NCBI GenBank assembly: GCA_019247715.1
Contig: JAFBAO010000107.1
Location: 24,377 to 88,376, forward strand
Direction of reading: 5' to 3'
Length of the DNA: 64,000 nt
From: Caulobacteraceae bacterium
Lineage (GTDB): Bacteria > Pseudomonadota > Alphaproteobacteria > Caulobacterales > Caulobacteraceae
The notes beneath the pieces were generated by a model. It did no database searches. It had not been told where the DNA came from and saw only the letters and a list, made by a program, of their open reading frames with translations. Below, one piece after another: positions 1-64,000 of the stretch. Within the stretch, counting starts at the first letter, position 1. Every line of letters begins with the position of its first letter. The position numbers were made by a program, and so were the translations under genes.

Positions 1-715
1 CGGCCGCCGCCGCCACCACCGCCTCGGAGATGTTGACCACCGCGTGGCGGAACACCTCCTTGCCATGCATCCTGAGCTTGCCGACCGTCCCGGTCGTGGA
101 CGGGCCGCCGTCGACGTAGAGCAGGTCTTGCTTGGTCCCATCGCAGCGCAGGGCGACCCCGAGGACGCCGCGGTCGGCGACCGTCCCGTTTCCCTGCCCC
201 GGCTCCAGCACCACCGCGCCGGCGCCGTCGCCGAACAGGACGCAGGTCCCACGGTCGCTCCAGTCCATCAGCCGGGTCATGGCCTCGGAGCCGATGATCA
301 GGGCGCACTTCGCCTGGCCGCGGGCCACGAAGTTGTCGCCCACCGCCAGCGCGTAGACGAACCCCGAGCACACCGCCTGGATGTCGAAGGCGACGCCCAC
401 CGGACAGCCCAGCTTGCGCTGGACGATGGCCGCGGTGGCCGGGAAGGTGAGGTCGGCCGTGGTGGTGGCGACGATGATCAGGTCGATGTCCGCCGGCCTG
501 CGGCCCGCCGCAGCCAAGGCCCGGTCGGCGGCGGCGGCGGCGAGGTCCGAGACCGCCTCTCCCTCCACCACCTGACGCCGCTGGCGGATGCCGGTCCGCT
601 CGACGATCCAGGCGTCGCTGGTGTCGACGAACCGCGACAGGTCGTCGTTGGTCACCACCCGCGCCGGCAAATAGTCGCCGACACCGGTGACGACGCTGCG
701 TATGATGGCGCTCAC
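1..715 (-). CDS. fabH: 3-oxoacyl-ACP synthase III (partial, runs off left edge)
   Basis: Minus-strand translation from GTG 715: [26 protein letters not shown]...ERTGIRQR...[14 protein letters not shown]...LFGDGAGA; overlaps the plsX stop (GTGA). Confidence 0.95.
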
Positions 716-1773
716 GCCTTGTTTCTTTCCCCGACTTCATCGGCTGCTTCGCGCATCGCGGCCGTCATTTGCCTCAGGTTTCGGTCGATCTGCGCGATGA
801 AGTCGCTGCCCGCCAGATCCGCCGCCAGCCGGATGGCGGTGGCGAATCCGCGCGCGTCGGCGCCTCCGTGGCTTTTGACTACAATCCCATTCACGCCCAG
901 GAAAGGCCCGCCGTTGATCGTGCTGGGATCAAAGCGCTCGCCTAAACGCCGCAGGGCGGCCTGGGCGATGAGGGCGCCGAGGCGGGCGAGGAGGCCGGAG
1001 GTGAAGGTGCGCCTGAGCTCGGCGCGCACGAAACGGGCGAGCCCCTCGCCTGTCTTCAGGGCCACGTTGCCGGTGAAGCCGTCGGTGACCACCACGTCGA
1101 CCGTGCCCTTGGCGATGTCGTCGCCCTCCACGAAGCCCTTGTATTCGAGGTCGAGGACCAGCTGGCGCAGCATCCGGTTGGCCTCGCGGACCTCTTCGTG
1201 GCCCTTTTCGTCCTCGGACCCCACGTTGAGCAGGCCGACGGTGGGGCGAACCGAGCCGTGCACCGCGTGGTGGAAGGCCGCGCCCATGATGGCGAACTCC
1301 ACCAGGCGGGCGGCGTCGCACTGGATGTTGGCGCCAACATCGAGCACTGCGGTGCGCCCGCGCAACGTGGGCCAGCTGGCCACGATGGCCGGCCGCTCCA
1401 TGCCGGCCGCCATCCGCAGCGCAAGCTTGGAGATGGCCATCAACGCGCCGGTGTTGCCTGCCGAGACGCAGGCCTGGGCCTCGCCGACGCGGACCGATTC
1501 GACGGCGTTCCACATGCTGGCGCCCCTGCCGCGGCGCATGGCCTGGCCCGGCTTCTCGTCCGGGGCGATCACCCGGTCGGCGTGGCGGATCTCGCAAAGC
1601 GGCTGGATCGAGGGCAGGCGCTCCATCGCGCTGCGAAGCGCCGCTTCCTGGCCATGCAGCAGGAACCGCGCCTGAAGCCCGGCCTTGACGACCCTCGCCA
1701 AGGCAGGCGCCACCACGGAGGGGCCATGATCCCCGCCCATGGCGTCGATGGAGATGACCAGGGGATCGGACAC
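712..1773 (-). CDS. plsX: Phosphate acyltransferase PlsX
   Basis: [39 protein letters not shown] motifs; GTG start chosen at 1773. Confidence 0.95.
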
Positions 1774-1854
1774 GGCCCGCGTCTCGGCCCTCCCATCAGT
1801 CCCGCCTGCAGCGCCGATATAGAGAGACCTTTCGCTGCGAGGCAACCCTGCGGC

Positions 1855-2379
1855 TCAGACCGGCCAGTCGGGCTCGCCCTCGAGCAGTCGCTCCAGGGAC
1901 GTGGCGGCCAGCTTGCGGCGAGCCTCCAGCAGGTAGTCGGCCAGGGGCGCCGGCCGCGGATCGGCGACCCCCGAAAGCACCGTACGCGCGATCAGCTCCT
2001 CCATCGGCCCCCGGTCGGGAAGCGCCTCGACCGCCGAGCTCCAGGCCTTGGCGCGTCCGTAGAAGGCCTCGCCCAGGCGCCGCATGGCCTTGCCCACCGA
2101 CAGATCGCCCACCGCGAGCTCGCGCAGGCCGTGATCCAGGCCGCTGATGTAGGCGTCGAAGGCGGCCTGCGAGGCCGCGGCCGCCTCCCTGCCCCCGCCC
2201 TTCAGCCGCTCCAGCAGCAGGAGCAGGTGGTAGGTGTAGATCTCGAAGCGGCCATCGGGCGTGTCGGGCGCCCCGAGCGCCGCATAGATCCCCGGCGAGC
2301 GCGCCTGGCGCACCGCGGCCGCATAGAGCCGCCGACCAGCCGTCTTGGCCGGCCGAGGGGCGATCAGATGCTCGAGCAA
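1855..2379 (-). CDS. Ubiquinol-cytochrome c chaperone (Cbp3/UQCC1 family)
   Basis: PDTPDGRFE...H...LRELAVGDLSVGKAMRRLGEAFYGRAKA motif; usual position between bamE and plsX; TTG start inferred. Confidence 0.8.
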   Translation of the reverse strand: MLEHLIAPRPAKTAGRRLYAAAVRQARSPGIYAALGAPDTPDGRFEIYTYHLLLLLERLKGGGREAAAASQAAFDAYISGLDHGLRELAVGDLSVGKAMRRLGEAFYGRAKAWSSAVEALPDRGPMEELIARTVLSGVADPRPAPLADYLLEARRKLAATSLERLLEGEPDWPV

Positions 2380-2585
2380 CGTGGATGTCCCCGGTTCGAC
2401 CTCGTCATCGCCCCTCAGTAGCGCGTTGATTGGCGGATCGAAAGCGCGGCCCAGTGTCCTGAGTTCGAAGTTCGCCGGCCTGCTGGCGATCAAGCCGCAG
2501 GGGCCGCCGCAGCCCGCCCATTGAACTTCAGGCCGCCGGACGATAGGCAAGACCCCCGGCTCGCGCCGCTGGATGTCGTGAGGTC

Positions 2586-3071
2586 ATGCACCGCAAAGCC
2601 GTCCTTTTCGCCGCCTGTCTCGGCCTGCTCGCCGGTTCCGCCTGCACGCCCACCACCGGCTATCAGGGCTTCCAGCCTATCGATCAACGGCCGGCCGAAG
2701 TGAAGGTGGGCGAGGACACCCGCAACACCGTGCTCGCCAAGCTCGGCTCGCCGACCGTGACCTCGACCTTCGACAAGGACGTCTGGTTCTACATGTCCCA
2801 AACCCGCAATCAGACCTCCTTCTACCGGCCCAAGGTGATCAAGCGGGACGTGGTGGCGATCTCCTTCGACCACATCACCGAGCAGGTGGCATCGGTCCAT
2901 ACCTTCACGCTGCAGGACGGGCGGGTGATCGCCTATGACCGCCGCGAGACCCCCACCCGCGGTCGCGAGATGACCGTCCTGGAGCAGCTGATCGGCAGCA
3001 TCGGCCGCGGCTCCGTGCTGCCCCCGGACCAGGACATCACCCCCGGAAGCCATCCGGGCGACACCCACTAG
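2586..3071 (+). CDS. bamE: Outer membrane protein assembly factor BamE (SmpA/OmlA lipoprotein)
   Basis: Lipobox LAGSAC; GEDTRNTVLAKLGSPT...WFYMSQ SmpA pattern. Confidence 0.88.
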   Translation: MHRKAVLFAACLGLLAGSACTPTTGYQGFQPIDQRPAEVKVGEDTRNTVLAKLGSPTVTSTFDKDVWFYMSQTRNQTSFYRPKVIKRDVVAISFDHITEQVASVHTFTLQDGRVIAYDRRETPTRGREMTVLEQLIGSIGRGSVLPPDQDITPGSHPGDTH

Positions 3072-3215
3072 GGGTCGCGGGACTTCCCCGCCTGCGCCTT
3101 TCAATGTTGCGCAAGCGAAAGGAAAAAATTCTTCCAGCGCTCAGACTTCGCCCTTAGGTGTCGGGCGCTGGACCCTGCGCCGCCATATAGGGCGGCGCCG
3201 GAAAGGATTGTCGGG

Positions 3216-4364
3216 ATGACCGCGCGGCCAAGGATGAGTTGGGGGCTCGCCCTGCTGGGCGTCCCGCTTGTCGGCCTCGTCGCCTGGGCGATCGCCGCCG
3301 GCCACCGGCCGGCTAGCGCGGCCAAAGCGCCTGCCGCGGTCCCGGTGACCGTCGCCCAGGTCGCGGTGGCCGACGTGCCGATCTCGATCACCGCGCTCGG
3401 CGCGGCGCGCGCCTGGCAGAGCGTCGTGATCAACGCCCAGGTCAACGGCGTCTTGCGGTTCGTGGCCCCCGAGGGGGCGGACGTGGCGGCCGGGACGCTG
3501 CTCGCCGAGATCGAATCGGCGCCGTACCAGGCCGCGCTCACCCAGGCGGAAGGGGCCTTGCGGCGCGACCGCGCGCTCCTGGCCGCCGCCCGCGTGGACC
3601 TCGCGCGCTACCAGACCCTGGTCGCCCAGGACTCCCTGCCCCGCCAGCAGCTCGACACCCAGGCCGCGCTCGTCAAACAGTACGAGGGCGCCGTCCAGGT
3701 CGACGAGGGGGCGGTCGCAGCCGCCAGGGTCAACGTCGGCTACTGCCGGATCCGCTCGCCGATCGCTGGCCGGGTGGGCGTGCGGCTGATCGATCCGGGC
3801 AACGTCGTTCAGACCTCGACGGCCGGCGGCATCGTCAGCGTCAACCAGATCACCCCCATCGCAGTGACCTTCACCGTGCCGCAGGGCGATTTCCAGAGGC
3901 TCTGGGACGCCTCCGGCGGCTTCTCGCGGCCCATGCCCACGACCGCCCTCAGCCAGGAGAGCGGGGCGGTGCTCGACAGAGGCGAGCTCACGGCGGCCGA
4001 CAACCACGTGGACGCCGCCACGGGCACCGTGCAGCTGAAGGCGCGCTTTCCCAACGGGGCCAGGCGCCTCTGGCCCGGCCAGTACGTGAACATCAGCCTC
4101 ACGCTGCAGACCCTGCCGCGGGCGGTGACCATCCCCGCCACCGCCGTGAACCCGGGGCCGGGCGGCCCGTTCGCCTATGTGGTGGGCGCCAACAACAGGG
4201 TTGCGGCGCGGCCGATCGCGGTGGCCGCGATCCAGGATTTTACGGCCGTTATCCGCGTGGGTCTGCGGCCGGGCGAGCGGGTGGTGACCGACGGCCAGAT
4301 GCAGCTGCGGCCGGGAATGTCGGTGGCGGTCCGGGGAGCCCCGCCGAGGGCGGCAGGCGCTTGA
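3216..4364 (+). CDS. RND efflux periplasmic adaptor (MdtA-like MFP)
   Basis: N-terminal TM anchor, lipoyl/hairpin MFP motifs (IRSPIAGRVG, DAATGTVQLKARFPN, LWPGQYV). Confidence 0.9.
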   Translation: MTARPRMSWGLALLGVPLVGLVAWAIAAGHRPASAAKAPAAVPVTVAQVAVADVPISITALGAARAWQSVVINAQVNGVLRFVAPEGADVAAGTLLAEIESAPYQAALTQAEGALRRDRALLAAARVDLARYQTLVAQDSLPRQQLDTQAALVKQYEGAVQVDEGAVAAARVNVGYCRIRSPIAGRVGVRLIDPGNVVQTSTAGGIVSVNQITPIAVTFTVPQGDFQRLWDASGGFSRPMPTTALSQESGAVLDRGELTAADNHVDAATGTVQLKARFPNGARRLWPGQYVNISLTLQTLPRAVTIPATAVNPGPGGPFAYVVGANNRVAARPIAVAAIQDFTAVIRVGLRPGERVVTDGQMQLRPGMSVAVRGAPPRAAGA

Positions 4365-7300
4365 GCCCCTCCGGCCCCTTCATCCGGCGGCCGATCGCCA
4401 CCTCGCTGATCGCCGCCGCCGTCTTCGTCTTCGGCCTGGTGGCCTACTTCGCCCTGCCGGTGGCCGCCCTCCCGCAGGTCGACTTCCCGACCTTGCAGGT
4501 GAGCGCCTCGCTGCCGGGGGCCAGCCCCGAGACCATGGCCTCCAACGTGGCGACCCCTCTGGAGCGGCAGCTGTCGCTGATCCCCGGGGTCACCCAGATG
4601 ACCTCGTCGAGCATCGGCGGCTCGACTTCCATCACCATCCAGTTCGAGCTGTCGCGCAACATCGACGCGGCGGCCCAGGACGTCCAGTCGGCGATCAACG
4701 CCGCCGGCGGCCAGCTTCCCACCAACCTTCCGGCCCCTCCGACCGTCCGCAAGGTCAACCCGGCCGATGCTCCGATCATGCTCCTGTCGCTGAAGTCGGA
4801 CACCCTGCCGCTCGAGGTGGTCAGCGACTACGCCGACAACATCCTCTCCCAGCAGATCTCGCGGATCGACGGGGTCGGCCTCGTCAACGTGGGCGGCCAG
4901 CAGAAACCGGCGATCCGCATCCGGATCGACCCCCGAAAGGCCGCCGCCCTCGGCCTGCAGCTGGACGCCGTGCGGGCGGCCATTGCGGCCAACACCGTCA
5001 ACGCCCCCAAGGGCGCGATCAACGGGCGGCAGAAGAGCCTGGCCGTCTACGCCAACGACCAGGTGCTGGACGTCGCCGTGTGGAACGATCTGATCGTCGG
5101 CTACCAGAACGGGGCGCCGATCCGAATCCGGGACATCGGCGAGGCGGTGCGTGGCCCGGAGAACAACCTGGCCGGCGCCTGGTCCTTTCCCGGCCCGGCC
5201 AACACCGATCCGGCCTTCAAGGGCGGCCGCGCGATCCTCCTGATCATCTTCAAGCAGCCGGGCGCCAACGTCATCAAGACGGTCGACAAGATCACCGCCG
5301 CGCTCCCGCGTCTCAAGTCGAACATCCCTCCAGCCATCGACGTCAGCGTGCTGGCCGATCGGACCCAGACCATCCGCGCCTCGGTCCGCGACGTGAAGAT
5401 CACCCTCCTGGTCACTATCGCGATGGTGGTGGGGGTCATCTTCCTGTTCCTGCGGAACGTGCGGGTGACGCTGATCCCCAGCTTGGTCATCCCGCTGTCG
5501 CTGCTCGGGACCGCGGCGATCATGCTGGCCGGCGGCTTCAGCCTCGACAACCTCTCGCTGATGGCGATGACGATCGCGGTGGGCTTCGTGGTCGACGACG
5601 CCATCGTCATGGTGGAGGTGATCTGGCGGCGCATCGAGGAGGGCGAACGGCCGCTGGCCGCCGCCCTGGCCGGATCCGGCGAAGTGGCGTTCACCATCCT
5701 CACCATCGCCATCTCCCTGATCGCCGTCTTCACGCCGCTGATGTTCATGGGCGGGGTGGTCGGACGGCTGATGCGCGAGTTCGCCCTCACCCTGAGCGCG
5801 GCGGTGTTCATCTCGGTGATCCTGTCGCTCAGCCTGACGCCCATGCTTTGCGGCCGGTTCCTGAGGGTGCCCAAGCCCGCGACGAACCGGTTCATGCTGG
5901 CGCTGGAGCGCGGCTTCGCTCGGATCGAACGCGGCTACGCCCGGGGCCTCGAGATCGTGCTGCGCCACAAGCGACTGACCTTCGGCGTATTCCTGGCCAC
6001 CGCCGCGGCGGCCTTCATCCTCTACCTCACCGTGCCCACCGGCTTCTTCCCCCAGCAGGACACCGGCTTCATCCAGGGCCAGATCATCACCTCGCAAGAC
6101 GCGTCGTTCGCCAAGATGGGCGACAAGGTGACCCAGGTGGGCCAGGTCATCGAACAGGATCCGGACGTCGCGACAGTCGGCATGTTCGTCGGCTTCAACG
6201 GCCTCAACAGCGCCAACACCAGCCTCACCCTGAGGCCGAAGGACGGCGGCCGCTCCGCCACCGCCGATCAGATCATCGGCCGGCTCCGCCCGAAGCTCGC
6301 CCAGCTGGTGGGCGTGCGCACCTACCTCCAGGCGTCGCAGGACATCAACGTCGGCGGCCGCATCTCCCGGGCCCAGTATCAGTACACGCTCTCAGACGCC
6401 GATCTGAACGAGCTCAACACCTGGGCGCCGAGACTGGAGGCCGCCCTCGAGGCCATGCCCGAACTGAAGGACGTGAGCTCCGACCTGCAGACTGAGGCCG
6501 CGGCGGTGAACCTGACCATCGACCGCGCCCAGGCCGCCCGCTTCGGAATCTCGCCCGCCGACATCGACGCGGCGATCTACAATCTGATCGGCCAGCACCA
6601 GGTGGCTCAATATTTCACCCAGCTGAACAGCTACCACGTGATCGTCGAGGCGCCGCCGAACCTGCAGCTGACTCCCGACCTCTTCGGCTCGGTCTATTTG
6701 CGCTCCCCGATCACCGGCAAGAGCGTGCCCCTGTCGCTGTTCGTCAAGGTCGACCCCAACGCCGTCAGCAGCCTCAGCGTGAGCCACCAGGGCCAGTTTC
6801 CGGCCGCCACCCTGTCGTTCAACCTGTCGCCAGGCGTAGCGCTCGGCCAGGCGACGGCGGCGGTGGAAGCCGCCCAGGCGAAGCTTGGCGCTCCGCCCAG
6901 CCTAACCGGCGATTTCCAGGGGACGGCCCAGGCCTTCCAGCAGTCGCTTTCCAGCGAGCCGGTCCTGATCGCGGCGGCCTTGCTCGCCGTCTACATCATT
7001 CTCGGCATTCTCTATGAGAGCTACATCCACCCTCTGACGATCCTGTCCACCCTGCCCTCGGCGGGTCTGGGCGCGCTGCTGGCCCTGCTGGCCGCCGGCC
7101 AGACGCTCAACGTGATCGGCATCATCGCGATCATCCTCCTGATCGGGATCGTCAAGAAGAACGGGATAATGATCGTCGACGTGGCGCTGAAGCTGGAGCG
7201 CGAGGAAGGTCTTCCGGCCGAACAGGCGGTGGCCCTGGCCTCGCAACGGCGCCTGCGGCCGATCCTGATGACCACGGCCTGCGCCATGCTGGGCGGCATG

Positions 7301-7561
7301 CCCATGATCCTGGCGCTGGGCACCGGCTCGGAGTTCCGCCAGCCCCTCGGCTACGGCATCGTGGGAGGCCTCGTGGTCTCCCAGATGCTCACCCTGTTCA
7401 CCACCCCGGTGATCTACATCTATCTGGACCGCTTCCGCCACCGGGGCGCTCGGAGACGCGCCGCGCCGCCCGTCCCCGAGCCGGAAACGCCTCCCCAGGC
7501 CCCTATTTCAGGAGGCCGTGCGCCAGCATCGCGAGAAGCAGTAGCGCAACGATATTCGTGA
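4361..7561 (+). CDS. RND efflux transporter permease (MdtB/MdtC-like, HAE1)
   Basis: [49 protein letters not shown]; coupled to the MFP by overlapping stop/start. Confidence 0.93.
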
Positions 7562-9629
7562 TCTTGATCATCGGGTTCACCGCCGGACCGGCGGTGTCCT
7601 TGTAGGGGTCGCCGACGGTGTCGCCGGTCACCGCGGCCTTGTGGGCCTCGGATCCCTTGCCGCCGTGGTGGCCTTCTTCGATCAGCTTCTTGGCGTTGTC
7701 CCAGGCCCCGCCGCCGGAGGTCATCGAAATGGCGACGAAGAGGCCGGTGACGATGACGCCCATGAGCATGGCGCCCAGGGCGGAGAAGGCCTCCGTTTTG
7801 CCGGCGATGGACCGGATCACGTAGAAGAGCACGATCGGCGAGGCCACGGGGAGCAGCGAGGGAACCACCATCTCGCGGATGGCGGCGCGGGTGAGGATGT
7901 CCACCGCCCGGCCGTATTCGGGCTTGACCTCATAGGTCATGATGCCCGGGTTCTCCTTGAACTGGCGGCGCACCTCGGCGACCACCGATTCGGCCGCCCG
8001 GCCCACCGCGGTCATGGAAAGCCCCCCGAACAGGAACGGCAGCAGGCCGCCAAACAGCAGACCCACGACCACGTAGGGATTGCTGAGGTCGAAACGCACC
8101 TCGCCCACGTCGGCGAAGAACGGGAAGGCGCCGGAATTGGCCGAGAAGAAATGCAGGTCCTGGGTGTAGGCGGCGAAGAGGACGAGGGCGCCCAGGCCCG
8201 CCGAGCCGATCGCGTAGCCCTTGGTGACCGCCTTGGTGGTGTTGCCCACCGCGTCCAGCGCATCGGTGGACACCCGCACATCGCCCGGCAGGCCGGCCAT
8301 CTCGGCGATGCCGCCGGCGTTGTCGGTGACCGGACCGAAGGCGTCCAGCGCGACGATGAAGCCCGCCAGGGACAGCATGGCGGTGGTGGCGATGGCGATG
8401 CCAAAGAGGCCGGCCAGGTTATAGGTGACGATGATGCCGGCGATGATCACCAGCGCCGGCGCCGCCGTGGACTCCAGCGACATGGCCAAGCCCTGGATCA
8501 CGTTGGTGCCGTGGCCGGAGACCGAGGCCTTGGCCACCGACTTGACCGGCCGGAAGCCGGTGCCGGTGTAGTATTCGGTGATCACCACGATGGCCGCGGT
8601 GACCAGCAGGCCCGCCAGGCCGCAGAAATAGAGCGCCATCGCATCGAAGGTCTTGCCCCCGGCGCTCAGCGGACCGGTGGGGACGAGCTTGGTGATGACG
8701 AAGTAGAGCGCCGCCGCCGAGAGCACGCCGGTGACGATGAGGCCCTGGTAGAGGGCGCCCATGATGTTGCGGCTCTTGCCGAGACGGACGAAGAAGGCGC
8801 CGATGATCGAGGTGACGACGCACGCCCCGCAGACGGCCAGCGGCAGCTCCATCATCGTCGCGGCCAGGCCGCCGGTGAAGAAGATCGCCGCCAGCACCAT
8901 GGTGGCCACGGTGGTCACCGCATAGGTCTCGAAGAGGTCGGCGGCCATGCCGGCGCAGTCGCCCACGTTGTCGCCCACGTTGTCGGCGATGGTGGCGGCG
9001 TTGCGCGGATCGTCTTCCGGAATGCCGGCCTCGACCTTGCCGACCATGTCGCCGCCGACGTCGGCCCCCTTGGTGAAGATGCCGCCGCCGAGGCGGGCGA
9101 AGATCGAGATCAGCGAGGCGCCGAAACCGAGCGCCACGAGGGAATCCACCACCTCGCGGCTGGTGTTCTCCAGATGCAGGGCCTGGGTGAGGATGAGGTA
9201 GTAGACCGACACGCCCAGCAGGGCGAAGCCGGCCACCAGCATGCCGGTCACCGCGCCGGACCGGAACGCCAGGGAGAGCCCCTGGGCCAGGCCCTTCGAG
9301 GCCGCCTCGGCGGTGCGGACGTTGGCCCGCACCGAGATCAGCATGCCGGCGAAGCCCGCCGCGCCCGAAAGGGCCGCCCCGATCAGGAAGCCGAGCGCCG
9401 CATAGGGCCCGATCAGAAAGTACACGGCGACGAGGATCACCAACCCGACGCCGGCGATCGTCGTGTACTGGCGGCGCAGATAGGCCTGGGCGCCCTCCTG
9501 GATCGCCGCGGCGATTTCACGCATCCGCTCATTGCCCGCCGGGGCCCGCAAGAGAGCGGCGGACTGGGCCACGCCGTAGAGCACGGCCAATGCGCCGGCG
9601 AGGATCACCAGCATCAGAACAGAACTCAT
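7503..9629 (-). CDS. hppA: Membrane H+-translocating pyrophosphatase, K+-independent type
   Basis: [41 protein letters not shown] motifs; [10 protein letters not shown] carries the Lys of K+-independent enzymes. Confidence 0.95.
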
Positions 9630-9802
9630 TTAATTGCGCCCCTCTTCTGCGCCGACAGCCGCACTCGCTTATCCGGCGAGGCGGACTGATGGCCAAAATC
9701 CCGCTTCGGGTGAGCGAGGGGCGGGCCCCTCGAAAAAAGTCGGCGGAAACTGCCAAAACCCTCCGCCGGACGCAACAGGGCGTCCGTTTCGATCCGAAAA
9801 AC

Positions 9803-10225
9803 TCAGCGCGCCGCGAGTTTAGGCTTGGGGAGGCCGGTGCGGCGCATGGGTCCTCCGCCAGGCAGGATTTCGATGGAGGCGATGCTTCCGGGACCACCGA
9901 TCGCCACCGCCGCCTGGTAAAGGGCCGCCTTCAGCTTGCCCTCGTCGAGCCGCGTGTAGTCGTCGTAGCGCGTGAACGGGGTTCGATGGGCGGCGCGCAC
10001 CAGGGCGTCCCGGAAATAGGGCTCCTTGTCACGGAGCTTCGGCATGTCGGCCGACCCGGTCAGATTGATGCGCAGATAGACGAAGACGTAATTGATCAGC
10101 CGCCCGTCCGCCGCCACCGGCAACGCCACGGGGGCCAGGTCCACGTACTGGCCGGCCTGCTCGGCCATGGCCGCGCCGGCGGCCAAGGCGAGAGGAAGGC
10201 TGAGCAGCAGACGGCGGCGACGCAT
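9803..10225 (-). CDS. Exported hypothetical protein, FliL-like beta-rich domain
   Basis: RRRRLL plus hydrophobic stretch and AMA cleavage site; YVDLAPVALPV...YVFVYLRINL...LRDKEPYFRDALV resembles the FliL C-domain. Confidence 0.55.
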   Translation of the reverse strand: MRRRRLLLSLPLALAAGAAMAEQAGQYVDLAPVALPVAADGRLINYVFVYLRINLTGSADMPKLRDKEPYFRDALVRAAHRTPFTRYDDYTRLDEGKLKAALYQAAVAIGGPGSIASIEILPGGGPMRRTGLPKPKLAAR

Positions 10226-10297
10226 GGGCGGTATCCGAATCGGTTCGGCCGATTAGGCCCGTCGAACCCTTGCCACCGGGTTTCCGGCCCAAGGGAG

Positions 10298-11266
10298 CTA
10301 GCGGTGCCGCCAGCCGAGCGCGCCGGGCTGCAGCGCCACCCCGTCCGCGACCACCTCGAGGCCGGGCGCCTCGGTGAAGCTCCCCACCACCGCGGCCGCG
10401 ATCCCGAGGCCCTCGGCCGCCCTCGCCAGGGCCTCGCCGTCGGCGGCCGCGCAGACGAGAGCGTAGTCGTCCCCGGCGCTGGCCAGCTGCAGGATCGCCG
10501 CCGACCGGTCCGCCTGTCGCTGCAGCCAGGCCCGCGCCGGCTGCGAGAGAGGCGTTCGCCCGAGGTCGATCCTCGCCCCGCAGCCGCTCGCCTCGGCCAC
10601 GTGCATCGCGTCGGCCAGCAGGCCGTCGGAAACATCGGCGGCGGCGGCGGCGTGCGATCGCAGAGCCTCGCGCAGAACCAGCAGGGGCTCGGGCAGGCGA
10701 TAGTGGCGCGCGAGCGCCCCGCCGGGATCGGAAAGCTCGCCGCGCGCCGCCTTGAGCCCGAGCAGGCCGTCGCCGATCGCCCCGCACGCCACCAGCGCGT
10801 CGCCCGGACGGGCGCCCGAGCGGCGCACCATGGCGCCGGCGGGAACCCAGCCGAGCATGGCGGCGTCCACGGTCAGCGGGCCCGGCGTGGCGGCCGTATC
10901 CCCGCCGAGCAGGGCGAGACCGAACCGATCCCCGTCCTCCGCCAGCCCCCGGATGAAGGCCTCGCGGTCCGCCCAGGGCCGGCCTTCGGGCCAGGCGGTC
11001 ATGAGGAAATATCCGAATGGCTCGGCGGCCTTGGCCGCCAGATCCGAGAGGTTGGTGCGCAGCAGCCGCCGCGCCACGATGTCCGCCGCTTCGCCGGCCA
11101 GGAAATGCACGCCCTCCACCATGGCGTCCTGGGTGACCACCAGATCGAACCCCGGCCGGCTGGGCAGAACGGCCGCGTCGTCCATCAGACCCAGCGCCTC
11201 GGCCGCGCCCCGCGTCAGGGGCCGCAGCGCGGCGATCCAGTCGAATTCGTCAGGCGCCGCGGGCAT
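10298..11266 (-). CDS. thiL: Thiamine-monophosphate kinase
   Basis: [48 protein letters not shown]. Confidence 0.93.
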
Positions 11267-11702
11267 CCCGCGCCACGCCGTCCAGGGCCGCATTGACGAA
11301 GCCCGCCTCGGGACCGTCGAAGAACGACTTGGCGATCTCGACGTACTCGTTGATCGCGACCTCGGCCGGAACGTCCGCGCGGCGCATGAGCTCGTAGGCG
11401 CCGGCCCTCAGGATCGCGCGGGCGGTGGCGTCGATGCGCTCCAGCCGCCAGTCCTTGGCGAGCCGCCGGCTGACCGCCTTGTCGATGGGCGCCTGGTCGG
11501 CCACTACGCCGCGAACCAGCTCGCCGAAGAAGGCCTCGTCGGCCTGGGCCAGCCGAAGCCCGTCAAGATCCCGGTCGAAGCGATGCTCGCCGAACTCGCG
11601 GATCACCGCCTCGACGCCGGCGCCGGCGGTCTCCATCTGGTAGAGCGCCTGGACGGCTGCCAGGCGCGCCACCGACCGCGCCTGCCGGGGGGGCGGATTC
11701 AT
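11250..11702 (-). CDS. nusB: Transcription antitermination factor NusB
   Basis: [39 protein letters not shown]. Confidence 0.95.
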
Positions 11703-11834
11703 GGCGGCGCACACCCGGCGCCGGGCCGCGCTGAGGTCGGGAGGTCGAAGGAGTCAGCGAGCATGGCGGGGCCTTGCGGAGAAAGGCCGCAGCCTACGAC
11801 GCCGACGCCCGCCCCGTCCAACAGCCGTGCGTGC

Positions 11835-12299
11835 TCATCCCGCCTCGTCGGCCAGGCCCTCGTCGCTGAGGAAACGGGCGAAGTCGTCGGTCTGGCGAAA
11901 ATCGCGGTAGACCGAGGCGTAGCGGACATAGGCCACCTCATCGAGCGACTTCAGGGCCTTCATCACCAGCTCGCCCACGACATGCGACGGAATTTCGGTC
12001 TCGCCCATGCTCTCGAGCTGGCGGACGATAGCGCTCACCAGCCGCTCGACACGTTCGGGATCGACCGGCCGCTTGCGAAGGGCGATCGAGACCGAACGCA
12101 CCAGCTTCTCGCGATCGAAAGGGGCCCGCCGCCCGGAGCGCTTCAGGATCGTCAGCTCGCGCAGCTGGACACGCTCGAAGGTGGTGAACCGGCCGCCGCA
12201 CTCCGGACACAGACGCCGGCGGCGGATAGCGGCCGAATCCTCCGAAGGGCGACTGTCCTTCACCTGACTCTCGAGGTGGCCGCAAAATGGGCATCGCAT
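11835..12299 (-). CDS. nrdR: Transcriptional repressor NrdR
   Basis: MRCPFC...DSR...[18 protein letters not shown]; ATP cone; [10 protein letters not shown]. Confidence 0.97.
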
Positions 12300-12400
12300 A
12301 TCTGGCCCTCCCGAAGGCCCCGGCTACCATTACTAGCAGATGGGAAGCCTCGGCGGGAAACACCAATGGTGGCTGAACCCCGCAGGGCTGGAGCGCCAGC

Positions 12401-12425
12401 GGAACCGATCTGAAGCGGGCGCGTT
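12401..12425 (+). promoter_or_regulatory. SigT/EcfG (general stress response) promoter upstream of mucR
   Basis: Exact GGAAC-N16-CGTT, ending 43 nt before the mucR ATG. Confidence 0.7.
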
Positions 12426-12468
12426 TGCGGCGCACGCGCAGGGATCGGCTTCCCGAGGTCGGAGACAC

Positions 12469-12918
12469 ATGGAGAAAGACGAAGAAGCCGGCGTTTCCTC
12501 TACCGATCTGCTTCGCGCGAGCGCCGAGATCGTCGCCGCCTACGTCCAGCGCAATCCGGTCGCCGCCACGGCCTTGCCGGAGCTGATCGGCCGGGTGCGG
12601 GGCGTCCTGGCCAACCTCGGCGAGCAGCCGCCGCCCTCTCGCGCCCGGCTCTCGCGCCAGAAGCCGGCCGTTCCGATCAGCCGCTCCGTGCAGCACGACT
12701 ACATCGTCTGCCTCGAGGACGGCAAACGGCTGAAGATGCTGAAGCGCTACCTGCGATCGCGCTACAACCTCAGCCCCGAGGAATACCGCCGAAAATGGGG
12801 GCTGACGCCCGACTATCCCATGGTGGCCCCGGCCTACGCGGAGCGCCGATCGGACTTCGCCAAACGCATCGGCCTCGGCCGCGGCGTCCGCGGCGGCGCT
12901 AACGCCGGGAAAGGCTGA
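12469..12918 (+). CDS. mucR: Ros/MucR family zinc-finger regulator
   Basis: KPAVPISRSVQHDYIVCLEDGKRLKMLKRYL...EEYRRKWGL..DYPMVAPAYA; RBS ggag before ATG 12469. Confidence 0.93.
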   Translation: MEKDEEAGVSSTDLLRASAEIVAAYVQRNPVAATALPELIGRVRGVLANLGEQPPPSRARLSRQKPAVPISRSVQHDYIVCLEDGKRLKMLKRYLRSRYNLSPEEYRRKWGLTPDYPMVAPAYAERRSDFAKRIGLGRGVRGGANAGKG

Positions 12919-12927
12919 GCCGTCCGG

Positions 12928-14160
12928 TCAGGCCGCGACGCCGCCCAGGCGCGCCACGTTGCACTTGGCCCAGAGCTGTTCCAGCGCGCCGGTCAGATGG
13001 TCCATCATCGCGTCGGTGTGGAAGGGCGTGGGCGTGAACCGCAGCCGCTCGGTCCCGCGCGGCACGGTGGGATAGTTGATCGGCTGGACATAGACGCCGT
13101 AGTCGGCGAGCAGCATGTCCGAGATCATCTTGCAGTGCACAGGATCCCCCACCAGGACCGGCACGATGTGGCTCAGCGAAGGCATCACCGGCAGGCCGGC
13201 GGCGGCGAATCTCGCCTTCAGGGCGGCCGCCCGCTCCTGGTGGCGCTCGCGGATCTCGTTGTGCTGTTTCAACCAGCGGATCGAGGCGAGGGCGCCGGCG
13301 GTCAGCGCCGGGGGAAGGGAGGTCGTGAAGATGAAGCCTCCCGCATAGGAGCGGATGGCGTCCACCATTTCCGAATCGGCGGCGATGTAGCCCCCCATCA
13401 CCCCGAAGGCCTTGCCGAGCGTGCCCTCGATGATGTCGATGTCGGCGGCCGCACGGTCGCGCTCCGAGACGCCGCCGCCGCGGGGCCCGTACATGCCGAC
13501 CGCGTGGACCTCGTCGAGGTAGGTGAGCGCTGCGTACTTCTTGGCCAGCGCCGCGGTTCCGGCGATGTCGGAGATGTCGCCGTCCATCGAATAGACGCTC
13601 TCGAAAGCCACCAGCTTGGGCGCGGCGGGCGGCGCCTCGGCAAGCAGGGCCTCCAGATGTTCGAGGTCGTTGTGGCGGCAAATCTTCCGCGGTCCGCCCC
13701 CGTGGCGGATTCCGGCGATCATCGAGGCGTGGTTGAGCTCGTCGGAGAAGATGATCAGCCCGGGAAGGATCCTCTGCAGGGTCTCCAGGGTCGCCTCGTT
13801 GGAGACATAGCCCGAGGTGAAGAGGAGGGCGCCGGCCTTCCCGTGCAGGTCCGCGAGCTCGGCCTCCAGTTCCACATGGTAGTGGGTGGTCCCGGAGATG
13901 TTGCGGGTGCCGCCCGAGCCGGAGCCGGCCTCGTCGATCGCCCGGTGCATCGCCTCCAGCACCACCGGGTTCTGGCCCTGGCCGAGGTAATCGTTGGAGC
14001 ACCAGACCACCACGTCGCGCGGGTCGCCCGTAGGCGGGGTCCAGGTCGCCATGGGGAAGTCGCCGCGGCGCCGCTTCAAGTCGGCGAACACCCGGTACCG
14101 GCCCTCGGAGCGCACCTGCTCCACGGCGTTCCGGATGGCGGCCTGGTAGTCGATGGGCAA
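12928..14160 (-). CDS. hemA: 5-aminolevulinate synthase
   Basis: [35 protein letters not shown] (PLP Lys), LRFTPTPFH. Confidence 0.96.
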
Positions 14161-14304
14161 CGGGCAGTCTCCGAAAGTTCAAGCCTACGCCCTCGGGCGG
14201 CGGCTCCTCGCAAAGGCCAGTCGCACGGGCGACGTCAACCTGTCATCTAAGGACTTTTGCGGAGATGTTAAAGCCGCTTCGCTTGTGCGGGCTTGACCGG
14301 AAGC

Positions 14305-15201
14305 TCAGCCGAGCTCGGCAAGGCGGCCACGCAAGAGCTGCAGCACGGCCGAAAAGTCCCTCGCGCCGTACCCCAGGCGCTCGAACAGGGCGAAGAGGGC
14401 CTCGGCCTGGGCCCCGAGCGGGGTGGCGGCGCCGGCCTTGGCGGCGGCCTCCTGAGCGAGCTTGAGATCCTTGAGCATCAGGCGGGTCAGGAAGCCGCCC
14501 TCGTAGTTGCGGTTGGAGGGCGCCTCGGGGACCTGGCCCGGCCAGGGGCAGTAGGTGGTGAGCGACCAGCACTGGGCGGACGACTGGGCCGCGATCTCGA
14601 AGAACTTCTCTGGGGCGAGGTCGAGCTTCTCGGCCAGGGCGAAGGCCTCGCAGAGGCCCAGCATCGAGATGCCGAGCACCATGTTGTTGCAGATCTTGGC
14701 GGCCTGGCCGGCCCCCGGCCCGCCCGCGCGGATCACCGCCCGGCCCATGGGCGCCAGGAGGGTCTGGACGCGCGGGAAATCGGCCTCGTCGCAGCCTACC
14801 ATGAAGGCGAGCGTCCCGGCCTGGGCGGCCATGATCCCGCCCGAGACCGGGGCGTCCACGAACGTCCGCCCGACGCCGGCGGCCGCCGCCGCGAGCGCGC
14901 GCGCACTTTCCACGTCGATGGTCGAGCAGTCGATGATGAGCGCATCCCTGGGCGCGTTAGGCAGGATGTCGCGCTCGAAAACGCGCCTCACCTCGGCGGC
15001 CGCGGGGAGCATGGTGATCACCGCCTCGGCCTCTCGGACCGCTTCCGCGGCGCTGGCGCTGACGCCGCAGCCCGCGGCCTCGGCCGCCGCTAGCGCCGCC
15101 GGCGAAAGGTCGAACGCGGCCACCCGCTGCTGGGATCTGGCGAGGTTGGCCGCCATCCCGGCGCCCATGTTCCCAAGCCCTATGAAGGCGATCGTGGCCA
15201 C
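14305..15201 (-). CDS. mmsB: 3-hydroxyisobutyrate dehydrogenase
   Basis: FIGLGNMG, ITMLP, DAPVSGG..AAQAGTLAFMVG, AKICNNM, YCPWPG.VP..PSNRNYEGGF. Confidence 0.85.
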   Translation of the reverse strand: MATIAFIGLGNMGAGMAANLARSQQRVAAFDLSPAALAAAEAAGCGVSASAAEAVREAEAVITMLPAAAEVRRVFERDILPNAPRDALIIDCSTIDVESARALAAAAAGVGRTFVDAPVSGGIMAAQAGTLAFMVGCDEADFPRVQTLLAPMGRAVIRAGGPGAGQAAKICNNMVLGISMLGLCEAFALAEKLDLAPEKFFEIAAQSSAQCWSLTTYCPWPGQVPEAPSNRNYEGGFLTRLMLKDLKLAQEAAAKAGAATPLGAQAEALFALFERLGYGARDFSAVLQLLRGRLAELG

Positions 15202-15202
15202 T

Positions 15203-15970
15203 TCAGCGCGCTCGGCCGGGCTTCTGGAACTTGAGGAGGAACTGGTCGGTGTGGCCCCGGATGGAAGGATCGAAGACCTTCAGGGTGTGAGGGTCGGACC
15301 GATTGCGCAGCGCCTCGCTCTCGCCCACCAGCCTGAACCCGACGCTCTCGATCTCCTGCTTCACGAACGCCTCGTCGATCCGATGCAACGCGTCGACGCT
15401 CTGCAGACCCGTTCCGGCGGCCGCCGCGTGGTCCTCGATGAAGAATATCCCGCCGGGCCTCAGGGCCGCGTAGATCGTCCGGTCGAGGGCGACCACGTCC
15501 TGATGGAACTTGCTCAGGTGCAGGTCGTGGTAGTTCTGCGAGGTCCAGACCATGTCGACCGGCCCAGCCTGGCCGATCGCCTCCGGCGTCATGGCGATCT
15601 CGCCCACGTTGGCGAAATGCGGGTCGGCGGCGACCCCGTTCGAAACCTGACGGACGTCCGCGGCGGCCACCTGCGGAACGGCCTCGGCGACATGTCCCTG
15701 CGGGCCGACCACGCCGCTCAGCAGCCGGGTGAAGTAGCCCTTGCCCGGGATCAGCTCGAGCACCCTCCAGCCCGGCTTTACGCCCGCGAAAGTGAGCACC
15801 GCGGCCGGCTTGCGCGCTTCGTCGCGGGCGACGTCCTCGGCCGGCCGGGCCGGGTTGGCGACGGCGGCGGCGACATAGGCGGGGACGGCGGAGGGAACTT
15901 CGGCGCCGACCGGGACGCATACCCCCGCGGTCAAGGCGGCGATGAGGACCAGGACCCCGGATTTCTTCAT
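15203..15970 (-). CDS. Predicted class I SAM-dependent methyltransferase with signal peptide (COG4798-like)
   Basis: RDEARKP..VLTFAGVKPGWRVLELIPGKGYFTRLLS, QNYHDL, LHRID. Confidence 0.75.
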   Translation of the reverse strand: MKKSGVLVLIAALTAGVCVPVGAEVPSAVPAYVAAAVANPARPAEDVARDEARKPAAVLTFAGVKPGWRVLELIPGKGYFTRLLSGVVGPQGHVAEAVPQVAAADVRQVSNGVAADPHFANVGEIAMTPEAIGQAGPVDMVWTSQNYHDLHLSKFHQDVVALDRTIYAALRPGGIFFIEDHAAAAGTGLQSVDALHRIDEAFVKQEIESVGFRLVGESEALRNRSDPHTLKVFDPSIRGHTDQFLLKFQKPGRAR

Positions 15971-16067
15971 GCGCGCCACTCCTGCCCGGCCCCCTGAAGC
16001 TTCTATCGCGCCGAGCGGGCGCGTGTCATTCGCCTTGCGGCCGATCTCGGCCTATAGCTCGCCAGCC

Positions 16068-17084
16068 ATGACCCAGCCTCCGCTCGCCCCCTATCCCGCT
16101 CTGCGCTTGCGGCGCCTGCGTCAGGCCGACTGGATCCGCAGACTGGTGCGCGAGACGACCCTGACGCCGGCCGACCTCGTCTGGTCGGCGGTGGTCCACG
16201 AGGGCGAGGGACGCATCCCGGTGGCCTCGATGCCCGGCGTGGAGCGGCTGTCGGTGGCCGAGGCCGCCAAGGCGGCGCGCGAAGCGCGTGCGCTCGGGGT
16301 GCCGGCCATCGCCGTCTTCCCCCACATCGACGCCGGCCGAAAGGATCAGGCCGGGTCGGCCGCCGAGGATCCGGACGGCCTCGTGGCCCGGGCGGTCAAG
16401 GCTATGAAGGACGCGGCCCCCGAAGTCGGGGTCCTGTGCGACGTGGCCCTCGACCCCTTCACCGACCACGGCCACGACGGGATCATCGAGGGCGGCCGGA
16501 TCCTCAATGATGCGACCATCGAGCGCCTGGTGGCCCAGGGACTAATGCAGGCGAGAGCCGGCTGCGACATTTTGGCGCCCTCCGACATGATGGACGGCCG
16601 CGTCGGCGTCTTGCGGCGGGCGCTGGAGGCGGAGGGCCTTCAGGACACCATGATCATGTCCTACGCCGCCAAATACGCCTCGGCCTTCTACGGTCCCTAC
16701 CGCGAGGCGATCGGCTCCGGGAAGCTGGGCTCGGGGCCGAGCGCGAATCCGGGCGACAAGAAGACCTACCAGATGGACTTCGCCAACACCGACGAGGCCC
16801 TCAGGGAAGTCGCCCTCGACATCGCCGAGGGCGCCGACATGGTGATGGTCAAGCCCGGCCTGCCCTACCTCGACATCGTCCGGCGGGTGGTGGAAGCCTT
16901 CGCCATGCCCACCTTCGCCTTTCAGGTCTCCGGCGAGTACGCGATGATCATGGCCGCGGCGAAGAACGGCTGGCTCGACGAGGAGCGGTCGATCCTGGAG
17001 AGCCTCGGCGCCTTCAAGCGGGCCGGCTGTGCGGGGATCATCACCTACTTCGCGCCGGTCGCGGCGCGGCTGCTCGGGGCGTAG
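16068..17084 (+). CDS. hemB: Porphobilinogen synthase
   Basis: RLRRLR, DVALDPFTDHGHDG (non-Cys metal-B site), APSDMMDG, YAAKYASAFYGP, VMVKPG. Confidence 0.96.
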   Translation: MTQPPLAPYPALRLRRLRQADWIRRLVRETTLTPADLVWSAVVHEGEGRIPVASMPGVERLSVAEAAKAAREARALGVPAIAVFPHIDAGRKDQAGSAAEDPDGLVARAVKAMKDAAPEVGVLCDVALDPFTDHGHDGIIEGGRILNDATIERLVAQGLMQARAGCDILAPSDMMDGRVGVLRRALEAEGLQDTMIMSYAAKYASAFYGPYREAIGSGKLGSGPSANPGDKKTYQMDFANTDEALREVALDIAEGADMVMVKPGLPYLDIVRRVVEAFAMPTFAFQVSGEYAMIMAAAKNGWLDEERSILESLGAFKRAGCAGIITYFAPVAARLLGA

Positions 17085-17087
17085 GGC

Positions 17088-17948
17088 TCAGCCGTCGCGC
17101 ATCAGCCGGGCGGCCAGGCTGGAGGTGTCCCAGCGGCCGCCGCCCAGGGCCTGCACCTCGGCGTAGAACTGGTCGACGAGGGCGGTGACCTCCAGCCGCG
17201 CTCCGTTGGATCGCGCCTCGTCGAGCACCAGCCTCAGGTCCTTGCGCATCCAGTCCACCGCGAAGCCGAAGTCGAACTTGCCCTCGGCCATGGTCCGCCA
17301 ACGGTTGTCCATCTGCCAGGACTGGGCCGCGCCCTGCGAGATCGCTTCGCAGACTGCGGTGGGGTCGAGGCCGGCGCGGTGGGCGAAGTGGACCGCCTCG
17401 GCCAGGCCCTGGACGACGCCGGCGATGCAGATCTGGTTCACGAACTTGGTGAGCTGGCCGGCGCCCGGACCGCCCATGTGGCGGATCGCCTTGGCGTAGA
17501 CCCCGATGACCGGCGCCGCCCGCTCCAGCGCCGCGGCCTCGCCGCCGACCATGATCGCGAGCTGGCCCGCCTCGGCGCCGGCCTGACCGCCCGAGACCGG
17601 GGCGTCGAGGAAGGAGACGCCCCGGGCCTGCGCCTCGTCGGCCAGGGCCCTGGCGAGCTTCGCCGAGGCGGTGGTGTGGTCGACCAGGATCGCCCCCTCG
17701 GCGAGGGCGGGCAGGGCCGCGTCGGCCACCTGGCGCACGTCCGCGTCGTCGCCCACACAGAGCGCCGCGAGCTCGGCCCCCGCCACCGCCTCGGCGATGC
17801 TGAAGGCGGCCCGCCCGCCGTACTCTGCGACCCATCGCTCGGCCTTGGCCGGCGTGCGGTTGAACACCGAGACCTCGTGCCCTGCCCGCGCCAGGTGTCC
17901 GGCCATCGGGTAGCCCATCACGCCCAGGCCGATGAACGCTGTCCGCAT
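17088..17948 (-). CDS. NAD(P)-dependent beta-hydroxyacid dehydrogenase (GarR/GlxR-like)
   Basis: FIGLGVMG, DAPVSGGQAGA..GQLAIMVGG, GQLTKFVNQ, DWMRKDL. Confidence 0.85.
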   Translation of the reverse strand: MRTAFIGLGVMGYPMAGHLARAGHEVSVFNRTPAKAERWVAEYGGRAAFSIAEAVAGAELAALCVGDDADVRQVADAALPALAEGAILVDHTTASAKLARALADEAQARGVSFLDAPVSGGQAGAEAGQLAIMVGGEAAALERAAPVIGVYAKAIRHMGGPGAGQLTKFVNQICIAGVVQGLAEAVHFAHRAGLDPTAVCEAISQGAAQSWQMDNRWRTMAEGKFDFGFAVDWMRKDLRLVLDEARSNGARLEVTALVDQFYAEVQALGGGRWDTSSLAARLMRDG

Positions 17949-18033
17949 GCTGCTCCCGCACACCGAAGTTTAACGACCCGCGGCGACCTTCGCCTAGCGG
18001 CAAGACCGCCTTAACCCAATTCTAGGACGCGCC

Positions 18034-18918
18034 ATGGCCGTCGGCGAAGCGCCCATCGTCATCAAGAAGGTCAAGAAGGGCGGCCACGATGGACACCACG
18101 GCGGCGCCTGGAAGGTGGCCTACGCCGACTTCGTCACCGCGATGATGGCGTTCTTCCTGCTCATGTGGCTGATCAACACCACCAGTCCCGAGCAGAAGCG
18201 CGGGATCGCTGACTATTTCGCCCCCGCCTCGGTCTCCGAAACCACCAGCGGCTCGGGCGGGATCCTAGGCGGCGCCTCGCTGGCCAACACCGGCTCGAAG
18301 GGCTCGGGCTCCAAGGATGTGATCCAGGCGCTGGCGCCCGAGGCGCCGCCCAACGTCACCGACACCGGCCAGAGCCAGCACCAAGCCAGCCCCCAGAGCG
18401 AAAGCGCCTCCCAGAAGGAGGAGGACGCGGCCTTCGCCAGCGCCGCCCAGTCGCTGCGCCAGGCGATGCAGGACCTGCCGGAGCTGGCCGAGCTCTCCAA
18501 GCAGATGATCGTCGACCAGACGCCGGAGGGGTTGCGGATCCAGCTGGTCGACCAGGAAGGCCGCTCGATGTTCAAGGAGGGCTCGGCCGAACCGAACGAC
18601 CGGGCGCGCGTTCTCCTGAAGGCCGTGGCGAAGGTCATCAATCAGCTCCGCAACCGGATCACCATCGCGGGCCACACCAGCGCCAGCCCCGGGGGGGCCA
18701 AGCCCGCCTCGGACTGGGTGCTGTCGGCCGCCCGGGCCGACGCCTCGCGCCAGATCCTCCAGGGCGCAGGGGTGGACGCCGACCGGATCTACCAGGTGGC
18801 CGGCAAGGCCACCTCCGACCCGCTCTATCCCGACGATCCGGCCTTGCCGGGCAATCGCCGGATCACCATCGTACTGCTCCGCGAAGCGCCCGTTCTGCCT
18901 CCGGATTCCGGCTTGTGA
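18034..18918 (+). CDS. motB: Flagellar motor stator protein MotB
   Basis: GAWKVAYADFVTAMMAFFLLMW, C-terminal OmpA-like domain (WVLSAARA, NRRITI). Confidence 0.93.
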   Translation: MAVGEAPIVIKKVKKGGHDGHHGGAWKVAYADFVTAMMAFFLLMWLINTTSPEQKRGIADYFAPASVSETTSGSGGILGGASLANTGSKGSGSKDVIQALAPEAPPNVTDTGQSQHQASPQSESASQKEEDAAFASAAQSLRQAMQDLPELAELSKQMIVDQTPEGLRIQLVDQEGRSMFKEGSAEPNDRARVLLKAVAKVINQLRNRITIAGHTSASPGGAKPASDWVLSAARADASRQILQGAGVDADRIYQVAGKATSDPLYPDDPALPGNRRITIVLLREAPVLPPDSGL

Positions 18919-19007
18919 GAGGGGGCGGAACTCTTGCCTAGAAGCGCGCTTTGCCGCCTAATCAGGAGGGATCTTCCCTTGCTCTTGGAGGCGAGCTGCG
19001 CACTGCT

Positions 19008-19766
19008 GTGACCCAGCACTTTTCCACCCGCCAGCTTCGGTTCTTCCTGACCGCGCCCTCGCCGTGTCCTTACCTACCCGGCCGCGAGGAACGGAAGGTG
19101 TTCGCCCATCTGCCGCTGCTCGAGGGGGCGGCGGTGAACGACAGCCTGACCCAGGGCGGCTTCCGCCGCTCCCAGAACATCGCCTACCGACCGGCCTGCG
19201 AGAACTGCTCGGCCTGCGTCTCGGCGCGCCTGCCGGCGGCGGACTACATCTTCTCGCGCTCGGAGAAGCGCGTGCTGGCGCGCAACGGATCGCTTGGCCG
19301 CCACGTGGTGGAAGCCGAGGCCACCCGCGAACAGTTCGAGCTGCTGCGCCGCTATCTGACCTCCAGACACGCGGGCGGGGGCATGGCGGAGATGACCTGG
19401 CCAGACTACGTGGCCATGGTCGAGGACACCGCCGTCAGGACTCACCTGGTGGAGTATCGCGAGCCTTCCAAGGACCGCGGACCGGGCGACCTCGCCGCCT
19501 GCGTGCTGGTGGACCAGCTCTCCGACGGGCTTTCGCTCGTCTACAGCTTCTACGAGCCGACATTCACCCGTCGCAGCCTCGGCTCCTTCGTCATCCTCGA
19601 CCACGTCATCCAGGCGGGGCTGGTGGACTTGCCCTACGTCTACCTGGGCTACTGGGTCGAGGGCAGCCAGAAGATGAACTACAAGGCCCGTTTCCGGCCG
19701 CTGGAGCTGCTGCGCGCCGACGGATGGATGAGAGTCTCCCGGGGCCGGGCCGACGGGCCGGCCTAG
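19008..19766 (+). CDS. bpt: Aspartate/glutamate leucyltransferase (Bpt, ATE1-like)
   Basis: PCPYLPGR.ERK, GFRRSQ..AYRPACENC.AC, LSLVYSFY, SLGSF.IL, YVYLGYWV..S.KMNYK. Confidence 0.9.
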   Translation: MTQHFSTRQLRFFLTAPSPCPYLPGREERKVFAHLPLLEGAAVNDSLTQGGFRRSQNIAYRPACENCSACVSARLPAADYIFSRSEKRVLARNGSLGRHVVEAEATREQFELLRRYLTSRHAGGGMAEMTWPDYVAMVEDTAVRTHLVEYREPSKDRGPGDLAACVLVDQLSDGLSLVYSFYEPTFTRRSLGSFVILDHVIQAGLVDLPYVYLGYWVEGSQKMNYKARFRPLELLRADGWMRVSRGRADGPA

Positions 19767-19790
19767 AGGTTCACTTTCGCGGAACGCAAC

Positions 19791-20351
19791 CTAGGCGGTC
19801 TTCTCCACCTGCGCGTACTCGAGCTCGACCGGCGTCGCGCGGCCGAAGATGGAGACGGTGACGCGCAGCCGGGCGCGTTCCTCGTCGACCTGCTCCACCG
19901 AGCCGTTGAAGCTGGCGAAGGGGCCGTCGATGACCCGGACGGTCTCGCCGATCTCGAAGGTGATGGTGGGCTTGGGCCGCTCCACGCCCTCCTCGATGGC
20001 CCCGATGATCCTGGCCACCTCCCGCTCGGAGATCGGCATCGGCTTGTTGCCGCTGCCGAGGAAGCCGGTCACCTTCGGGGTGTTCTTCACCAGGTGATAG
20101 GCCTCGTCGCTCATGTCCATCTTCACCAGCACGTAGCCGGGGAAGAATTTGCGCTCGGCGTTCACCTTGCGCCCGCGGCGGATCTCCACCACGTCCTCGG
20201 TGGGGACCAGGATCTCCCAGAAAGCGTCCTCCAGACCCTGAGCGCGCGCCTGCTCGCGGATCGACTCGGCCACCTTCTTCTCGAAGTTCGAGTAGGCGTG
20301 GACGATGTACCACTTGTGATTGAGATCGGTGCGGATTGCGGTTTCGTTCAT
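19791..20351 (-). CDS. nusG: Transcription elongation factor NusG
   Basis: WYIVHAYSNFE, FFPGYVLV, KOW VRVIDGPFASF, SIFGRATPVEL. Confidence 0.98.
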   Translation of the reverse strand: MNETAIRTDLNHKWYIVHAYSNFEKKVAESIREQARAQGLEDAFWEILVPTEDVVEIRRGRKVNAERKFFPGYVLVKMDMSDEAYHLVKNTPKVTGFLGSGNKPMPISEREVARIIGAIEEGVERPKPTITFEIGETVRVIDGPFASFNGSVEQVDEERARLRVTVSIFGRATPVELEYAQVEKTA

Positions 20352-20356
20352 CTCGC

Positions 20357-20665
20357 CTACTCGGCCCCGCCGAATTTCAGGAACCAGCGCATCGCCAGGC
20401 CGAAGACCGCGTCCACCCCGAAGAAGAAGAGGGCGGCGGCCACGACCATGATCCCCACCATCACCGAGGTGATCCAGGTCTCCTTCCAGCTCGTCCAGGT
20501 GACCTTGCGGGCTTCGGCGCGGACCTCGCGGAAGAACCGCGGCAGCCCGTTGATCCAGTCGGCGAGGTTGCCCCCCTTCCGGCTCGACTCGGCGGCCGCG
20601 CCGGCGCCGCGGACGGCGGCGCGCGGACGTATCGCGGTGGGAACGGGGCCCTGATCCTTGGCCAT
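20357..20665 (-). CDS. secE: Preprotein translocase subunit SecE
   Basis: FFREVRAEARKVTWTSWKET plus a single TM helix; directly upstream of nusG. Confidence 0.93.
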   Translation of the reverse strand: MAKDQGPVPTAIRPRAAVRGAGAAAESSRKGGNLADWINGLPRFFREVRAEARKVTWTSWKETWITSVMVGIMVVAAALFFFGVDAVFGLAMRWFLKFGGAE

Positions 20666-20723
20666 CGGCTCTCTTCGAACTCTCGCGGGCGGCGGAAGGC
20701 TCCGCCTGACAGGGGTTATATAG

Positions 20724-20799
20724 TGGCAGGAGTGGAGGGACTCGAACCCACGGCCCTCGGTTTTGGAGACCGATGCTCTACCAGCTGAGCTACACTCCT
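20724..20799 (-). tRNA. tRNA-Trp (CCA)
   Basis: Cloverleaf AGGAGTG...TCGGT CTCCAAA ACCGA...CACTCCT G CCA; upstream of secE. Confidence 0.97.
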
Positions 20800-20940
20800 A
20801 GAACTCTCCGGCAACGAGCAAAGCGCCGGGAGCGGCCTTTGCCCGCCGGCGCGTTCGGCTCATCGCCGCAGGAGCGTCCGTTTAGCAGGGCGCCTTTCGG
20901 GCGGCAAGCGGACCCTATGCGGCGGCCCGAGGCGCGTGCG

Positions 20941-21015
20941 TGGCAGGCCGGGTGGGGATTGAACCCACGACCACTCGATTAAAAGTCGAGTGCTCTACCG
21001 CTGAGCTACCGGCCC
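20941..21015 (-). tRNA. tRNA-Lys (TTT)
   Basis: GGGCCGG TA GCTC AGCGGTA GAGC A CTCGA CTTTTAA TCGAG TGGTC GTGGG TTCAATC CCCAC CCGGCCT G CCA. Confidence 0.93.
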
Positions 21016-21097
21016 CCGCGAGCCCCGCCCGGCGAAGGAGGCCGGAACTTAAGAGGATGCCCCGGCTCCGGCAAGCGAAGGACGGACAGCAGAACGT

Positions 21098-22210
21098 TCA
21101 GCCCTCCGCCGCCGCCTTGACGCGCCGCCGCAGGGTCGCGAGCCGCCCCTCGGCGATGGCGGCTCTGAGCTCGGCCGTCAGCGCCTGGAAGAAGGCGACG
21201 TTGTGCCAGGAGAGGAGCACCTGACCGAGGATCTCCTGCGACTTCACCAGGTGATGGAGGTAGGCCTTCGAATAGTCGCGGCTGGCGGGGCAGGCGCTGC
21301 CCGGGTCGAGCGGCTCGGCGTCCTCGGCGAAGCGGGCGTTCTTGAGGTTGATCGGGCCGCCCCAGGTCCAGGCTTGTCCATGGCGCCCGGACCGGGTCGG
21401 CAAGACACAGTCGAACATGTCCACGCCCCTCGCCACGGCTTCGACGATGTCCTGTGGCGTGCCCACGCCCATCAGGTAGCGCGGCCGGTCGGGCGGCAGC
21501 ATGGCGGGCGCATAGTCTAGCGCCTCGCACATCGCCTCATGCCCCTCGCCCACCGCCAGACCCCCGATGGCGTAGCCGTCGAAGCCGGTGTCGATCAGCC
21601 GTTCGGCGGATTCGCGGCGCAAATTCTCGAACGTCGAACCCTGCTGGATGGCGAACAGCGCCTGCCCTTCGCGCCCGCCGAAAGCGGCCTTGCAGCGGGC
21701 GGCCCAGCGCGCGGACAACCGCATCGCCTCGGCCGCGCGCGCCGCTTCGGCCGGCCAGGCGACGCACTCGTCGAGCTGCATGACGATGTCGGCGCCCAGC
21801 AGGTCCGCCTGGATCTCGATGGAGCGCTCCGGCGACAGCACGTGGGCCGCCCCGTCCAGGTGGCTCCGAAAGGTCACCGCCTCCTCGGTGACCGTGGCGA
21901 TCCTGGAGAGGCTCATCACCTGGAAGCCCCCTGAATCGGTGAGGATCGGCCCGTCCCAGCGCATGAAGGCGTGGAGGCCGCCCAGCCGGGCTACCCGTTC
22001 GGCCCCAGGCCTCAACATCAGGTGATAGGTGTTGCCGAGCAGGATGTCCGCCCCGGCCGCGCGCACTTGCTCGACGGTGAGGGCCTTGACCGTCCCGGCG
22101 GTTCCCACCGGCATGAAGGCGGGCGTGCGGACCGGCCCGCGGGGCGTCTCCAGCACCCCCGTCCGCGCCTCGCCGTCGCGGGCCGCGATGTGAAAAGGGA
22201 AGGCGGCCAT
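21098..22210 (-). CDS. tgt: Queuine tRNA-guanine transglycosylase
   Basis: [51 protein letters not shown]. Confidence 0.97.
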
Positions 22211-23289
22211 CAGGTCCTGCGCCAGAGCAGGCAGGCGTCTCCGTACGAATAGAAGCGGTAGCCCGTCGCGATCGCATGGGCGTAGGCCGTCCGCATGGCC
22301 GCGAGCCCGCCAAAGGCGCTGACCAGCATGAAGAGCGTCGAGCGCGGCAGGTGAAAGTTGGTCACCAGCGCCTCGGCGGTCCGGAAGCGGTAGCCGGGGG
22401 CGATGAAGAGCGAGGTCTCGCCGGCGAAGGCGCCCAGGGCTCCGGCGGCGTCCGCCGCGCTCTCCAGCAGCCGCAGCGCCGTGGTGCCGACCGCGACGAT
22501 CCGGCCCCCCGCCCTGCGCGCCGCGTTCAGAGCCTCGGCCGTGGCGCCTGACACCATTCCGAACTCCGGATGCATCCGGTGGCCCTCCACCTCCTCGGTC
22601 TTCACCGGCAGGAAGGTCCCGGCCCCGACGTGCAGGGTGACGAAATGCAAGGTGACGCCGCGCGCCTTCAGGGCTTCCATCAGGGCCTCGGTAAAATGGA
22701 GGCCGGCGGTGGGCGCGGCCACCGATCCCTCGGTGCGCGCGAAAACGGTCTGATAGTCGCGCCGATCGGCCTCGTCCTCCGGGCGACGGCCGGCGATGTA
22801 GGGCGGCAAGGGCATGACGCCGCGTTCGGCGACGGCCAGATCGAGGTCGGGACCGGCGAGATCGAAGGCCAGCGTCACCTCGCCGTCCTCGCCCTTGCCC
22901 GTCACCGTGGCCGCCAGAACCGACAGCAGGCAGGCCCGGTCCTCGGGCTGGCCGAACACGATCCGGTCGCCGGCCCTCAGGCGGCGACCCGGCTTTGCGA
23001 ACGCCGTCCACCGCGACGGGGAGAGTCGGCGGTGGAGGGTCGCCTCCAGGGCGACCGGGGGCGCCCCTTCCCGGCGGCGCGCGCCCCGCAGCCGCGCGGG
23101 AATCACGCGGGTGTCGTTGAGCACCAGCGCGTCGCCCGGACGCAGCAGGGCGGGCAGGTCGCCGAACCGACGGTCCTCCAGCGATCCCTCCGGGCCCACC
23201 GTCAGCAGCCGCGCCGCGTCCCTCGGCTCGCAGGGGCGCAGCGCGATCCGGTCTTCCGGCAGCTCGAAATCGAAATCCGAAAGGCGCAC
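22210..23289 (-). CDS. queA: S-adenosylmethionine:tRNA ribosyltransferase-isomerase
   Basis: [58 protein letters not shown]. Confidence 0.97.
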
Positions 23290-23302
23290 GGGCGCCGGGG
23301 CG

Positions 23303-23761
23303 TCAGCCGGCGTCCGCCACCCGCATGGAGACGATCTTGCCCGGGGCGCGGGGCGGCTCGCCCTTCGGCAGGGCGTCCACATGCTCCATGCCTTGGGTGA
23401 CCTCGCCCCAGACGGTGTACTGGCCGTCCAGGAAGGTGGCGTCGTCGAAGCAGATGAAGAACTGGCTGTTGGCGGAATGCGGGTTGGAGGTGCGCGCCAT
23501 GGAGCAGACCCCGCGCACATGCGGCGCGCTCGAGAACTCGGACTTCAGGTCCGGCTTGTCGGAGCCGCCTCGGCCGGTGCCGCTGGGATCCCCACCCTGG
23601 GCCATGAACCCTTGGATCACCCGATGAAAGACCACCCCGTCGTAGAAGCCCTCCCCCGCCAGCTCCTTGATCCTGGCCACGTGGCCGGGGGCGAGATCGG
23701 GGCGCAGCCGGATGGTCACCGGCCCGGATTCGAGCGTCATGATCAGGGTGTCATCGGACAT
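23303..23761 (-). CDS. Cyclophilin-type peptidyl-prolyl isomerase
   Basis: [44 protein letters not shown]. Confidence 0.94.
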
Positions 23762-23852
23762 CGGAACGTCTCTGGTGGGGTGGGAAGCGCCTTCTAGACG
23801 GCTTCCCGACGGCTGTCGCCCCTTGCGTCGCCGGCGTCCATCGACTATCGAC

Positions 23853-23871
23853 ATTTAACATTATGATTAAG
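23853..23871. promoter_or_regulatory. Putative ArsR-family operator (imperfect palindrome)
   Basis: ATTTAACATTATGATTAAG: AT-rich TTAA-N8-TTAA directly before the ArsR gene in 70% GC context. Confidence 0.55.
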
Positions 23872-23880
23872 CGTTCGGGG

Positions 23881-24246
23881 ATGCCGCCGATGGCGCAGGG
23901 CGCATCGAGCCAACCGGCGAGTGTCGGCGCCGATCGCCTCAGTCTGGCGCTTGCGGCCCTCGCCCATCCGGTCAGGCGCGATCTGCTCGCCCTGATCGAG
24001 GCGCGCCCGCAGCGGGTCACCGAACTCGCATCCGGCTTTTCGATCTCGCTTCCGGCGGTCTCGCGACACCTGAAGGTGCTGGAGACGGCGGGCCTGGTGC
24101 AGCGGACGATCGATGGCCGCGACCATTTCATCGCCCGGCGAGAGGCGGGGCTGGAGCCGGTGGCCGACTGGGTCGCCCGCCAATCGGGCGACTGGGCGAG
24201 GCGGCTTTTCGCCCTGAAAGGGCTGCTGGAGCGGGCCGGTGGCTGA
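23881..24246 (+). CDS. ArsR/SmtB family transcriptional regulator
   Basis: ALAHPVRRDLL, ISLPAVSRHLKVLETAGLV. Confidence 0.9.
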   Translation: MPPMAQGASSQPASVGADRLSLALAALAHPVRRDLLALIEARPQRVTELASGFSISLPAVSRHLKVLETAGLVQRTIDGRDHFIARREAGLEPVADWVARQSGDWARRLFALKGLLERAGG

Positions 24247-24670
24247 AACGACGCCCTATCGGGTCACCGCCTCGATCGAGATCGCCGCCGATCCGAGCGC
24301 CGCGTTCAGGGCCTGGCTGGACCCGGCGCAGGCCGCCCGCTTCCTCGCCGCCGGCGAGACGCAAGTGGCGCAGGCCGAGATCGATGCGCGCGAAGGCGGC
24401 GCCTTCCGGATCGTCATGGAGGGCGAGGAAGGGCGCTACGAGCACCACGGGCGCTATGTCCTCATCGACCCGCCACGGCGGCTCGTGTTCACCTGGATTT
24501 CGGCCGGAACCGATTGGCGCCTCAGCCTGGTCACGATCCGCTTCAGGCCGATCGCCGGCGGCGTACGGATCGACCTCGAGCACGAAGGCCTCCCCGACAG
24601 CGAACGCGCCGGCCGTCACCAGCGCGGCTGGCGGACCATTCTGGAGAAGCTCGTACGAGCTGGCCTTTGA
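24239..24670 (+). CDS. SRPBCC/AHSA1 domain protein
   Basis: IDAREGGAFRI, GRYVLIDPPRRLVFTW, HQRGWRTILEKL. Confidence 0.88.
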   Translation: MAETTPYRVTASIEIAADPSAAFRAWLDPAQAARFLAAGETQVAQAEIDAREGGAFRIVMEGEEGRYEHHGRYVLIDPPRRLVFTWISAGTDWRLSLVTIRFRPIAGGVRIDLEHEGLPDSERAGRHQRGWRTILEKLVRAGL

Positions 24671-24683
24671 AAGGAGCACCCCG

Positions 24684-25370
24684 ATGAGCGTTTCCGATGC
24701 GAGCCCAATTCACGGCGTCCGGTTTCCGGGCGAGAGCGACGACTACCGCCAGGCCCGCGACCGCCTGCTGGAAAGCGAGATCGCCCTTCGCCGGCAGATC
24801 GAGGCGGTCGCGGCCCAGCGCCGCGCTCTTCCCCCCGGCGGCCCGACGCCGGAAGACTATGTGTTCGAGGAGGGCGATGAGGCGCGATCCGTCCGGCTCT
24901 CCGAGCTGTTCGGCGGCAAGCAAACCCTGATCCTCTACAGCTACATGTTCGGTCCTCGAATGGAGCGGCCCTGCCCATCCTGCACCTCCATCCTCGACGC
25001 CCTGGATGGCGAAGCGGCGCACATCACCCAGCGCGTCGCCCTGGCGGTGGCGGCCCGCTCGCCGATCGCCAGGATCCGCCAATTCGCGGCCGAACGCGGC
25101 TGGCGGCGGCTGCGGCTCGTCTCCTCGGCCAACAACCGGTACCATTCGGACTACCACGGCGAGAGCGTCGACGGGGCCCAACAGCCGATCCTCAACGTCT
25201 TCACGCGCGAGGGCGCCACGATCCGGCACCGCTACGCGAGCGAGCTGATGTTCGCGCCGCGCGACCCAGGGCAAGACCCGCGGCACGTGGACGCGATCTG
25301 GCCGCTCTGGAGCGCCTTGGACCTCACGCCCGAGGGACGAGGCGAGTTTCAACCGAAGCTGGCGTACTGA
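24684..25370 (+). CDS. DUF899 family thioredoxin-like protein
   Basis: LLESEIALRRQIEAVAAQRRALP, LSELFGGKQTLILY..MFGP, CPSC, WPLWSALDLTPEGR. Confidence 0.85.
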   Translation: MSVSDASPIHGVRFPGESDDYRQARDRLLESEIALRRQIEAVAAQRRALPPGGPTPEDYVFEEGDEARSVRLSELFGGKQTLILYSYMFGPRMERPCPSCTSILDALDGEAAHITQRVALAVAARSPIARIRQFAAERGWRRLRLVSSANNRYHSDYHGESVDGAQQPILNVFTREGATIRHRYASELMFAPRDPGQDPRHVDAIWPLWSALDLTPEGRGEFQPKLAY

Positions 25371-26800
25371 GCGGCCGCCGGCCGGAGCGCGAAACCGAAG
25401 GCCTCGTCGATGATCGCGAAAAAGCGGCGGGCCGCCTCGTCCCAGTCCGGATGGGTGAACCGTTCGCGGATGGCGGCCTCGAACGGGGCCCGCGCAGCGG
25501 GATTCAGGATCCACGCCCGCAACATGTCGCGCCAGGCGTCCTCGTCGCGGGCCGGAAGCACCGGCGAGAACTCGCCCACCACCTCGGGGAGCGATCCGCC
25601 GTCCGAGGCGATCACCGCCTTCCCGCGGGCGAAAGCCTCCACCACCGGCAGGCCGTAGCCCTCGTAGAGCGACGGATAGAGGCAGAAGGCGCAGGCGCGG
25701 TAGAGGCGGTCCAGCGACTCGTCGTCGACCTGACGCAGGCGAACCAAAGATCCGGCGATGCGTGGATCACCGGCGAGCGAAGCCTCCAGGGAGGCCATGC
25801 TCCATCCTGGGCGGCCCACGAACGCCAGCTTGAAACCGGCGGCCTGAGGGACTCCCTCCTCCAGAAGCCGAAGCCAAGCCCGATAGAGCATCTCGTGGCC
25901 CTTGCGTGGCTCGAGGGTGCTGACGAAGAGGGCGAAACGGCCGTCCTCTAGTCCCGCCGGGAGGGGCGTCGCCGCGCCGGCGTGCTTCATCGCGGAGGGA
26001 TCGGCGCCCAGGGGAAAGATCGCCGACTTGCCGAGAGCCTGCCCCAGCGCCTCGCAATAGGCGGCGGCGTCGCCGGCTACGGCTTTCGAGTTGAAAATGA
26101 GGAGATCGGCGGCCGGCAGGCAGGCGCGCCAGTACCTGGCCATTCGCTCGGCGTCGCCTGCCTGGAAGAACTCGGGGAACATCACGGCGATGATGTCGTA
26201 GCAAAGCACCGCCAACCGGAAGCCGCGCTCCGCCTTCAGCCGCAAGATCGCCTCGAGATCGCTGTCGCCCCAGCCGTGTCCGGCGCACACGAGCACGTCG
26301 CCGGGTCCAAAATCGATGAGGCCGGCGAGAGCCATGTCGCGGGGTACGAAATCGCGTCGGGCGCCGTCGGTCCTGACCATCCAAGATCGATTTCGATCGG
26401 TCATCAGTCGACGCTGGATCGCGTCGGCCCACCGCCTCCAACTCGGCCCTTGGGTCAGCCGTATCCGTTCGAGGATGCGAAGCGCCATCCGGCGCGGCCG
26501 CAACGCCGCCCGGATAGGACCAGGAAGGCGCGTCCGGGAGGGCTTGCGGTTCTCGGCGAGATCCGTGAGAGGCCAGGTGTCGAGCGCGGCCTGTTCGATG
26601 GCGAAGGCGTCCCGGTACCCAGGCTTGAAGCCGCGGTATCCCATCAGCCCGGGGTCGAACACGGCGAATACCGTCTCGGGCGCGTTCTTGGCCGCCCAGG
26701 CGGCCAGTTCGCGCTGGCAGCGGATGATGCCAGCCGGGGGACCGCTCCAGCGCGCGCAGGCCGATAGGTCAAAAATGAGCCGGCCGCGGGGCTCGTTCAT
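25349..26800 (-). CDS. Glycosyltransferase family 4 (polysaccharide/O-antigen type)
   Basis: VSTLEPRKGH, LYPSLYEGYGLPVVEAF, SLPEVVG. Confidence 0.85.
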   Translation of the reverse strand: MNEPRGRLIFDLSACARWSGPPAGIIRCQRELAAWAAKNAPETVFAVFDPGLMGYRGFKPGYRDAFAIEQAALDTWPLTDLAENRKPSRTRLPGPIRAALRPRRMALRILERIRLTQGPSWRRWADAIQRRLMTDRNRSWMVRTDGARRDFVPRDMALAGLIDFGPGDVLVCAGHGWGDSDLEAILRLKAERGFRLAVLCYDIIAVMFPEFFQAGDAERMARYWRACLPAADLLIFNSKAVAGDAAAYCEALGQALGKSAIFPLGADPSAMKHAGAATPLPAGLEDGRFALFVSTLEPRKGHEMLYRAWLRLLEEGVPQAAGFKLAFVGRPGWSMASLEASLAGDPRIAGSLVRLRQVDDESLDRLYRACAFCLYPSLYEGYGLPVVEAFARGKAVIASDGGSLPEVVGEFSPVLPARDEDAWRDMLRAWILNPAARAPFEAAIRERFTHPDWDEAARRFFAIIDEAFGFALRPAAAQYASFG

Positions 26801-26808
26801 CTCAGAGT

Positions 26809-29530
<2,722 letters not shown>

Positions 29531-29600
29531 CTAGCGGCTGGCCCCGTTCATAGGAGCCGCTTCTAGGCGAATTTCGTGAAGAGCAGGCTAAGCCGCGGAG

Positions 29601-30440
29601 CTACGCCAGCGTGGCGCCTTCGAGGCGCTCGAGGATGCGCAAGGGCGAGGCCGCCTGGTCATGCAGCGCCTGCACCGGCAGGTAGAAGGTCTGCTCCATC
29701 GCACCCCGGCCGCTCAACGCCGCGTGGGGGGTCTGATCGGTGAACACCACCCAGGTCGCGCCTGCGGGGAAGTCCAAGATCCGGCGCGGCGCCGAGGTCT
29801 GATAGACCTCGTCGCGCTTGGCCGCATCGTGCAGGCCGAGCATCAGCTGGTCGTAGTGCGTCCGGCGGGCCTTGGTGAGCCGCAGGCCCTCGAGCAAGGC
29901 GGCCTCCCCCGGAAGGAGCCGGCGGCGGAGCCGGCCGCGGAACCGTCGCGCATGGTCCTCGAACGCCTCGCCGACCGCCCAGCGGCGGGGGCGCCCGGCC
30001 GGGTCGATGTTGCTGAAGACCCGCAAGATCCGCCGGCCGCCCACGGGTTGAGAGGTGAAGGCGTCCACATGCAGGCGCCGGTCGTCCTTGCGCCAGCTGC
30101 GCGGCTCGGCCTCGACCGCCCTGAGCCGCAAACTGGTCCGCCCGACCTCCAGCCGTGCGGCGTAGGCGGGTAGGCGCTCGTCGACCAGCGCCCGCGACCA
30201 GGCGGCGTAGCGGGCCATGAGGCCGCGCAGGGTCTCGATCCGGCCAGGGTCGGCGTCCACTCCGTCGATCCCGCCGGTTTGCGGATGGTAGCTGATGTTC
30301 TTGGCGCGGCTCGCGTCCCGCTCCTCGCCGGCGAGCGCGCGCTCCGGCTCGGTGAGCCGAAACGTCGCCGACTCGATGCGCAGCAGCCCCTCGCGTTCGA
30401 GCCGGGGACCCAGATCCTCGCCGGCGTCGCCAGAAGTCAT
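29601..30440 (-). CDS. kdoO: Kdo 3-hydroxylase (KdoO family, Fe/2-oxoglutarate dioxygenase)
   Basis: WRKDDRRLHVDAF.SQP..GRRILRVFSNI, HYDQLML.LHDAAK, WVVFTDQTPHAALSG...EQTF. Confidence 0.8.
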   Translation of the reverse strand: MTSGDAGEDLGPRLEREGLLRIESATFRLTEPERALAGEERDASRAKNISYHPQTGGIDGVDADPGRIETLRGLMARYAAWSRALVDERLPAYAARLEVGRTSLRLRAVEAEPRSWRKDDRRLHVDAFTSQPVGGRRILRVFSNIDPAGRPRRWAVGEAFEDHARRFRGRLRRRLLPGEAALLEGLRLTKARRTHYDQLMLGLHDAAKRDEVYQTSAPRRILDFPAGATWVVFTDQTPHAALSGRGAMEQTFYLPVQALHDQAASPLRILERLEGATLA

Positions 30441-30537
30441 CAGCGCCTCCCGCGGCCGACCCGCGCATTCGCATCCACCAAGGGCGGTTCTAGCAGATCG
30501 CGCCGCGGCGCGAGAGGCCATCGCTTCGGGCGCCCGA

Positions 30538-31200
30538 TCAGCCTTGCCGCGCGCTCCGTTCGGCGAGTCCCTCGACGATCGCCGCGTTGAACGCCGCCAC
30601 CGCCGCGGCCGGACCCTGTGGATAGGACCACACGCCGGCGCTGACCGCCAGGAAGTCCGCGCCGGCCGCCACCAGGGGGCGGCAATTCTCCACCGTGATT
30701 CCACCGATGGCGACGCAGGGAGCCGTCATGGTCTCGTGCCAGATCTCCAGGATCTCCGGCTCGGCGCGGGCCTTGGCATCCTTGGTCCGGGTGGGAAAGA
30801 AGGCCCCGAAGGCGACGTAGTCGGCGCCCGCCTCGGCCGCCTCCATGGCCAGATGGCGGCTCGCGTGACAGGTGACCCCCACGATCCGGTGCGGACCGAC
30901 CAGCCGTCTGGCTTCGGTGTAGGACCCATCGTCCTGGCCGATGTGGACGCCGTCGCATGCCCACCGGGCGGCGAGGTCGGGCCGGTCGTTGAGGATGATG
31001 GCGATCTCGCGGGCCAGGGCCATGGGTCGGACGACGTCGACCACCGCCTCCAGCAGCGCCTCGGGCGCCCCCTTCAGCCGGATCTGCAGCGCCCCCACGT
31101 CGCCGGCCTCGAGAGCCTCGCCGAGGGCGAGCCCGAACTTCGCGATATCCTCGATCGCGGGCGGGGTGATCAGATAGAGGCGGCAGGCGGGGACGCTCAC
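30538..31200 (-). CDS. thiE: Thiamine phosphate synthase
   Basis: [51 protein letters not shown]. Confidence 0.9.
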
Positions 31201-31209
31201 GCCCGCCGC

Positions 31210-32238
31210 TCAGGCCGCTTTTTCCAACGCCCCTTCCCACTTGCCGAGGCTGGCCAGGCCGTTCATCCGAGCCCGATGCGCGAAGGCGCGCTGGGCGGCC
31301 GGAACGTTCTCGACCTTGCCGCCCCAGGTGGTGAGGGGGGCGTGCTGGAGGGCCCGGCCGTAGGAGAAGGTGAGATTCCAGGGCAAGCTGCCGATCCGGT
31401 TCATGGCGTCGAGATGGGCGGTGGCTTCCTCGTCGCTCTGGCCGCCCGACAGGAAGGCGATTCCGGGCACGGAGGCGGGCACGCAGTCCTTGAGCACCGC
31501 GACGGTGCGCCGGGCGACCTCGTCCGCCGAGTTCTTGGCGCCGCTCTTCTTGCCGGCGATGACCATGTTGGGCTTCAGCACCATGGCCTCCAGCGCCACC
31601 CGCTGTTCGAACAGCTCCTCGAATACCGTGTTCAGCACCCAGCGGGTGACGGCCTCGCAGCGCTCGATGTCGTGGTCGCCGTCCATCAGCACCTCGGGCT
31701 CGACGATCGGAACGATCTCGTGGGCCTGGCAAATGGCGGCGTAACGGGCGAGGGCGTGGGCGTTGGCCTTGACCGCGCTCCAGGTCGGCACGCCCGCGCC
31801 GATGTCGATCACGGCCCGCCACTTGGCGAACCTGGCCCCCTGCTCACGGTCCCGGTCCAGGCGCTCCCCAAGGCCGTCGAGGCCCTCGGTGATCGTCTCC
31901 CCCGGGAAACCCGGCAGCGGCTTGGTTCCCTTGTCGACCTTGATCCCTGGGACAGCGCCCGCCCGGACGATCAACTCCACGAGCGGCGTTCCGCTGCGGT
32001 CGGCGGCGTTCTGGTAGAGAGTCTCCTCGTAGAGGATCACGCCCGAGATGTGCTCCTTCATCGCCGTCTCGGCGCGGAACAGCATCTCGCGGTAGTCGCG
32101 GCGGGCCGTCTCGGTGGACTGAAGACCGATCGCGTCGAACCGCTTCTTGATCGTCCCGGTCGATTCGTCGGCGGCCAGTATGCCCTTGCCGGGCGCCACC
32201 AGTTTCTCGGCCACTTGCTTCAGAGCCGGCAGATCCAT
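31210..32238 (-). CDS. fba: Class I fructose-bisphosphate aldolase
   Basis: GKGILAADES, AKWRAV, VPIVEPEV, LKPNMV, FLSGGQS, FSYGRALQ. Confidence 0.95.
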   Translation of the reverse strand: MDLPALKQVAEKLVAPGKGILAADESTGTIKKRFDAIGLQSTETARRDYREMLFRAETAMKEHISGVILYEETLYQNAADRSGTPLVELIVRAGAVPGIKVDKGTKPLPGFPGETITEGLDGLGERLDRDREQGARFAKWRAVIDIGAGVPTWSAVKANAHALARYAAICQAHEIVPIVEPEVLMDGDHDIERCEAVTRWVLNTVFEELFEQRVALEAMVLKPNMVIAGKKSGAKNSADEVARRTVAVLKDCVPASVPGIAFLSGGQSDEEATAHLDAMNRIGSLPWNLTFSYGRALQHAPLTTWGGKVENVPAAQRAFAHRARMNGLASLGKWEGALEKAA

Positions 32239-32253
32239 CGTCGTTTGCCTCGC

Positions 32254-33465
32254 CTAGTCCTTCCGCGGCGCTTTCAGCGCCTCCACGCCGGGCAGCACCT
32301 TGCCCTCCATCCACTCGAGAAACGCGCCGCCGGCCGTGGAGACGAAGGTGAGGTCGCCCGCCACGCCAGCCGCGTTCAGCGCCGCCACCGTATCACCGCC
32401 CCCGGCGACGGCCACTAGACGTCCGGCCTTGGCCAGGGCGGCCGCATGGCGCGCCGCGGCCATGGTGCCCTGATCGAAGGGCGGAACCTCGAAGACGCCC
32501 AGCGGTCCGTTCCAGATCAGGGTCGCAGCCTTGTCCATCGCCTGGAGGAGGCGTTCGACCGTCGCCGGTCCGGCGTCCAGGATCCGCTCATGGGGGTCGA
32601 TCTCACCCAGCCGGCGCGTGCGCGCCGCCGCCTGGGGCGTCGCCTGCTCGGCGACCACGATGTCGATCGGCAGCAGGATCTCGCAATGGCGCGCCTCGGC
32701 GAAGGCGAGGACTCCGCGAGCCTCGCCTTCCAGCTCCGGCTCGCAATAGGACGCGCCTACCGGCCAGCCCTGGGCGGCGAGGAAGGTGTTGGCCATGCCT
32801 CCGCCGATGGCGAGCTGATCGAGCTTGAGGATCAGGTTGTGCAGCAGGTCGAACTTGGTCGACACCTTTGAGCCGCCCACGATCCCCAGCACCGGCCGTT
32901 TGGGCGCGCCGAGCGCCGCGTGCAGCGCCTCCAGCTCACGGCGCATCGCCTCGCCGGCGTAGGCAGGCAGGAGATGAGCGAGCGCTTCGGTGGAGGCATG
33001 CGCCCGGTGGGCGGCGGAGAAGGCGTCGTTCACATAGAGATCGCCGTTTTGGGCGAGGGCCTTGGCGAAGTCCGGGTCGTCAGCTTCCTCGCCGGCATGG
33101 AAGCGCAGATTCTCCATCAGGAGCACGTCGCCCGACGCCATGCCCCGCACCGCCGCGGCGGCCGCCTCGCCGACGCAATCGTCGACGAAGCCGACCGGCC
33201 GGCCGAGCAGCTTCGCCAGCGGCCCGACCACGGGCCGGAGGCTCATGAAGGAGACCCGCTTGCCCTTCGGACGGTCGAAATGGGACAGGAGGACGATCTT
33301 CGCGCCGCCGGCGCGGAGCCTCTCGATCGTGGGGATGGAGGTTCGAAGCCGGGTGTCATCGCTGACGGCGCCGTCCTTCAATGGCACGTTGAAGTCCGCC
33401 CGGACCAGGGCGCGGCGGCCATCGACATCGACGCCGTCGAGGGTGCGGAACTCCATCGCCTTCAC
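32254..33465 (-). CDS. pgk: Phosphoglycerate kinase
   Basis: VRADFNVP, LMENLRFH, NDAFSAAHRAH, GGSKVSTK, WNGPLGVFE, STAGGAFLE. Confidence 0.97.
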   Translation of the reverse strand: MKAMEFRTLDGVDVDGRRALVRADFNVPLKDGAVSDDTRLRTSIPTIERLRAGGAKIVLLSHFDRPKGKRVSFMSLRPVVGPLAKLLGRPVGFVDDCVGEAAAAAVRGMASGDVLLMENLRFHAGEEADDPDFAKALAQNGDLYVNDAFSAAHRAHASTEALAHLLPAYAGEAMRRELEALHAALGAPKRPVLGIVGGSKVSTKFDLLHNLILKLDQLAIGGGMANTFLAAQGWPVGASYCEPELEGEARGVLAFAEARHCEILLPIDIVVAEQATPQAAARTRRLGEIDPHERILDAGPATVERLLQAMDKAATLIWNGPLGVFEVPPFDQGTMAAARHAAALAKAGRLVAVAGGGDTVAALNAAGVAGDLTFVSTAGGAFLEWMEGKVLPGVEALKAPRKD

Positions 33466-33466
33466 C

Positions 33467-34480
33467 CTAGGCGAGCTTCCCCATGGCCAGGGCCACGTCG
33501 GCCATGCGGGTCGAGAAGCCCCATTCGTTGTCGTACCAGGAAAGCACCCGGACCAGCCGGCCGCCGACCACCTGGGTGAGGGGAAGAGCGGCCGTGGACG
33601 AGGCGTCCACGTGGTTCAGGTCGACCGAGACCAGCGGTTCCTTGGTGACCGCGAGGATCCCGTGAAGCGGGCCGGCGCCGGCGGCCCGCGCGAGCGCCTC
33701 GTTCACCTCATCCTTGGACGTCTCGCGCCCGGCGATGATCTTGAGGTCCACCACCGAGACGTTCGGGGTGGGCACCCGGATCGCCGCGCCGTCCAGCTTG
33801 CCGGCGAGCTCGGGAATGACGAGGCCGATCGCCTTCGCCGCCCCGGTGGAGGTGGGGATCATCGACGTCGCCGCCGCGCGGCCCCGGTAGAGGTCGCTGT
33901 GCAAGGTGTCGAGTGTCGGCTGGTCGCCGGTGTAGGCGTGGACCGTGGTCATGAACCCGCTTTCGACGCCGACGGTGTCCAGCAGCACCTTGGCGATCGG
34001 CGCCAGGCAGTTGGTGGTGCACGAGCCGTTTGAGACCACCCGATCGTCGTTGTTCAAGGTCTGATGGTTGACCCCGAAGACGATCGTCCGATCGGCCGCA
34101 TCGCAAGGCGCCGAGACCAGAACCCGGCGTGCGCCCGCGGCCAGGTGAGCGCTCGCCTTGTCCTTGGTGGTGAAAAGCCCGGTGCACTCCAGGGCGATGT
34201 CGACGCCAAGCTCCTTGTGCGGGAGCTGCGGGGGGTCGCGGATGGCGGTGACCTTGATCTTGCCGCCGTGGCCGATGTCGATGCTGTCGCCCGCCACCTC
34301 GACCTTGCCTGGATAGCGGCCATGCACGGAATCGTAGCGGAGCAGGTGGGCGTTGGTCTCGACTGGGCCGAGATCGTTGATGGACACGACCTCGATATCC
34401 GAGCGGCCGTGCTCGACGATGGAGCGCAGGACCAGCCGGCCGATGCGGCCAAAGCCGTTAATGGCGACGCGCAACGGCAT
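33467..34480 (-). CDS. gap: Glyceraldehyde-3-phosphate dehydrogenase (type I)
   Basis: AINGFGRIGR, SNGSCTTNCLAP, PTSTGAAKA, WYDNEWG. Confidence 0.97.
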   Translation of the reverse strand: MPLRVAINGFGRIGRLVLRSIVEHGRSDIEVVSINDLGPVETNAHLLRYDSVHGRYPGKVEVAGDSIDIGHGGKIKVTAIRDPPQLPHKELGVDIALECTGLFTTKDKASAHLAAGARRVLVSAPCDAADRTIVFGVNHQTLNNDDRVVSNGSCTTNCLAPIAKVLLDTVGVESGFMTTVHAYTGDQPTLDTLHSDLYRGRAAATSMIPTSTGAAKAIGLVIPELAGKLDGAAIRVPTPNVSVVDLKIIAGRETSKDEVNEALARAAGAGPLHGILAVTKEPLVSVDLNHVDASSTAALPLTQVVGGRLVRVLSWYDNEWGFSTRMADVALAMGKLA

Positions 34481-34603
34481 GGCTGCCAAGCTCCCGATCT
34501 TCCGAAGGTGGCGGGGGGTTTTGCGGCTCGCAGTGGCGAAGTCAAGCCCGCCGCGGGCGCTAACATCGCCCCCCAGCGCCCCGATGGGGGCCCGGCGGAG
34601 CGG

Positions 34604-35599
34604 CTAAAGGGCGCGGGTGGCGCGCAAGGACTTGGGCCTGGGTCCCCCAAGAGGAGCCTCGTCAGCCCCTGCGTCCGCCGCCTGGCCGAGCCAAGCCCGA
34701 TAGACCGCCACCGCCGCCGGGCGCCACCGGCGGACCGGTCGGGACCCGTCCAGGATCTCCAGGAAGGCGGGCAGCAGCGCCGGGTCGGACCGCAGGCGCG
34801 CCTGGGCGGTCAGCCGCTCCAGAGCCTGCTCGCTCTCGGCGTCGAGATAGCCAGCCGGCATGGCCGGCAGCCGCCCGCCGTTTCGGAAGAACCGCCCGAG
34901 GTCGCGGCCGTATTCGCGCAGCAGGCTGTCGGCTTCGTATTCCGGATGCCCCTGAAAGTAGAGCGACGCGCTTTCGCTCGGGCCCAGGAAGGCGTCCACG
35001 CCGGCGGTCGGCGAACGGCTCAGGATCTCATAGCCGGCGCTGACGAGATCCGCCTCGGCCAGGTCGTTCCAGCGCGAATGAGGAACCCAGAAGGCGTGGC
35101 TCAGGCCCTCGGCGAGGGGATGATCGCTGGCCGGCGCGCATGGGAACACCCCGCTCAGCTTTTCCGCCAGAGGCCGGCGGCGCACGCCTGCCTGATGCAG
35201 GACCGCCGCGTGGGCCGCCAGGCACGACCATACGGTGGGGACCCGCGCCGCCTCGGTCCAGTCGACCACCCGGCGAAGGTCGTCCCAATAGGGCTCGTCC
35301 TCGAGCGAGGCGGTGCGCGGCTCGGCCCCCGTGACGATGAGCCCGTCGAGGCCGGCGCCCGCCAGCGACCCGGCGTCGGCGTAGCGTCCTCGCATCTGCT
35401 CCCGGGCCCGCTCGCCCCTTTCAATCGCCGGCAAGGCGAAGAGGCGCAACTCCACGGAGAACTCGGTTCCCGCCTCCGCGAGCAGCCCCTCGAACTGGGC
35501 CTCGGCGGTCGCCAGCGCGCTGTCTCCGAGATTGTTGAGAAGACCGATGCGCAGCCGGCGCCGGCCGCCTCTCCTGGGCTCCTTGACGAGCGGGCTCAT
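34604..35599 (-). CDS. metA: Homoserine O-acyltransferase, MetA (HTS) family
   Basis: IGLLNN, DGLIVTGAEP, YWDDL, WSCLAAHA (catalytic Cys), PHSRWN, FQGHPEY; overlaps the metY stop. Confidence 0.85.
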   Translation of the reverse strand: MSPLVKEPRRGGRRRLRIGLLNNLGDSALATAEAQFEGLLAEAGTEFSVELRLFALPAIERGERAREQMRGRYADAGSLAGAGLDGLIVTGAEPRTASLEDEPYWDDLRRVVDWTEAARVPTVWSCLAAHAAVLHQAGVRRRPLAEKLSGVFPCAPASDHPLAEGLSHAFWVPHSRWNDLAEADLVSAGYEILSRSPTAGVDAFLGPSESASLYFQGHPEYEADSLLREYGRDLGRFFRNGGRLPAMPAGYLDAESEQALERLTAQARLRSDPALLPAFLEILDGSRPVRRWRPAAVAVYRAWLGQAADAGADEAPLGGPRPKSLRATRAL

Positions 35600-36885
35600 G
35601 GCCGCTTGCCGGCCAGCGCACCCGCCAACGCTTGGTCGAGATCGCCGATGATGTCGTCCACGTGCTCGATGCCGACGCAGAGCCGGATCATCTCGGGCGT
35701 CACCCCCGCCTTGGCGCGCTCGTCGTTGGTCATCTGCCTGTGGGTGGTGGAGGCCGGGTGGCAAGCCAGCGACTTCACGTCGCCGATGTTCACCAGCCGC
35801 TTGATGAGGCCGAGGCGGTCGTAGAAGACCTTGGCCGTCTCGAACCCGCCCGCCACGCCGAAGGTCAGCAGCGAGGGCGGGGTTCCGCGGAGATACTTCT
35901 GGGCGAGCTCGAAGTAGGGGCTCTCGGCGAAGCCCGCATAGCTCACCCACTCGATGCGCGGATCGGCCTTCAGGAATTCGGCGACCCGGCGGGCGTTCTC
36001 CACGTGCCGCTCCACCCGCAGCGCCACCGTCTCGATCCCCTGCAGCAGCAGGAAGGCGTTGAGCGGCGCCAGCACCGCCCCGGTGGTGCGCTGATAGACG
36101 CTGCGGATGCGCGCGGCGTAGGCGGCGGGGCCGAAGCGTTCGGTGTAGACGAGACCGTGATACGAGGCGTCCGGCTCGCTGAACATCGGGAACCGCGCCC
36201 GCTGGGCCGCCCAGTCGAAACGGCCGCCATCGACAACGACGCCGCCCATGGTGGTTCCGTGTCCGCCCATGAACTTGGTCAACGAATGAACCACGATGTC
36301 GGCGCCATGCTCGAAGGGGCGAAGCAGGATCGGGGTCGCCACCGTGTTGTCGACGATGAGGGGAACGCCGTGCCGATGGGCGGCCTCGGCGATGCCCGCG
36401 ATGTCGCAGATGTTGCCGGCCGGATTGCCGACGCTTTCGCAGAACACCGCCCGCGTATTTTCGTCGATGAGCCGCTCGATCGCTTCGGGGCTGTCGCTCT
36501 CGGCGAACCGCCCCTCGATCCCCTGCCTTGGAAGGACGTGCGAGAGCAGGGTGTGGCTCGTCCCATAGAGCTGCGGGGTTGAGACGATGTTGCCGCCGCG
36601 GTCCGCCAGGTTCACCAGGGCGTAGTGCAGCGCCGCCTGGCCCGAGGCGACCGCCACCGAAGCTGCGCCGCCCTCGAGCTCGGTCACCCGGGTCTCCAGG
36701 ATCGTGGTGGTGGGATTGGCGATCCGGCTGTAGCGGTAGCCCTCGACCTCGAGGTTGAACAGGGCCGCGCCGTGGTCGGCGCTCTCGAAGGCGTAGGCGG
36801 CCGTCTGATAGATCGGGACCGCGACCGCCCGGGTGGCCGGGTCGCAGTCGAAGCCGCTGTGGACGGCGATGGTCTCCCGGCGCAT
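35596..36885 (-). CDS. metY: O-acylhomoserine aminocarboxypropyltransferase (sulfhydrylase)
   Basis: AVPIYQT, YSRIANPT, VDNT, HSLTKFMGGHG (PLP Lys), NIGDVKSL..HPASTTH. Confidence 0.9.
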   Translation of the reverse strand: MRRETIAVHSGFDCDPATRAVAVPIYQTAAYAFESADHGAALFNLEVEGYRYSRIANPTTTILETRVTELEGGAASVAVASGQAALHYALVNLADRGGNIVSTPQLYGTSHTLLSHVLPRQGIEGRFAESDSPEAIERLIDENTRAVFCESVGNPAGNICDIAGIAEAAHRHGVPLIVDNTVATPILLRPFEHGADIVVHSLTKFMGGHGTTMGGVVVDGGRFDWAAQRARFPMFSEPDASYHGLVYTERFGPAAYAARIRSVYQRTTGAVLAPLNAFLLLQGIETVALRVERHVENARRVAEFLKADPRIEWVSYAGFAESPYFELAQKYLRGTPPSLLTFGVAGGFETAKVFYDRLGLIKRLVNIGDVKSLACHPASTTHRQMTNDERAKAGVTPEMIRLCVGIEHVDDIIGDLDQALAGALAGKRP

Positions 36886-36951
36886 GAAGGCCTCCGATGC
36901 CGGCGCACTGATCTCGAATTGGACCGGCGCCAGCGTCCCGCGCAACAAAAC

Positions 36952-36967
36952 TGCAGGACGCATGCCG
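36952..36967 (-). promoter_or_regulatory. Putative sigma54 -24/-12 promoter for metY-metA
   Basis: Minus strand CGGCAT-GCGTC-CTGCA; invariant GG and GC correctly spaced. Confidence 0.5.
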
Positions 36968-36977
36968 GGCCGGCGGC

Positions 36978-36993
36978 TGGCGCGCGTCTTGCT
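36978..36993 (+). promoter_or_regulatory. Sigma54 -24/-12 promoter for the long-chain acyl-CoA synthetase
   Basis: TGGCGC-GCGTC-TTGCT, 44 nt before ATG 37038. Confidence 0.7.
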
Positions 36994-37037
36994 CCATTCG
37001 GTGTTAAGCCCCTCATTAGGCCCCGTCGACGCAAACC

Positions 37038-38819
37038 ATGCCCCCTGAGACCGAGGCGATTGCAAAGCCCGCGCTGCGCTCCGCGAACAAGGACTGGCTG
37101 CGCGCGCTGGAAATGACCGGCCGCCTGGAAGCGCGGCCGAACCGCATCCTGCCGAGCGTAATCGACGAGCAGGCAGAGCGGCTGGGCGAGGCGCCGGCCC
37201 TGCTTTCGGAAAGCGAGACCCTTTCGTTCCCGGCCCTGGCCGGGCGCGTCCGACGCTACGGGCGGTGGGCCCTGGAGAGCGGACTGGGCAAGGGCGACGT
37301 CGTCGCCCTGCTGATGCCGAACCGTCCCGAATACCTGGCCGCCTGGCTCGGGCTCACGCGGGTGGGCGTCGTGACGGGCTTGCTCAACCCTGAGCTCCGA
37401 GGCGCCTCTCTGGCGCACTGCGTGGGTGTCGCGCGCGCCAAGCGGATCATCGTGGACGCGCGGCTGGCGGGCGGCCTGCTGGAGGCCATCGGCGTCGAAG
37501 GGCCGCCGATCGTCGTTCACGGCGAAGGCTGGAGCGGCCTGCCGCGGATCGATCTGGAGCTCGCGACGCTTCCGGCCGAGGCGGCGGGGCCGGAGGTCAC
37601 CCTCGCCGACCCGGCCCTGCTCATCTACACCTCCGGCACCACCGGTTTGCCCAAGGCGGCGCGGGTCAGCCACCACCGGGTCATGAGCTGGAGCTACTGG
37701 TTCGCGGGCCTCGCCGACATCCGGCCCACCGACCGGCTCTACGACTGCCTGCCGCTCTGCCACAGCGCTGGCGGCGTGGCGGCGGTGGGCGCGGCGCTGG
37801 TCGGCGGCGCCTCGACCGTCATCGCCCCGAAATTCTCGGCCAGCCGCTTCTGGGACGAGGTGACGGACTGGGAGTGCACCCTCTTCCAGTACATCGGCGA
37901 GCTCTGCCGCTATCTCCTGGCCGCGCCGCCTCACCCGAGGGAACGGGCGCATCGCCTGAGGCTCTGCTGCGGCAACGGCCTGGCCGGCGACGTCTGGACC
38001 GCGTTCCAACAGCGCTTCGCCGTCCCCCAGATCCTGGAGTTCTACGCCGCCACCGAGGGCACGTTCTCGCTCTACAACGTGGAGGGAAAGCCCGGGGCGA
38101 TCGGGCGGGTGCCGCCGCTCCTGCGGCATCGGTTCCCGGCGGCGATCGTCAAGTACGACGCCGACGCCCGCGCGCCGGCCCGCAACCCCGAGGGCTTCTG
38201 CATCCCCTGCGCCAGCGGCGAGGCGGGAGAGGCCATCGGCCGGATCGCCTCCCAGGGAACCGGCCGGTTCGAGGGCTACACCGACATTGCCGAGAGCCAG
38301 AAGAAGCTGCTGCGCGACGTCTTCGCCCCCGGCGACGCCTGGTTCCGGACCGGCGACCTGATGCGCCAGGACGACCAGGCTTTCTGGTATTTCGTCGACC
38401 GGATCGGCGACACTTTCCGCTGGAAGGGAGAGAACGTCTCCGCCGCCGAGGTCGCCGAAGCTCTGCGCGCCTTCCCGGGGATCCGGGACGCCAGCGTCTA
38501 TGGCGTCGTCGTTCCCGGCGCCGGCGGGCGGGCCGGCATGGCCGCGGTGGTCGCCGGCCCCGATTTCGATCTCGCCGTCCTGCCGGCGCACCTGGCGGCG
38601 CGCCTCCCGGACTACGCGAGACCGGTCTTCCTGAGGCTCGTCCCGACGCTGGCGGTGACCGAGACCTTCAAGCCGAAGAAGGCGGCGCTGGCCGAGGAGG
38701 GCTATGATCCGGGCCGCTCGGACGATCCCCTCTACCTCTACGACCGCGAGCGGGGAGCCTATGTGGGTCTGGATGCGGACCTTCTCGCGCAGGTCCGAGA
38801 GGGGCGACTGCGCCTCTGA
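37038..38819 (+). CDS. Long-chain acyl-CoA synthetase (FATP/SLC27-like)
   Basis: IYTSGTTGLPKAA, FQYIGELCRYL, WFRTGDL, DRIGDTFRWKGENVS. Confidence 0.9.
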   Translation: MPPETEAIAKPALRSANKDWLRALEMTGRLEARPNRILPSVIDEQAERLGEAPALLSESETLSFPALAGRVRRYGRWALESGLGKGDVVALLMPNRPEYLAAWLGLTRVGVVTGLLNPELRGASLAHCVGVARAKRIIVDARLAGGLLEAIGVEGPPIVVHGEGWSGLPRIDLELATLPAEAAGPEVTLADPALLIYTSGTTGLPKAARVSHHRVMSWSYWFAGLADIRPTDRLYDCLPLCHSAGGVAAVGAALVGGASTVIAPKFSASRFWDEVTDWECTLFQYIGELCRYLLAAPPHPRERAHRLRLCCGNGLAGDVWTAFQQRFAVPQILEFYAATEGTFSLYNVEGKPGAIGRVPPLLRHRFPAAIVKYDADARAPARNPEGFCIPCASGEAGEAIGRIASQGTGRFEGYTDIAESQKKLLRDVFAPGDAWFRTGDLMRQDDQAFWYFVDRIGDTFRWKGENVSAAEVAEALRAFPGIRDASVYGVVVPGAGGRAGMAAVVAGPDFDLAVLPAHLAARLPDYARPVFLRLVPTLAVTETFKPKKAALAEEGYDPGRSDDPLYLYDRERGAYVGLDADLLAQVREGRLRL

Positions 38820-39749
38820 TCAGCCGATCAGGCCGCGCAACTGCGCCCCGATCGCGGTCGCCGCCGCCTCGCCGTAGGGAATCGCCTGCGCCAGCGCATA
38901 GAAGTAGTGAATCATCCCTGCGTGGCAGGTCTCTTCCACCTTCACACCGGCGCCCTTCAGTCGCCCGGCGTAGGCCGTGCCCTCGTCCCGGAACGGATCG
39001 AACTCGGCCGTATGCAACAGCGTCGGCGGGAGTCCCTCGAAGCTGGCCGCCTGCAGCGGAGAAAGGCGCGGATCGCGACGATCGAGAGGCGGCGGGCAAT
39101 AGGCGTCGACATCCCGGTCCATGGTCGCGCGACTGAGGAAGAAGCCCTCGGAGAGGGCGCGCCGCGATTCCGACTCTTCGGCGAGGTCGAGGATCGGGCA
39201 GATCAGCAGTTGGGCGGCGATCATCGGGCCGCCTTGGTCCCGGAGCGCGGCGCTGGCGGCGGCGGCGAGGCCCCCGCCGGCCGAATCCCCCCCGATCGCC
39301 AGCCGATCCGGATCGATCCCCAGCTCCGCCGCCTTGTCCCCCACCCACCGCACCGCGGCCAGAGCGTCGTCGAACGCGGCCGGGAAAGGGTGTTCCGGCG
39401 CGAGCCGGTAGTCGACCGCGACCACGGTCAGGCGCGCGGCCTCGGCGAGCCGCCCGCAAAGGCCCCCATGCGTCTCGGCGCCCCCGGCGACCCAGCCCCC
39501 GCCGTGGAGGAAGACCAGCGCCGGCTGCGGTCCATCCGAAGCCTCTGCAGGCGCATAGAGGTCGAGCCCGACAGCGCCCCCGGGGCCGGGCGCCTCCAGG
39601 CGGCGGACGGGCGCGCGGCCAGGGCGATCGGCCATCTGCGCCAGGGCTCGCAGGCCCTCGCGCCGCGCGGCCGCCGTCGCCTCCGCGCCCGCCGAACCGC
39701 CGGCCGCCAGCATGTCCAGAAGGCGCTGGGCGCGGCGATCGAGCGGCAT
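38820..39749 (-). CDS. Alpha/beta hydrolase, HSL family esterase
   Basis: HGGG oxyanion motif, GDSAGG nucleophile, EFDPFRDEG, GMIH. Confidence 0.92.
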   Translation of the reverse strand: MPLDRRAQRLLDMLAAGGSAGAEATAAARREGLRALAQMADRPGRAPVRRLEAPGPGGAVGLDLYAPAEASDGPQPALVFLHGGGWVAGGAETHGGLCGRLAEAARLTVVAVDYRLAPEHPFPAAFDDALAAVRWVGDKAAELGIDPDRLAIGGDSAGGGLAAAASAALRDQGGPMIAAQLLICPILDLAEESESRRALSEGFFLSRATMDRDVDAYCPPPLDRRDPRLSPLQAASFEGLPPTLLHTAEFDPFRDEGTAYAGRLKGAGVKVEETCHAGMIHYFYALAQAIPYGEAAATAIGAQLRGLIG

Positions 39750-39758
39750 GAGGGAAAG

Positions 39759-40025
39759 CTAGGCCGCCAGGCCGATGGCGTCCACCAGGCGGCAGATGGC
39801 GTCTATGCTGCGGAAGTTCGCCGGCGTCATCTGCTTCTGGGGAATCTCGATGCCGAAGGCGTCTTCCACCGCGAGCATCAGATTGACCATGTCCAGCGAG
39901 GTGAGGCCGAGCTCCGTCAGGTCGTGAGCCGGATCCAGCGGACCGGCGATCCCCCGCCGGGCCATGACCCCTTCCACGATGCCGGTGATCGTCGCCTGCG
40001 CCGACGCTGTAGACCCCTGCCCCAT
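39759..40025 (-). CDS. Carrier protein 1 (phosphopantetheine-binding; likely cognate of the aa:CP ligase)
   Basis: LGLTSLDMVNLMLAVEDAFGIEIPQKQMTPANF; Ppant Ser in GLTS. Confidence 0.88.
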   Translation of the reverse strand: MGQGSTASAQATITGIVEGVMARRGIAGPLDPAHDLTELGLTSLDMVNLMLAVEDAFGIEIPQKQMTPANFRSIDAICRLVDAIGLAA

Positions 40026-40112
40026 CTCAACACCCCAACGGCGCCGCGGCGCCACACTTTCGTCCCATTCCGGACCGGTTCCAACGACCGTCCTATTCGG
40101 GATTGCGCGGGT

Positions 40113-40128
40113 TGCAAGCGGCAAGCCA
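40113..40128 (-). promoter_or_regulatory. Putative sigma54 promoter for carrier protein 1 and the esterase
   Basis: Minus strand TGGCTT-GCCGC-TTGCA. Confidence 0.6.
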
Positions 40129-40201
40129 CCAGGCGGCGAAGTCCGCGCCATGATTGAGCGTCGAATAGGCTCGGCGGCCCAGTGACGAACCGCTTGCCGG
40201 G

Positions 40202-40217
40202 TGGCATGGGGATTGCT
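40202..40217 (+). promoter_or_regulatory. Sigma54 promoter for the ACAD-ligase operon
   Basis: TGGCAT-GGGGA-TTGCT, near-perfect consensus, 64 nt before ATG 40282. Confidence 0.75.
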
Positions 40218-40281
40218 GATCTGGCGTCCGAGCAAGCGACGTCGCCACCTTTCGGCCGTCGGATGAATCAGGGATCAGCGT

Positions 40282-41496
40282 ATGGGCGTTCAAGACTTCC
40301 ACCGGGCCAGCGAGCCAAGCACGGTCGCGAAGGGTCCGATCGTCGCCGAGCCGCTGATGGCGCGCGCCGCGCGCGCCGCCGCCGTCGCGGCCGCACACGC
40401 CGAGGCGGTCGATCGCGACGCGCGCTTTCCTGCTGAAGCGATCGCCGCCGCCAAGGCCGAGGGACTGTTGGGGGTCATGGTCCCGGCTTCGCTGGGCGGC
40501 GAGGGGCTCGGCCTTCGCCAGGTGATGGAGGTCTGCTACACGCTCGGCCGAGCCTGCGCGTCGACGGCGATGATCTACGCCATGCACCAGGTGAAGGTGG
40601 CGTGCGTGGTCCGCCATGGCGTGGGCAGCGCCTGGCACGAGGACTTCCTGCGGCGCCTGGTGCGCGAGCAGCTCTTGCTCGCCTCCTCCACCACCGAGGG
40701 ACAGGGCGGCGGCAACGTCCGCTCCAGCGAAGCGCCGATCGAGCGGTCCGGCGACCGGATCTCGCTGGTCCGGGCGGCGAGCGTGATCTCCTACGGCGAA
40801 GCGGCCGATGCGGTGGTCACCACCGCCCGCCGGGCCCCCGATGCGTCGGCCTCCGACCAGGTGCTGACGGTGTTCCTGCGCGCCGATTACAGCCTGGAGC
40901 GCAATCTGGAGTGGGACACGCTCGGCATGCGCGGCACCTGCAGCGCCGGGTTCACCCTGCGGGCCGAGGGCGAGGCCGCGCAAATCCTGCCGGTCGCCTA
41001 CGAGACCATCCACGCCCACAGCATGGTTCCGGCCGCCCACATCCTCTGGTCCAGCACCTGGGCCGGCGTCGCCGCTTCCGCGGTGGAGCGGGCGCGGCGC
41101 TACCTGCGCAAGGCCGCCGCGGCCGGGGCCCTGCCGCCGAGCGCCCCCTATTTCACCCGCGCCAACGGCGAGCTGAGGGCGCTGCGGGCGCTGATCGCCG
41201 CCGCGGTCGATCGCTACGAGGCGGTCATGGACCAGCCTGACGCCCTTTCGGCGATGGATTTCCAATCGCAGATCAGCCTGCTGAAGGTGGACACCTCGGA
41301 ACTGGCGGTCTCGGCGGTGATGAGCGCCATGCGTTGCTGCGGGCTCTCCGGCTACCGCAACGACTCTGACGCCTCCATCGGACGGCGACTGCGCGACATC
41401 CTCTCGGCGCCGATCATGATCAACAACGACCGCATCCTGGCCAACGTCGGCGCTTCGGCGCTGCTGACCGAGGTGGCGGCCTCCATCAAGGACTGA
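40282..41496 (+). CDS. Acyl-CoA dehydrogenase-fold flavoprotein (atypical)
   Basis: AVDRDARFP, CASTAMIYAMH, SSTTEGQGGGN, WDTLGMRGTCS, RRLRDILSAPIMINND. Confidence 0.85.
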   Translation: MGVQDFHRASEPSTVAKGPIVAEPLMARAARAAAVAAAHAEAVDRDARFPAEAIAAAKAEGLLGVMVPASLGGEGLGLRQVMEVCYTLGRACASTAMIYAMHQVKVACVVRHGVGSAWHEDFLRRLVREQLLLASSTTEGQGGGNVRSSEAPIERSGDRISLVRAASVISYGEAADAVVTTARRAPDASASDQVLTVFLRADYSLERNLEWDTLGMRGTCSAGFTLRAEGEAAQILPVAYETIHAHSMVPAAHILWSSTWAGVAASAVERARRYLRKAAAAGALPPSAPYFTRANGELRALRALIAAAVDRYEAVMDQPDALSAMDFQSQISLLKVDTSELAVSAVMSAMRCCGLSGYRNDSDASIGRRLRDILSAPIMINNDRILANVGASALLTEVAASIKD

Positions 41497-41499
41497 ACC

Positions 41500-42411
41500 G
41501 TGAACGACATGCCCAGATTCCAAGGCAAGGCGGACACCCTGAAGGAGGGGCTTTTCCTGCCCAGCGGCGTGGACGGGATCTACGCCCGCACCGGCCTTTA
41601 CGAGGGGGTGGTGGAGTCGCTCGCCGCCCTGATCTCTTCGGAGCGTCCCGCCGGCGCCGAGGTGCTGCGGTTCCCGCCCGTGATGAGCCGCGCCCAGATC
41701 GAGCGGCACGGCTACCTGAAGAGCTTTCCGAACCTCCTGGGCTGCGTCAGCTGCCTGACCGGCGACGAGCGGCATATCCGCGGCGTCGTCCAGCGGTTCG
41801 AGGAGGGCGCCGATTGGACGAGCGAGCTCGGGGCGGCCGATCTGGTGCTGGCCCCGGCGGCCTGCTATCCGGTTTACCCTCTGGCCGCCGCCCGGGGAGC
41901 GGTCCCCGCCGAAGGCCTCACCTTCGACGTGGCCGCCGATTGCTTCCGGCGTGAGCCTTCCACCGACATCGACCGCTTCCAGTCCTTCCGGATGCGCGAA
42001 TATGTCCGCATCGGCTCGCCCGAGCAGATCCACGCGTTCCGCGAGGCGTGGATCGGGCGGGCCAAGAGCCTCGCCGACCGTCTCGGCCTCGGCTACCGCA
42101 TCGACCTCGCCAGCGACCCCTTCTTCGGACGCGGCGGGGCGATCGTGGCCGCCAGCCAGATCGAGCAGGCGCTCAAGTTCGAGTTGCTCATCCCGGTGCG
42201 CTCCGAGGCCGAGCCGACCGCCTGCATGAGCTTCAACTACCACCAGGACCACTTCGGGCTCACCTGGGACCTGCGAACCGGCGACGGCGGCCCCGCCCAC
42301 ACCGGCTGCGTGGCCTTCGGCATGGACCGGCTGGCCGTCGCCATGTTCGCCACCCACGGTCTCGATACGGACGCCTGGCCGGCGGGCGTGCGAAAGGCGT
42401 TGAAGCTCTGA
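41500..42411 (+). CDS. Amino acid:[carrier protein] ligase (truncated atypical SerRS homolog)
   Basis: GYLKSFP, PAACYPVYP (Zn Cys), motif 2 CFRREPS, FRMREYV (Zn Glu), SDPFFGR, SFNYHQDHFG, HTGCVAFGMDR (Zn Cys, motif 3); no tRNA-binding domain. Confidence 0.92.
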   Translation: MNDMPRFQGKADTLKEGLFLPSGVDGIYARTGLYEGVVESLAALISSERPAGAEVLRFPPVMSRAQIERHGYLKSFPNLLGCVSCLTGDERHIRGVVQRFEEGADWTSELGAADLVLAPAACYPVYPLAAARGAVPAEGLTFDVAADCFRREPSTDIDRFQSFRMREYVRIGSPEQIHAFREAWIGRAKSLADRLGLGYRIDLASDPFFGRGGAIVAASQIEQALKFELLIPVRSEAEPTACMSFNYHQDHFGLTWDLRTGDGGPAHTGCVAFGMDRLAVAMFATHGLDTDAWPAGVRKALKL

Positions 42412-42425
42412 CCGACTGCTCCCCA

Positions 42426-42442
42426 CCTCCCCAAACGGGAGG
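42426..42442 (+). terminator. Short GC hairpin after the ligase gene
   Basis: CCTCCC-CAAAC-GGGAGG; no U-tract. Confidence 0.25.
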
Positions 42443-42486
42443 GAACGCTCTAGGCTGCGGGTGGAAACGCGCCGAGAGCGGGGGAC

Positions 42487-43296
42487 ATGGGCTACGAGGC
42501 CGCCCTGGCGGGCTACGAGAAGTTCGACTTCCGCGACGGGCGCTGGACCAGACCCGTCTGGCGACGCGGATCGGGGCCGGCGGTGATCGTGATCCATGAG
42601 ATGCCGGGCCTGCATCCCGGCGTGATCGCCTTCGCGGACCGGGTGGCGGCGGCCGGCATGACCGTGTTCTGCCCTGTCCTCTTCGGGGTCGCCGGTCGAC
42701 CGATGACCCATCCTGGCGGGCTCCTCACCATGCTCGGGGGCCTTTGCATCCGGCGCGAGTTCGCCGTCTGGTCCGCGGGACGCTCGAGCCCGATCGTGGA
42801 TTGGCTGCGCGCCCTTTCGCGCCAGGCCCGCGCCGAGTGCGGCGGCAAAGGGGTGGGCGCGGTGGGCATGTGCTTCACCGGCGGCTTCGCCCTGGCGATG
42901 ATGACCGAGCCGGCCGTGACCGCCCCGGTGCTCTCGCAACCCTCTCTGCCGATGGCGCCCGGGAGCCGGCGCCGCGCGGCCGGCGTCGACGCCTCGGCCG
43001 CCGAGATCGCCTGCGCCCGACGGCGCTTCGCCGAGGAGGACCTCTCGATGATCGGGCTGCGCTTCCTGGGCGACCCCATGGTCCCGGACGCCCGGTTCGA
43101 CACCCTCAAGCGCGAGTTCGGCGACCGGTTCGAGGCCATCGAGATCGAGCCGCAGGACGCGGCCCCCGGGCCCCTCAAGAACCCCCATTCGGTGCTGACC
43201 GCCAACCTCGCCGAAACTGGCCCCACCAAGGCCGCCGAGACGCGGGTGATCGCCTTCTTCCGCGAGCGGACCGGCGCAGGGGCCGTGAACCCATAG
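42487..43296 (+). CDS. Dienelactone hydrolase family protein
   Basis: VIVIHEMPG, GAVGMCFTGG (Cys nucleophile), HSVL. Confidence 0.85.
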   Translation: MGYEAALAGYEKFDFRDGRWTRPVWRRGSGPAVIVIHEMPGLHPGVIAFADRVAAAGMTVFCPVLFGVAGRPMTHPGGLLTMLGGLCIRREFAVWSAGRSSPIVDWLRALSRQARAECGGKGVGAVGMCFTGGFALAMMTEPAVTAPVLSQPSLPMAPGSRRRAAGVDASAAEIACARRRFAEEDLSMIGLRFLGDPMVPDARFDTLKREFGDRFEAIEIEPQDAAPGPLKNPHSVLTANLAETGPTKAAETRVIAFFRERTGAGAVNP

Positions 43297-43298
43297 GC

Positions 43299-44030
43299 TC
43301 AGGCCGTGTTGCCGGCGTCGATGGTCAGCACGGTGCCGGTGATGTTGCGCCCGCCCTCGCCCATCAGGAACTCGACGGCGGCGGCGATGTCCTCCACCTC
43401 GGCGAGCCGGCGAAGGGCGCTGCGCCGGACGATCTTTTCGAGCCCGCCCTCGCCCATGCCCTCGGTCATGTCGGTCTCGATGAAGCCCGGAGCGACGGCG
43501 TTGACGGTGACGCCGAGACGGCCGACCTCCCTGGAGAGGGATTTGGTGAACCCGATCATCGCCGCCTTGGTCGCCCCATAGGCGGCCAGGGAGTTGTAGC
43601 CGTTCGAGCCGACGATCGAGGACATGTTGATGATCCGTCCGCCGTCGGCCTCGGTCATCATGGTGCGGATGACATACTTGGTCAGCAGGATGGGCGCGGT
43701 GACGTTGACCCGGATCAGCGTGTCGATCTGGGAGTTGTGCATGTTGGTAAGCAGCGCCCCGTCGCCGACGCCGGCGTTGTTGACGAGTCCGTAGATGCCG
43801 CCGAACTCGGCCTTCAGCTTGCGCACCAGCTCGGGAATGCCCTCGACATCGGAAAGGTCGTAGGGGACGAAGCGGATCGATCCCGGCGCCTCGGCGATGG
43901 CCGCGCTGAGCTCCGCGTTCGGATTGCGGGCGAGGGCGATCATGTAATAGCCGGCCCCGGCGAGCCTGCGCACGATCGCCAGGCCGATGCCCCGGCTTCC
44001 CCCGGTCACGAGCACATTACGCAACGCCAC
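43299..44030 (-). CDS. FabG-like SDR oxidoreductase
   Basis: TGGSRGIG, NNAG, YGATK, VNAVAPGFIETDM. Confidence 0.92.
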   Translation of the reverse strand: MALRNVLVTGGSRGIGLAIVRRLAGAGYYMIALARNPNAELSAAIAEAPGSIRFVPYDLSDVEGIPELVRKLKAEFGGIYGLVNNAGVGDGALLTNMHNSQIDTLIRVNVTAPILLTKYVIRTMMTEADGGRIINMSSIVGSNGYNSLAAYGATKAAMIGFTKSLSREVGRLGVTVNAVAPGFIETDMTEGMGEGGLEKIVRRSALRRLAEVEDIAAAVEFLMGEGGRNITGTVLTIDAGNTA

Positions 44031-45414
44031 GCTCCAGCTTGCCCCCGGCGGTCATCGCCAGCGTCGGCACGATACGCACAGACGCCGGCGTTTTGAAGGG
44101 CGGCAGGGCTTCGCGGCAAGCGCGAAGCACCTCTTCCTTCACCTTCGCCTCGTCGGTCCCCTGGCGCAACGCCTGCTCAGTGAGCACCAGCTCGGCGATC
44201 ACGATCGCCCCGGTGATCGGGTTGCGCCGTCCGCGCACCAGCGACATCCGCACCGCCGGATGGCGGTTGATCACCGCCTCTACCTCTTCGGGATGCACCT
44301 TGAGGCCCCCGACGTTGATGACCCCGTTGCGGCGGCCGACGAAGTGGTACCGCGCGCCCCTGAGCTCCACCATGTCGCCGCTGTCGACGAAGCCGTCCGG
44401 CTCGGCCAGCGGCGCAGCGCCCTCGCCAAGATAGCGGCTGGCGATGCGGGTCGACTTCAGTCTGAGCGAGCCGTCCTCGACCTTGAGGCGGACGGGGCCA
44501 TCGGCCTCCAGCAGGCTGGCCGGGAAGCCCTCGAGACCGTCGGTGACCTCGAACCCGACCCCGGCCTCCGTGGAGGCGTAGGCGTGGCCCATGGGAACGC
44601 CGGGAAAGAAGTCGCGCAGACTGTCCAGAATTGCCTGATCGGCGATCTCGCCCGACAGCCGCACGTACCGCGGATGGAGCGCCTTGGCGGCCGGATTCAT
44701 CAAGGCCCAGCGCCAGTGGGAAGGCGTGCCGGTGAGATGGGTGACCTGGTGGCGCGCCAGCCGGTCGAGGAAGCTCCCCATCGGCTCGTCCGGCCCGGTG
44801 AGCACCAGCGATCCCTCGGACAGCAGGGCGCGCAGCAGGATCTGCAGGCCGCCGTAGCGGCGGACATCGTAGAAGGTGCCCCAGGTCGGCGCCGGCGCGT
44901 CAGGGGCAGGCCGCTGGATGGCGCCGCTCAGCCCCGCGAGGGTGTGGACCACCATCTTCGGCCGGCCGGAGGTGCCAGAGGTGAACATCACCCACTCGGT
45001 CACCTGCTCTTCGTGCGTCTCGCCCGCCAGGGGGGTCTTCGGCCTGACGATCGGCGCGAAGGCCAGGCCCGAGAGCGCCGCCGGCGGGGCCTTTTCCGAC
45101 ACCACCGCATCCAGCGCCGCGACCTCGGCCACGTAGGGGAGATGCTCCTCCTCGAGATCGGGAGGGCAGATCACCAGGCGCGAGGCGACCCCATCCAGCT
45201 CCACCAGGGCGAGGGCCGCGAACAGCGGATCTTTCACCCGGACAAGCACCGAACGGCCCGCCAGGCCCGCGAGCGTCTGGCCGAGACCGGTGCCGTAGGC
45301 GACGTCGCCCAGCCGCACCCGGCGCCGTGCCCCCCAGAGCCAGCGGTCGCCCAGGCGTTGGGAGGTCGTCAGGGTTCGGCGGAGCGGCGCGGGATCAGGG
45401 CGTGGCGTTCTCAT
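44017..45414 (-). CDS. ANL-superfamily adenylate-forming ligase (acyl-AMP/acyl-carrier ligase)
   Basis: FTSGTSGRPK, YASTEAG, DSGD, GRRNGVINVGGLKVHPEEVE, C-terminal GGKL. Confidence 0.88.
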   Translation of the reverse strand: MRTPRPDPAPLRRTLTTSQRLGDRWLWGARRRVRLGDVAYGTGLGQTLAGLAGRSVLVRVKDPLFAALALVELDGVASRLVICPPDLEEEHLPYVAEVAALDAVVSEKAPPAALSGLAFAPIVRPKTPLAGETHEEQVTEWVMFTSGTSGRPKMVVHTLAGLSGAIQRPAPDAPAPTWGTFYDVRRYGGLQILLRALLSEGSLVLTGPDEPMGSFLDRLARHQVTHLTGTPSHWRWALMNPAAKALHPRYVRLSGEIADQAILDSLRDFFPGVPMGHAYASTEAGVGFEVTDGLEGFPASLLEADGPVRLKVEDGSLRLKSTRIASRYLGEGAAPLAEPDGFVDSGDMVELRGARYHFVGRRNGVINVGGLKVHPEEVEAVINRHPAVRMSLVRGRRNPITGAIVIAELVLTEQALRQGTDEAKVKEEVLRACREALPPFKTPASVRIVPTLAMTAGGKLERGVA

Positions 45415-45634
45415 AGAAGCGAATAAAGTCGCCCACGGTCACCGGGAAATAAACGTCTTCCGACAGGCTGAAGGGGTCAAACCCCAGTTCATCCTCTAGG
45501 ATCGCCACGATGATCGCGAAGCAAAGGGAATCCAGTCCCGACTCCAGCAGGGTGAGCCCGTCCGAAAGCGTCGCCAGGGTACGGTCCTGGGCCACGGCCA
45601 CCCGGCGGAACGCCGCCAGGATCGTCGCGCGCAC
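45395..45634 (-). CDS. Carrier protein 2 (acyl carrier protein)
   Basis: LLESGLDSLCFAIIVAILEDELGFDPF; GTG start at 45634 preferred, upstream ATG 45733 also possible. Confidence 0.82.
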   Translation of the reverse strand: MRATILAAFRRVAVAQDRTLATLSDGLTLLESGLDSLCFAIIVAILEDELGFDPFSLSEDVYFPVTVGDFIRFYENATP

Positions 45635-45745
45635 GGAGCCCGGCTCGCCCTCGAAAGGCGTTTCCGGAGCGCACGCTTCTTGCTCACCGGCGTCCAAGGC
45701 GCCTTGCCCGCGCTCCCTGGTCGCATCGTTCATGGTCCGCTCCTA

Positions 45746-46603
45746 ATGCCGCCGTCGCCGCAAGTCCGTTGCCGCCAGATCCGGGAAGCCGACCTGACGC
45801 AGGTCGCCGACCTCCTGACCCGAGGCTTTCCAAAGCGCGCTCGCAAATATTGGACCAGCGGTCTGGAGCGCCTCGCGGCCTGCCCGATCATCGAGGGTTG
45901 TCCGAGATTCGGCTATCTTCTGGAGGCCGACGGCGAGGTGGTCGGCGCCCTGCTGCTGATCTTCCACCAGACAGGCGCGGGAGCGGACGCCCGAATCCGC
46001 TGCAACGTGTCGAGCTGGTATGTGGAGCCGGCGTTCCGTAGCCATGCGCCGCTCCTCGTTTCCCTGGCCCTGAAGCTGAAGCACGTCACCTACGTGAACA
46101 TCTCGGCCGCCGTCCACACCCTCCCGATGCTGAAGGCGCAGGGGTACAGCCTTTACAGCCAGGGCCAGTTTGTCGCCATCCCCGCCCTGGCGGCCGCAGG
46201 TCGGGTGCGCGCCCGGTTCTTAGGCGCCGGCTCGGACCTCGTTCCGCCCGAGCGGGAGTTGATCGAAACGCATGTGGCCGCCGGCTGTGTGGCGGTGATT
46301 TGCGAGACCGACGGGGACGCGCTGCCCTTCCTCTTCGCCCGTCGCCGCATCGCCTACGCGCCCTTCGGGGTCCTCCAGCTCGTCTACTGCCGGGACACCG
46401 CCGATTTCTCGCGCTGCGCCGGCGCCATCGGTCGGCTCCTTTTGGCACGCGGGGTCCTGGCGGTGCTTTGCGACGCCGACGCCCCGCTCGCGGGCCTCCC
46501 CGGCTTCCTTTTCAGGAACAAGGGCGCGAGGCATTTCAAAGGTCCGGACCGGCCGCGCCTCAACGACCTTTCCTACACCGAGCTCGTCCTCTTCGGCGCC
46601 TGA
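45746..46603 (+). CDS. GNAT/Fem-like acyl- or aminoacyl-transferase
   Basis: IREADL..VADLL..GF, GYLLEADGEVVG, NVSSWYVEPAFR; length consistent with a tandem GNAT fold. Confidence 0.65.
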   Translation: MPPSPQVRCRQIREADLTQVADLLTRGFPKRARKYWTSGLERLAACPIIEGCPRFGYLLEADGEVVGALLLIFHQTGAGADARIRCNVSSWYVEPAFRSHAPLLVSLALKLKHVTYVNISAAVHTLPMLKAQGYSLYSQGQFVAIPALAAAGRVRARFLGAGSDLVPPERELIETHVAAGCVAVICETDGDALPFLFARRRIAYAPFGVLQLVYCRDTADFSRCAGAIGRLLLARGVLAVLCDADAPLAGLPGFLFRNKGARHFKGPDRPRLNDLSYTELVLFGA

Positions 46604-46670
46604 GACGCGGGGCCCCGCGGCGGCTCGGCCCGCCCTTGCTGCAACGCGGCGGCGCGACCATTTTTTGGCC

Positions 46671-47618
46671 ATGCCGTATGATGTTTCCGAGTGGCTGGAC
46701 GAGCCGCTCGATCCCTATTCCGCCCGGGTCGCTCACGCTTTCGAGACGGTCGGCCCGAGCGTCGTCCACATCTCCGCTCAGCAGGCGAACGGCCGGACCG
46801 GAACCGGCTCGGGCGTGATCTTCGCCCCTGACGGCTACCTAGTCACCAATAGCCACGTGGTGGCCAACGCCGCCCGCCTCTCGGCCAGCATGACCGACGG
46901 GCGCCGCTTCGAGGCGCGGCTGGTGGGCGACGATCCGGCCACCGACCTCGCGGTCCTGCGGCTGGACGCCGCCAGCCTGCCCCATGCGCAGTTCGGCGCT
47001 TCCGCCCGGTTGCGGGTGGGCCAGCTCGTGGTCGCCATCGGCAACCCGCTCGGGTTCCAGGCGACCGTGACCGCCGGCATCGTCAGCGCCTTGGGGCGCA
47101 CCTTGCGCTCCCCGAGCGGCCGCCTGATCGAGAGCGTCATCCAGACCGACGCGCCCCTCAATCCCGGCAACTCCGGCGGCGCCCTGGTGGACGGCGCCGG
47201 CCGGGTGATCGGGGTCAACACCGCCATGGTGGGCCAGGCCCAAGGCCTCTGCTTCGCCATCGGCGCCGACACCGTCACCGACGTGGCCGTCCGGCTCATG
47301 CGGGACGGCCGGGTGCGCCGGGCCAGGCTGGGCCTGGCCGCCCAGACCACCCCCCTGGACCCGAGGCTGGCCCGGCGGCTGGGACGCAGCGGCGGCACGG
47401 CGGTGCTGGTCTCGGAAGCGACCCCGGCGGGCCCGGCCGCCCTGGCGGGGGTCGAGGCGGGAGACCTGGTCCTGGAGTTCGCCGGCGCGGCGGTCTTCAC
47501 GGTCGACGACCTCCACCGGCTGCTCACCGCCGAGATCGCCGGCGTCGAGGCGGAACTGAAGCTGATCCGCCGCGGCAGGATCGAGACCCTGACGCTCCGC
47601 CCGGATCTCGACGCCTAA
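46671..47618 (+). CDS. HtrA/trypsin-like serine protease with PDZ domain
   Basis: TNSHVV, TDLAVL, QTDAPLNPGNSGG triad; C-terminal PDZ; no signal peptide. Confidence 0.92.
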   Translation: MPYDVSEWLDEPLDPYSARVAHAFETVGPSVVHISAQQANGRTGTGSGVIFAPDGYLVTNSHVVANAARLSASMTDGRRFEARLVGDDPATDLAVLRLDAASLPHAQFGASARLRVGQLVVAIGNPLGFQATVTAGIVSALGRTLRSPSGRLIESVIQTDAPLNPGNSGGALVDGAGRVIGVNTAMVGQAQGLCFAIGADTVTDVAVRLMRDGRVRRARLGLAAQTTPLDPRLARRLGRSGGTAVLVSEATPAGPAALAGVEAGDLVLEFAGAAVFTVDDLHRLLTAEIAGVEAELKLIRRGRIETLTLRPDLDA

Positions 47619-47706
47619 GGCCCCTCCGGCTTGCCCGCGGCGGGCTTGCCGGCGCGGCGGGCCCAGGCCACCATGGCCAAAACAATCGAACCTTCCGGGA
47701 GGCGAC

Positions 47707-48582
47707 ATGATCACCGGGGAAGTCATCGCCGACGGCCTAGGCGTGGCCGAGGGTCCGTGCTGGTGCGCCGACGGGAGCGTCGTCGTGACCAGCGTCGATC
47801 AGGGCGTGCTCTACCGGATCAGTCCGCAGGGCGGCGAGGCGGCGGTTCTGGCGCGCACCAGAGGCGGTCCGAACGGAGCGGCCCCCGCCGCGGACGGCGG
47901 CTTCATCGTCACCCAGAACGGCGGGTTCGACTTCAACCAGGTGGGCCTGAAGACGCCGCCCCCCGACTTGGTCGAGCCCGGGCTGCAGCGCGTCGCGCCC
48001 GACGGGTCGGTGAGCTATCTGCTGCAGGGCGGCTTCCAGTCGCCCAACGACCTGGTGGTCGCGCCGGACGGAACCCTCTATTTTACCGACCCCCCGCGCT
48101 TCCCGTTCGAGCCGGAGGCGCGGGGCGGGCGCGTGTGGTCGCTTGCGGCGGGCGCCCGAGAGGCGCAAGTGGTCGCGGCCGGCTTCGTCTTCTGCAACGG
48201 GATCGGCGTGGCGCCTGACGGCGGCATTCTGCCCACCGAGCACGGCGGGATCGTCCGCCTTTCGGGCGCAGACGAGCGACCTTGGGTCATCCGGCACGCC
48301 GCCGACGTGGACGGGTTCTGCCTGGACGCCGAGGGGCGGATATACGCCTCCATTCCCTCCGAGCGCGGCGTGCGCGTCTTCGAGGACGGGCGCAGCGTCG
48401 ACTTCCTGCCGCTTCCCGGCGCCGATCGCCTCGGCCCGGGCGAGATCATGTGGTGCACCAACTGCTGTTTCGGCGGCGAGGACATGCGCACGCTGTTCGC
48501 CACGACAGGGTTTCCGGGCCGTCTTGTGGCCTTCACGGGAATGCCCACCGCGGGCGCGCCGGTCCGTCCCTGGCCGGCCTGA
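47707..48582 (+). CDS. SMP-30/gluconolactonase family protein
   Basis: AEGPCW, GPNGAA, SPNDLVVAPDGTLYFTDP, NGIG, DGFCLDAEG, TNCCFGG. Confidence 0.9.
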   Translation: MITGEVIADGLGVAEGPCWCADGSVVVTSVDQGVLYRISPQGGEAAVLARTRGGPNGAAPAADGGFIVTQNGGFDFNQVGLKTPPPDLVEPGLQRVAPDGSVSYLLQGGFQSPNDLVVAPDGTLYFTDPPRFPFEPEARGGRVWSLAAGAREAQVVAAGFVFCNGIGVAPDGGILPTEHGGIVRLSGADERPWVIRHAADVDGFCLDAEGRIYASIPSERGVRVFEDGRSVDFLPLPGADRLGPGEIMWCTNCCFGGEDMRTLFATTGFPGRLVAFTGMPTAGAPVRPWPA

Positions 48583-48619
48583 CCAGCGCTCGCCCAAGCC
48601 GGCCAGGCGTCGCCAGCGG

Positions 48620-48786
48620 CTAGTGTCCCGATTCCGAAGTTCGCTAGCGTGAGCGGCGCTTCCGGTCGAACTTCGGAATCGATAGGGACACTAGCCAAGT
48701 ATATGTTTCTAGTGTGGTCTACGGATCAGAAGTTCGCCACAGCGCCCGCCGCGACAATGGGGCGAACTTCTGATCCACCACACTAG
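48620..48786. repeat. Composite CTAG-bounded double-hairpin element (MITE/REP-like)
   Basis: Unit 1 at 48620-48694 and unit 2 at 48709-48786. Each has CTAGTGT...ACACTAG ends, a GAAGTTCG/CGAACTTC core and a 4-nt RTAG bulge; the units are in opposite orientation. Confidence 0.8.
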
Positions 48787-49724
48787 AGCGTCTTCGGATC
48801 CCCGACGACCAGCGAGCCGCGCTCCAGCCAGGCGAGCAGGGTCGGATCGTACCGCGCCCGGGTCGTCTCCTCGTAGAACCTCAGCGACTCCTCGCTGAGC
48901 ACCCCCCGCCACTGGGCGTTCTCTCCCTTGTGGAAGAAGCCGCGGTTGTCGCGCCAGAGCTTGTGATGGGCGTCCGGCGCGGTGCGGTCGGCGTTGGACT
49001 TCATCGCCTCGAAGCTCGCCGCCTCCACCAGCGTGGCCCACTTCTCCGGCTCCACATCGACGCCGAGCAACCCCGCCAGCCGGCGCATCTGCCCGGCGAG
49101 GTCCGCCTTCAGGTCGGCGTAGTGGAGGAAGTGGATGTTGGGCAGGCGCCGATGCGCCCAGAAGCGCTCAGCGTGACGGAAGTGCGACCAGAAAGGGAGT
49201 CCGTCCGCCTCCCACTCGAAGCAGCCGGTGGTGAGCCAGACCTTGAACCGCTCGTTGATGTCGTCGGGCAGCGGCGGCGGTGGGACGAGCTCCACCCCCT
49301 GGGCCGCCAGAAGCCGCATCGCCTGCAGGATGTCGGCGTTGGCCAGGTGGGCTTGCAACGACATGAACACGTCGCGCGGATCGCGGCCGCAGACGACGTA
49401 TCTGACGTTCGGATAGTACGGCAGCCCGTCGAGCGCCGTGTGGCTCTTGACGATGCGGCGGAACCCCTGGGCGTCCAGATCCGCCACCACCGTTTCGATG
49501 GGCGACACCTGAAGGTCGAGCCATGGCGAGAGCTCGCCGAGGGGCGCCGGCAGGTCCGGGGTCTGGTGGATCAGGAGGGCGCAAAGCATCTGCGTCCAGG
49601 TGGTGCCGGCCTTGTAGGAGGTGCAGACGATCACGTCGCCGTCGCGGGGCCTGAAATGCGCCCAGCGGCTGCTGTCGAAGACCATGTTCCGGTAGCGGCG
49701 TTCTAACTTTGGCGTTGCGTTCAT
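48783..49724 (-). CDS. PAPS-dependent sulfotransferase (Sulfotransfer_1)
   Basis: TSYKAGTTW (5'-PSB), RDPRDVFMS (3'-PB), LHYADLKAD, FFHKG. Confidence 0.88.
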   Translation of the reverse strand: MNATPKLERRYRNMVFDSSRWAHFRPRDGDVIVCTSYKAGTTWTQMLCALLIHQTPDLPAPLGELSPWLDLQVSPIETVVADLDAQGFRRIVKSHTALDGLPYYPNVRYVVCGRDPRDVFMSLQAHLANADILQAMRLLAAQGVELVPPPPLPDDINERFKVWLTTGCFEWEADGLPFWSHFRHAERFWAHRRLPNIHFLHYADLKADLAGQMRRLAGLLGVDVEPEKWATLVEAASFEAMKSNADRTAPDAHHKLWRDNRGFFHKGENAQWRGVLSEESLRFYEETTRARYDPTLLAWLERGSLVVGDPKTL

Positions 49725-49743
49725 GGACCGTCGATGTCGCGGC

Positions 49744-49755
49744 CGAAATATTTCG
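49744..49755. promoter_or_regulatory. Perfect 12-bp palindrome, possible operator of the sulfotransferase gene
   Basis: CGAAATATTTCG, about 20 nt upstream of ATG 49724. Confidence 0.35.
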
Positions 49756-49815
49756 AGGGGCCGGACCATGGCGGTCAACGGCGCGCGGGTAAAGCGTCCC
49801 GTCGCCCGAAAAGGC

Positions 49816-50715
49816 TCAACCGGCCCGGGCCAGCACCGACGAGGCGTGTGCGAAGTCGCGGTAGAGGGCGCTCGCCTGGCGGAAGACCGGTCCGGGCTGC
49901 ATGGCGCGATCGTCGATGCGGGTGATGGCGGCGACCTTGGCGAAGTTGCCGGCCGAGAAGATCTCGTCCGCGTCGAGGAAGTCGGCGTAGGTCAGCGATG
50001 CCTCCACCACGGTCCGGCCGGCCTCGCGCAGCAGGCCGATCACCCGGCGTCGGGTGATGCCGTTGAGGAAAGTTCCGTTCGGGGCGGGGGTGAAGACGAT
50101 CCCGTCCTTGGCGAAGAAGATGTTCGAGTTGGCGAGCTCGGCAATGTTGCCCAGCATGTCGGGGAGCAGGCAGTTGTCGAAGCCGCGCGCGGCCGCCTCG
50201 AAGAGCGCCCGGGCGTTGTTGGGATAGAGGCAGCCCGCCTTGGCGTCCACCGGGGCCGTCTCCATGGTCGGCCGGCGGAAGGGCGACAGGGTGATGGCGA
50301 TCTCCCGCGCGCCGGGCATCGGGGACTCGTAGAGGCAGAGGCACCAGCGGGTGGACTCCGGATCGAATTTCACGCCGCCGCCCAGGCCCACGTCCGCCCA
50401 GTACATGGGCCGCACATAAAGCGGGGTGTCGGGAGCGAAGCGCCGCACGCCGTCGCGCACGAGGTCCATCCACGCCGCTTCCGAAACCACCGGCTTCAGC
50501 AGGAAGCGGCGGGCGGAATCGTTGACCCGCGCCAGATGCAGGTCGAGATCCGGCGACGTCCCCTCGTAGATGCGGCCGCCGTCGAACACGCTGGAGCAGA
50601 GCCAGGCGCCATGGGTCCTGGGGCCCATGATGGCGACATTGCCCTCATGCCACTCGCCCTCGAAGAAGGTCCAGGTGGCCGAGATGGGTTGGGCGGTGGA
50701 GACGACGGCGGACAT
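49816..50715 (-). CDS. Class IV PLP aminotransferase (branched-chain aminotransferase-like)
   Basis: SVFDGGR, LYVRPM, AKAGCLYPNN, ELANSNIF, FLNGITR. Confidence 0.88.
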   Translation of the reverse strand: MSAVVSTAQPISATWTFFEGEWHEGNVAIMGPRTHGAWLCSSVFDGGRIYEGTSPDLDLHLARVNDSARRFLLKPVVSEAAWMDLVRDGVRRFAPDTPLYVRPMYWADVGLGGGVKFDPESTRWCLCLYESPMPGAREIAITLSPFRRPTMETAPVDAKAGCLYPNNARALFEAAARGFDNCLLPDMLGNIAELANSNIFFAKDGIVFTPAPNGTFLNGITRRRVIGLLREAGRTVVEASLTYADFLDADEIFSAGNFAKVAAITRIDDRAMQPGPVFRQASALYRDFAHASSVLARAG

Positions 50716-50738
50716 GCGGCTCTTTCCGTGCGAGCGGC

Positions 50739-51620
50739 CTACTGGAACACCACGGTGCGGCTGCCGTTCGCCAGCACCCGCCGCTCGGCGTGCCACTTGA
50801 CCGCCCGGGCCAGGACCAGGGCTTCGACATCCCGGCCCACCGCCACATAGTCCTCCACCGTCAGGCTGTGGCCGACCCGCTCGACCGCCTGCTCGATGAT
50901 CGGCCCCTCGTCGAGATCCTCGGTCACATAGTGGGCCGTTGCGCCGATCAGCTTCACCCCGCGCTCGTGGGCGCGGTGGTAGGGCTTGGCCCCCTTGAAG
51001 CTGGGCAGGAATGAGTGGTGGATGTTGATGATCCTGCCGGGGTGGCGCGCGCAGAACTCGCCCGAGAGGATCTGCATGTAGCGGGCGAGCACGATCAGCT
51101 CGACGCCCGAGGTCTCGACGATCTCTCCGAGCGCCTGCTCCTGGGCCGGCTTGGTCTCGGGGGTCACCGGCAAGAGGTGAAAGGGCAGCCCGGACCCCAC
51201 CGTCAGCGCCTCGAAATCCGGGTGGTTGGAAACCACCGCCTTGATGTCGATGGGCAGGGCCCCGATCCGCCAGCGGAACAGGAGGTCGTTCAGGCAATGG
51301 CCGAGCTTGGAGACCATGATCAGGGCGGGGGTCTTGGCCGCCGCATCGAAGAGCCGCGCCTGCATGTCGTGCTTGGCCGCAACCGGGCCGATGGCGCGCT
51401 TCAGATCGTCGAGGCCCCGGCCGGCGGTGGATTCGAACACCGTCCGCATGAAGAAGCGCCCCGCGCCCCGTTCACCATGCTGGGCGCTCTCGACGATGTT
51501 GCAACCTTCCTCCACCAGCACCCGGGAGACGTCGGCGACGATTCCGATCCGGTCGGGGCAGGAAAGGGTGAGAATGAAGGTCGGCCAGGTCTTGCCGGCG
51601 GCTGTCTGCTTCAGGGCCAT
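50739..51620 (-). CDS. purU: Formyltetrahydrofolate deformylase
   Basis: ACT domain CPDRIGIVA, VSKLGHCL, LARYMQILS, NIHHSFLPSFKGAKPY, DEGPIIEQ. Confidence 0.96.
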   Translation of the reverse strand: MALKQTAAGKTWPTFILTLSCPDRIGIVADVSRVLVEEGCNIVESAQHGERGAGRFFMRTVFESTAGRGLDDLKRAIGPVAAKHDMQARLFDAAAKTPALIMVSKLGHCLNDLLFRWRIGALPIDIKAVVSNHPDFEALTVGSGLPFHLLPVTPETKPAQEQALGEIVETSGVELIVLARYMQILSGEFCARHPGRIINIHHSFLPSFKGAKPYHRAHERGVKLIGATAHYVTEDLDEGPIIEQAVERVGHSLTVEDYVAVGRDVEALVLARAVKWHAERRVLANGSRTVVFQ

Positions 51621-51726
51621 CGATACGCTTCCTCAGCTTCCACCCGCGGCCGTGCAAGACCAGGACCAAGGCGCAGCCCTGCGCCGCCTCTGTCCAAACG
51701 GGGGCAAGAACGGCTACGCTTCTTCA

Positions 51727-51751
51727 TGAACCCGACCCGGGCTTCGGCGTT
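51727..51751 (+). promoter_or_regulatory. SigT/EcfG-like promoter
   Basis: TGAAC-N16-CGTT (one mismatch to GGAAC), 47 nt before ATG 51799. Confidence 0.5.
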
Positions 51752-51798
51752 CCCGCCGACAAGGACAAGCCGTCGGCCCGACGGCCAAGGAGGCGGAC

Positions 51799-52113
51799 AT
51801 GAGACAGGCGATCAGGCTGGCGGTCTTTGTCTTCGCAGCCCTGGCGCTCGCCGCCTGTGTGGCGGGATCGGCCGAATCCGGCCACGCGGCGTCCGGCGGC
51901 CTCCTGTCGGGGTTCCTGCTGGGCTTCTGGCACGGCCTGATCGGCCCGGTGATGCTCATCATCGAGGTGATCAATCGGCTGCAGCCGCACCTGCTGCCCT
52001 GGAGCGTGCGCTTCTATGAAACGCGGGCGACGGGCCCGGCCTACGACGTCGGCTTCTATCTCGGACTGGTCGGCAGCCCGCTTTTCGCCGGATCGAGGTG
52101 GCGCGCCCGCTGA
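51799..52113 (+). CDS. Small membrane lipoprotein of unknown function
   Basis: RBS aaggagg; lipobox LAAC; GFWHGLI.P...FYE...G..YDVGFYLG pattern. Confidence 0.75.
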   Translation: MRQAIRLAVFVFAALALAACVAGSAESGHAASGGLLSGFLLGFWHGLIGPVMLIIEVINRLQPHLLPWSVRFYETRATGPAYDVGFYLGLVGSPLFAGSRWRAR

Positions 52114-52224
52114 TCCCGCGCGCTCCGCAAGCCGCCCACCCGCGCCTGCGGCTATGACTGCGCCGCGGGCGCCGATATCTAGGGCCCTGTGGAAGGGTCG
52201 GGGCGGCGGATAGAGGCGAGACGG

Positions 52225-53172
52225 ATGCGGCGGATCCTGGTCACCGGCGGCGCGGGCTTCATCGGCTCGCACCTCTGCGAGCGCCTCCTGGCCGGCGACG
52301 CGGAGGTGCTCTGCGTGGACAACTTCTTCACCGGCGCGCGGAGCAACGTGGCGCCCCTGCTGCCCGACCCGCGATTCGAGCTGATGCGTCACGACGTGAC
52401 CTTCCCGCTCTATGTGGAGGTGGACGAGATCTACAACCTCGCCTGCCCCGCCTCGCCGATCCATTACCAGTTCGACCCGGTCCAGACGACCAAGACCGCG
52501 GTCCACGGGGCGATCAACATGCTGGGCCTGGCCAAGCGCCGGCGGGCGAGGATCCTCCAGGCCTCCACCAGCGAGGTCTACGGGGACCCGGTGGTCCACC
52601 CCCAGCCCGAAGAGTACTGGGGGAACGTCAACCCGATCGGCCCCCGCTCCTGCTACGACGAGGGCAAGCGCTGCGCCGAGACCCTGTTCTTCGACTACCA
52701 CCGCCAGCACCTCCTGCAGATCAAGGTCGCGCGGATCTTCAACACCTACGGACCGCGGATGCACCCGGGCGACGGTCGGGTGGTCTCCAACTTCATCGTC
52801 CAGGCCCTCAAGGGCGAGCCGATCACCCTCTACGGCGACGGCGTCCAGACCCGCTCCTTCTGCTACGTGGATGACCTCGTGGACGGCCTCATCCGGCTGA
52901 TGGAGACGGGCGACGCGGTCACCGGCCCGATCAACCTCGGCAACCCCGGCGAGTTCAGCATCCGGGCGCTCGCCGAAACGGTGATCGCGCTCACCGGCTC
53001 ACGCTCGGAGCTCGTCTTCCGCCCCCTGCCGGAGGACGATCCGCGGCAGCGCCAACCGGACATCGGCAAGGCCGAGGCCGTGCTGGGCTGGAAGCCGACC
53101 GTCTCGCTCGAAGACGGGCTTGGCCGGACCATCGCCTACTTCGACGAGCTGCTGCGCCGCGGGCGCCTGTGA
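52225..53172 (+). CDS. UDP-glucuronate decarboxylase (UDP-xylose synthase)
   Basis: [62 protein letters not shown]. Confidence 0.93.
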
Positions 53173-54698
53173 GCGCCGGACCGGCCCCCCCGAGGGCCCA
53201 GCTGGCCGGCTGGCGCTCGGCCCTGGCGCTCACGCTCTTGCTCACCCTACTGCGGCTCCTGGCGCTGCGGGCGAGCCCCCTGGAGCTCTATCCGGACGAG
53301 GCCCAATACTGGGTGTGGTCGCGGACGCTGGCGTGGGGCTACTTCTCCAAGCCGCCGATGATCGCCTGGCTGATCGCGGCGTCCACCGCCGCCTTCGGCG
53401 ACGCCGAGCCTTTCGTGCGTCTGTCCTCGCCCCTGCTGCACGCGGCGGCGGGGCTCTGGATCTACGCGGCCGGACGGCGGCTCTACGGGGCGGGAGTCGG
53501 CCTCGCCGCCCTCCTCATCTACGCCCTGATGCCGGCGGTGCAGCTCGGCGCCTTCGTGGTCAGCACCGACACCCCGCTCTGCGCCTTCCTCGCCGCGGCG
53601 CTGTGGCTTTACGCCATGCTTCAGCCGCCGGCGGCCCGCGCGAAGGTCCTCATCGCCGCCGGCCTCGGCGCAGGGCTCGGCCTGGCGTTCCTGTCCAAGT
53701 ACGCCGCCCTCTACGCGCTGATCGGAATCGGCCTTCACCTGGCGCTTGCCAAGGAGGCGCGGCGGGCCTGGAGCTTTGCGCCCGCCGCGGCCGCGATCGG
53801 CGCCTTCCTCGTGGTCGCCGGACCCAATCTCGCCTGGAACGCCGCCCACGGCTTCGCCACCGTCGCCCACACCGCCGACAACGCCGACCTCGGCTCGCGC
53901 CGGGTCTTCGACCTGCGCCCGCTCCTGGAGTTCCTCGGCGCCCAGTTCGGTGTCTTCGGCCCCGTTCCCTTCGCCGTGCTCGCGGGCGGCGCGGTCGGCC
54001 TGGCGGTCCGCCGCCGCCTCCAGGCCTCCGACCTCCTCCTCCTCTGCTGGGCCGCCCCGCCGCTGGTCATCATCATCGCCGAGGCCGTCATCGCCCGCGC
54101 CCATGCGAACTGGGCGGTGGCGGCCTATGTGCCGGGCTCGATCCTGGTGGCGGCCTGGCTGCTGCGCTGGCGGCGACGGCGATTGTTGGCGGCGACAGCG
54201 ATCGGCCAGGCGCTGGTGGCCGTGGCCATCCTGGCCGGCCTCACGCACCCGAAGCTCGCCGACTCCGTCGGCCTCGCCAACGCCCTGAAGCGCTTGCGGG
54301 GCTGGCGCGAGATGGCCGAGCAGTTCGTCCAGCAGGGCCAGATCGAGGCGCTTGCCGGACCGCTCACCGCCGCTGCGGTGGACGATCGCTTCCTCTTCAA
54401 CGAGATGGCCTACTACGGACGCAATTACTTCGGCGGGACGGGGCCGCCGTTGCGTGCCTGGACCGGTGGCGCACCGGCCGAGGATGAGGCCGAGCGGGCC
54501 TTCCCCCTCACCGTGGCCGAGGGCGGTCGGGTGCTGGTGGGCTCACTTGAGGGCTTTCGCACCAAGACCATCATGGCCGCTTTCGCCAGGACCGGGGACC
54601 TCGCCATCAGCGAGGTCCGGCTCGATCCCCGGCATGGCCGCCGGCTCGACATCTTCGTGGGCGAGGGGCTGCGGCCGGGGACGGCGCCCCTCCGGTAG
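53169..54698 (+). CDS. ArnT/PMT-like GT-C glycosyltransferase
   Basis: [38 protein letters not shown]; multiple TM helices; overlaps the UXS stop. Confidence 0.85.
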
Positions 54699-54759
54699 CG
54701 CCGCTTGACAGAGGGGCGGCCGGATCGCGACCTTCGCCGGCCCAAGGAAGACTGATGCG

Positions 54760-56238
54760 ATGGAGCACCTCGACGTCCTGGTGGTAGGGGCCGGCATCTC
54801 CGGGATCAGCGCCGCCTATCACCTGCAGAGGCGTCTGCCGTCGAAAAGCTTCGCGATCTTCGAGGCCCGACCGCGCCTCGGAGGCACCTGGGACCTCTTC
54901 CGGTTTCCGGGCGTCCGCTCGGATTCGGACATGCACAGCCTCGCCTTCTCCTTCCGCCCCTGGAAGAGAACCCAGTCGATCGTGGCGGGGGCGGACATCC
55001 TGGCCTATTTGCGGGAGACGGCGGCGGCGTTCGGGATCGATTGCCGAATACGCTTCGGCCGCCAGGTCACCGGGGCTGCGTGGGACTCGGCGGCGGCGCG
55101 CTGGACGGTGACGTACCGCGAGGGCGCGGACGGCGCCCAGCGCCAGCTCACCTGCGGCTTCCTCTTCTTCTGCGCCGGCTACTACAGCTACGCTGGCGGC
55201 CACCGTCCGGCCTTCCCGGAGGAATCGCGCTTTCGCGGCCCGATCATCCACCCCCAGGACTGGCCCCAGGACCTCGATTTGGCCGGCAAAGAGGTGGTGG
55301 TGATCGGCAGCGGCGCGACCGCCATCACCCTCGTCCCGGCCTTGGCCAAAGAGGCCCGCCACGTGGTGATGCTGCAGCGCTCGCCTACCTACGTCGTTTC
55401 CCGGCCGTCGGAGGACGCGCTGGCCCGGCGGCTCGCGAAGTTCCTCCCGGCGACCATCGCCCACCGGCTGGCGCGTTGGCGCAACGTGCTGCTGCAGATG
55501 TGGTTCTTCCGCCTGGCCCGTCGGCGGCCGAGCGCCGTGCGGGCCCAGATCCTGCGGATGATCCGCGACCAGCTGGGTCCCGACTATGACGTAGCCACTC
55601 ATTTCAGCCCCACGTACAAGCCCTGGGACCAGAGGCTCTGCCTGATCCCGGAGGCGGACCTCTTCGAAGCGATCAGGGCCGGCGGCGCCTCGGTCGTCAC
55701 CGGCCGGATCGAGACCTTCACCGAGACCGGGGTTACGCTCGCGTCGGGCGAGACACTGGCCGCCGACGTCATCGTCACCGCCACGGGCCTGGAGGTCGAG
55801 CTCCTGGGCGGTGCGACGCTCGAAGTGGACGGCGCCCGCGTCGAGCTCGGTCGGACCTTCAGCTACAAGGGCCTGATGTTCAGCGGGGTCCCGAACCTGG
55901 CGGCGGTGTTCGGCTACACCAACGCCTCCTGGACCCTGAAAGCCGATCTCGCCGCCCAGTTCGTCTGCCGGCTCCTGGCCCACATGGACCGCCGGGGCTG
56001 GGCCGAGTGCCGTCCGGTCGGCGGCGACCTGGGGCGCGCGGGGGCCCCGTGGCTCGATTTCAGCTCCGGCTACATCGTCCGGGCGCTGGACCGGCTTCCC
56101 AAGCAAGGCGATAGGCCACCCTGGAAGGTCCGCCAGAACTACCTGGCCGACCTCCTCGCCCTCCGCTTTGCCCGGATCGAAGACGGCGTCCTGCGTTTCT
56201 CCGCGCCTGGCCGGGCGCCAATTCGTACCAAGGCCTGA
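54760..56238 (+). CDS. Baeyer-Villiger-type flavin monooxygenase (EthA-like)
   Basis: GAGISG, GGTWDLFRFPGVRSDSD, FRGPIIHPQDWP fingerprint, GSGATA. Confidence 0.9.
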   Translation: MEHLDVLVVGAGISGISAAYHLQRRLPSKSFAIFEARPRLGGTWDLFRFPGVRSDSDMHSLAFSFRPWKRTQSIVAGADILAYLRETAAAFGIDCRIRFGRQVTGAAWDSAAARWTVTYREGADGAQRQLTCGFLFFCAGYYSYAGGHRPAFPEESRFRGPIIHPQDWPQDLDLAGKEVVVIGSGATAITLVPALAKEARHVVMLQRSPTYVVSRPSEDALARRLAKFLPATIAHRLARWRNVLLQMWFFRLARRRPSAVRAQILRMIRDQLGPDYDVATHFSPTYKPWDQRLCLIPEADLFEAIRAGGASVVTGRIETFTETGVTLASGETLAADVIVTATGLEVELLGGATLEVDGARVELGRTFSYKGLMFSGVPNLAAVFGYTNASWTLKADLAAQFVCRLLAHMDRRGWAECRPVGGDLGRAGAPWLDFSSGYIVRALDRLPKQGDRPPWKVRQNYLADLLALRFARIEDGVLRFSAPGRAPIRTKA

Positions 56239-57008
56239 GGCCTCGGCGGCCTAGGATCCACGAACAAGTTCTGGTGGGCGCGCGCGAACTCACCGGCGCG
56301 GTCCGAAAGGATGACGTTGGTCAGCGCCCGGCCCTCGCCGTGAGTGACGGTCTCGGCCTCCACCAAAAGCCAGGGGCCGCGCGGGGTGCGGACCAGGTTC
56401 ATCGACACATCGACGTTGGCCCAGGTGTATTCGCGCCAGGGCAAGACACTGGAGATGCCGCTGCCGAAGTCGCACAGCATCGCGGCGGCGACGAACGGGC
56501 TGAGCGCCTCGCCCTCGACGAGGTCGCCCTCGAAGCGGATCCAGGCCGCCGCGGGGCCGAGATGGTCCCGCCCCCCGCCGAGCACGTTGCGCCTGTCGGT
56601 GATCGACCCGACGCCTCCGCGCGACGGCTTGAAGTTTGGCTCGAACATCTCCGGTTGGGTGGCCGGGGGCGATATCGCCATCGACGGGGTCTCCGCGAAG
56701 CGCAGCCTGAGGCCATAGGCCCGGGCCAGCACCTCCCCTTCCATCACGAGCTGCGCCTCGAGCAGCTGCATGCGAGGCCCGTCCTTGATCGGCGCGCACG
56801 CCACCCGGAAGGCGCCGATGGGCACCGGCCTCAGGATGTCCAGATGGAAGCGCGCGAAGGCCATCGGGGCCAGGGTCGGCTGCGCTTCGAGGGCCTGGGC
56901 CATGACCCCGCAAAGGGCGACGCCGCTCTGCATCCTGGGGTCCCAGGGACCGACGGTGCCCTCCAGGGCCACGAAGCCCTCGCCGCTGCGTCGAAACAAG
57001 GCCCCCAC
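56139..57008 (-). CDS. TesB-like double hot-dog thioesterase family protein
   Basis: GPWDPRMQSG, DILRPVP, CDFGSGIS, NVDVSMNLVR.PRGPW. Confidence 0.8.
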   Translation of the reverse strand: MGALFRRSGEGFVALEGTVGPWDPRMQSGVALCGVMAQALEAQPTLAPMAFARFHLDILRPVPIGAFRVACAPIKDGPRMQLLEAQLVMEGEVLARAYGLRLRFAETPSMAISPPATQPEMFEPNFKPSRGGVGSITDRRNVLGGGRDHLGPAAAWIRFEGDLVEGEALSPFVAAAMLCDFGSGISSVLPWREYTWANVDVSMNLVRTPRGPWLLVEAETVTHGEGRALTNVILSDRAGEFARAHQNLFVDPRPPRPQALVRIGARPGAEKRRTPSSIRAKRRARRSAR

Positions 57009-57161
57009 GCTCGATCGCCTCCAGGTGCGCCAGTCGTTCGGAAGTTCCGGCAGCTAACCGATGGCGCCGGCGGTGTGAAGGTCCGCCCGGGGCCGAGCGC
57101 CGCCTTGAGGCGAAACCGATTCGCCTGCTAGCGCCGTTTCGGGGGGTTCGAAAGGACATCG

Positions 57162-57878
57162 ATGGCCAACACCCGCCCTCGCTGCCCCTCCAGGGGCTGG
57201 GGCCGCTTCCTTCGCCGGCTGCTCGTGACCCTGGTCGCGGCGCTCGTGCTCGCGCCGATCGCCCTGACCCTGATCTACCGCTTCGTCCCGCCGCCGATCA
57301 CCATCCTGATGGTCGAACGGCTGTTCCAGGGCAAGGGCCTCGACCATCGGTGGCGCGCGCTCTCGCAGATGTCGCCCACCTTGCCTCTCGCCGCCATCGC
57401 CGCCGAGGACGCCCGCTTCTGCGAGCATCACGGGTTCGACTTCGAGGCCATGGAGAAGGCCCTGAAGCACAACGAGGCGAAGCCCGAGCGCATCCGGGGC
57501 GGCTCGACCATCAGCCAGCAGACCGCCAAGAACGTCTTCCTCTGGCCGGAGCGCTCCTGGGTCCGCAAGGGATTCGAGGCCTATCTCACCGTGCTCATCG
57601 AGACCTTGTGGGGCAAGCGGCGGATCATGGAGGTCTATCTCAACACGGTGGAGATGGGCCCGGGGATCTACGGCGTGGAGGCCGCCGCGGAGCGCTATTT
57701 CCACACCAGCGCCAAGGCCCTCAGCGCCCAGCAGTCGGCGCGCCTCATCGCCATCCTTCCCAGTCCGCTGAAGTGGCAGGCGGTCAACCCGGGCCCCTAT
57801 GTCCGGCGGCGCACCGGCCGTATCGGGGCCGGCGAGGGGACCGTGGCCCGGCGGGGGCGCGACGACTGTATCGGCTAA
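57162..57878 (+). CDS. mtgA: Monofunctional peptidoglycan transglycosylase
   Basis: [40 protein letters not shown]. Confidence 0.94.
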
Positions 57879-57907
57879 GGACGGGGCCTCTGCAGCGCCG
57901 CCGTCGC

Positions 57908-58117
57908 TCAGTTCCCGCCGAAGCAGGCCTTCCAGTGGAACTGGCTCAGGGGGGCGATGCGGTCCATGCCGCGGCCTTCTTCACGCAGCCACGCCCGTCC
58001 GTCGTGCAGCTGCAGCACCCGGTAGATAGGCGCGCCTCCCGCTTCGGCGCTCACCCGGTCCCCGACCTGGACGCCGGCCTGGGCCGCCTCGTTCAGCAAG
58101 ACCCAATCGACACGCAT
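57908..58117 (-). CDS. Small hypothetical protein
   Basis: 69-aa ORF with RBS gagga; VQVGDRV...YRVL..DGRAWL suggests a small beta-barrel. Confidence 0.55.
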   Translation of the reverse strand: MRVDWVLLNEAAQAGVQVGDRVSAEAGGAPIYRVLQLHDGRAWLREEGRGMDRIAPLSQFHWKACFGGN

Positions 58118-58216
58118 GACGCGATCCTCTTTCACTTGGAAGCCGCAGGGCGGCTACGGTGGAAAGGATGCGCTGCGCGAGCTGAGCCAAGCCTGAGCAG
58201 CCCGTTCAAGGCCCGT

Positions 58217-60913
58217 TCAGGAACGACCGAGCAGCGCCTTCAGCCGGTAGAGGGCCTCCATCGCCTCCCGGGGGCTCATTCCGTCCGGATCGAGGAGGGT
58301 GAGCGCCTGCTCCAGCGGGCCCGGACCGGACGGGGCGGGCGGCTGGGCGTGGACGGCGGCGAACAGCGGCAGATCAGCCAGGCCGTCGTGGGCGCTCGCC
58401 TCGCTCTCCAGCCGGTCGAGCACCTGGCGCGCGCGGGCCACCACCGCCGGCGGAACGCCCGCGAGCTTGGCCACCTGGACGCCATAGGAGCGATCGGCCG
58501 GGCCGGGGCCAGCCTCGTGCAGGAAGACCAGCTCGCCGTTCCACTCCTTGGCCCTCAGCGACAGATTGGAGACGTGGGCGAGGCGCGTCTCCAGGCTGGC
58601 CAGCTCGTGATAGTGGGTGGCGAAGAGGGCCCGGCACCGGTTCACATCGTGGAGCGCCTCCGCGCAGGCCCAGGCGATCGCCAGGCCGTCATAGGTGGCC
58701 GTGCCGCGGCCGATCTCGTCGAGGATCACGAACGAGCGGGCGGTGGCGCCGTTGAGGATCGCCGCCGTCTCGACCATCTCGGCCATGAAGGTCGAGCGGC
58801 CCCGCGCGAGGTCGTCGCTGGCGCCCACGCGGCTGAACAGCCGGTCCACGACGCCCAGGCGGAGCGATCTCGCCGGCACGAAGCAGCCCGCCTGGGCCAG
58901 CACCACGATGAGGGCGTTCTGGCGCAGGAACGTTGACTTGCCGGCCATGTTGGGGCCCGTGACGATGGAGAGCCTGGCCGCAGCCTCCCCCGCGCCGTCG
59001 AGACGGCAGTCGTTGGGCGTGAAGGGATCGCCGGCCCGTTTCACCGCCGTCTCGACCACCGGATGGCGCGCGCCCTCGGCTTCGAAGGCGACGGAACGGT
59101 CGATGCGCGGACGGCTCGCACCGGTCTCCTCGGCCCACTCGGCGAGCGCCGCGGCGACATCGATCCGGGCCAGAGCCTCGGCGACGCCGCGGATCTCGGC
59201 CGCCAGCCCTTCGGCGCCAGCCCGCCAGGCTTCGAACACCTCGAGCTCGATCGCCAGCGCCCGCTCGGCCGCGTGGGCGATCCTGGCGTCGAGGTCGGCC
59301 AGCTCCAGGGTGGTGAACCTCACCTGGTTGGCCAGCGTCTGACGGTGAATGAACTGCGCCGAGAGCGGCGGACGCATCAAGGGCTCGGCCTTGCCGGCGC
59401 TCGTCTCCAGGAAATAGCCGAGCACCGCGTTATGGCGGACCTTCAGGGGAACGCCGCTCTCGCCCTGGAGCCGCGCCTCGAGGGCGGCGAGAACCTGCCG
59501 ACTGTCGCCCTGGAGGGCGCGCGCCTCGTCGAGGTCCGCCCGCACGCCCGCCGCCACGAAACCGCCGTCGCGCGTCTGGGCTGGAAGGGCGGGCCCGAGC
59601 CCCGCGGTCAGGGCGGATGCGAAGGCGTCGAGCGCGGGGCTGGGGGCCAGAGCGGCGAGCGCGTCCGCCACCTCGGCCGGCGCCGGCGAGAGAGGGTCGG
59701 GCGTGGCTCCGATGAAGCGGACGACTTCGGCGGCGGCGGCGAAGCTCTCGCTCAGGCAACCGAGATCCCGGGGACCTCCGCGGCCGAGGACGAGGCGCGC
59801 GAGCGCCCGGGCGACATCGCCCCAGCCCTTCAGCACCCCCCGCAGCCGTTCGCGCAGCGCCCGCCGCGCCAGGAACCAGTCGACCGCGTCGAGTCTCGCC
59901 TCGATCGCCTCGGGCGACATCAGCGGCCGCGCCAGCCTCGCGGCCAGCATCCGCGCGCCTGCCGCGGTGACAGTGCGGTCGACGGCGTCGAGCAGCGAGC
60001 CGGCGGCCACGCCGCCGACCGAGCGCTCGATCTCGAGGCTCGCACGGGTGGCCGGGTCGATGGCCATCACGTCGGCCTCGCCGGACCGCCGCGGCGGTCC
60101 CACCGCCGGCAGACGGCCTCCCTGGGTGGTTTCGAGATGGGCCGCGATGAGGCCGAGGGCGGCGATCTCGGCCCCCGCGAGGGCGCCGAAGCCGTCCAGG
60201 GTCCCGACTCCGTAAAGCCGCTTCAATCGCGCCTCGGAGGCGGCCGGCTCGGCGAGCGCCTGAGCCATCGGCTGGACGATGCTGCTGGCGGATTTCAGCG
60301 CCGCGCTCGCCCCCTCGTCGGCGAACAGCCGATCGGGAACCAGGATTTCAGAGGGCGCGATCGCCGCCAGAGCGGAGGCGAGGCCCTCGCGGCTCACCAG
60401 CAGGCACTCGACCTCGCCGGTGGAGAGCTCGACGCTGGCGACGGCCGCCTGGCCGGCGCGGACCGCCACCGCCGCCAGCCGGTTTGCGCCCCGCGCGTCG
60501 AGAAGCCCCTCTTCGGTGAGGGTTCCGGGCGTAACCACCCGCACCAGCTCGCGGCGCACCACCGCCTTGGCCCCACGCTTGCGCGCCTGGGCCGGGTCTT
60601 CCATCTGCTCGCAGACTGCGACCTTGAAGCCCGCCCGGATCAGCTTGGCGAGGTAGGCCTCCGCCGCGTGCGCCGGCACCCCGGCCATGGGAATGGGGGC
60701 GCCGGCGTGGGTTCCGCGATGAGTGAGGGTGATGCCGATGGCCGCCGCGGCCTTGGCCGCGTCATCGAAGAACAGCTCGTAGAAGTCGCCCATCCGGAAG
60801 AAGATCAGGGCGTCCGGCTGGCGCGCCTTGGCCTCGAAGAACTGCGCCATCACCGGGCTCGCCCCCGCCGGGTCCGGGGCGGCCAGATCGGGAGCGGGAA
60901 TCGGCGCGTTCAT
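58217..60913 (-). CDS. mutS: DNA mismatch repair protein MutS
   Basis: FRMGDFYELF, GPNMAGKSTFLRQ, STFMAEM, DEIGRGT, ATHYHEL, RSYGVQVA. Confidence 0.97.
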   Translation of the reverse strand: MNAPIPAPDLAAPDPAGASPVMAQFFEAKARQPDALIFFRMGDFYELFFDDAAKAAAAIGITLTHRGTHAGAPIPMAGVPAHAAEAYLAKLIRAGFKVAVCEQMEDPAQARKRGAKAVVRRELVRVVTPGTLTEEGLLDARGANRLAAVAVRAGQAAVASVELSTGEVECLLVSREGLASALAAIAPSEILVPDRLFADEGASAALKSASSIVQPMAQALAEPAASEARLKRLYGVGTLDGFGALAGAEIAALGLIAAHLETTQGGRLPAVGPPRRSGEADVMAIDPATRASLEIERSVGGVAAGSLLDAVDRTVTAAGARMLAARLARPLMSPEAIEARLDAVDWFLARRALRERLRGVLKGWGDVARALARLVLGRGGPRDLGCLSESFAAAAEVVRFIGATPDPLSPAPAEVADALAALAPSPALDAFASALTAGLGPALPAQTRDGGFVAAGVRADLDEARALQGDSRQVLAALEARLQGESGVPLKVRHNAVLGYFLETSAGKAEPLMRPPLSAQFIHRQTLANQVRFTTLELADLDARIAHAAERALAIELEVFEAWRAGAEGLAAEIRGVAEALARIDVAAALAEWAEETGASRPRIDRSVAFEAEGARHPVVETAVKRAGDPFTPNDCRLDGAGEAAARLSIVTGPNMAGKSTFLRQNALIVVLAQAGCFVPARSLRLGVVDRLFSRVGASDDLARGRSTFMAEMVETAAILNGATARSFVILDEIGRGTATYDGLAIAWACAEALHDVNRCRALFATHYHELASLETRLAHVSNLSLRAKEWNGELVFLHEAGPGPADRSYGVQVAKLAGVPPAVVARARQVLDRLESEASAHDGLADLPLFAAVHAQPPAPSGPGPLEQALTLLDPDGMSPREAMEALYRLKALLGRS

Positions 60914-60990
60914 GGCCGTGAAGCTAGTCGGTGCGCCCTGGCCTTTGAACCCGCCTTGACGGCGCCGCTGCGCAGTCCGACCTTGCGGCC

Positions 60991-61530
60991 ATGGTGGACC
61001 TTCTGGATTACGCCATAGTCCCCGCCGGTCCCGGCGACGCGGCGGACCTCGCCCGGGTGCATGTCAAATCCTGGCGCGAGACCTATCCGGGCCACCTCCC
61101 TCAGACCTACCTCAACGGCATGCGGCCGTCGGCGCACGCGCGGCGGTTCTATCGCGACCTCATGCGCGCCAGTCCGGGCGAGGTGGTCCTGCTGGCCGAG
61201 AGCGCCGAAGGACCCGTGGGCTACGCCTCGGGCGCGCGCCTGAAGGCCGAGACGCGGCCGGCCGACTCGGAGGTCTTCACCCTCTATGTGCTGAAGGCGG
61301 CCCAGAAGGCCGGACTGGGCCGGGCCCTGCTGAACTCGGCCGCCAGGGTCTTCCAGGCGGACGGGGCGCGTTCGCTGATGCTGCGGGTGCTCTCGAGCAA
61401 CCGCAAGGCTCGAGGGTTTTACGAACACCTCGGCGGCGAGGCCTTCGCCGAGGTCCCTTCGCAGGGTTGGGGCGGCGGCCTCACCGAGATCGCCTACCGC
61501 TGGGGGGACATCGCGCGCCTGACGAAGTGA
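60991..61530 (+). CDS. GNAT family N-acetyltransferase
   Basis: DLARVHVKSWRETY, LYVLKAAQKAGLGRAL, NRKARGFYEHLGG. Confidence 0.88.
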   Translation: MVDLLDYAIVPAGPGDAADLARVHVKSWRETYPGHLPQTYLNGMRPSAHARRFYRDLMRASPGEVVLLAESAEGPVGYASGARLKAETRPADSEVFTLYVLKAAQKAGLGRALLNSAARVFQADGARSLMLRVLSSNRKARGFYEHLGGEAFAEVPSQGWGGGLTEIAYRWGDIARLTK

Positions 61531-61533
61531 TTT

Positions 61534-61570
61534 CCTCTCCCTCCTCTTCATGGGGAGGCAGACGGGAGGG
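61534..61570. terminator. Purine/pyrimidine-rich hairpin between convergent GNAT and dnaJ genes
   Basis: CTCCC-(TCCTCTTCATGGGGAGG)-CAGAC-GGGAG nested imperfect stem. Confidence 0.3.
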
Positions 61571-61572
61571 CC

Positions 61573-62724
61573 TCAGCCGTCGGCGCGCACGATCCCGTCC
61601 CAGAAGCGGCGCGCCTTCTGGAAGAAGGTGGCGGTGCGCGGATGCTGTTGCTCGCCGCAGAGGCCGGCGAACTCGCGCAGCAGCTCCTTCTGCCGGGCGG
61701 TGAGCTTGGCGGGCGTCTCGATGAAGAGCTCGACCACCAGGTCGCCCCGCTCGCGCGAGCGCAGCGAGGGCATGCCTCGGTTCTTCAGGCGCACCGTGCG
61801 GCCGGTCTGTGCGCCTTCGGGGACCTTGACGGTGATCTTGGAGTTCCCGTCGCAATTCTCGCCGCCCAGCAGGCAGGGCGCCTCCACCTCGCCGCCCAGG
61901 GCGGCGATGGCCATGGGCACCGGGACCGAGCAGAGCAGGTCGAGCCCGTCGCGCTCGAAAAGCTCATGCGGCTGGACCGAAAGGAAGATGTAGAGGTCGC
62001 CGCGCGGGCCGCCGCGCTGGCCTGCGTCCCCCTCGCCGGCCAGGCGGATGTTGGTGCCGTCGTCGACACCCGCCGGGATCCGGACCTGCAAGGTCCGCTC
62101 GCGCCTCAGCTGGCCCACCCCGCGGCAGCCCTTGCAGGGATCGAGCACCAGGCGCCCGGCGCCGCCGCAGCGCGGGCAGGTCCGCTCGATGGTGAAGAAG
62201 CCCTGGGTGGCGCGGACCCGGCCCATTCCGCCACAGCTGCCGCACGCGGTGGGCTGGCTGCCCGGCGAGCAGCCCGATCCGCTGCAGTCCTCGCAGGTCA
62301 GCGCGGCCGGAACCTTGATCTCGACCTCGGACCCCGCGTAGGCCTGCTCGAGGCTGATCTCGAGGTCGTAGCGGAGGTCGCCGCCGCGGGTGGGGCCTTG
62401 GGGGCGTCGCTGGCCCCGGCCGAACATGTCCCCGAAGGCGTCGCCGAACACCTCGTTGAAGATGTCGCGCACGTCGCTGAAGCCCGCCCCCGCCCCGTTC
62501 ATCCCGTTGACGCCCGCGTGCCCGAAACGGTCGTAGGCGGCCCGTTTCTGCGGATCGGACAGGATCGAGTAGGCCTCGTTGATCTCCTTGAACCGGCCAG
62601 CCGCCTCCTCGCAGCCGTCGTTCCGGTCGGGGTGGTGCTCCATGGCCAATTTGCGAAAGGCGGATTTCAGCTCCGCTCCGTCCGCCGCTCGGCCCACTCC
62701 CAGGATTTCATAGTAATCGCGCAT
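61573..62724 (-). CDS. dnaJ: Chaperone DnaJ
   Basis: J domain with HPD, G/F region, four CxxCxGxG repeats. Confidence 0.97.
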   Translation of the reverse strand: MRDYYEILGVGRAADGAELKSAFRKLAMEHHPDRNDGCEEAAGRFKEINEAYSILSDPQKRAAYDRFGHAGVNGMNGAGAGFSDVRDIFNEVFGDAFGDMFGRGQRRPQGPTRGGDLRYDLEISLEQAYAGSEVEIKVPAALTCEDCSGSGCSPGSQPTACGSCGGMGRVRATQGFFTIERTCPRCGGAGRLVLDPCKGCRGVGQLRRERTLQVRIPAGVDDGTNIRLAGEGDAGQRGGPRGDLYIFLSVQPHELFERDGLDLLCSVPVPMAIAALGGEVEAPCLLGGENCDGNSKITVKVPEGAQTGRTVRLKNRGMPSLRSRERGDLVVELFIETPAKLTARQKELLREFAGLCGEQQHPRTATFFQKARRFWDGIVRADG

Positions 62725-62916
62725 GAAGCGTCAGGTGTTCTGGCGTCTCAGGGTGAAGTGGGAGACCGCCCGCCCCGCCGCAAGACTGTGCGGCGAAGCG
62801 GGCGTCCTTGCCGTCGGAAGGCGGCGGCGACGCGACCCCATGCGCGCTGATCATGCCAAGCAAGCCTCTTGCGCGCCATCAGTCAAACCGTCACGCCCCC
62901 CCTAAAAAACACAGCC

Positions 62917-64000
<1,084 letters not shown>

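Follow-up and report, generated by a model that had tools for sequence, protein, structure and literature searches.

A modular gene cluster around an amino acid:[carrier protein] ligase in a Caulobacteraceae bacterium and its relatives

Introduction

With which partners does an amino acid:[carrier protein] ligase (aa:CP ligase) work, and for what kind of product? Bll0957 of Bradyrhizobium diazoefficiens, as Mocibob et al. reportedly found in 2010 and 2013, loads glycine onto a carrier protein in vitro. A 2022 review gives the role of the system as unknown (PMC9437257). A ligase of this family is encoded in a 64,000-nucleotide stretch of DNA (here called the window) from a Caulobacteraceae bacterium, the source genome being a root-metagenome MAG. 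The first-pass annotation of this window had suggested that the ligase belongs to one complete stand-alone biosynthetic line. We analyzed the extent, conservation and regulation of the surrounding genes in order to deduce what they might encode.

Results

The GC3 and frame analysis together with Pfam and NCBIfam scans yielded 12 genes that fill the interval between gap (33467-34489) and htrA (46665-47618) and include three divergent pairs, namely metY and the FATP gene, carrier 1 and the ACAD gene, as well as carrier 2 and the GNAT gene. This arrangement and all 12 family assignments had been proposed before and were confirmed here, whereby two of the 12 rest on profile (carrier 2) or fold (GNAT) only. 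An NRPS or PKS core was not detected within the gene cluster.

The comparison set comprised about 80 loci around relatives of the ligase (38 from Bradyrhizobium and 42 from other taxa), which were picked via the ligase, so that Bradyrhizobium is over-represented (38 of 80). Within these loci, 11 of the 12 block genes recur at a distance of at most 10 kb around the ligase relatives, with shuffled gene order. All 11 are found within 10 kb in five loci, which come from two orders, and 16 loci contain at least nine of them. The recurring set occurs in Caulobacterales-like MAGs, Xanthobacteraceae, Methylobacterium, Rhodopseudomonas, Methylocapsa, Roseiarcus, and Rhizomicrobium. The window flanks gap, htrA, SGL, and sulfotransferase recur in none of the 80 ligase loci, and because of this difference the block goes beyond a chance neighborhood. 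Rare co-occurrence of the modules had been named as an argument against a common cluster; instead, the metA/metY, carrier 2-ANL-SDR-GNAT, and ligase modules share at most 10 kb in several alphaproteobacterial families, despite the shuffled order.

The conserved set also extends beyond htrA, which had wrongly been taken as the cluster boundary. It includes a class-IV (branched-chain type) aminotransferase (49843..50706, minus strand; Aminotran_4, 3.8e-40; NF009896, 446 bits, over the cut-off), which is 63.5% identical to cluster-adjacent copies elsewhere and present in 17 of the 42 non-Bradyrhizobium loci. The former boundary likewise misses an acetolactate-synthase-like TPP enzyme and a small cupin, both members of the conserved set that are absent from the window; the TPP homologue of this genome is located on a different contig from the window cluster. 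Aminotransferase, TPP enzyme, and cupin are each found in 12-17 of the 42 non-Bradyrhizobium loci and in at least five taxon groups. No transporter or exporter is conserved alongside the cluster in the ligase loci. These data define a conserved extended gene set around the aa:CP ligase, to which 11 of the 12 block genes belong. The exception is the gene for a dienelactone-hydrolase-family (DLH) protein (42487..43296, plus strand; DLH, 1.8e-8), which occurs in 0 of the 80 ligase loci. Elsewhere its slot is occupied by a P450, a MerR-SAICAR synthetase fusion, or an unrelated alpha/beta hydrolase, and the DLH protein shows no similarity to the same-slot hydrolases or to those of the DUF1839-type cassette described below. 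Thus, it is a lineage-specific insert in a variable slot, and its proposed function as the release hydrolase was not borne out.

The ligase (41500..42411, plus strand) scored 465 bits with NF005479 (cut-off 357) and matched PDB 3MEY/4H2W with 5e-132 and about 67% identity over 297 residues. It is present as a single copy in the genome. Judged by this identity to Bll0957, it is the predicted orthologue of the glycine-loading enzyme and a tRNA-independent aa:CP ligase, as the first-pass annotation had stated. Its partner, carrier protein 1 (39759..40025, minus strand; PP-binding, 1.9e-8; PRK07081, 4e-16), comprises 88 aa, with the start taken at MGQGST, carries a GLTSLD phosphopantetheine site, and is found in 77 of the 80 loci. 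The ACAD-fold flavoenzyme (40282..41496, plus strand; Acyl-CoA_dh_N and Acyl-CoA_dh_1) lacks both canonical catalytic glutamates, as revealed by alignment to SCAD and IVD and by 83 orthologues. At the MCAD position these orthologues have M-I-N-N-D-R and at the IVD position P-x-x-H, and the conservation of H253, D383, and R384 is at least 95%. The protein also matches the sulfur-acquisition flavoenzymes SfnB and DszC weakly, whereas true ACADs are closer.

A second carrier protein had likewise been claimed for the block. The single-sequence HMM signal of carrier protein 2 (45395..45733, minus strand; GLDSL site) is weak (PP-binding, E 0.014), but the profile of 25 orthologues, by which it was assigned, matched no PDB entries other than carrier proteins (MacpD, 2e-8), shows an invariant D-S-L, and aligned with the carrier-1 profile in hhalign (E 3.7e-5). 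These profile comparisons mark carrier 2 as a true carrier protein, so that, together with the HMM match of carrier 1, the claim of two carriers holds. The ORF of carrier 2 and that of the FabG-like short-chain reductase (SDR; 43299..44030, minus strand; adh_short, 3e-54) are both overlapped by the ORF of an adenylate-forming (ANL) ligase (44017..45414, minus strand; AMP-binding and AMP-binding_C), the presumed loader of carrier 2. The nearest solved relatives of the ANL ligase are CoA ligases for small or medium acids (3ETC, ACSM2A, MenE, and oxalyl-CoA synthetase). The SDR has FabG as its nearest relative and scored 207 bits, below the cut-off, with the 3-oxoacyl-ACP reductase model. ANL and SDR are present in 33 and 35 of the 42 non-Bradyrhizobium loci, respectively. 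The GNAT gene (45743..46603, plus strand) has an uncertain start, the ORF opening at TTG 45680, and its product gave a weak single-sequence HMM signal (E 0.12). Its AlphaFold model (AF2; pLDDT 91.6) matched the tandem GNATs VipF, Eis, MAB_4324, and clavulanate tandem GNAT in Foldseek (E about 1e-9, TM 0.5-0.6), and the protein is therefore predicted to adopt a tandem-GNAT fold, in agreement with the earlier assignment. The gene is found in 66 of the 80 loci, including the bll0957 locus, where it is the immediate neighbor of bll0957, since the Bradyrhizobium loci match the sequence in the PDB with 96-99% identity.

The remaining genes encode functions of methionine and acyl metabolism. The homoserine O-acyltransferase gene metA (34604..35599, minus strand; Pfam HTS, 2.7e-57; NF003776, 349 bits, slightly below the cut-off of 358) overlaps metY by 4 nt and is present in 16 of the 42 non-Bradyrhizobium loci. 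It may have a housekeeping role, since it is the sole homoserine acyltransferase gene found in the genome (single copy by tblastn; MetX was not found in this genome). The product of metY (35596..36885, minus strand) belongs to the O-acetylhomoserine sulfhydrylase family (TIGR01326, 594 bits, over the cut-off); copies with 70-83% identity occur in 20 of the 42 non-Bradyrhizobium loci, and a 50% identical paralogue is located on contig C54. No SAM riboswitch was found upstream of metY. The gene of the FATP/FadD6-type long-chain acyl-CoA synthetase (37038..38819, plus strand; NF006134, 725 bits, cut-off 625) adjoins metY-metA wherever both are seen, mostly in divergent orientation but co-directionally in three Methylobacterium-type loci (L026, L027, L068). 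The gene of a hormone-sensitive-lipase (HSL)-family esterase (38820..39749, minus strand; Abhydrolase_3, 1.7e-73; LipP1, 305 bits, below the cut-off) lies downstream of carrier 1 in the same direction and is found in 23 of the 42 non-Bradyrhizobium loci.

A scan for sigma54-type -24/-12 elements identified CGGCATGCGTCCTGCA toward metY-metA (36952..36967, minus strand), TGGCGCGCGTCTTGCT toward the FATP gene (36978..36993, plus strand; score 19/20), TGGCTTGCCGCTTGCA toward carrier 1 and the esterase gene (40113..40128, minus strand), and TGGCATGGGGATTGCT toward ACAD-ligase-DLH (40202..40217, plus strand). Three sites scoring at least 18 lie within 3.2 kb, where the rate over the genome is 0.0053 for each 280-nt oriented region. 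A score of 19 or higher, as found for the FATP element, is reached by just 19 sites in the genome. In the aligned metY-FATP intergenic regions the metY-metA element forms an invariant island, and TGGCG and CTTGC of the FATP element are invariant across four loci. In L002-L007 and L022, counterparts of the carrier 1 element precede carrier 1 by 63-100 nt, whereas those of the ACAD element occur only in L006 and L007. Thus, in the closest relatives, metY, FATP, carrier 1, and ACAD all have such a box ahead of them, and in two intergenic regions these boxes stand as invariant islands in diverged DNA. Beyond the Caulobacterales-like clade the boxes are not conserved. The apparent conservation of a further box upstream of carrier 2 was rejected, since the GNAT coding sequence (K-Y-W-T) accounts for it. 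The genome contains rpoN, and its only GAFTGA-bearing sigma54 activators are FlbD-like and TacA-like developmental regulators. The proposed sigma54 control is therefore backed by statistically unusual boxes kept in the nearest relatives, but it does not extend to the other taxa.

The modules of the set are separable. Bradyrhizobium, including the bll0957 locus, has kept only carrier 1, ACAD, ligase (module A), and GNAT, adjoining mtnP-mtnA, and all 38 Bradyrhizobium loci are without carrier 2-ANL-SDR (module B). Conversely, the complete genome G198 contains carrier 2, ANL, SDR, GNAT, FATP, and metY-metA in the absence of the ligase, so that each of the two modules is also encountered in the other's absence. 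In L013, L015, and L066, the last being a short contig, module A is alone in the available sequence. GNAT accompanies module A alone in Bradyrhizobium and module B alone in G198, and it is also present where the two occur together. The only PPTase of the whole genome is encoded outside the block. One complete stand-alone line was thus too strong a description; the gene set is modular.

Discussion

The closest known system is Bll0957/Bll0958/Bsr0959 of Bradyrhizobium diazoefficiens, which are aa:CP ligase 1 (PDB 3MEY, 4H2W), its ACAD neighbor, and its carrier. It shares the carrier-ACAD-ligase arrangement, and the window ligase passes the NCBIfam cut-off; the Bradyrhizobium loci compared here are the bll0957 locus itself (96-99% identity). 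While GNAT, beside mtnP-mtnA, is the sole extra there, the gene set of the window and of many other taxa is larger by metA-metY, the aminotransferase, an esterase, a FATP-type synthetase, and the second carrier module. No description of this extended set was found in the literature searched. A DUF1839-type cassette (carrier, ACAD, ligase, DUF1839, GH2-like protein, and tandem alpha/beta hydrolase) contains the same core triad, and its ACAD has both signatures, M-I-N-N-D-R and P-x-x-H. The ligases of cassette and window share only about 50% identity, DUF1839 takes the place of the tandem GNAT as partner transferase, and carrier 2-ANL-SDR and the met genes are missing.

More distant parallels can be drawn by analogy. 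AlmEFG of Vibrio cholerae and DltABCD of Gram-positives pass glycine or D-Ala, respectively, from a carrier protein to an envelope polymer without tRNA, using an ANL enzyme as loader and a membrane protein (AlmG, DltB) as transferase. The tRNA-free loading of a small carrier and the handover to a transferase would be comparable here, whereas the glycine loader appears to derive from class-II aaRS, the transferase would be a soluble tandem GNAT, and no envelope-transfer component is conserved. Cereulide and valinomycin depsipeptide synthetases reduce keto acids on the carrier, and ZmaD-J and FkbH-K belong to aminomalonyl- and hydroxymalonyl-ACP pathways. In both cases, a small unit would be processed while bound to a carrier, with a stand-alone loader, a reductase or dehydrogenase of the SDR type, and an enzyme of ACAD fold taking part, but here no NRPS or PKS uses the unit and the loaders seem to come from other families.

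It is quite possible, and our tentative preference, that this is an accessory cluster for a small carrier-protein-templated, methionine-linked product made without an NRPS/PKS core, in which GNAT couples two carrier-bound units. By orthology to Bll0957, the ligase would adenylate glycine and load holo-carrier 1. The ACAD-fold enzyme would then alter the bound unit by non-canonical chemistry, since the catalytic glutamate is missing, presumably by oxidation at the C-alpha-N bond or by N-oxygenation. In module B, the ANL ligase might charge carrier 2 with a carboxylic acid of small or medium size, on which the FabG-like reductase would reduce a keto group. This acid would most likely be a 2-oxo or 2-hydroxy-3-oxo acid; its source would be an amino acid of the methionine or branched-chain type, converted by the class-IV aminotransferase and, in relatives, also by the acetolactate-synthase-like TPP enzyme. 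The tandem GNAT, the one transferase common to every architecture, would couple the carrier-bound units or hand them to a common acceptor, and the HSL-type esterase would free the product. The FATP-type synthetase may supply or add a long acyl chain, and a building block derived from methionine or SAM would be provided or recycled by metA-metY, or by mtnP-mtnA in Bradyrhizobium. The methionine link is encountered three times, in metA-metY, mtnP-mtnA, and the aminotransferase. In this lineage, sigma54-type promoters would drive four transcription units. The substrates of ANL, ACAD, and GNAT are guessed from the protein families to which these enzymes are similar.

It might also be that two or three independent systems are merely neighbors without a common product, namely the carrier-ACAD-ligase cassette with GNAT, a carrier 2-ANL-SDR acylation system, and methionine/amino-acid metabolism. 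Every module is seen without the others, metA is apparently the sole homoserine acyltransferase gene, the unrelated DLH, htrA, SGL, and sulfotransferase genes break up the window cluster, and the TPP homologue lies on another contig. We nevertheless consider this rather unlikely, since the families stay within 10 kb in at least six taxon groups despite varied order and orientation while the flanks are never shared, GNAT bridges both modules, and the same-type sigma54 boxes precede genes of different systems (metY, FATP, carrier 1, ACAD) in the closest relatives.

As candidate products, the first-pass annotation had put forward an N-acyl amino acid or a decorated glycan or lipid, both of which are guesses. 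The decoration of a surface glycan or lipid, in which GNAT would move a glycyl or acyl group from its carrier to a lipid or an amino sugar in analogy to AlmEFG/Dlt, would fit several gene neighborhoods: in G198 the carrier-2 module adjoins Wzy_C, GT4, epimerase, and beta-helix genes, in G167 a distant GNAT homologue gene overlaps a polysaccharide deacetylase gene with GT2 and beta-helix genes nearby, and the sister ligase clade has DUF1839, the GH2-like protein, and the tandem hydrolase. The developmental nature of the available sigma54 activators also fits. These polysaccharide genes, however, have no homologue in the 80 loci, and neither a glycosyltransferase nor a membrane transferase of the MBOAT/DltB or AlmG type nor an exporter is conserved with the cluster, which makes such a function improbable. 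Salvage or catabolism of sulfur amino acids or organosulfur compounds, e.g., of methylthio compounds to methionine via MetY, would not require a new product at all. MetY, MetA, MtnP, MtnA, aminotransferase, and cupin are enzymes of methionine synthesis or salvage, acyl-CoA synthetases, SDR, and esterase are typical of catabolism, and the ACAD weakly resembles SfnB and DszC. Furthermore, a Bradyrhizobium phaR mutant shows a joint rise of bll0957, bll0958, and metZ (PMC10888616). Yet the ACAD is nearer to true ACADs, neither a conserved transporter nor a SAM riboswitch ahead of metY was found, and salvage appears very unlikely to us. To our knowledge, a glycine-loading ligase with two dedicated carrier proteins has no known catabolic role, which also argues against it.

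Our preferred reading thus remains the coupling of two carrier-bound units. Since 11 of the 12 genes travel together, the aa:CP ligase family gains a defined set of partners for testing.

Gene Content of the Cluster and Identity of the aa:CP Ligase

The genome under study is a root-metagenome MAG of 4.06 Mb (99.7% complete), and its nearest relatives are other MAGs of the Caulobacteraceae or Caulobacterales. The sequence was found exclusively in DNA runs, all of them from root and rock metagenomes. At about 70% G+C the window yields noisy raw ORF lists, and a codon-position G+C filter was used together with Pfam and NCBIfam scans. This analysis confirmed the 12 genes that the first-pass annotation had placed between gap (33467-34489) and htrA (46665-47618), and the three divergent gene pairs are present as it had described them. 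The block starts with metA (34604-35599, minus strand) and metY (35596-36885, minus), followed by genes for a FATP/FadD6-type long-chain acyl-CoA synthetase (37038-38819, plus), an HSL-family esterase (38820-39749, minus) and the 88-aa carrier 1 (39759-40025, minus), the partner of the ligase. Carrier 1 is divergent from the ACAD gene (40282-41496, plus), the end of which lies 4 nt ahead of the start of the aa:CP ligase gene (41500-42411, plus). A DLH-family hydrolase (42487-43296, plus), a FabG-like SDR (43299-44030, minus), an ANL ligase (44017-45414, minus), its presumed partner carrier 2 (45395-45733, minus) and a GNAT-like protein (45743-46603, plus) complete the set. Because of overlaps or gaps of at most 4 nt, metY-metA, ACAD-ligase and carrier 2-ANL-SDR are suggested to be transcription units.

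The aa:CP ligase (303 aa) scores 465 bits on NF005479 (cut-off 357) and is about 67% identical over residues 5-301 (5e-132) to the structures 3MEY/4H2W of Bll0957, the characterised glycine-loading enzyme of Bradyrhizobium. Its match to methanogen-type SerRS is confined to the catalytic C-terminal part (residues 310-505), so that it represents a class-II catalytic core alone, without the tRNA-binding domain. There is a single copy in the genome. By orthology to Bll0957 it would load Gly or Ala onto the phosphopantetheine arm of its carrier in an ATP-dependent reaction. Work from 2010 reportedly established that enzymes of this family charge carrier proteins with glycine or alanine. A review from 2022 describes their role as unknown (PMC9437257), and the literature searched for aa:CP ligases and for the locus tags bll0956-0960 assigns neither a product nor a role to them.

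Co-occurrence of the Cluster Genes in 80 Related Loci

In order to find out which genes accompany the ligase, we took 80 loci, each with 10 kb on either side of a ligase relative (65-81% identity), and queried them with all window proteins. Carrier 1, the ACAD and the ligase form a triad that recurs in 77-80 of these 80 loci; the GNAT recurs in 66. Among the 42 loci from outside Bradyrhizobium we found the SDR in 35, the ANL ligase and carrier 2 in 33 each, the GNAT in 29, the esterase in 23, FATP and metY in 20 each and metA in 16, whereby many of the missing genes fall at contig ends. The set is kept together despite varied order and orientation in Caulobacterales-like, Xanthobacteraceae, Methylobacterium, Rhodopseudomonas and other loci. 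All 11 genes occur in five loci from two taxonomic orders, and at least nine of the 11 in 16 of the 80. Rare co-occurrence of the modules, the outcome that the first-pass annotation had named as speaking against its idea, is thus contradicted. Genes that are functionally linked would be expected to stay together in this way while their order is shuffled. In one Xanthobacteraceae locus, the SDR and FATP genes are separated by a gene for an ABCD/SbmA-BacA-type ABC transporter whose membrane and ATPase domains are fused (L014:14376-16568), the only transporter inside any cluster examined.

Two details of the proposed gene set had to be revised. The DLH hydrolase, which had been counted as part of the line, is found in 0/80 loci, and the slot behind the ligase is variable. 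Where the window has the DLH gene (42487-43296), loci that are otherwise syntenic around this position carry a cytochrome P450 (L003:6149-7486), a MerR-SAICAR synthetase fusion (L007:10951-12354) or an alpha/beta hydrolase unrelated to DLH (L008:4754-5653). The DLH protein is also unlike the tandem hydrolases of DUF1839-type cassettes (see below), and it was rejected as a recurrent ligase partner. The boundaries shift as well, since the conserved set extends past htrA to a class-IV aminotransferase gene (49843-50706). Clustering all ORFs of the loci yielded three more recurrent families in at least five taxon groups, namely an acetolactate-synthase-like TPP protein (NF006052, 871 bits), the class-IV aminotransferase (NF009896) and a small cupin. 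In the nearest relatives, the GNAT gene is followed by those for the TPP enzyme and then the aminotransferase; in the window, htrA, an SGL gene and a sulfotransferase gene replace the TPP gene and are followed by the aminotransferase. gap, htrA, SGL and sulfotransferase genes were each found in 0/80 loci.

The genes that fill the place of the TPP enzyme together with htrA (47707-49778) encode an SMP-30/gluconolactonase-like (SGL) protein and a Sulfotransfer_1-domain protein, and the genome has two further sulfotransferase paralogues. A TPP homologue, 60% identical to the cluster-associated enzyme, is encoded on another contig of the MAG, C34. It is part of a second related locus (C34:41500-52000) with four ACAD-like ORFs and a 624-aa double alpha/beta hydrolase; divergent from all of these are a carrier-2-like ORF (ETGLDSLCFA) and a carrier-1-like ORF, the latter possibly frameshifted, with the frame break after the serine motif.

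Two Modules Rather Than One Assembly Line

The first-pass annotation had described one complete assembly line. This is over-stated, as there are two modules, joined often but not always, each of which is found without the other, and the tandem GNAT is common to both. The ligase family itself is uncommon: only 8 of 401 genomes from an even sample of Alphaproteobacteria contain a member over the cut-off. The Bradyrhizobium loci, which an identity of 96-99% to the PDB sequence marks as bll0957 and its own surroundings, contain carrier 1, ACAD, ligase and GNAT only, and mtnP and mtnA adjoin the carrier. About 1.6 kb past mtnA in that locus lies a flavin-containing monooxygenase gene whose product is 43% identical to the one encoded at 54655-56142 in the window, a likeness that may be coincidence. 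A sister ligase clade of about 50% identity is found in cassettes of the order carrier-ACAD-ligase-DUF1839-GH2-like-tandem hydrolase, which are devoid of any other gene of the window cluster. The carrier-2 module in turn occurs in a complete genome (G198) as metY, metA, a PLP decarboxylase gene, FATP, SDR, ANL, carrier 2 and GNAT beside polysaccharide genes, and no ligase was found anywhere in this genome.

Two other assignments were considered. One was a glycan context, given the polysaccharide genes near the homologues in G198 and in G167, a genome with a distant GNAT homologue; these polysaccharide genes are absent from 80/80 loci, and we rejected this assignment. The other was the exosortase-A/PEP-CTERM-associated ligase-ACP-decarboxylase set. 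The ANL ligases of the window and of G198 reach 57-118 bits against the TIGR03098 cut-off of 592, the decarboxylase of G198 is only weakly DABA-decarboxylase-like, and this candidate was dismissed as well.

Sigma54-Type Promoters

In order to evaluate the suggested sigma54 control, the whole genome was scanned for -24/-12 elements with weighted scoring (maximum 20). Only 154 sites in the 4.06 Mb score at least 18, which corresponds to 0.0053 per 280-nt oriented region. Three such sites are located in the cluster, at 36978 (plus), 40113 (minus) and 40202 (plus), together with a slightly weaker one at 36952 (minus). The four lie in two divergent intergenic regions, have GG/GC elements at exact spacing and are each aimed at their own operon. 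In the six or seven most closely related loci, corresponding sites are found ahead of carrier 1, FATP and metY, and when the spacers between metY and FATP are aligned, the invariant islands are the -24 and -12 elements. The boxes are not conserved beyond this closest clade (L002-L007 and a few other loci). The scan and the spacer alignment support sigma54-type promoters in this lineage, but sigma54 control as a universal feature of the cluster is over-stated. An apparently conserved box upstream of carrier 2, TGGTCCAATAYTTGCG, was discounted as independent evidence for a promoter, as it falls within the GNAT ORF, where it codes for the conserved K-Y-W-T.

The genome contains rpoN and four enhancer-binding proteins, none of them encoded near the cluster, and no binding site for them was found. 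GAFTGA is kept only in an FlbD-like (contig C43) and a TacA-like (C87) protein, and any sigma54 promoter here would therefore depend on developmental-type activators. NtrC was rejected as activator because the NtrC-like and NtrX-like proteins (C16:56703-57176 and C16:60455-60943) both lack GAFTGA.

The presumed metY leader contains a conserved block, GATCTCGAATTGGA (36910-36923), downstream of the sigma54-type box and upstream of the ribosome-binding site; the window shares it with L002, L005 and L006, while the spacer around it has diverged. Neither riboswitches nor members of other RNA families were detected with Rfam in the cluster and seven related loci, and no riboswitch precedes metY.

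Carrier 2 and the Tandem GNAT

As a single sequence, carrier 2 stays under the Pfam PP-binding threshold (E 0.014). An alignment of 25 orthologues shows D68-S69-L70 to be invariant, and the resulting profile, when run against the PDB, matches acyl/peptidyl carrier proteins only (MacpD is the top hit, 2e-8) and aligns with the carrier-1 profile (E 3.7e-5). Its assignment as a true carrier protein is thus confirmed.

The GNAT gave no Pfam or NCBIfam match at E <0.01, and a search of PDB sequences with its profile gave no meaningful hit; the assignment therefore had to come from the fold. An AlphaFold model from a 26-sequence alignment (mean pLDDT 91.6, pTM 0.87) was compared by Foldseek, and the best matches (probability 1.00, TM 0.5-0.6) are all two-domain proteins, namely VipF, Eis, MAB_4324 and the tandem GNAT of the clavulanate pathway (2WPW). 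The model thereby supports the GNAT call as a predicted tandem-GNAT fold. The canonical R/Q-x-x-G-x-G/A CoA loop was not found; the motif region reads R-x-x-A, without glycines. A distant tandem-GNAT homologue of 29% identity in G167 (L091:8785-10813) overlaps a polysaccharide deacetylase gene and lies near GT2, beta-helix, sulfatase and sulfate-permease genes, a neighbourhood that hints at amino-sugar re-acylation by the wider GNAT family.

Possible Roles of ACAD, ANL Ligase, and SDR

The ACAD resembles true acyl-CoA dehydrogenases more closely than it does DszC-type oxygenases, and the Pfam scan shows the fold and the FAD-region motifs to be kept. The catalytic glutamate is absent from both positions at which it was looked for, the MCAD-type (I380) and the IVD-type (A252/H253). 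Throughout 83 orthologues from both ligase clades, the former is an isoleucine within M-I-N-N-D-R and the latter an alanine followed by an invariant histidine. Since the glutamate is missing at both positions, canonical alpha,beta-dehydrogenation appears unlikely. A non-canonical ACAD fits a glycyl substrate, which has no beta carbon.

The nearest relatives of the ANL ligase are small- and medium-acid CoA ligases, and those of the SDR are 3-oxoacyl-ACP reductases. The product and all steps past glycine loading are inferences. A route can be drawn in which the aminotransferase would provide 2-oxo acids and the acetolactate-synthase-like enzyme would convert them to a 2-hydroxy-3-oxo acid; bound to carrier 2, this acid would be a plausible substrate of the FabG-like reductase.

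Link to Methionine Metabolism and Significance

A connection to methionine metabolism is shared by metA-metY, mtnP-mtnA and the aminotransferase. In a phaR mutant of B. diazoefficiens, bll0957 and bll0958 are up together with metZ (PMC10888616), which is a weak hint in the same direction. The cluster metA may also be the housekeeping copy, because it is single-copy and neither MetX nor a second MetA was found in the 99.7%-complete MAG; for metY there is a paralogue of 50% identity in the genome. The sole homoserine O-acyltransferase of the MAG thus lies behind a sigma54-type promoter in an accessory cluster.

It might be that the tandem GNAT is a novel type of carrier-protein-dependent condensing enzyme that uses SAM or another methionine-pathway amine as acceptor and releases methylthioadenosine (MTA) like LuxI enzymes, although we regard this as improbable. 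Candidate products would be an N-(aminoacyl or hydroxyacyl) homoserine-lactone-like or methionine-derived signal, or a lipoamino acid. If true, such a function would explain metA-metY in some lineages and the MTA salvage genes mtnP-mtnA in Bradyrhizobium, and it would give aaRS-derived ligases a first biological role.

Overall, the first-pass annotation was right in its main claim: the genes form a conserved two-carrier cluster that is centred on an aa:CP ligase and independent of NRPS, and in this lineage it has sigma54 promoters. The partners of the Bll0957-type ligase are now defined as the tandem GNAT and, in many cases, a reductase along with a second, presumably loaded carrier; the FATP synthetase, the esterase, the aminotransferase with the TPP enzyme and genes for methionine supply or salvage are other frequent ones. 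For an orphan enzyme family this is a concrete and testable list, with Bradyrhizobium diazoefficiens USDA 110, Rhodopseudomonas and Methylorubrum among the cultured and tractable hosts, and it suggests a class of small carrier-templated clusters which genome miners centred on NRPS/PKS would probably miss.

Follow-up and report, generated by a model that had tools for sequence, protein, structure and literature searches.

[quoted passage not shown] The closest described pairs are the glycine-preferring ligase Bll0957 with the carrier Bsr0959 of Bradyrhizobium japonicum (PDB 3mey and 4h2s), and the alanine-preferring Atu2573 with the carrier Atu2571 of Agrobacterium tumefaciens (carrier structures 2jq4 and 4h2w_C). 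To our knowledge only three members of the family have been characterised, in assays that, as far as we know, covered canonical amino acids only, and Mocibob et al. in 2010 reportedly described the family as relaxed in amino acid specificity. For B. japonicum Gly:CP ligase 1 the substitution A281G is said to shift the selectivity toward alanine. Given the three characterised members and the relaxed specificity, the link between this alanine and a preference for glycine rests on very few enzymes, and some other small amine acid outside the assayed set may be what the enzyme uses in the cell.

A locus that resembles the B. japonicum pair is present in the window (the whole stretch of 64,000 nucleotides of Caulobacteraceae DNA that was analysed). 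Its conserved core consists of four genes:

39759-40025, minus strand: carrier 1, a Bsr0959-type aminoacyl carrier protein of 88 aa
40282-41496, plus strand: ACAD-fold flavoprotein (Pfam Acyl-CoA_dh_N and Acyl-CoA_dh_1)
41500-42411, plus strand: aa:[carrier protein] ligase of 303 aa, with a GTG start
45746-46603, plus strand: conserved protein with a tandem-GNAT fold (AlphaFold2 and Foldseek)

The ligase matches the NCBIfam model NF005479 with 464.9 bits (cut-off 357) over model positions 24-316 of 318, and a search of the genome with the same model returned it as a single copy (465.8 bits). It is 66% identical to Bll0957 (PDB 3mey; E 7e-132), and its similarity to both Bll0957 and NF005479 is far beyond chance. 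The closest relatives carry the database name amino acid--[acyl-carrier-protein] ligase. Around the motifs the alignment with the PDB sequence of Bll0957 is ungapped, residue n of the ligase corresponding to chain residue n+29, or to n+9 in native Bll0957 numbering on the assumption that the PDB chain bears a 20-residue tag; at the N-terminus the ligase falls about 23 residues short of Bll0957. The checked codons place Cys122 of the motif PAAC at 41863-41865, Glu167 of MRE at 41998-42000, Cys270 of HTGCVAFGMDR at 42307-42309 and, two residues further on (Cys+2), the proposed size-gate residue Ala272 (codon GCC) at 42313-42315. With the assumed n+9 numbering, these four residues align with C131, E176, C279 and A281 of Bll0957, and the blocks PAACYPVYP, FDVAADCFRREPS, QSFRMREYV, ASDPFFGR, PTACMSFNYH and AHTGCVAFGMDRLAVAMF are identical in the two ligases. 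Judged from this alignment, Cys122, Glu167 and Cys270 are the Zn triad of the ligase; among 96 family representatives the first Cys is present in all 96, the Glu in 93 and the last Cys in 89.

Across the family the Cys+2 residue has switched repeatedly between two states, Ala and Gly: 39 of the 96 representatives have Ala and 53 have Gly, and the family tree implies 4 to 14 changes at the site. The ligase forms a clade with Bll0957 and the representative P0121 (SH-aLRT 96), in which all members have Ala at this site, all representatives outside the clade being at most 51% identical. The motif HTGCVAFG, with Ala at Cys+2, was found in 82 of the 82 close orthologs in which it could be read. A second Bradyrhizobium paralog, which is probably Bll6282, likewise has Ala, whereas Gly occupies the site in archaeal seryl-tRNA synthetases (SerRS) and in P0123, the representative nearest to the Atu2573-derived segment of PDB 4h2w, which is likened to Agrobacterium solely through 14 of 16 matching helix residues. 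The ligase of the window bears two marks of the Gly-preferring subtype typified by Bll0957 and Bll6282: it shares a clade with Bll0957, and its Cys+2 residue is Ala. The first-pass annotation had pointed to the Zn triad and to the Ala two residues after the last Cys, and had predicted a glycine-specific enzyme to be compared with Bll0957, Bll6282 and Atu2573; both sequence features are borne out by the alignment with Bll0957, and the residues in the probable Bll6282 (Ala) and in the Atu2573-like P0123 (Gly) fall as that prediction would have them.

Carrier 1 (GLTSLDMVNLMLAVEDAFGIEIPQKQMTPANFRS) gives a Pfam PP-binding match and has its phosphopantetheine site at Ser43 in GLTSLD (39897-39899). 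The listed open reading frame, 39759-40235, over-extends the protein; since the orthologs have 85-93 aa, the ATG at 40025 is the most likely start. Its best match among solved structures is Bsr0959 (chain 4h2s_C, GLTSMDMVNLMLGVEAEFDFTIPQSEITPENFQS; E 6.8e-15), and in a pairwise alignment the two are 43% identical over 69 aa (E 2e-22); the match to Atu2571 is much weaker (E 3e-5). An HMM of 73 syntenic orthologs scores carrier 1 at 107.5 bits and Bsr0959 at 111 bits, and the NCBIfam model NF005480 scores carrier 1 at 60.6 bits, under its 72-bit cut-off. A search of the genome found no second Bsr0959-type carrier besides carrier 1, and of 87 related loci that were compared, 76 have a homolog of carrier 1 next to the pair of ACAD-like and ligase genes, almost always in divergent orientation. 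These observations point to carrier 1 as the dedicated partner of the ligase. The likeness to B. japonicum CP1 claimed in the first-pass annotation is confirmed, Bsr0959 being the best PDB match. The carrier had also been described as encoded divergently from the ligase, which is correct for the orientation, but the gene directly opposite is the ACAD-like one, which separates carrier 1 from the ligase.

Sequence, tree and gene order all mark the ligase as orthologous to Bll0957, a Gly:CP ligase, and together with the shared clade (support 96) and its all-Ala site this orthology makes the predicted loading of glycine onto carrier 1 well supported. We consider it probable that the AMP-forming ligase passes an amino acid, most likely glycine, to carrier 1, and that a second carrier of the locus (carrier 2, described below) is served by an ANL ligase of its own. 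By orthology, the enzyme would use Zn held by Cys122, Glu167 and Cys270 to bind its substrate, a small amino acid that is most likely glycine, and would convert it with ATP into the aminoacyl-adenylate. The acceptor would then be no tRNA but holo-carrier 1, whose phosphopantetheine thiol at Ser43 would receive the aminoacyl group. Ala272 would narrow the side-chain pocket, whereas relatives with Gly at this position would admit a methyl or larger group.

It is conceivable, but in our estimate unlikely, that the aa:CP ligase does serve carrier 1 but that its physiological substrate is not glycine but alanine, or a small non-proteinogenic amino acid such as beta-alanine, sarcosine or a D-amino acid, the Ala272 rule being too weak to tell. 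The reportedly relaxed specificity of the family would allow for this. The Ala/Gly site is labile, as its 4 to 14 changes on the tree indicate, yet none of the 82 close orthologs with a readable motif departs from Ala, and although members of the family load Gly or Ala (PMC5370406), the one that shares the clade and the identical motif blocks, Bll0957, prefers Gly. Glycine, which has no beta-carbon, offers no obvious reaction for the adjacent ACAD-fold enzyme; that enzyme lacks both catalytic glutamates, however, so its reaction may be something other than an alpha,beta-desaturation.

Carrier 2 is part of a second module, which lies on the minus strand beyond the ligase:

43299-44030, minus strand: SDR reductase (Pfam adh_short)
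44017-45414, minus strand: ANL adenylate-forming ligase (Pfam AMP-binding)
45395-45733, minus strand: carrier 2 (45395-45634 if an internal GTG is the start)

The three genes overlap (module 43299-45733), and their order is conserved in 40-49 of the 87 loci, carrier 2 always adjoining its own ANL ligase. Carrier 2 gave no significant match to either of the solved aminoacyl carriers and no domain match in the Pfam search. On the carrier-1 family HMM it scores 5.1 bits, against 107.5 for carrier 1, and on a carrier-2 HMM the relation is reversed (122 bits for carrier 2, 7.9 for carrier 1), in agreement with the initial statement that this protein does not resemble CP1. The module is, as far as gene order and homology tell, carrier 2's own loading system.

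A different segment bears on how the ligase would recognise its carrier:

42130-42174, plus strand: ligase residues 211-225, RGGAIVAASQIEQAL, aligned with the variable segment of Bll0957 and 4h2w

This segment, presumably the carrier-recognition helix, reads RVGQMKAVSQKQQQ in wild-type Bll0957 and RAGKMLANNQRDQQ in the variant that was crystallised with the Agrobacterium carrier (4h2w). It is highly variable among the orthologs, and compared with Bll0957 the ligase of the window has other residues at 8 of 14 positions, among them 6 of the 7 that were altered in the 4h2w variant. Since the helix differs to this extent, recognition details are not transferable from the B. japonicum structure. 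In Bradyrhizobium a K-Q pattern in the ligase helix goes with NFQS in the carrier, and in most others x-E goes with NFRS; as the pattern follows lineage, such covariation was set aside as evidence for pairing.

The divergence of this helix from Bll0957, and the location of both carriers less than 6 kb apart in one conserved cluster, could suggest a promiscuous ligase that also, or even mainly, loads carrier 2, so that one aminoacylating enzyme would serve a two-carrier cluster. We regard this as very improbable and rejected carrier 2 as the partner: it belongs to another carrier family (5.1 bits on the carrier-1 HMM and no match to the solved aminoacyl carriers), it is linked to its own ANL ligase wherever it occurs, and the whole carrier 2-ANL-SDR module is missing from Bradyrhizobium loci that retain the four-gene core.

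Among more distant relatives, SerRS of the methanogen type (PDB 3w3s and 2cim) share with the ligase a class II core and a Zn-dependent site with the same Cys/Glu/Cys positions. They differ in having an N-terminal tRNA-binding domain and Gly instead of Ala at Cys+2, and in their target, which is tRNA, whereas that of the ligase is predicted to be a carrier thiol. The match to 3w3s is confined to chain residues 310-505, i.e. the catalytic core, and in sequence terms the ligase consists of the class II aaRS core and has no tRNA-binding domain. Some source databases call its relatives seryl-tRNA synthetase and the archaeal-type SerRS match has an E of 1e-16, but a truncated or auxiliary SerRS that still acts on tRNA can be dismissed almost entirely, and a housekeeping or auxiliary SerRS role was ruled out, because only the core of this 303-aa protein matches, the SerRS models give 74.3 bits against a cut-off of 611 (NF002120) and 62.1 against 489.55 (TIGR00415), a canonical serS is found on another contig of the genome (490 bits), and the characterised homologs charge no tRNA (PMC5370406).

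If glycine is indeed loaded onto carrier 1, the neighbouring genes of the core are expected to act on the product. The ACAD-like gene is followed by the ligase gene after a gap of 3 bp, and the two are adjacent in 83 of the 87 loci. Alignments to SCAD and IVD place no Glu at either canonical catalytic-base position of the ACAD-like protein: the IYEGT position reads IMINN, and Glu254 of IVD aligns with Ala. As the catalytic glutamates are missing, the enzyme more likely oxidises or oxygenates at the C-N bond than desaturates its substrate. It probably modifies the aminoacyl group while this is bound to the carrier and, going by conserved gene order, the flavoenzyme, presumably co-transcribed with the ligase, would act on glycyl-S-carrier 1. 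Weak matches to the prolyl-ACP dehydrogenases 4irn and 6cxt_B recall thiotemplated pyrrole biosynthesis and its trios of a stand-alone adenylation enzyme, a carrier and an ACAD-type dehydrogenase (PltF/PltL/PltE; Bmp4/Bmp1/Bmp3, PDB 6cxt), in which a free-standing carrier is likewise loaded with an amino acid before an ACAD-fold flavoenzyme oxidises it. The matches of carrier 1 and the ACAD-like protein to Bmp1(CP), PltL, Bmp3 and prolyl-ACP dehydrogenase are weak, however, the similarity being low (E 1e-5 to 1e-6); moreover, the pyrrole systems use an ANL adenylation domain for loading, in contrast to the class II aaRS homolog of the window, and the substrate predicted here, glycine, cannot form a pyrrole.

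The tandem-GNAT protein would handle the intermediate next, by acyl or aminoacyl transfer, again as suggested by the conserved order of the genes. The list of open reading frames starts it at 45680; orthologs favour the ATG at 45746. No Pfam or NCBIfam model matched the protein and a sequence-profile search of PDB chains returned nothing, but its AlphaFold2 model (pLDDT 92, pTM 0.85) retrieved Eis, VipF, N-myristoyltransferase and a clavulanate tandem GNAT with Foldseek (E about 1e-9, TM about 0.5). A homolog is present in 60 of the 87 loci, and in Bradyrhizobium it lies directly 3' of the ligase.

Bradyrhizobium loci that match the Bll0957 PDB chain at 94-96% identity share the gene order of the window, with a minus-strand carrier, a plus-strand ACAD-like gene plus ligase, and a tandem-GNAT gene nearby. 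The carrier-ANL-SDR module, the esterase behind the carrier, the DLH gene and the sigma54-type promoters are found in the cluster of the window and not in those loci. The A. tumefaciens pair agrees with the window in family and chemistry and in the adjacency of the carrier and ACAD-like genes; it differs in that the nearest representative of the Atu2573-derived segment has Gly at Cys+2, and the carrier of the window is much closer to Bsr0959 (rounded E 7e-15) than to Atu2571. In a Gly-type locus from the genus of the window (G020), DUF1839 and a glycosidase-like gene take the place of the tandem GNAT, and the neighbourhood reported for Atu2574 matches the content of that locus (PMC2922099). 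The tandem-GNAT protein and DUF1839 are unrelated (hhalign probability 0.1). Two cluster types can thus be distinguished, one of the Bll0957 type with an Ala site and a tandem GNAT, and one with a Gly site, found in the genus of the window, with DUF1839 and a glycosidase-like gene; together with the two-state switch at Cys+2 they provide concrete handles for working out the pathway.

As to the family itself, nothing new is found: annotation pipelines already name these genes, and the ligase is an ordinary ortholog of Bll0957. The predictions of specificity and pairing are a direct transfer from the known system, as orthology gives, and the interest lies in the gene context and little in the ligase, a routine case whose B. 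japonicum ortholog is already known in structure and kinetics. The family is very common, both exact motifs used in the family scan occurring in at least 585 species genomes. In many lineages the four-gene core has further companions, namely the carrier-ANL-SDR module and genes for an esterase, a long-chain acyl-CoA synthetase and MetY. In its fold the tandem GNAT resembles N-myristoyltransferase. One speculative reading, to which we give a small chance, places the ligase at the start of a conserved alphaproteobacterial pathway that is as yet uncharacterised, in which the tandem GNAT could N-acylate the carrier-bound glycine, or move an oxidised glycyl unit onto an acceptor, to give a lipoamino-acid-like or envelope-modifying product. 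If true, aa:CP ligases would thereby gain their first biological role.

The remaining features around the core are:

37038-38819, plus strand: long-chain acyl-CoA synthetase (NF006134, 725 bits, cut-off 625)
38820-39749, minus strand: hormone-sensitive-lipase-type alpha/beta hydrolase (Pfam Abhydrolase_3, E 1.7e-73)
40026-40281, between the genes: divergent intergenic region of 256 bp with two sigma54-type -24/-12 matches
40113-40128, minus strand: sigma54-type match pointing to carrier 1
40202-40217, plus strand: sigma54-type match pointing to the ACAD-like gene and the ligase
42487-43296, plus strand: dienelactone-hydrolase-family gene (Pfam DLH), downstream of the ligase

The pattern TGGCWYN5TTGCH occurs twice in the window, where 0.17 occurrences are expected, and both lie within 40026-40281. 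Similar sites are present in the 8 closest Caulobacterales loci and absent from the Bradyrhizobium, Xanthobacteraceae and Methylobacterium loci. The DLH gene is probably outside the conserved system, its only match in the 87-locus comparison being the window's own copy of the region (L001). The alpha/beta hydrolase gene follows carrier 1 on the minus strand after 10 bp, and its product is a candidate for a release or transfer step; 26 of the 87 loci have a homolog, at varying positions. Finally, the long-chain acyl-CoA synthetase gene, which forms a divergent pair with metY, is loosely linked to the ligase cluster, a homolog lying at most 7 kb away in 29 of the 87 loci, and MetY in 21.

The best-supported interpretation of the locus is a predicted glycine-specific amino acid:[carrier protein] ligase with carrier 1 as its cognate carrier. 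As the first-pass annotation had claimed, the Zn triad and an alanine two residues after the last cysteine (Cys+2) are present in the ligase translation (PAAC, MRE, HTGCVAFGMDR), and the codons of Cys122, Glu167, Cys270 and Ala272 were confirmed. The proposed alignment to Bll0957, the Gly:CP ligase of B. japonicum, gave E 7e-132 against its PDB chains and 66% identity in the multiple alignment, with every conserved motif block round the active site identical. Residue n of the window ligase corresponds to residue n+29 of the Bll0957 chain; if 20 residues of the chain are a tag, the equivalents of the triad and the alanine in Bll0957 are C131/E176/C279/A281, in agreement with the Ala281 of the first-pass annotation. 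The protein scores 464.9 bits with NCBIfam NF005479 "amino acid--[acyl-carrier-protein] ligase" (cut-off 357), a name that NCBI records of related proteins already bear; what is known of an established system is here extended by homology to one more member. A tRNA synthetase can be dismissed: the match to archaeal-type SerRS covers the catalytic core alone, SerRS models give 62-74 bits against cut-offs of 490-611, and the canonical serS (490 bits) lies on another contig of the genome.

The ligase gene, single copy in its genome, is accessory in the genus, where 6 of 25 genomes have it (own genome counted); it occurs in 0 of 16 other genomes of the order. In another genome of the genus (G003:C2:115711-116590, loci L006/L007) the ligase match is broken in two: 116099-116590 covers model positions 26-188, and the adjoining 115711-116100 covers 188-317. 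This suggests a frameshift, a pseudogene or an assembly error.

The window has a G+C content of about 70% and its nearest relatives are Caulobacterales. The locus is arranged as follows.

Genes of the ligase locus (window positions, strand)
37038-38819, +, long-chain acyl-CoA synthetase
38820-39749, -, hormone-sensitive-lipase-type esterase
39759-40025, -, carrier 1
intergenic region of 256 bp
40282-41496, +, acyl-CoA-dehydrogenase-like (ACAD-like) gene
41500-42411, +, ligase, starting 3 bp past the ACAD-like stop
42487-43296, +, dienelactone-hydrolase-family gene
43299-44030, -, SDR, overlapping
44017-45414, -, adenylate-forming (ANL) ligase, overlapping
45395-45733, -, carrier 2, overlapping
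45680/45746-46603, +, uncharacterised gene (predicted tandem GNAT)

The cognate carrier had been described as encoded divergently from the ligase; it is indeed divergent, but it stands opposite an operon of the ACAD-like gene and the ligase, not the ligase alone. Two sigma54-type -24/-12 matches lie back to back in this intergenic region, at 40113-40128 (-) and 40202-40217 (+) (TGGCTTGCCGCTTGCA and TGGCATGGGGATTGCT), and are the only ones in the window (2 versus 0.17 expected). Similar sites were found in the eight nearest Caulobacterales loci and not in the Bradyrhizobium, Xanthobacteraceae or Methylobacterium loci compared, and such control therefore looks lineage-specific. The dienelactone-hydrolase-family gene (42487-43296, +) seems to have been inserted locally; its sole match among 87 loci is the window's own copy (L001).

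Carrier 1 (GLTSLDMVNLMLAVEDAFGIEIPQKQMTPANFRS) was expected to resemble the B. japonicum carrier CP1, and carrier 2 not. The top solved-structure match of carrier 1 is "aminoacyl carrier protein 1" (PDB 4h2s, Bsr0959; E 6.8e-15, 43% identity over 69 aa), followed by the Bmp1 carrier domain of the 6cxt complex, whereas the Agrobacterium carrier (2jq4, 4h2w_C) reaches only E 3e-5; carrier 2 matched neither the Bsr0959 nor the Agrobacterium carrier structures and had no Pfam hit. An HMM of 73 carrier-1 orthologs gave 107.5 bits for carrier 1, 111 for Bsr0959 and 5.1 for carrier 2, and a carrier-2 HMM reversed the pattern between the two. With NF005480 carrier 1 scores 60 bits, below the cut-off of 72; the next best protein of the genome reaches 32.5, and there is no other such carrier. 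The start of carrier 1 is placed at the ATG at 40025 because its orthologs measure 85-93 aa. Carrier 2 (45395-45733, -), missed by Pfam PP-binding, has a conserved GLDSL(C/G)FA motif, and since its orthologs are about 81 aa long its real start may be an internal GTG at 45634. A single phosphopantetheinyl transferase match (Pfam ACPS) was found genome-wide, at G000:C30:34449-34733, so that AcpP and both carriers would depend on one enzyme for their activation.

We compared 87 loci. Species genomes supplied 80 of them and the window's genus the other 7, among which are the window's own copy and a gene that is split in two. In 83 loci the ACAD-like gene adjoins the ligase, and in 76 a carrier-1 homolog lies beside this pair, with few exceptions in divergent orientation and some 1.8 kb upstream of the ligase. 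ANL ligase and SDR genes accompany carrier 2 throughout, always ordered carrier 2-ANL-SDR. This module is missing from the Bradyrhizobium loci compared, which retain just the genes for carrier 1, the ACAD-like protein, the ligase and the tandem GNAT. Together with the HMM scores, this makes the selective pairing anticipated earlier, that of the ligase with carrier 1, a well-supported prediction, and likewise a pairing of carrier 2 with the ANL enzyme. The ligase segment altered in PDB 4h2w, the structure of a Bll0957 variant in crystals with the Agrobacterium carrier, reads RGGAIVAASQIEQA in the window and RVGQMKAVSQKQQQ in Bll0957; the two differ at 8 of 14 positions, among them 6 of the 7 engineered ones, and the segment varies widely among ligase orthologs. 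This makes lineage-specific carrier recognition probable, and one should not assume that the ligase cross-reacts with Bsr0959.

The family comprises at least 7,970 clusters (90% identity) at E 1e-10; 2,426 sequences of the representative library match at E up to 0.001, and at least 585 species genomes contain both exact motifs of the scan. The Zn ligands, two cysteines and a glutamate, scarcely vary among 96 full-length representatives, whereas Cys+2 has just two states, Gly (53) and Ala (39). Parsimony on a quick maximum-likelihood tree gives 14 state changes (27.7 with shuffled labels), at least 4 of them forced by well-supported branches; Cys+2 thus behaves as a recurrent, switch-like site rather than a lineage marker. 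Bll0957 and a Methylorubrum representative group with the window ligase in a clade (support 96) whose three members all have Ala, and HTGCVAFG occurs in 82/82 close orthologs with a readable motif. Of the ligases suggested for comparison, Bll0957 has Ala, and so has the second Bradyrhizobium paralog, probably Bll6282 (81% identity to Bll0957, HTACVAFG). The representative nearest to the 4h2w variant helix (14/16 residues) carries Gly (HTACVGFG), as does archaeal SerRS (TGCAGLG), whose pocket has to accommodate serine. All these comparisons fit the rule that Ala at this site goes with glycine. The substitution A281G reportedly moves Bll0957 selectivity towards alanine. By orthology the ligase, of a kind that loads Gly or Ala on carriers without tRNA charging (PMC5370406), would activate glycine and transfer it to carrier 1.

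Any steps after loading of carrier 1 we infer from synteny only, and reviews still call the pathway's product unknown (PMC9437257). The ACAD-like protein (40282-41496, +) has IMINN in place of the IYEGT motif and Ala aligned to IVD Glu254. With no Glu at either canonical catalytic-base position (MCAD-type, IVD-type), it is probably not a standard alpha,beta-dehydrogenase. It shows weak similarity to 4irn and 6cxt_B, which represent ACAD-fold oxidation of carrier-bound proline, and also resembles ACAD-fold oxygenases, e.g. DszC and nitrososynthase. The protein of 45746-46603 (+) has no family match in Pfam or NCBIfam; a high-confidence model (pLDDT 92) gives it a predicted tandem-GNAT fold, with resemblance (E ~1e-9, TM ~0.5) to Eis, VipF, N-myristoyltransferase and the tandem GNAT of clavulanate. 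If it began at the listed TTG (45680), it would overlap the carrier 2 start, and orthologs favour the ATG at 45746. A homolog lies immediately 3' of the ligase in Bradyrhizobium, and homologs occur in 60/87 loci. Gene neighbourhood and fold thus define a conserved core of carrier, ACAD-fold enzyme, ligase and tandem GNAT.

A 2010 paper (PMC2922099, note added in proof) predicted the same general logic for the Agrobacterium cluster: modification of the aminoacyl group by a redox enzyme, and amide formation by the tightly linked unknown ORF Atu2574. A genome of the window's own genus also contains a distinct Gly-site ligase, 50% identical (locus L096, G020:C1:231000-250900, 9441-11800). Its co-directional operon encodes a carrier, an ACAD-like protein, the ligase, DUF1839 and a glycosyl-hydrolase-2-like (glycosidase-like) protein, which is exactly the Atu2574-type neighbourhood, and further an alpha/beta hydrolase; another carrier-like match and a gene for an M20 peptidase lie close by. 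The tandem GNAT and DUF1839 are unrelated. The two Cys+2 states here thus come with two different downstream partners, which supports placing the window in the Bll0957 type.

Finally, the second Bradyrhizobium ligase paralog (L093-L095, genomes G041-G043) is directly followed by a metY homolog, 72-73% identical to metY of the window (35596-36885, -). In Caulobacterales and Xanthobacteraceae the cluster comes with a divergent metY/acyl-CoA-synthetase pair, and MetY is encoded within 7 kb in 21/87 loci, which suggests a functional link of the cluster to O-acetylhomoserine sulfhydrylase chemistry.

Follow-up and report, generated by a model that had tools for sequence, protein, structure and literature searches.

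How is a pathway built around an amino acid:carrier-protein (aa:CP) ligase switched on? To our knowledge, the biochemistry and structure of these ligases have been characterised since 2010, and their product and physiological role remain unknown. The question is raised by the locus described here, in which a first-pass annotation had read back-to-back sigma-54 promoters between a carrier-protein gene and an ACAD-ligase operon. In this work "the window" means the whole 64-kb stretch of DNA that was analysed, and all coordinates without a contig name refer to it.

The ligase locus and its putative promoter pairs

The genes of the cluster, in the order of their coordinates, are as follows.

34604-35599, minus strand: metA-type homoserine O-acyltransferase (PF04204, E 2.5e-57), with a 4-nt overlap with the metY stop
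35596-36885, minus strand: metY-type PLP enzyme of the O-acetylhomoserine sulfhydrylase family (PF01053, E 4e-129), in the P_metY unit
37038-38819, plus strand: long-chain acyl-CoA synthetase, FACL (NF006134, 725 bits, cut-off 625), in the P_FACL unit
38820-39749, minus strand: hormone-sensitive-lipase-type esterase, alpha/beta hydrolase 3 (PF07859, E 1.7e-73)
39759-40025, minus strand: carrier protein of 88 aa, PP-binding (PF00550, E 4.6e-9), first gene of the P_ACP unit
40282-41496, plus strand: ACAD-fold protein (PF02771, PF00441), first gene of the P_ACAD unit
41500-42411, plus strand: amino acid--[acyl-carrier-protein] ligase, the SerRS-like aa:CP ligase (NF005479 equivalog, 464.9 bits, cut-off 357)
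42487-43296, plus strand: dienelactone-hydrolase-like protein (PF01738), downstream of the ligase

A SerRS-like ligase, a cognate carrier protein and an ACAD are thus found in one locus, as in aa:CP ligase clusters. The ligase gene begins 3 nt past the ACAD stop, and the esterase gene lies 9 nt downstream of the carrier gene, with which it probably shares a transcript. The esterase scored 305 bits against NF058653, which is under the cut-off of 350. The start of the carrier protein is backed by ortholog alignments beginning at residue 1, and the start of metY was revised to the ATG at 36885 (N-terminus MRRETIAVHSG). Orthologs of the ACAD protein at the equivalent position are 70-75% identical. 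For the dienelactone-hydrolase-like gene, tblastn found no homolog in the extended same-genus loci, and the operon of this genome seems to have acquired it recently. We also noticed a second metY-type paralog (50% identical) outside the window, at G000 C54:31117-32364, and a single copy of the HTS-type metA.

Four putative promoters and one leader element were located in the two intergenic regions of this cluster.

40202-40217, plus strand: P_ACAD, TGGCATGGGGATTGCT, putative sigma-54 -24/-12 element reading TGGCAT-GGGGA-TTGCT
40128->40113, minus strand: P_ACP, TGGCTTGCCGCTTGCA, putative sigma-54 -24/-12 element reading TGGCTT-GCCGC-TTGCA
36978-36993, plus strand: P_FACL, TGGCGCGCGTCTTGCT, putative sigma-54 -24/-12 element 44 nt 5' of the long-chain acyl-CoA synthetase ATG at 37038
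36967->36952, minus strand: P_metY, CGGCATGCGTCCTGCA, weaker sigma-54-type element 66 nt 5' of the metY ATG at 36885
36908-36926, no strand assigned: conserved metY 5'UTR element, consensus GRTCYCGAWTTGCGTCA, kept in 7 of 8 extended loci including the window

The two strings of the carrier|ACAD region, both within the 256-bp gap between the carrier-protein gene and the ACAD-ligase operon, were present at the positions and on the strands that the first-pass annotation had given. Its claim of exact -24 GG/-12 GC spacing also held: GG and GC stand 10 nt apart at both sites, as they do at P_FACL and P_metY, and each motif is directed at its own adjacent gene. When compared with TGGCACG-N4-TTGCW, the sigma-54 consensus reportedly compiled by Barrios and co-workers in 1999, P_ACAD and P_FACL each match 11 of the 12 specified positions, P_ACP matches 10, and P_metY about 9; the last deviates by a C at -26, the missing T at -15 and CGGCA at -24. 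P_ACP of this genome carries TT at -22/-21, where orthologs have AC or AT.

All four sites lie in non-coding DNA, with 44-88 nt from the motif end to the ATG in this genome. The P_ACAD motif ends 64 nt before the ACAD ATG (40282, plus strand), and the P_ACP motif 87 nt before the carrier-protein ATG (40025, minus strand). The transcription start sites predicted from these positions are at about 40227-40228 for P_ACAD, with a 5'UTR of about 54 nt, and at about 40102 for P_ACP, with a 5'UTR of about 76 nt; those predicted for the second pair are at about 37004 (plus strand) for P_FACL and about 36941 (minus strand) for P_metY. P_metY and P_FACL are on opposite strands and separated by 10 bp, so that the locus contains two back-to-back pairs, 3 kb apart.

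The GRTCYCGAWTTGCGTCA element lies 55-70 bp upstream of the -24 of P_FACL and falls inside the predicted metY leader, at about nt 25-40. When the genome was scanned with a matrix of it, the element proved locus-specific and showed no association with other sigma-54 sites, and the idea that it serves as a general enhancer was rejected. So was the idea of a riboswitch in the leaders: at E<=1 Rfam assigned no family to them, and the sole match was a chance one to CRISPR-DR15 (E 0.21). The element could be a leader RNA element or the site of a local regulator.

Rarity and conservation of the motifs

One explanation to be weighed is that such strings are chance matches in GC-rich DNA, with no function. 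The count within the window does little against it, as TGGC-N7-TTGCW was seen 3 times with 0.64 expected and 3 of 100 shuffles reached 3, which is only marginally above chance; the bare GG-N10-GC pattern occurs 114,276 times in the genome. The longer patterns are much rarer: TGGC-N7-TTGCW has 48 matches on both strands of the 4.06-Mb genome (8.1 Mb of search space), 3 of which fall in this 3.3-kb stretch, and TGGCAY-N5-TTGCW has only 3. The genome-wide matrix scan that the first-pass annotation had proposed was done with a position matrix built from 31 sites in other genomes only. It placed all four sites of the locus among the 20 best of the whole 4.06-Mb genome, with P_ACAD at rank 1, P_ACP at 7, P_FACL at 15 and P_metY at 20 (score 15.9), although this ranking is not independent of the textbook consensus, because the ortholog sites had been chosen with that consensus. 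The Poisson probability of at least four such matches in 8.4 kb of search space is about 3e-9. As a positive control, the same scoring recovered sigma-54-type sites in front of the flagellin gene, flgF and flgI.

Searching with the ACAD protein identified the cluster in 8 of 36 same-genus genomes, where the order metY<- ->FACL, esterase<-carrier<- ->ACAD->ligase is maintained. The conservation of the motifs in orthologous intergenic regions, another check that had been suggested for them, is strongest for P_ACP, which is kept in all ten same-genus loci having the divergent arrangement. P_FACL is kept in 8/8 extended loci (window included), and so is P_metY, in the form CGGCA[CT]-N6-TGCA. P_ACAD is more variable. 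Among the 11 loci with the divergent pair or a P_ACAD site, it is canonical in six, a TTGAA variant in three and absent from two (G018 and L021). It reads TGGCA[CT]-N5-TTGCT in G033, G024, G026, G003 and G007, and TGGCA[CT]-N5-TTGAA, with GA for GC at -12, in L020, L022 and G031, which suggests that this lineage may tolerate A at -12. The variant P_ACAD sites are at L020:2605, L022:2607 and L106:7889; the same variant was also seen in non-coding DNA at G000 C94:45002 and C51:41497, upstream of TadE-like and polysaccharide flippase genes.

The exceptional loci differ in their details. In G018 (L103, 3743-3985) an AT-rich stretch of about 200 bp without any -24/-12 match takes the place of P_ACAD and P_ACP is retained; the ACAD-ligase operon of this genome may have switched to another promoter type. 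A candidate P_ACAD in L021 (TGGC-N6-TTGAA) was rejected, as its spacing is one base short and it lies between the arms of a CTTCAAG/CTTGAAG inverted repeat. In L106 (G031, 5613-7977) an insert of about 2.3 kb separates the carrier gene from ACAD, beside which the TTGAA-variant P_ACAD has stayed; no P_ACP match scoring at least 9/12 was found in this locus.

Conservation stands out at the motifs themselves. Column information reaches 1.5-1.7 bits at the specified motif positions; over 60 nt on their 5' side it is 0.27-0.54, and over 40 nt on their 3' side 0.40-0.83. When 16 promoter segments were aligned with MAFFT without gaps, no columns were invariant other than TGGC and the TG of TTGC. The relatives' loci, 101 kb in total, contain 21 consensus matches, and 19 of these sit in one or other of the two intergenic regions. 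Paired motifs are separated by 8-129 bp in the carrier|ACAD region and by 7-91 bp in the metY|FACL region, whereas the distance from each motif to its own start codon in relatives is mostly about 45-120 nt; P_FACL of G007, at 13 nt, is an outlier that may reflect a different start. A variable gap combined with a steady distance to the own gene argues for two independent promoters and not for one dimeric operator.

These data effectively refute the chance reading, to which we give almost no credence: a 3.3-kb stretch contains four of the genome's 20 best sites, all four are non-coding and gene-facing, and they are kept in up to 10 other genomes in which their flanks are not, in co-occurrence with rpoN (see below). 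The orthologous loci share 55-80% protein identity, which argues against near-identical recent transfers. Position and conservation together lift the motifs far above chance. We therefore consider it very probable, judging from their sequence and context, that both carrier|ACAD motifs are genuine RpoN -24/-12 promoters.

Outside the genus the picture is different. A scan of the collection with the aa:CP ligase alignment gave 80 further loci, and the divergent carrier|ACAD-ligase core is present in 76 of them, with Bradyrhizobium, Rhodopseudomonas, Methylobacterium, Methylocapsa, Phenylobacterium sp. LjRoot225 and many MAGs among its holders. The sigma-54-type site, however, is absent from 71 of the 76 loci scored outside the genus; those that have one are L020-L023, which are near relatives, and L066, a Roseiarcus MAG, and L034 has a weaker pair that is below threshold. 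The motifs are thus not intrinsic to the pathway, and their distribution indicates that the sigma-54 wiring is a lineage-specific acquisition. Motifs of the GTTAAC type were observed between the divergent genes in many lineages (the carrier|ACAD region of L104/L105, and L100, L102, L103, L033, L034, L054, L066 and L088), for example as a direct repeat with a 10-bp period, GTTAACYGGCGTTAACT, and lineages without sigma-54 sites are included among them. This motif is absent from the intergenic region of this genome. It may be bound by another regulator, possibly an ancestral one.

RpoN, enhancer-binding proteins and the putative activator

The genome has one copy of rpoN, on contig C60 (PF04552, 226.8 bits), and rpoN is present in 7/7 of the motif-bearing relatives fetched by genome handle. 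The same-genus genome G020, which is 100% complete (loci L017 and L107), has no rpoN; its cluster is rearranged, with an ACAD of 48% identity and a co-directional carrier gene, and carries no motif. In G020 no enhancer-binding protein (EBP) of the FlbD or TacA type was found, and its only strong PF00158 matches (150-163 bits) are in the NtrC/NtrX range. The co-occurrence of rpoN and motif, with seven genomes having both and one having neither, is small but consistent.

Four true EBPs were found in the genome with PF00158, none of them on the contig of the window.

FlbD: NF050807, 811 bits, cut-off 750; GAFTGA loop
NtrX: NF051870, 740 bits, cut-off 600; the loop reads ELFGEEGEGG, with no GAFTGA
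NtrC-like protein: the L1 loop reads ELFGKGDGDYGKL, with a deletion of about 8 residues that removes GAFTGA
Fourth EBP, TacA-like: REC-AAA+-HTH architecture, GSFTGA loop, Asp54

A GAFTGA-type loop is therefore intact only in FlbD and the TacA-like regulator. The set matches that of Caulobacter, whose bacterial EBPs are NtrC, NtrX, FlbD and TacA, with GAFTGA only in FlbD and TacA (North et al. 2023, 10.1101/2023.06.06.543975). Phenylobacterium EBPs share about 80% identity with the fourth protein; a homology search with it returned generic names only and no named TacA. We infer that it is TacA-like from its domains and residues; it carries an Asp at position 54, and the D54E substitution of TacA is phosphomimetic (PMC7010744).

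The first-pass annotation had stated that no enhancer-binding activator is encoded in the window, and profile and tblastn searches of the 64 kb agreed with it. Nor did tblastn find an EBP in the 80 related loci, which were covered for up to 4 kb to either side of the ligase gene, or in eight same-genus loci of 10-16 kb. Activation must consequently come in trans. The PrsR/PEP-CTERM system, which was suggested by the acyl-CoA-ligase and carrier context, was rejected, as the best TIGR02915 score was 356.9 bits with a cut-off of 502.6. Of the trans circuits that had been offered for the pathway (nitrogen, developmental or surface-sensing), one has become less likely: NtrC and NtrX without GAFTGA make nitrogen control of the cluster improbable.

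Two candidates then have to be compared. The promoters could be real and be served by FlbD, in which case the cluster and the late flagellar genes would be expressed together. In favour of this, just one other EBP of the genome shares with FlbD an intact GAFTGA-type loop, the divergent sigma-54 promoters flaN/flbG of Caulobacter are known to be under its control, and CTTGCCGGG, which resembles a half-site, lies directly next to the -24 of P_ACAD. However, the promoters of flagellin, flgF and flgI have ftr-like dyads nearby (CGGCA-N5-TGCCG with A/T-rich spacers), and neither intergenic region of the cluster contains one. Matches to ftr with at most 2 mismatches between 36600 and 40500 lie only in coding sequence or transcribed leaders, have GC-rich spacers, and occur at about the genome's chance rate. 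In addition, sigma-54-type sites accompany many non-flagellar genes (polysaccharide export, chain-length, flippase, GT2 glycosyltransferase, TadE, DUF1465 and XRE-type regulator genes), so a second, non-flagellar sigma-54 regulon with its own activator must exist; it seems to be centred on surface polysaccharide and pilus genes. Control by FlbD thus appears unlikely. As a side observation, three sigma-54-type sites fall in one polysaccharide export/chain-length/ATPase cluster, at G000 C42:8805, 9563 and 15725.

The TacA-like protein is proposed as the activator by elimination, being the sole remaining one with a GAFTGA-type loop. Together with its domain architecture, Asp54 and the roughly 80% identity to Phenylobacterium proteins, this makes us lean towards it, with a confidence a little short of even.

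Searches for a shared enhancer gave little. Dyad-symmetric 5-mers with gaps of 0-12 were sought in 18 orthologous intergenic regions and nothing recurrent was found, and no IHF site was identified at the promoters. In some species the two motifs of a pair are separated by only 7-10 bp, and an upstream site would not fit between them. Elsewhere in the genome, at G000 C14 (about 16290-16480), an XRE-type (staR-like) gene with a sigma-54-type site has four copies of GAAGTTCGC, two per orientation, at distances of about 30-180 nt 5' of its -24/-12 element, and one near-copy, GAAGTCCGC, is found in the carrier|ACAD spacer at about 40136-40144. GAAGTTCGC may be regarded as a candidate enhancer motif.

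The lack of a detected enhancer brings in another explanation, namely that the motifs bind the sigma-54 holoenzyme or another protein while transcription comes from other promoters, the sites being roadblocks or silencers, or weakly used. Pairs 7-10 bp apart, at which two closed complexes would clash, could be accounted for in this way, as could G018, where the operon is retained without P_ACAD. The same may be said of Bradyrhizobium, in which the orthologous genes bll0957 and bll0958 have no sigma-54 motif and the levels of both proteins are up in a B. diazoefficiens phaR mutant (PMC10888616). We nevertheless judge a roadblock role to be highly improbable, since each motif, in one species after another, faces its own gene from a promoter-like distance and conservation follows the exact positions contacted by sigma-54. 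Moreover, scanning 36700-40500 for E. coli-type sigma-70 promoters gave none, although such a scan is poorly suited to an alphaproteobacterium of 70% GC.

Taken as a whole, the best explanation is probably that of four sigma-54 promoters with an activator encoded elsewhere, for which we infer a TacA-like protein. Leftward transcription of the carrier-protein and esterase genes would start at P_ACP, and rightward transcription of the ACAD and aa:CP-ligase operon at P_ACAD, whereas P_metY would drive metY-metA and P_FACL the long-chain acyl-CoA synthetase. The sigma-54 RNA polymerase would wait at these sites as a closed complex and fire only once an AAA+ enhancer-binding protein encoded elsewhere hydrolyses ATP. 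If the TacA-like regulator were that protein, the pathway would be tied to a developmental or c-di-GMP-type programme and not to nitrogen status. A bolder version, which we put forward as possible but doubtful, is that the two bidirectional units, tightly packed and having no local enhancer or activator gene, place the ligase pathway, metY-metA and the acyl-CoA synthetase together under a TacA-type developmental/c-di-GMP phosphorelay; the product would then be cell-cycle- or surface-associated, and the two polymerases of a pair would compete for, or share, one activation event.

Implications and comparison with known systems

A conserved, lineage-specific sigma-54 wiring offers a concrete prediction of when the pathway is expressed, and a first clue to its use. 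A constitutively active EBP allele would provide a handle to force expression and look for the product. The wiring also argues for co-regulation of metY-metA and the acyl-CoA synthetase with the carrier/ACAD/ligase core, so that a wider set of enzymes should be considered. Finally, back-to-back promoters 7-10 bp apart with no detectable enhancer make a compact test case for one activator serving two closed complexes.

The sites resemble canonical RpoN promoters in having GG and GC 10 nt apart, the TGGC and TTGC blocks and a distance of 45-120 nt to the start codons, in a genome that encodes both rpoN and EBPs with GAFTGA-type loops. They differ from them in that no enhancer or IHF site was found here, and in the recurrent TTGAA variant of the -12 element and the CGGCA of P_metY.

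The closest arrangement in the same bacterial order is the flaN/flbG pair of Caulobacter crescentus, divergent sigma-54 promoters that Mullin and Newton reportedly described together with FlbD and ftr elements. There too, two sigma-54 promoters are opposed in one intergenic region and the activator is encoded elsewhere. In contrast to flaN/flbG, the present cluster has no ftr-like dyads, its genes are metabolic and not flagellar, and some of its pairs are only 7-10 bp apart.

The developmental ShkA-ShpA-TacA/sigma-54 regulon of Caulobacter includes staR and spmX (PMC7010744; 10.1101/2023.06.06.543975). The genome studied here has the same four-EBP set, with a fourth EBP of REC-AAA+-HTH architecture that shares the GSFTGA loop and the Asp at 54 known from TacA D54E, and its XRE-type (staR-like) genes carry sigma-54-type sites; on the other hand, the orthology of this EBP to TacA is a presumed one. 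We know of no aa:CP ligase cluster reported in any TacA regulon.

As to the enzymes, aa:CP ligases of Bradyrhizobium and Agrobacterium were reportedly the subject of work by Mocibob and co-workers in PNAS in 2010. The clusters of these bacteria have the same core, with the carrier gene divergent from the ACAD-ligase operon, whereas the loci of Bradyrhizobium, Rhodopseudomonas, Methylobacterium and Phenylobacterium lack the sigma-54 motif. Viewed next to these systems, the four sites are predicted to belong to an ordinary, well-known class of promoters, placed here in an unusually compact bidirectional layout.

Follow-up and report, generated by a model that had tools for sequence, protein, structure and literature searches.

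The window, a stretch of 64,000 nucleotides of a Caulobacteraceae contig, contains genes for an SDR, a short ANL ligase, a small acyl carrier protein (carrier 2) and a tandem-GNAT transferase which, as judged from their distribution among genomes, travel together and almost only with an amino acid:[carrier protein] ligase (aa:CP ligase), carrier 1 and an ACAD-fold flavoenzyme. We read this stretch as a dedicated thiotemplate module that would be accessory to the aa:CP ligase pathway and in which the tandem GNAT would join carrier-bound cargo, and we give this reading a probability of about 0.45, a little short of even. All four open reading frames were verified where the first-pass annotation had placed them, and its assignments (carrier 2, ANL ligase, SDR and GNAT transferase) are correct.

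43299..44030, minus strand, SDR, FabG-like ketoreductase/dehydrogenase of 243 aa, last gene of the carrier 2-ANL-SDR operon
44017..45414, minus strand, short ANL adenylating ligase of 465 aa, predicted loader of carrier 2
45395..45733, minus strand, carrier 2, divergent acyl carrier protein, core at residues 34-112, Ppant Ser69
45669..45684, plus strand, -24/-12-like element YGCAYG-N4-TTGCW, located antisense within the N-terminal extension of carrier 2
45746..46603, plus strand, tandem-GNAT transferase of 285 aa, family without a Pfam model, fold from AF2

Carrier 2, the ANL ligase and the SDR are encoded by overlapping genes on the minus strand, with the transferase facing the opposite way on the plus strand. 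The overlap between the carrier 2 and ANL genes is 20 nt long and real, as the ATG at 45414 is the sole start that preserves the conserved N-terminus of the ANL ligase. The second overlap noted earlier, between the ANL and SDR genes, holds at 14 nt for an SDR start at GTG 44030 and at 8 nt for TTG 44024, which has a GGAG 7 nt upstream, but a start at GTG 44015 would turn it into a gap of 1 nt. An AGGAG is located 6 nt before the carrier 2 ATG at 45733. The transferase begins at ATG 45746, which gives the 285 aa protein, while TTG 45680 is the start of the longest open reading frame.

The SDR matches adh_short in Pfam (3.1e-54) and is a classical SDR with a TGGSRGIG motif of the TGxxxGxG type, the Tyr/Lys pair in YGATK and a basic residue after beta2. 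In NCBIfam, its best match TIGR01830 (207.1 bits) stays below the FabG equivalog cut-off of 297.75, and NF009466 scores 206.3 against a cut-off of 222. An SDR orthologue adjoins the ANL gene in 65 of 80 related loci, and the ANL orthologue itself is present in 68. The ANL ligase matches AMP-binding (63.6 bits, cut-off 29.9) and AMP-binding_C in Pfam, and the core motifs A3, A5, A7, A8 and A10 are all intact (TSGTSGRPK, YASTEAG, DSGD, GRRNGVINVGGLKV and GGK). These motifs, with the A10 lysine, place it in the ANL adenylate-forming superfamily, and among solved structures it is closest to medium-chain acyl-CoA synthetases and MenE (E 1e-13 to 1e-15). From its sequence, the ANL ligase is predicted to be a competent adenylating enzyme.

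Carrier 2 has no match in NCBIfam or in Pfam, and it does not reach the Pfam PP-binding threshold. A profile of 32 homologues searched against the PDB retrieved ACPs exclusively, the best being MacpD (6tg5, 5.7e-6). The AF2 model contains helices at residues 34-48, 69-83 and 100-110 and shows the ACP fold, with Ser69 of the GLDSL motif at the N-terminus of helix II. The first 33 residues are modelled as disordered (pLDDT <50 at residues 8-14 and 19-29) and may or may not be translated, with an alternative GTG present at about 45634. The unusual GLDSLCF motif (G66-L-D-S-L-C-F72) pointed out in the first-pass annotation, with a Cys two residues past the Ppant Ser, is invariant in all 32 family members. 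Sequence and model together identify carrier 2 as a divergent ACP with an invariant Cys.

The transferase has no sequence match in Pfam, NCBIfam or the PDB, and its Acetyltransf_1 score in Pfam (E 0.12, 13.1 bits) is below the gathering cut-off of 20.7. Sub-threshold matches to Acetyltransf_1 and Acetyltransf_9 are found in 16 and 7 of 57 family members, respectively, in a family of more than 1,200 representative clusters. The GNAT fold, on which the earlier proposal had been made to depend, is present in the AF2 model (pLDDT 95.6, pTM 0.91), which is a tandem GNAT by both Foldseek and VIA-align. Foldseek matches include Eis-like proteins, VipF, MAB_4324, the clavulanate tandem GNAT and GlcN N-acetyltransferases. 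In VIA-align, two-GNAT enzymes including N-myristoyltransferase superpose with Z of 12-14 across 246-259 residues, and single GNATs superpose on the N-terminal half (Z 12-14, rmsd 2-3.5 A). The earlier description as Fem-like applies only as far as the two-GNAT architecture is concerned; no FemAB match was obtained in Pfam or NCBIfam, and FemX-type chains are absent among the fold matches listed by Foldseek and VIA-align. The P-loop of CoA-dependent GNATs (Q/R-x-x-G-x-G/A at the beta4-alpha3 junction) is not found in either domain, and its glycines are missing family-wide. The family columns at this position read R98-x-[YHF]-[A40/G14]-x-[L/M] in the N-terminal domain and R216-D-x-x-x-F in the C-terminal domain. 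Substitution of the P-loop is characteristic of carrier-protein-dependent GNATs such as SbzI and FeeM (PMC11685415). Conserved residues of the C-terminal half include His176, Cys181 and Cys215.

The region between the divergent genes had been described as containing a weak sigma54-like site. The site is there, with two mismatches, and as a single match it would not stand out, such matches occurring 13 times in the window against 17.8 expected, that is, not above chance. However, it is more than a weak site, being conserved in 11 Caulobacterales relatives, though in a non-canonical form. The element sits about 65-80 nt ahead of the transferase start; across these loci and the window its distance from the transferase is given as 69-99 nt, and the loci carrying it include two (L003 and L008) where carrier 2 is non-adjacent. 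In comparison to the RpoN promoter (GG at -25/-24, GC at -13/-12), the GC, the spacing and the flanks match in all 12 loci, while every one has C or T in place of the first of the two canonical Gs. In minus-strand reading, the element imposes CAA, GAA and GAT, codons that are rare in the genes of the window (13-22% usage). A conserved -24/-12-like element of its own precedes the transferase gene.

The divergent arrangement of the transferase and the carrier 2-ANL-SDR operon is retained in 68 of the 80 loci. Unbiased clustering of the neighbouring genes across these loci was used to assess which further genes are conserved, and neighbouring genes of the window, conserved or not, are listed below.

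34604..37065, minus strand, MetA-like homoserine O-acyltransferase and MetY-like O-acylhomoserine PLP enzyme, NCBIfam matches
37038..38819, plus strand, long-chain acyl-CoA synthetase (ACS) of 593 aa, NF006134 PRK08279 at 725 bits, cut-off 625
39759-40028, minus strand, carrier 1, PP-binding, first carrier module
40282-41496, plus strand, ACAD-fold flavoenzyme, ACAD domains, first carrier module
41500-42411, plus strand, aa:CP ligase, NF005479 at 464.9 bits, cut-off 357, first carrier module
42487..43296, plus strand, DLH-like alpha/beta hydrolase, DLH 1.8e-8, convergent with the SDR gene across a gap of 2 nt
48783-49778, minus strand, sulfotransferase gene, class IV aminotransferase gene directly upstream
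49816..50724, minus strand, class IV (branched-chain type) aminotransferase, NF009896 PRK13356 at 447 bits, cut-off 262, start codon provisional

In about 30 of the 80 loci, carrier 1, the ACAD and the aa:CP ligase are found as a trio no more than 10 kb from the transferase. MetA-like and MetY-like homologues are found near it in 22 and 29 loci, respectively, and the class IV aminotransferase, which shares 65% identity with the Rhodopseudomonas cluster copy, in 29; a TPP enzyme is a further conserved neighbour. The DLH-like hydrolase, a possible release enzyme, has a homologue in only one locus and is therefore not conserved elsewhere. In 52 loci an ACS homologue is found at most 10 kb from the transferase, often directly downstream and convergent, a linkage nearly as tight as that of carrier 2. 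An acyl-CoA donor like that of N-myristoyltransferase is a possibility for the transferase. Among the conserved neighbours in the 80 loci there is no glycosyltransferase, flippase, export or nucleotide-sugar gene. A Polysacc_synt gene in 11 Rhodopseudomonas-type loci is an exception, and in the window a sulfotransferase, an epimerase and an ArnT-like glycosyltransferase lie a few kb off, none of them conserved with the module.

Co-occurrence was counted in 151 genomes of the Bradyrhizobium family, where the transferase and the aa:CP ligase occur together in 19, the transferase only in 2, the ligase only in 5 and neither in 125, counts whose independence is overstated because the genomes are related. 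The class-level background is 2 of 400 genomes for the transferase and 7 of 400 for the ligase. It had been considered fatal to the proposal if the module occurred mostly without the ligase; on the contrary, the ligase accompanies it in all 18 ANL-positive genomes, each of which also has the transferase, and in 19 of the 21 transferase-positive ones. In the opposite direction, the module is missing from 6 of 7 ligase-bearing genomes of the class sample and from 5 of 24 of the family sample. Of 29 genomes in which no ligase gene was found inside 10 kb of the transferase, 21 have an intact copy at another site. In two genomes (G465 and G518) the transferase is the last gene of an ACAD-aa:CP ligase-transferase operon, the ANL orthologue being located elsewhere, and in three others (G430, G492 and G578) it abuts the ligase gene. 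This shift of the transferase between both carrier operons fits its proposed role as the link between the two carriers. One complete genome (G227) has MetY-MetA-ACS-SDR-ANL-carrier 2 and the transferase with no aa:CP ligase at E 1e-60, and hence the module can work without carrier 1.

In the pathway that we propose, the ANL ligase would adenylate a carboxylic acid, probably one that the MetA/MetY-like, class IV aminotransferase and TPP enzymes conserved alongside provide, and would attach this acid to carrier 2 in thioester linkage. The SDR would reduce or oxidize a keto or hydroxy group on the carrier 2 cargo. The tandem GNAT would then use a carrier-bound thioester as donor and form an amide, most likely between the acyl group on carrier 2 and the free amine of an aminoacyl (glycyl) group on carrier 1, or alternatively in the reverse, Fem-like direction, and hydrolases would release the product. 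The product may be a small molecule or a lipid of the lipoamino-acid type rather than a polysaccharide decoration, since conserved glycosyltransferases are missing and the neighbours are instead ACS, MetA/MetY-like, aminotransferase and TPP enzymes. For the step at which the loaded carriers are used, the transferase is the strongest candidate, and probably it joins or offloads their cargo. That it is a free-standing condensation enzyme, forming an amide between the cargoes of a carrier loaded by an aaRS homologue and a carrier loaded by an ANL ligase, is a more tentative proposal, which we consider possible at well below even odds.

A doubtful alternative has the transferase pass the cargo of carrier 2, or a fatty acyl-CoA produced by ACS, to a free acceptor, either an amino acid or amine of the MetA/MetY/aminotransferase branch or a membrane lipid, with the aa:CP ligase branch as a parallel arm of the same pathway and not a direct partner. 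The genome that retains the module and the MetA/MetY/ACS genes without the ligase would fit such a scheme, the frequent ACS neighbour (PRK08279 above cut-off) could provide the acyl-CoA, the fold matches spanning two domains include N-myristoyltransferase and GlcN N-acetyltransferases, and the known carrier-dependent GNATs SbzI and FeeM acylate free acceptors. Against it stand the near-complete genome-level linkage to the aa:CP ligase and some genomes that place the transferase in the ligase operon, away from carrier 2 and ACS. It is improbable that the transferase is instead an acetyl-CoA N-acetyltransferase for self-protection or tailoring, Eis- or Pat/Bar-like, acting on a toxic product of the MetA/MetY branch with the carriers uninvolved. 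MetY-like gamma-replacement enzymes of rhizobitoxine-type pathways do make antimetabolite amino acids, and Eis-like and other acetyl-CoA-dependent tandem GNATs lead the Foldseek matches, but the family lacks the glycines that bind the CoA pyrophosphate, and the gene either has a divergent control region in common with carrier 2, as in 68 of 80 loci, or resides in the aa:CP ligase operon.

The first-pass annotation had compared the module with the Vibrio cholerae O1 wbe tetronate genes as a known way of building acyl decorations for surface polysaccharides. In such a reading the module would make an acyl group for a surface polysaccharide or LPS, and the GNAT would N-acylate an amino sugar. The surroundings of the module do not support this comparison, as glycan assembly and export genes are not conserved in the 80 loci apart from the Polysacc_synt gene, and the sugar-related genes of the window do not accompany it elsewhere. 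A few distant representatives of the transferase family are fused to GT4, WecG/TagA or GT2 domains, a possible sign that other branches of this family use sugars as acceptors, and the glucosamine N-acetyltransferases among the best two-domain fold matches point the same way; a search for longer homologues, however, gave a single fusion, to a TPP enzyme, and a metagenome scan for the WecG fusion gave no fused locus. Iyer and Aravind have predicted a cell-surface sugar as the target of aminoacylation by the aa:CP system (PMC2922099). Overall, a polysaccharide role seems unlikely for the module studied here.

If the condensation reading is true, the module would represent a tRNA-independent and NRPS-independent thiotemplate route and would provide the first biological role for the aa:CP ligases, unknown since 2010, and the transferase would join the very few carrier-donor GNATs as a two-domain, carrier-dependent representative. 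Biochemical and structural characterization of the aa:CP ligases dates from 2010-2013. The ANL ligase, second carrier, SDR and tandem GNAT form a compact protein set that lends itself to expression and testing, and a module almost confined to ligase genomes makes the role of the ligase a defined in vitro question.

The aa:CP ligase of the window (41500-42411), with a carrier and an ACAD alongside, belongs with the Bradyrhizobium Bll0957/Bsr0959 system (Mocibob 2010, cited in PMC9437257 and PMC2922099). The published system ends at aminoacylation of the carrier, the biological role of which is stated as unknown in a 2022 review (PMC9437257), and the ANL ligase, carrier 2, SDR and tandem GNAT are outside its description. 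FemX/FemABX enzymes also have two GNAT-like domains per chain but transfer an aminoacyl group from aminoacyl-tRNA to an amine, whereas here the donor would be a carrier protein, and the transferase has no FemAB match in Pfam or NCBIfam. N-acyl amino acid synthases of the FeeM type and LuxI-type synthases share the GNAT fold, an acyl-ACP donor and the N-acylation of an amine of the amino acid type; in contrast to the transferase they are single-domain and use the ACP of fatty acid synthesis with no dedicated loader or carrier, and the likeness would be one of mechanism only.

Among gene sets, Vibrio cholerae O1 VC0248-VC0252, proposed to make an N-acyl group (PMC3441752), similarly combines a carrier, an adenylating enzyme of about 470 aa (WbeL, 471 aa) and redox enzymes, but is part of an O-antigen locus that also contains genes for perosamine and export, unlike the module; WbeK-O were compared by description only. 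The Caulobacter bacterial ceramide module, consisting of Spt, ACP, ACP synthetase, the acyltransferase bCerS and the reductase CerR (PMC11087976), likewise has a dedicated ACP, an adenylating loader, a reductase and an N-acyltransferase. The partner genes of the present module are the aa:CP ligase, MetA/MetY and others, and serine palmitoyltransferase (alpha-oxoamine synthase), which would indicate a sphingolipid pathway, is absent from the cluster in the window and from its conserved neighbours. The altemicidin set lacks an SDR and a second carrier loaded by an aaRS-like enzyme, and SbzI is a single-domain GNAT of no detectable sequence similarity to the transferase, with an azaindane dinucleotide as acceptor. 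It nevertheless resembles the module in its stand-alone adenylating enzyme, small carrier and GNAT with a substituted P-loop, where SbzL loads an acid on SbzG and SbzI then passes this acid on from the Ppant arm, with an amine as recipient (PMC11685415).

The four ORFs named by the first-pass annotation could all be found in the window, which has a G+C content of 70% and whose closest relatives are Caulobacterales and Caulobacteraceae MAGs. The SDR, the ANL ligase and carrier 2 face the transferase from the opposite strand.

43299-44030, minus: SDR, a classical short-chain dehydrogenase (adh_short, 3.1e-54)
44017-45414, minus: ANL ligase, short (465 aa), with its Pfam match confined to the central and C-terminal parts
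45395-45733, minus: carrier 2, a divergent ACP
45746 (ATG)-46603, plus: transferase, a tandem GNAT of 285 aa

The SDR carries the TGGSRGIG motif, the Tyr/Lys pair of YGATK and an Arg after beta2, and is FabG-like, yet it falls under every FabG equivalog cut-off in NCBIfam. Core motifs of the ANL ligase are all intact, A10 lysine included, and among solved structures it comes closest to medium-chain acyl-CoA synthetases and MenE (E 1e-13 to 1e-15). The 20-nt overlap between carrier 2 and the ANL gene is real and is forced, since the conserved N-terminus is kept by the ATG at 45414 alone. The second overlap claimed, between the ANL and SDR genes, depends on the start codon: some starts give 14 or 8 nt while another leaves a 1-nt gap.

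The transferase sequence has no match in Pfam, NCBIfam or the PDB, and a profile of 57 family members searched against the PDB returned noise only, although the family is large (1,300 close homologs; 1,218 relatives among representatives clustered at 50% identity). AF2 modelling on an alignment of these 57 diverse members gave two GNAT-like halves with a pLDDT of 95.6 and a pTM of 0.91. Foldseek matched the model (E 1e-7 to 1e-9) to Eis-like proteins, VipF, MAB_4324, the clavulanate tandem GNAT, glucosamine N-acetyltransferases and N-myristoyltransferase, and VIA-align placed 246-259 of its residues on two-domain enzymes with Z of 12-14. The GNAT assignment made earlier from the sequence is thus borne out.

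Carrier 2 likewise has no match in Pfam or NCBIfam. It has more than 1,800 homologs, many of which carry the JGI label acyl carrier protein, and a profile of 32 of them matched only ACPs in the PDB. In the AF2 model the ACP helices are present, helix II beginning at Ser69, and the Cys-containing GLDSLCF motif pointed out in the first-pass annotation is invariant in 32/32 sequences. Both a long and a shorter start of carrier 2 are possible, because the first 33 residues are modelled as disordered, yet the long ORF retains a good AGGAG-N6-ATG. The ATGs of the long form (45733) and of the transferase (45746) lie 12 nt apart on opposite strands (45734-45748), and the transferase start codon overlaps the AGGAG ribosome-binding site of carrier 2. 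The transferase itself shows no recognisable Shine-Dalgarno sequence.

The sigma54-like site at 45669-45684, earlier called weak, indeed has two mismatches and taken alone is at chance level, but it is conserved upstream of the transferase. The window and 11 Caulobacterales loci share a block YGCAYG-N4-TTGCW that lies 69-99 nt upstream of this gene. Its opposite strand reads as an apparently conserved 'EQ[DE]SCA' in the N-terminal extension of carrier 2, and on that strand it uses CAA, GAA and GAT codons, which are rare in this genome. Two loci (L003 and L008) keep the block though carrier 2 is not adjacent. Because the block persists without carrier 2 beside it and is written in rare codons, 'EQ[DE]SCA' was rejected as a protein motif, and the constraint acts at the DNA level. 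In its -12 element and its spacing the block agrees with RpoN promoters and resembles canonical sites elsewhere in the cluster; as a putative RpoN promoter, however, it departs from the consensus at the first G of the GG, which is replaced by C or T in all copies. No -24/-12-like block is present between carrier 2 and the transferase in the Rhizobiales loci (L015-L076; Rhodopseudomonas/Bradyrhizobium), which share other AT-rich conserved blocks, such as CATGATAGAGCGAAAA and TTGGTAAAC right before the transferase start, and this suggests a different regulator there.

A synteny set of 80 related loci, drawn from 185,579 species genomes, was searched by tblastn with the window proteins. The ANL ligase and carrier 2 each adjoin the transferase in 68/80 and the SDR in 65/80, nearly always in the divergent arrangement of the window. 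[quoted passage not shown] At first glance this low count looks like the outcome named in the first-pass annotation as speaking against its reading, a module mostly occurring without the aa:CP ligase.

At the level of whole genomes the module does occur with the ligase. Among 29 genomes without a ligase near the transferase, an intact NF005479 ligase is encoded elsewhere in 21, and 2 more have broken copies. Of 151 evenly sampled genomes of the Bradyrhizobium family, 19 contain both transferase and ligase, 2 the transferase only (one of them just a 28%-identity paralog), 5 the ligase only and 125 neither; the class background, from 400 evenly sampled genomes, is 7/400 for the ligase and 2/400 for the transferase. 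The ANL ortholog is found in 18/151 genomes, all 18 of which also have transferase and ligase. Fisher's test gives p ~1e-17, a value that overstates independence because the sampled genomes are related. These counts make the second carrier module an add-on to the aa:CP ligase system rather than the other way round. When 11 ligase-positive, transferase-negative genomes were searched by profile for remote homologs of the transferase, none turned up; the transferase is therefore ruled out as the ligase's universal uncharacterised partner.

Further partners emerged when the ORFs of all 80 loci were clustered without bias and the conserved families annotated. In addition to the four listed here, which the window holds, a PRK08199 TPP enzyme, a Cupin_3 protein and DUF3095 belong to the conserved set.

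34604-35581: MetA-like homoserine O-acyltransferase
35596-37065: MetY-like O-acylhomoserine PLP enzyme
37038-38819: PRK08279 long-chain acyl-CoA synthetase
about 49816-50724, minus: PRK13356-type class IV aminotransferase, a conserved companion of the cluster in 29 related loci

The TPP enzyme follows the transferase at L002:10890-12572 and in 23 other loci and is absent from the window; in the database protein P0396 it is fused to the transferase. Immediately next to the aminotransferase, on its upstream side and in the same orientation, lies a PurU-like formyltetrahydrofolate deformylase (ACT + Formyl_trans_N; 50739-51620, minus), and a 493-aa ORF (49816-51297) overlapping it is an over-extended aminotransferase ORF. 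On the other side, a Sulfotransfer_1 gene (48783-49778, minus) has the aminotransferase directly upstream on its strand; it is not conserved with the cluster, and this lack of conservation hints at a lineage-specific sulfation step. A sphingolipid module was ruled out as no Spt is present in the window's cluster or among the conserved neighbours, and a literature search by locus tag returned only an incidental transcriptome table.

The module might instead serve sugar decoration, as the first-pass annotation proposed by analogy with Vibrio and as Iyer and Aravind (PMC2922099) predicted for the ligase system, which would aminoacylate a surface sugar via an uncharacterised neighbour. Rare members of the transferase family are fused to GT4, WecG and GT2 domains, which is compatible with that prediction in other branches of the family. 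A metagenome scan with the WecG-transferase fusion P0274 gave WecG homologs only and no fused locus, and we give these fusions little weight because a search for longer transferase homologs returned a single fusion, to a TPP enzyme, and recovered none to a glycosyltransferase. Unlike the Vibrio system (PMC3441752), which is proposed to acylate the O-antigen, the module has no glycosyltransferase or polysaccharide export family among its conserved neighbours in the 80 loci, and the sulfotransferase, epimerase and ArnT-like gene of the window are local and outside the conserved set. The Vibrio analogy is thus left unsupported, and the conserved partners argue for an amino-acid-derived small molecule or a lipoamino acid as the probable product rather than O-antigen acylation.

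With the parts list, fold, tight linkage and genome-level dependence on the aa:CP ligase established, the ANL enzyme would load an acid on carrier 2, the SDR would tailor this cargo, and the tandem GNAT would pass an acyl or aminoacyl group from its carrier to an amine, most likely coupling the cargo of carrier 2 with that of carrier 1. That the transferase handles both cargoes is suggested most strongly by its switching between the two carrier operons from genome to genome. It closes a carrier 1 <> ACAD - aa:CP ligase - transferase unit in G465 and G518, where the ANL ortholog lies elsewhere in the genome, and in three other genomes (G430, G492, G578) it adjoins the ligase, whereas in most Bradyrhizobium genomes it stays beside carrier 2 with the ligase up to 1 Mb away. 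One Bradyrhizobium genome holds two copies (L081, G017:C4:4200001-4220000, and L052): a complete one (Cupin_3, SDR, ANL, carrier 2, ACS, carrier 1 <> ACAD, aa:CP ligase, MetY, MetA, transferase, aminotransferase, TPP) and, about 1 Mb off, a partial one without the ligase. The complete genome G227 has the module and the MetA/MetY/ACS genes and no ligase, so dealing with both cargoes is not obligatory; a rival reading has the transferase act on a free amine or lipid, perhaps with acyl-CoA from the neighbouring ACS. It could also be an acetyl-CoA-dependent protective acetyltransferase. Column frequencies show that the CoA-binding P-loop glycines are absent across the whole family, a kind of substitution reported for the carrier-protein-dependent GNATs SbzI and FeeM (Zhu et al. 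2024, PMC11685415), which supports a carrier-bound donor, though weakly. Of the 57 members, 52-56 retain each of His176, Cys181 and Cys215, and a covalent thioester intermediate is possible. The 678-aa family member P0272 is fused to an NRPS-type PCP-thioesterase pair; its PCP, in which Pro stands where the Ppant serine is expected (GGDPK), resembles neither carrier, and it was discarded as a clue to carrier choice.

The module offers a concrete handle on the role of the aa:CP ligase family, a question that dates back to 2010. Its closest experimentally known analogue is SbzL/SbzG/SbzI, and it would represent a variant form of carrier-dependent GNAT chemistry.
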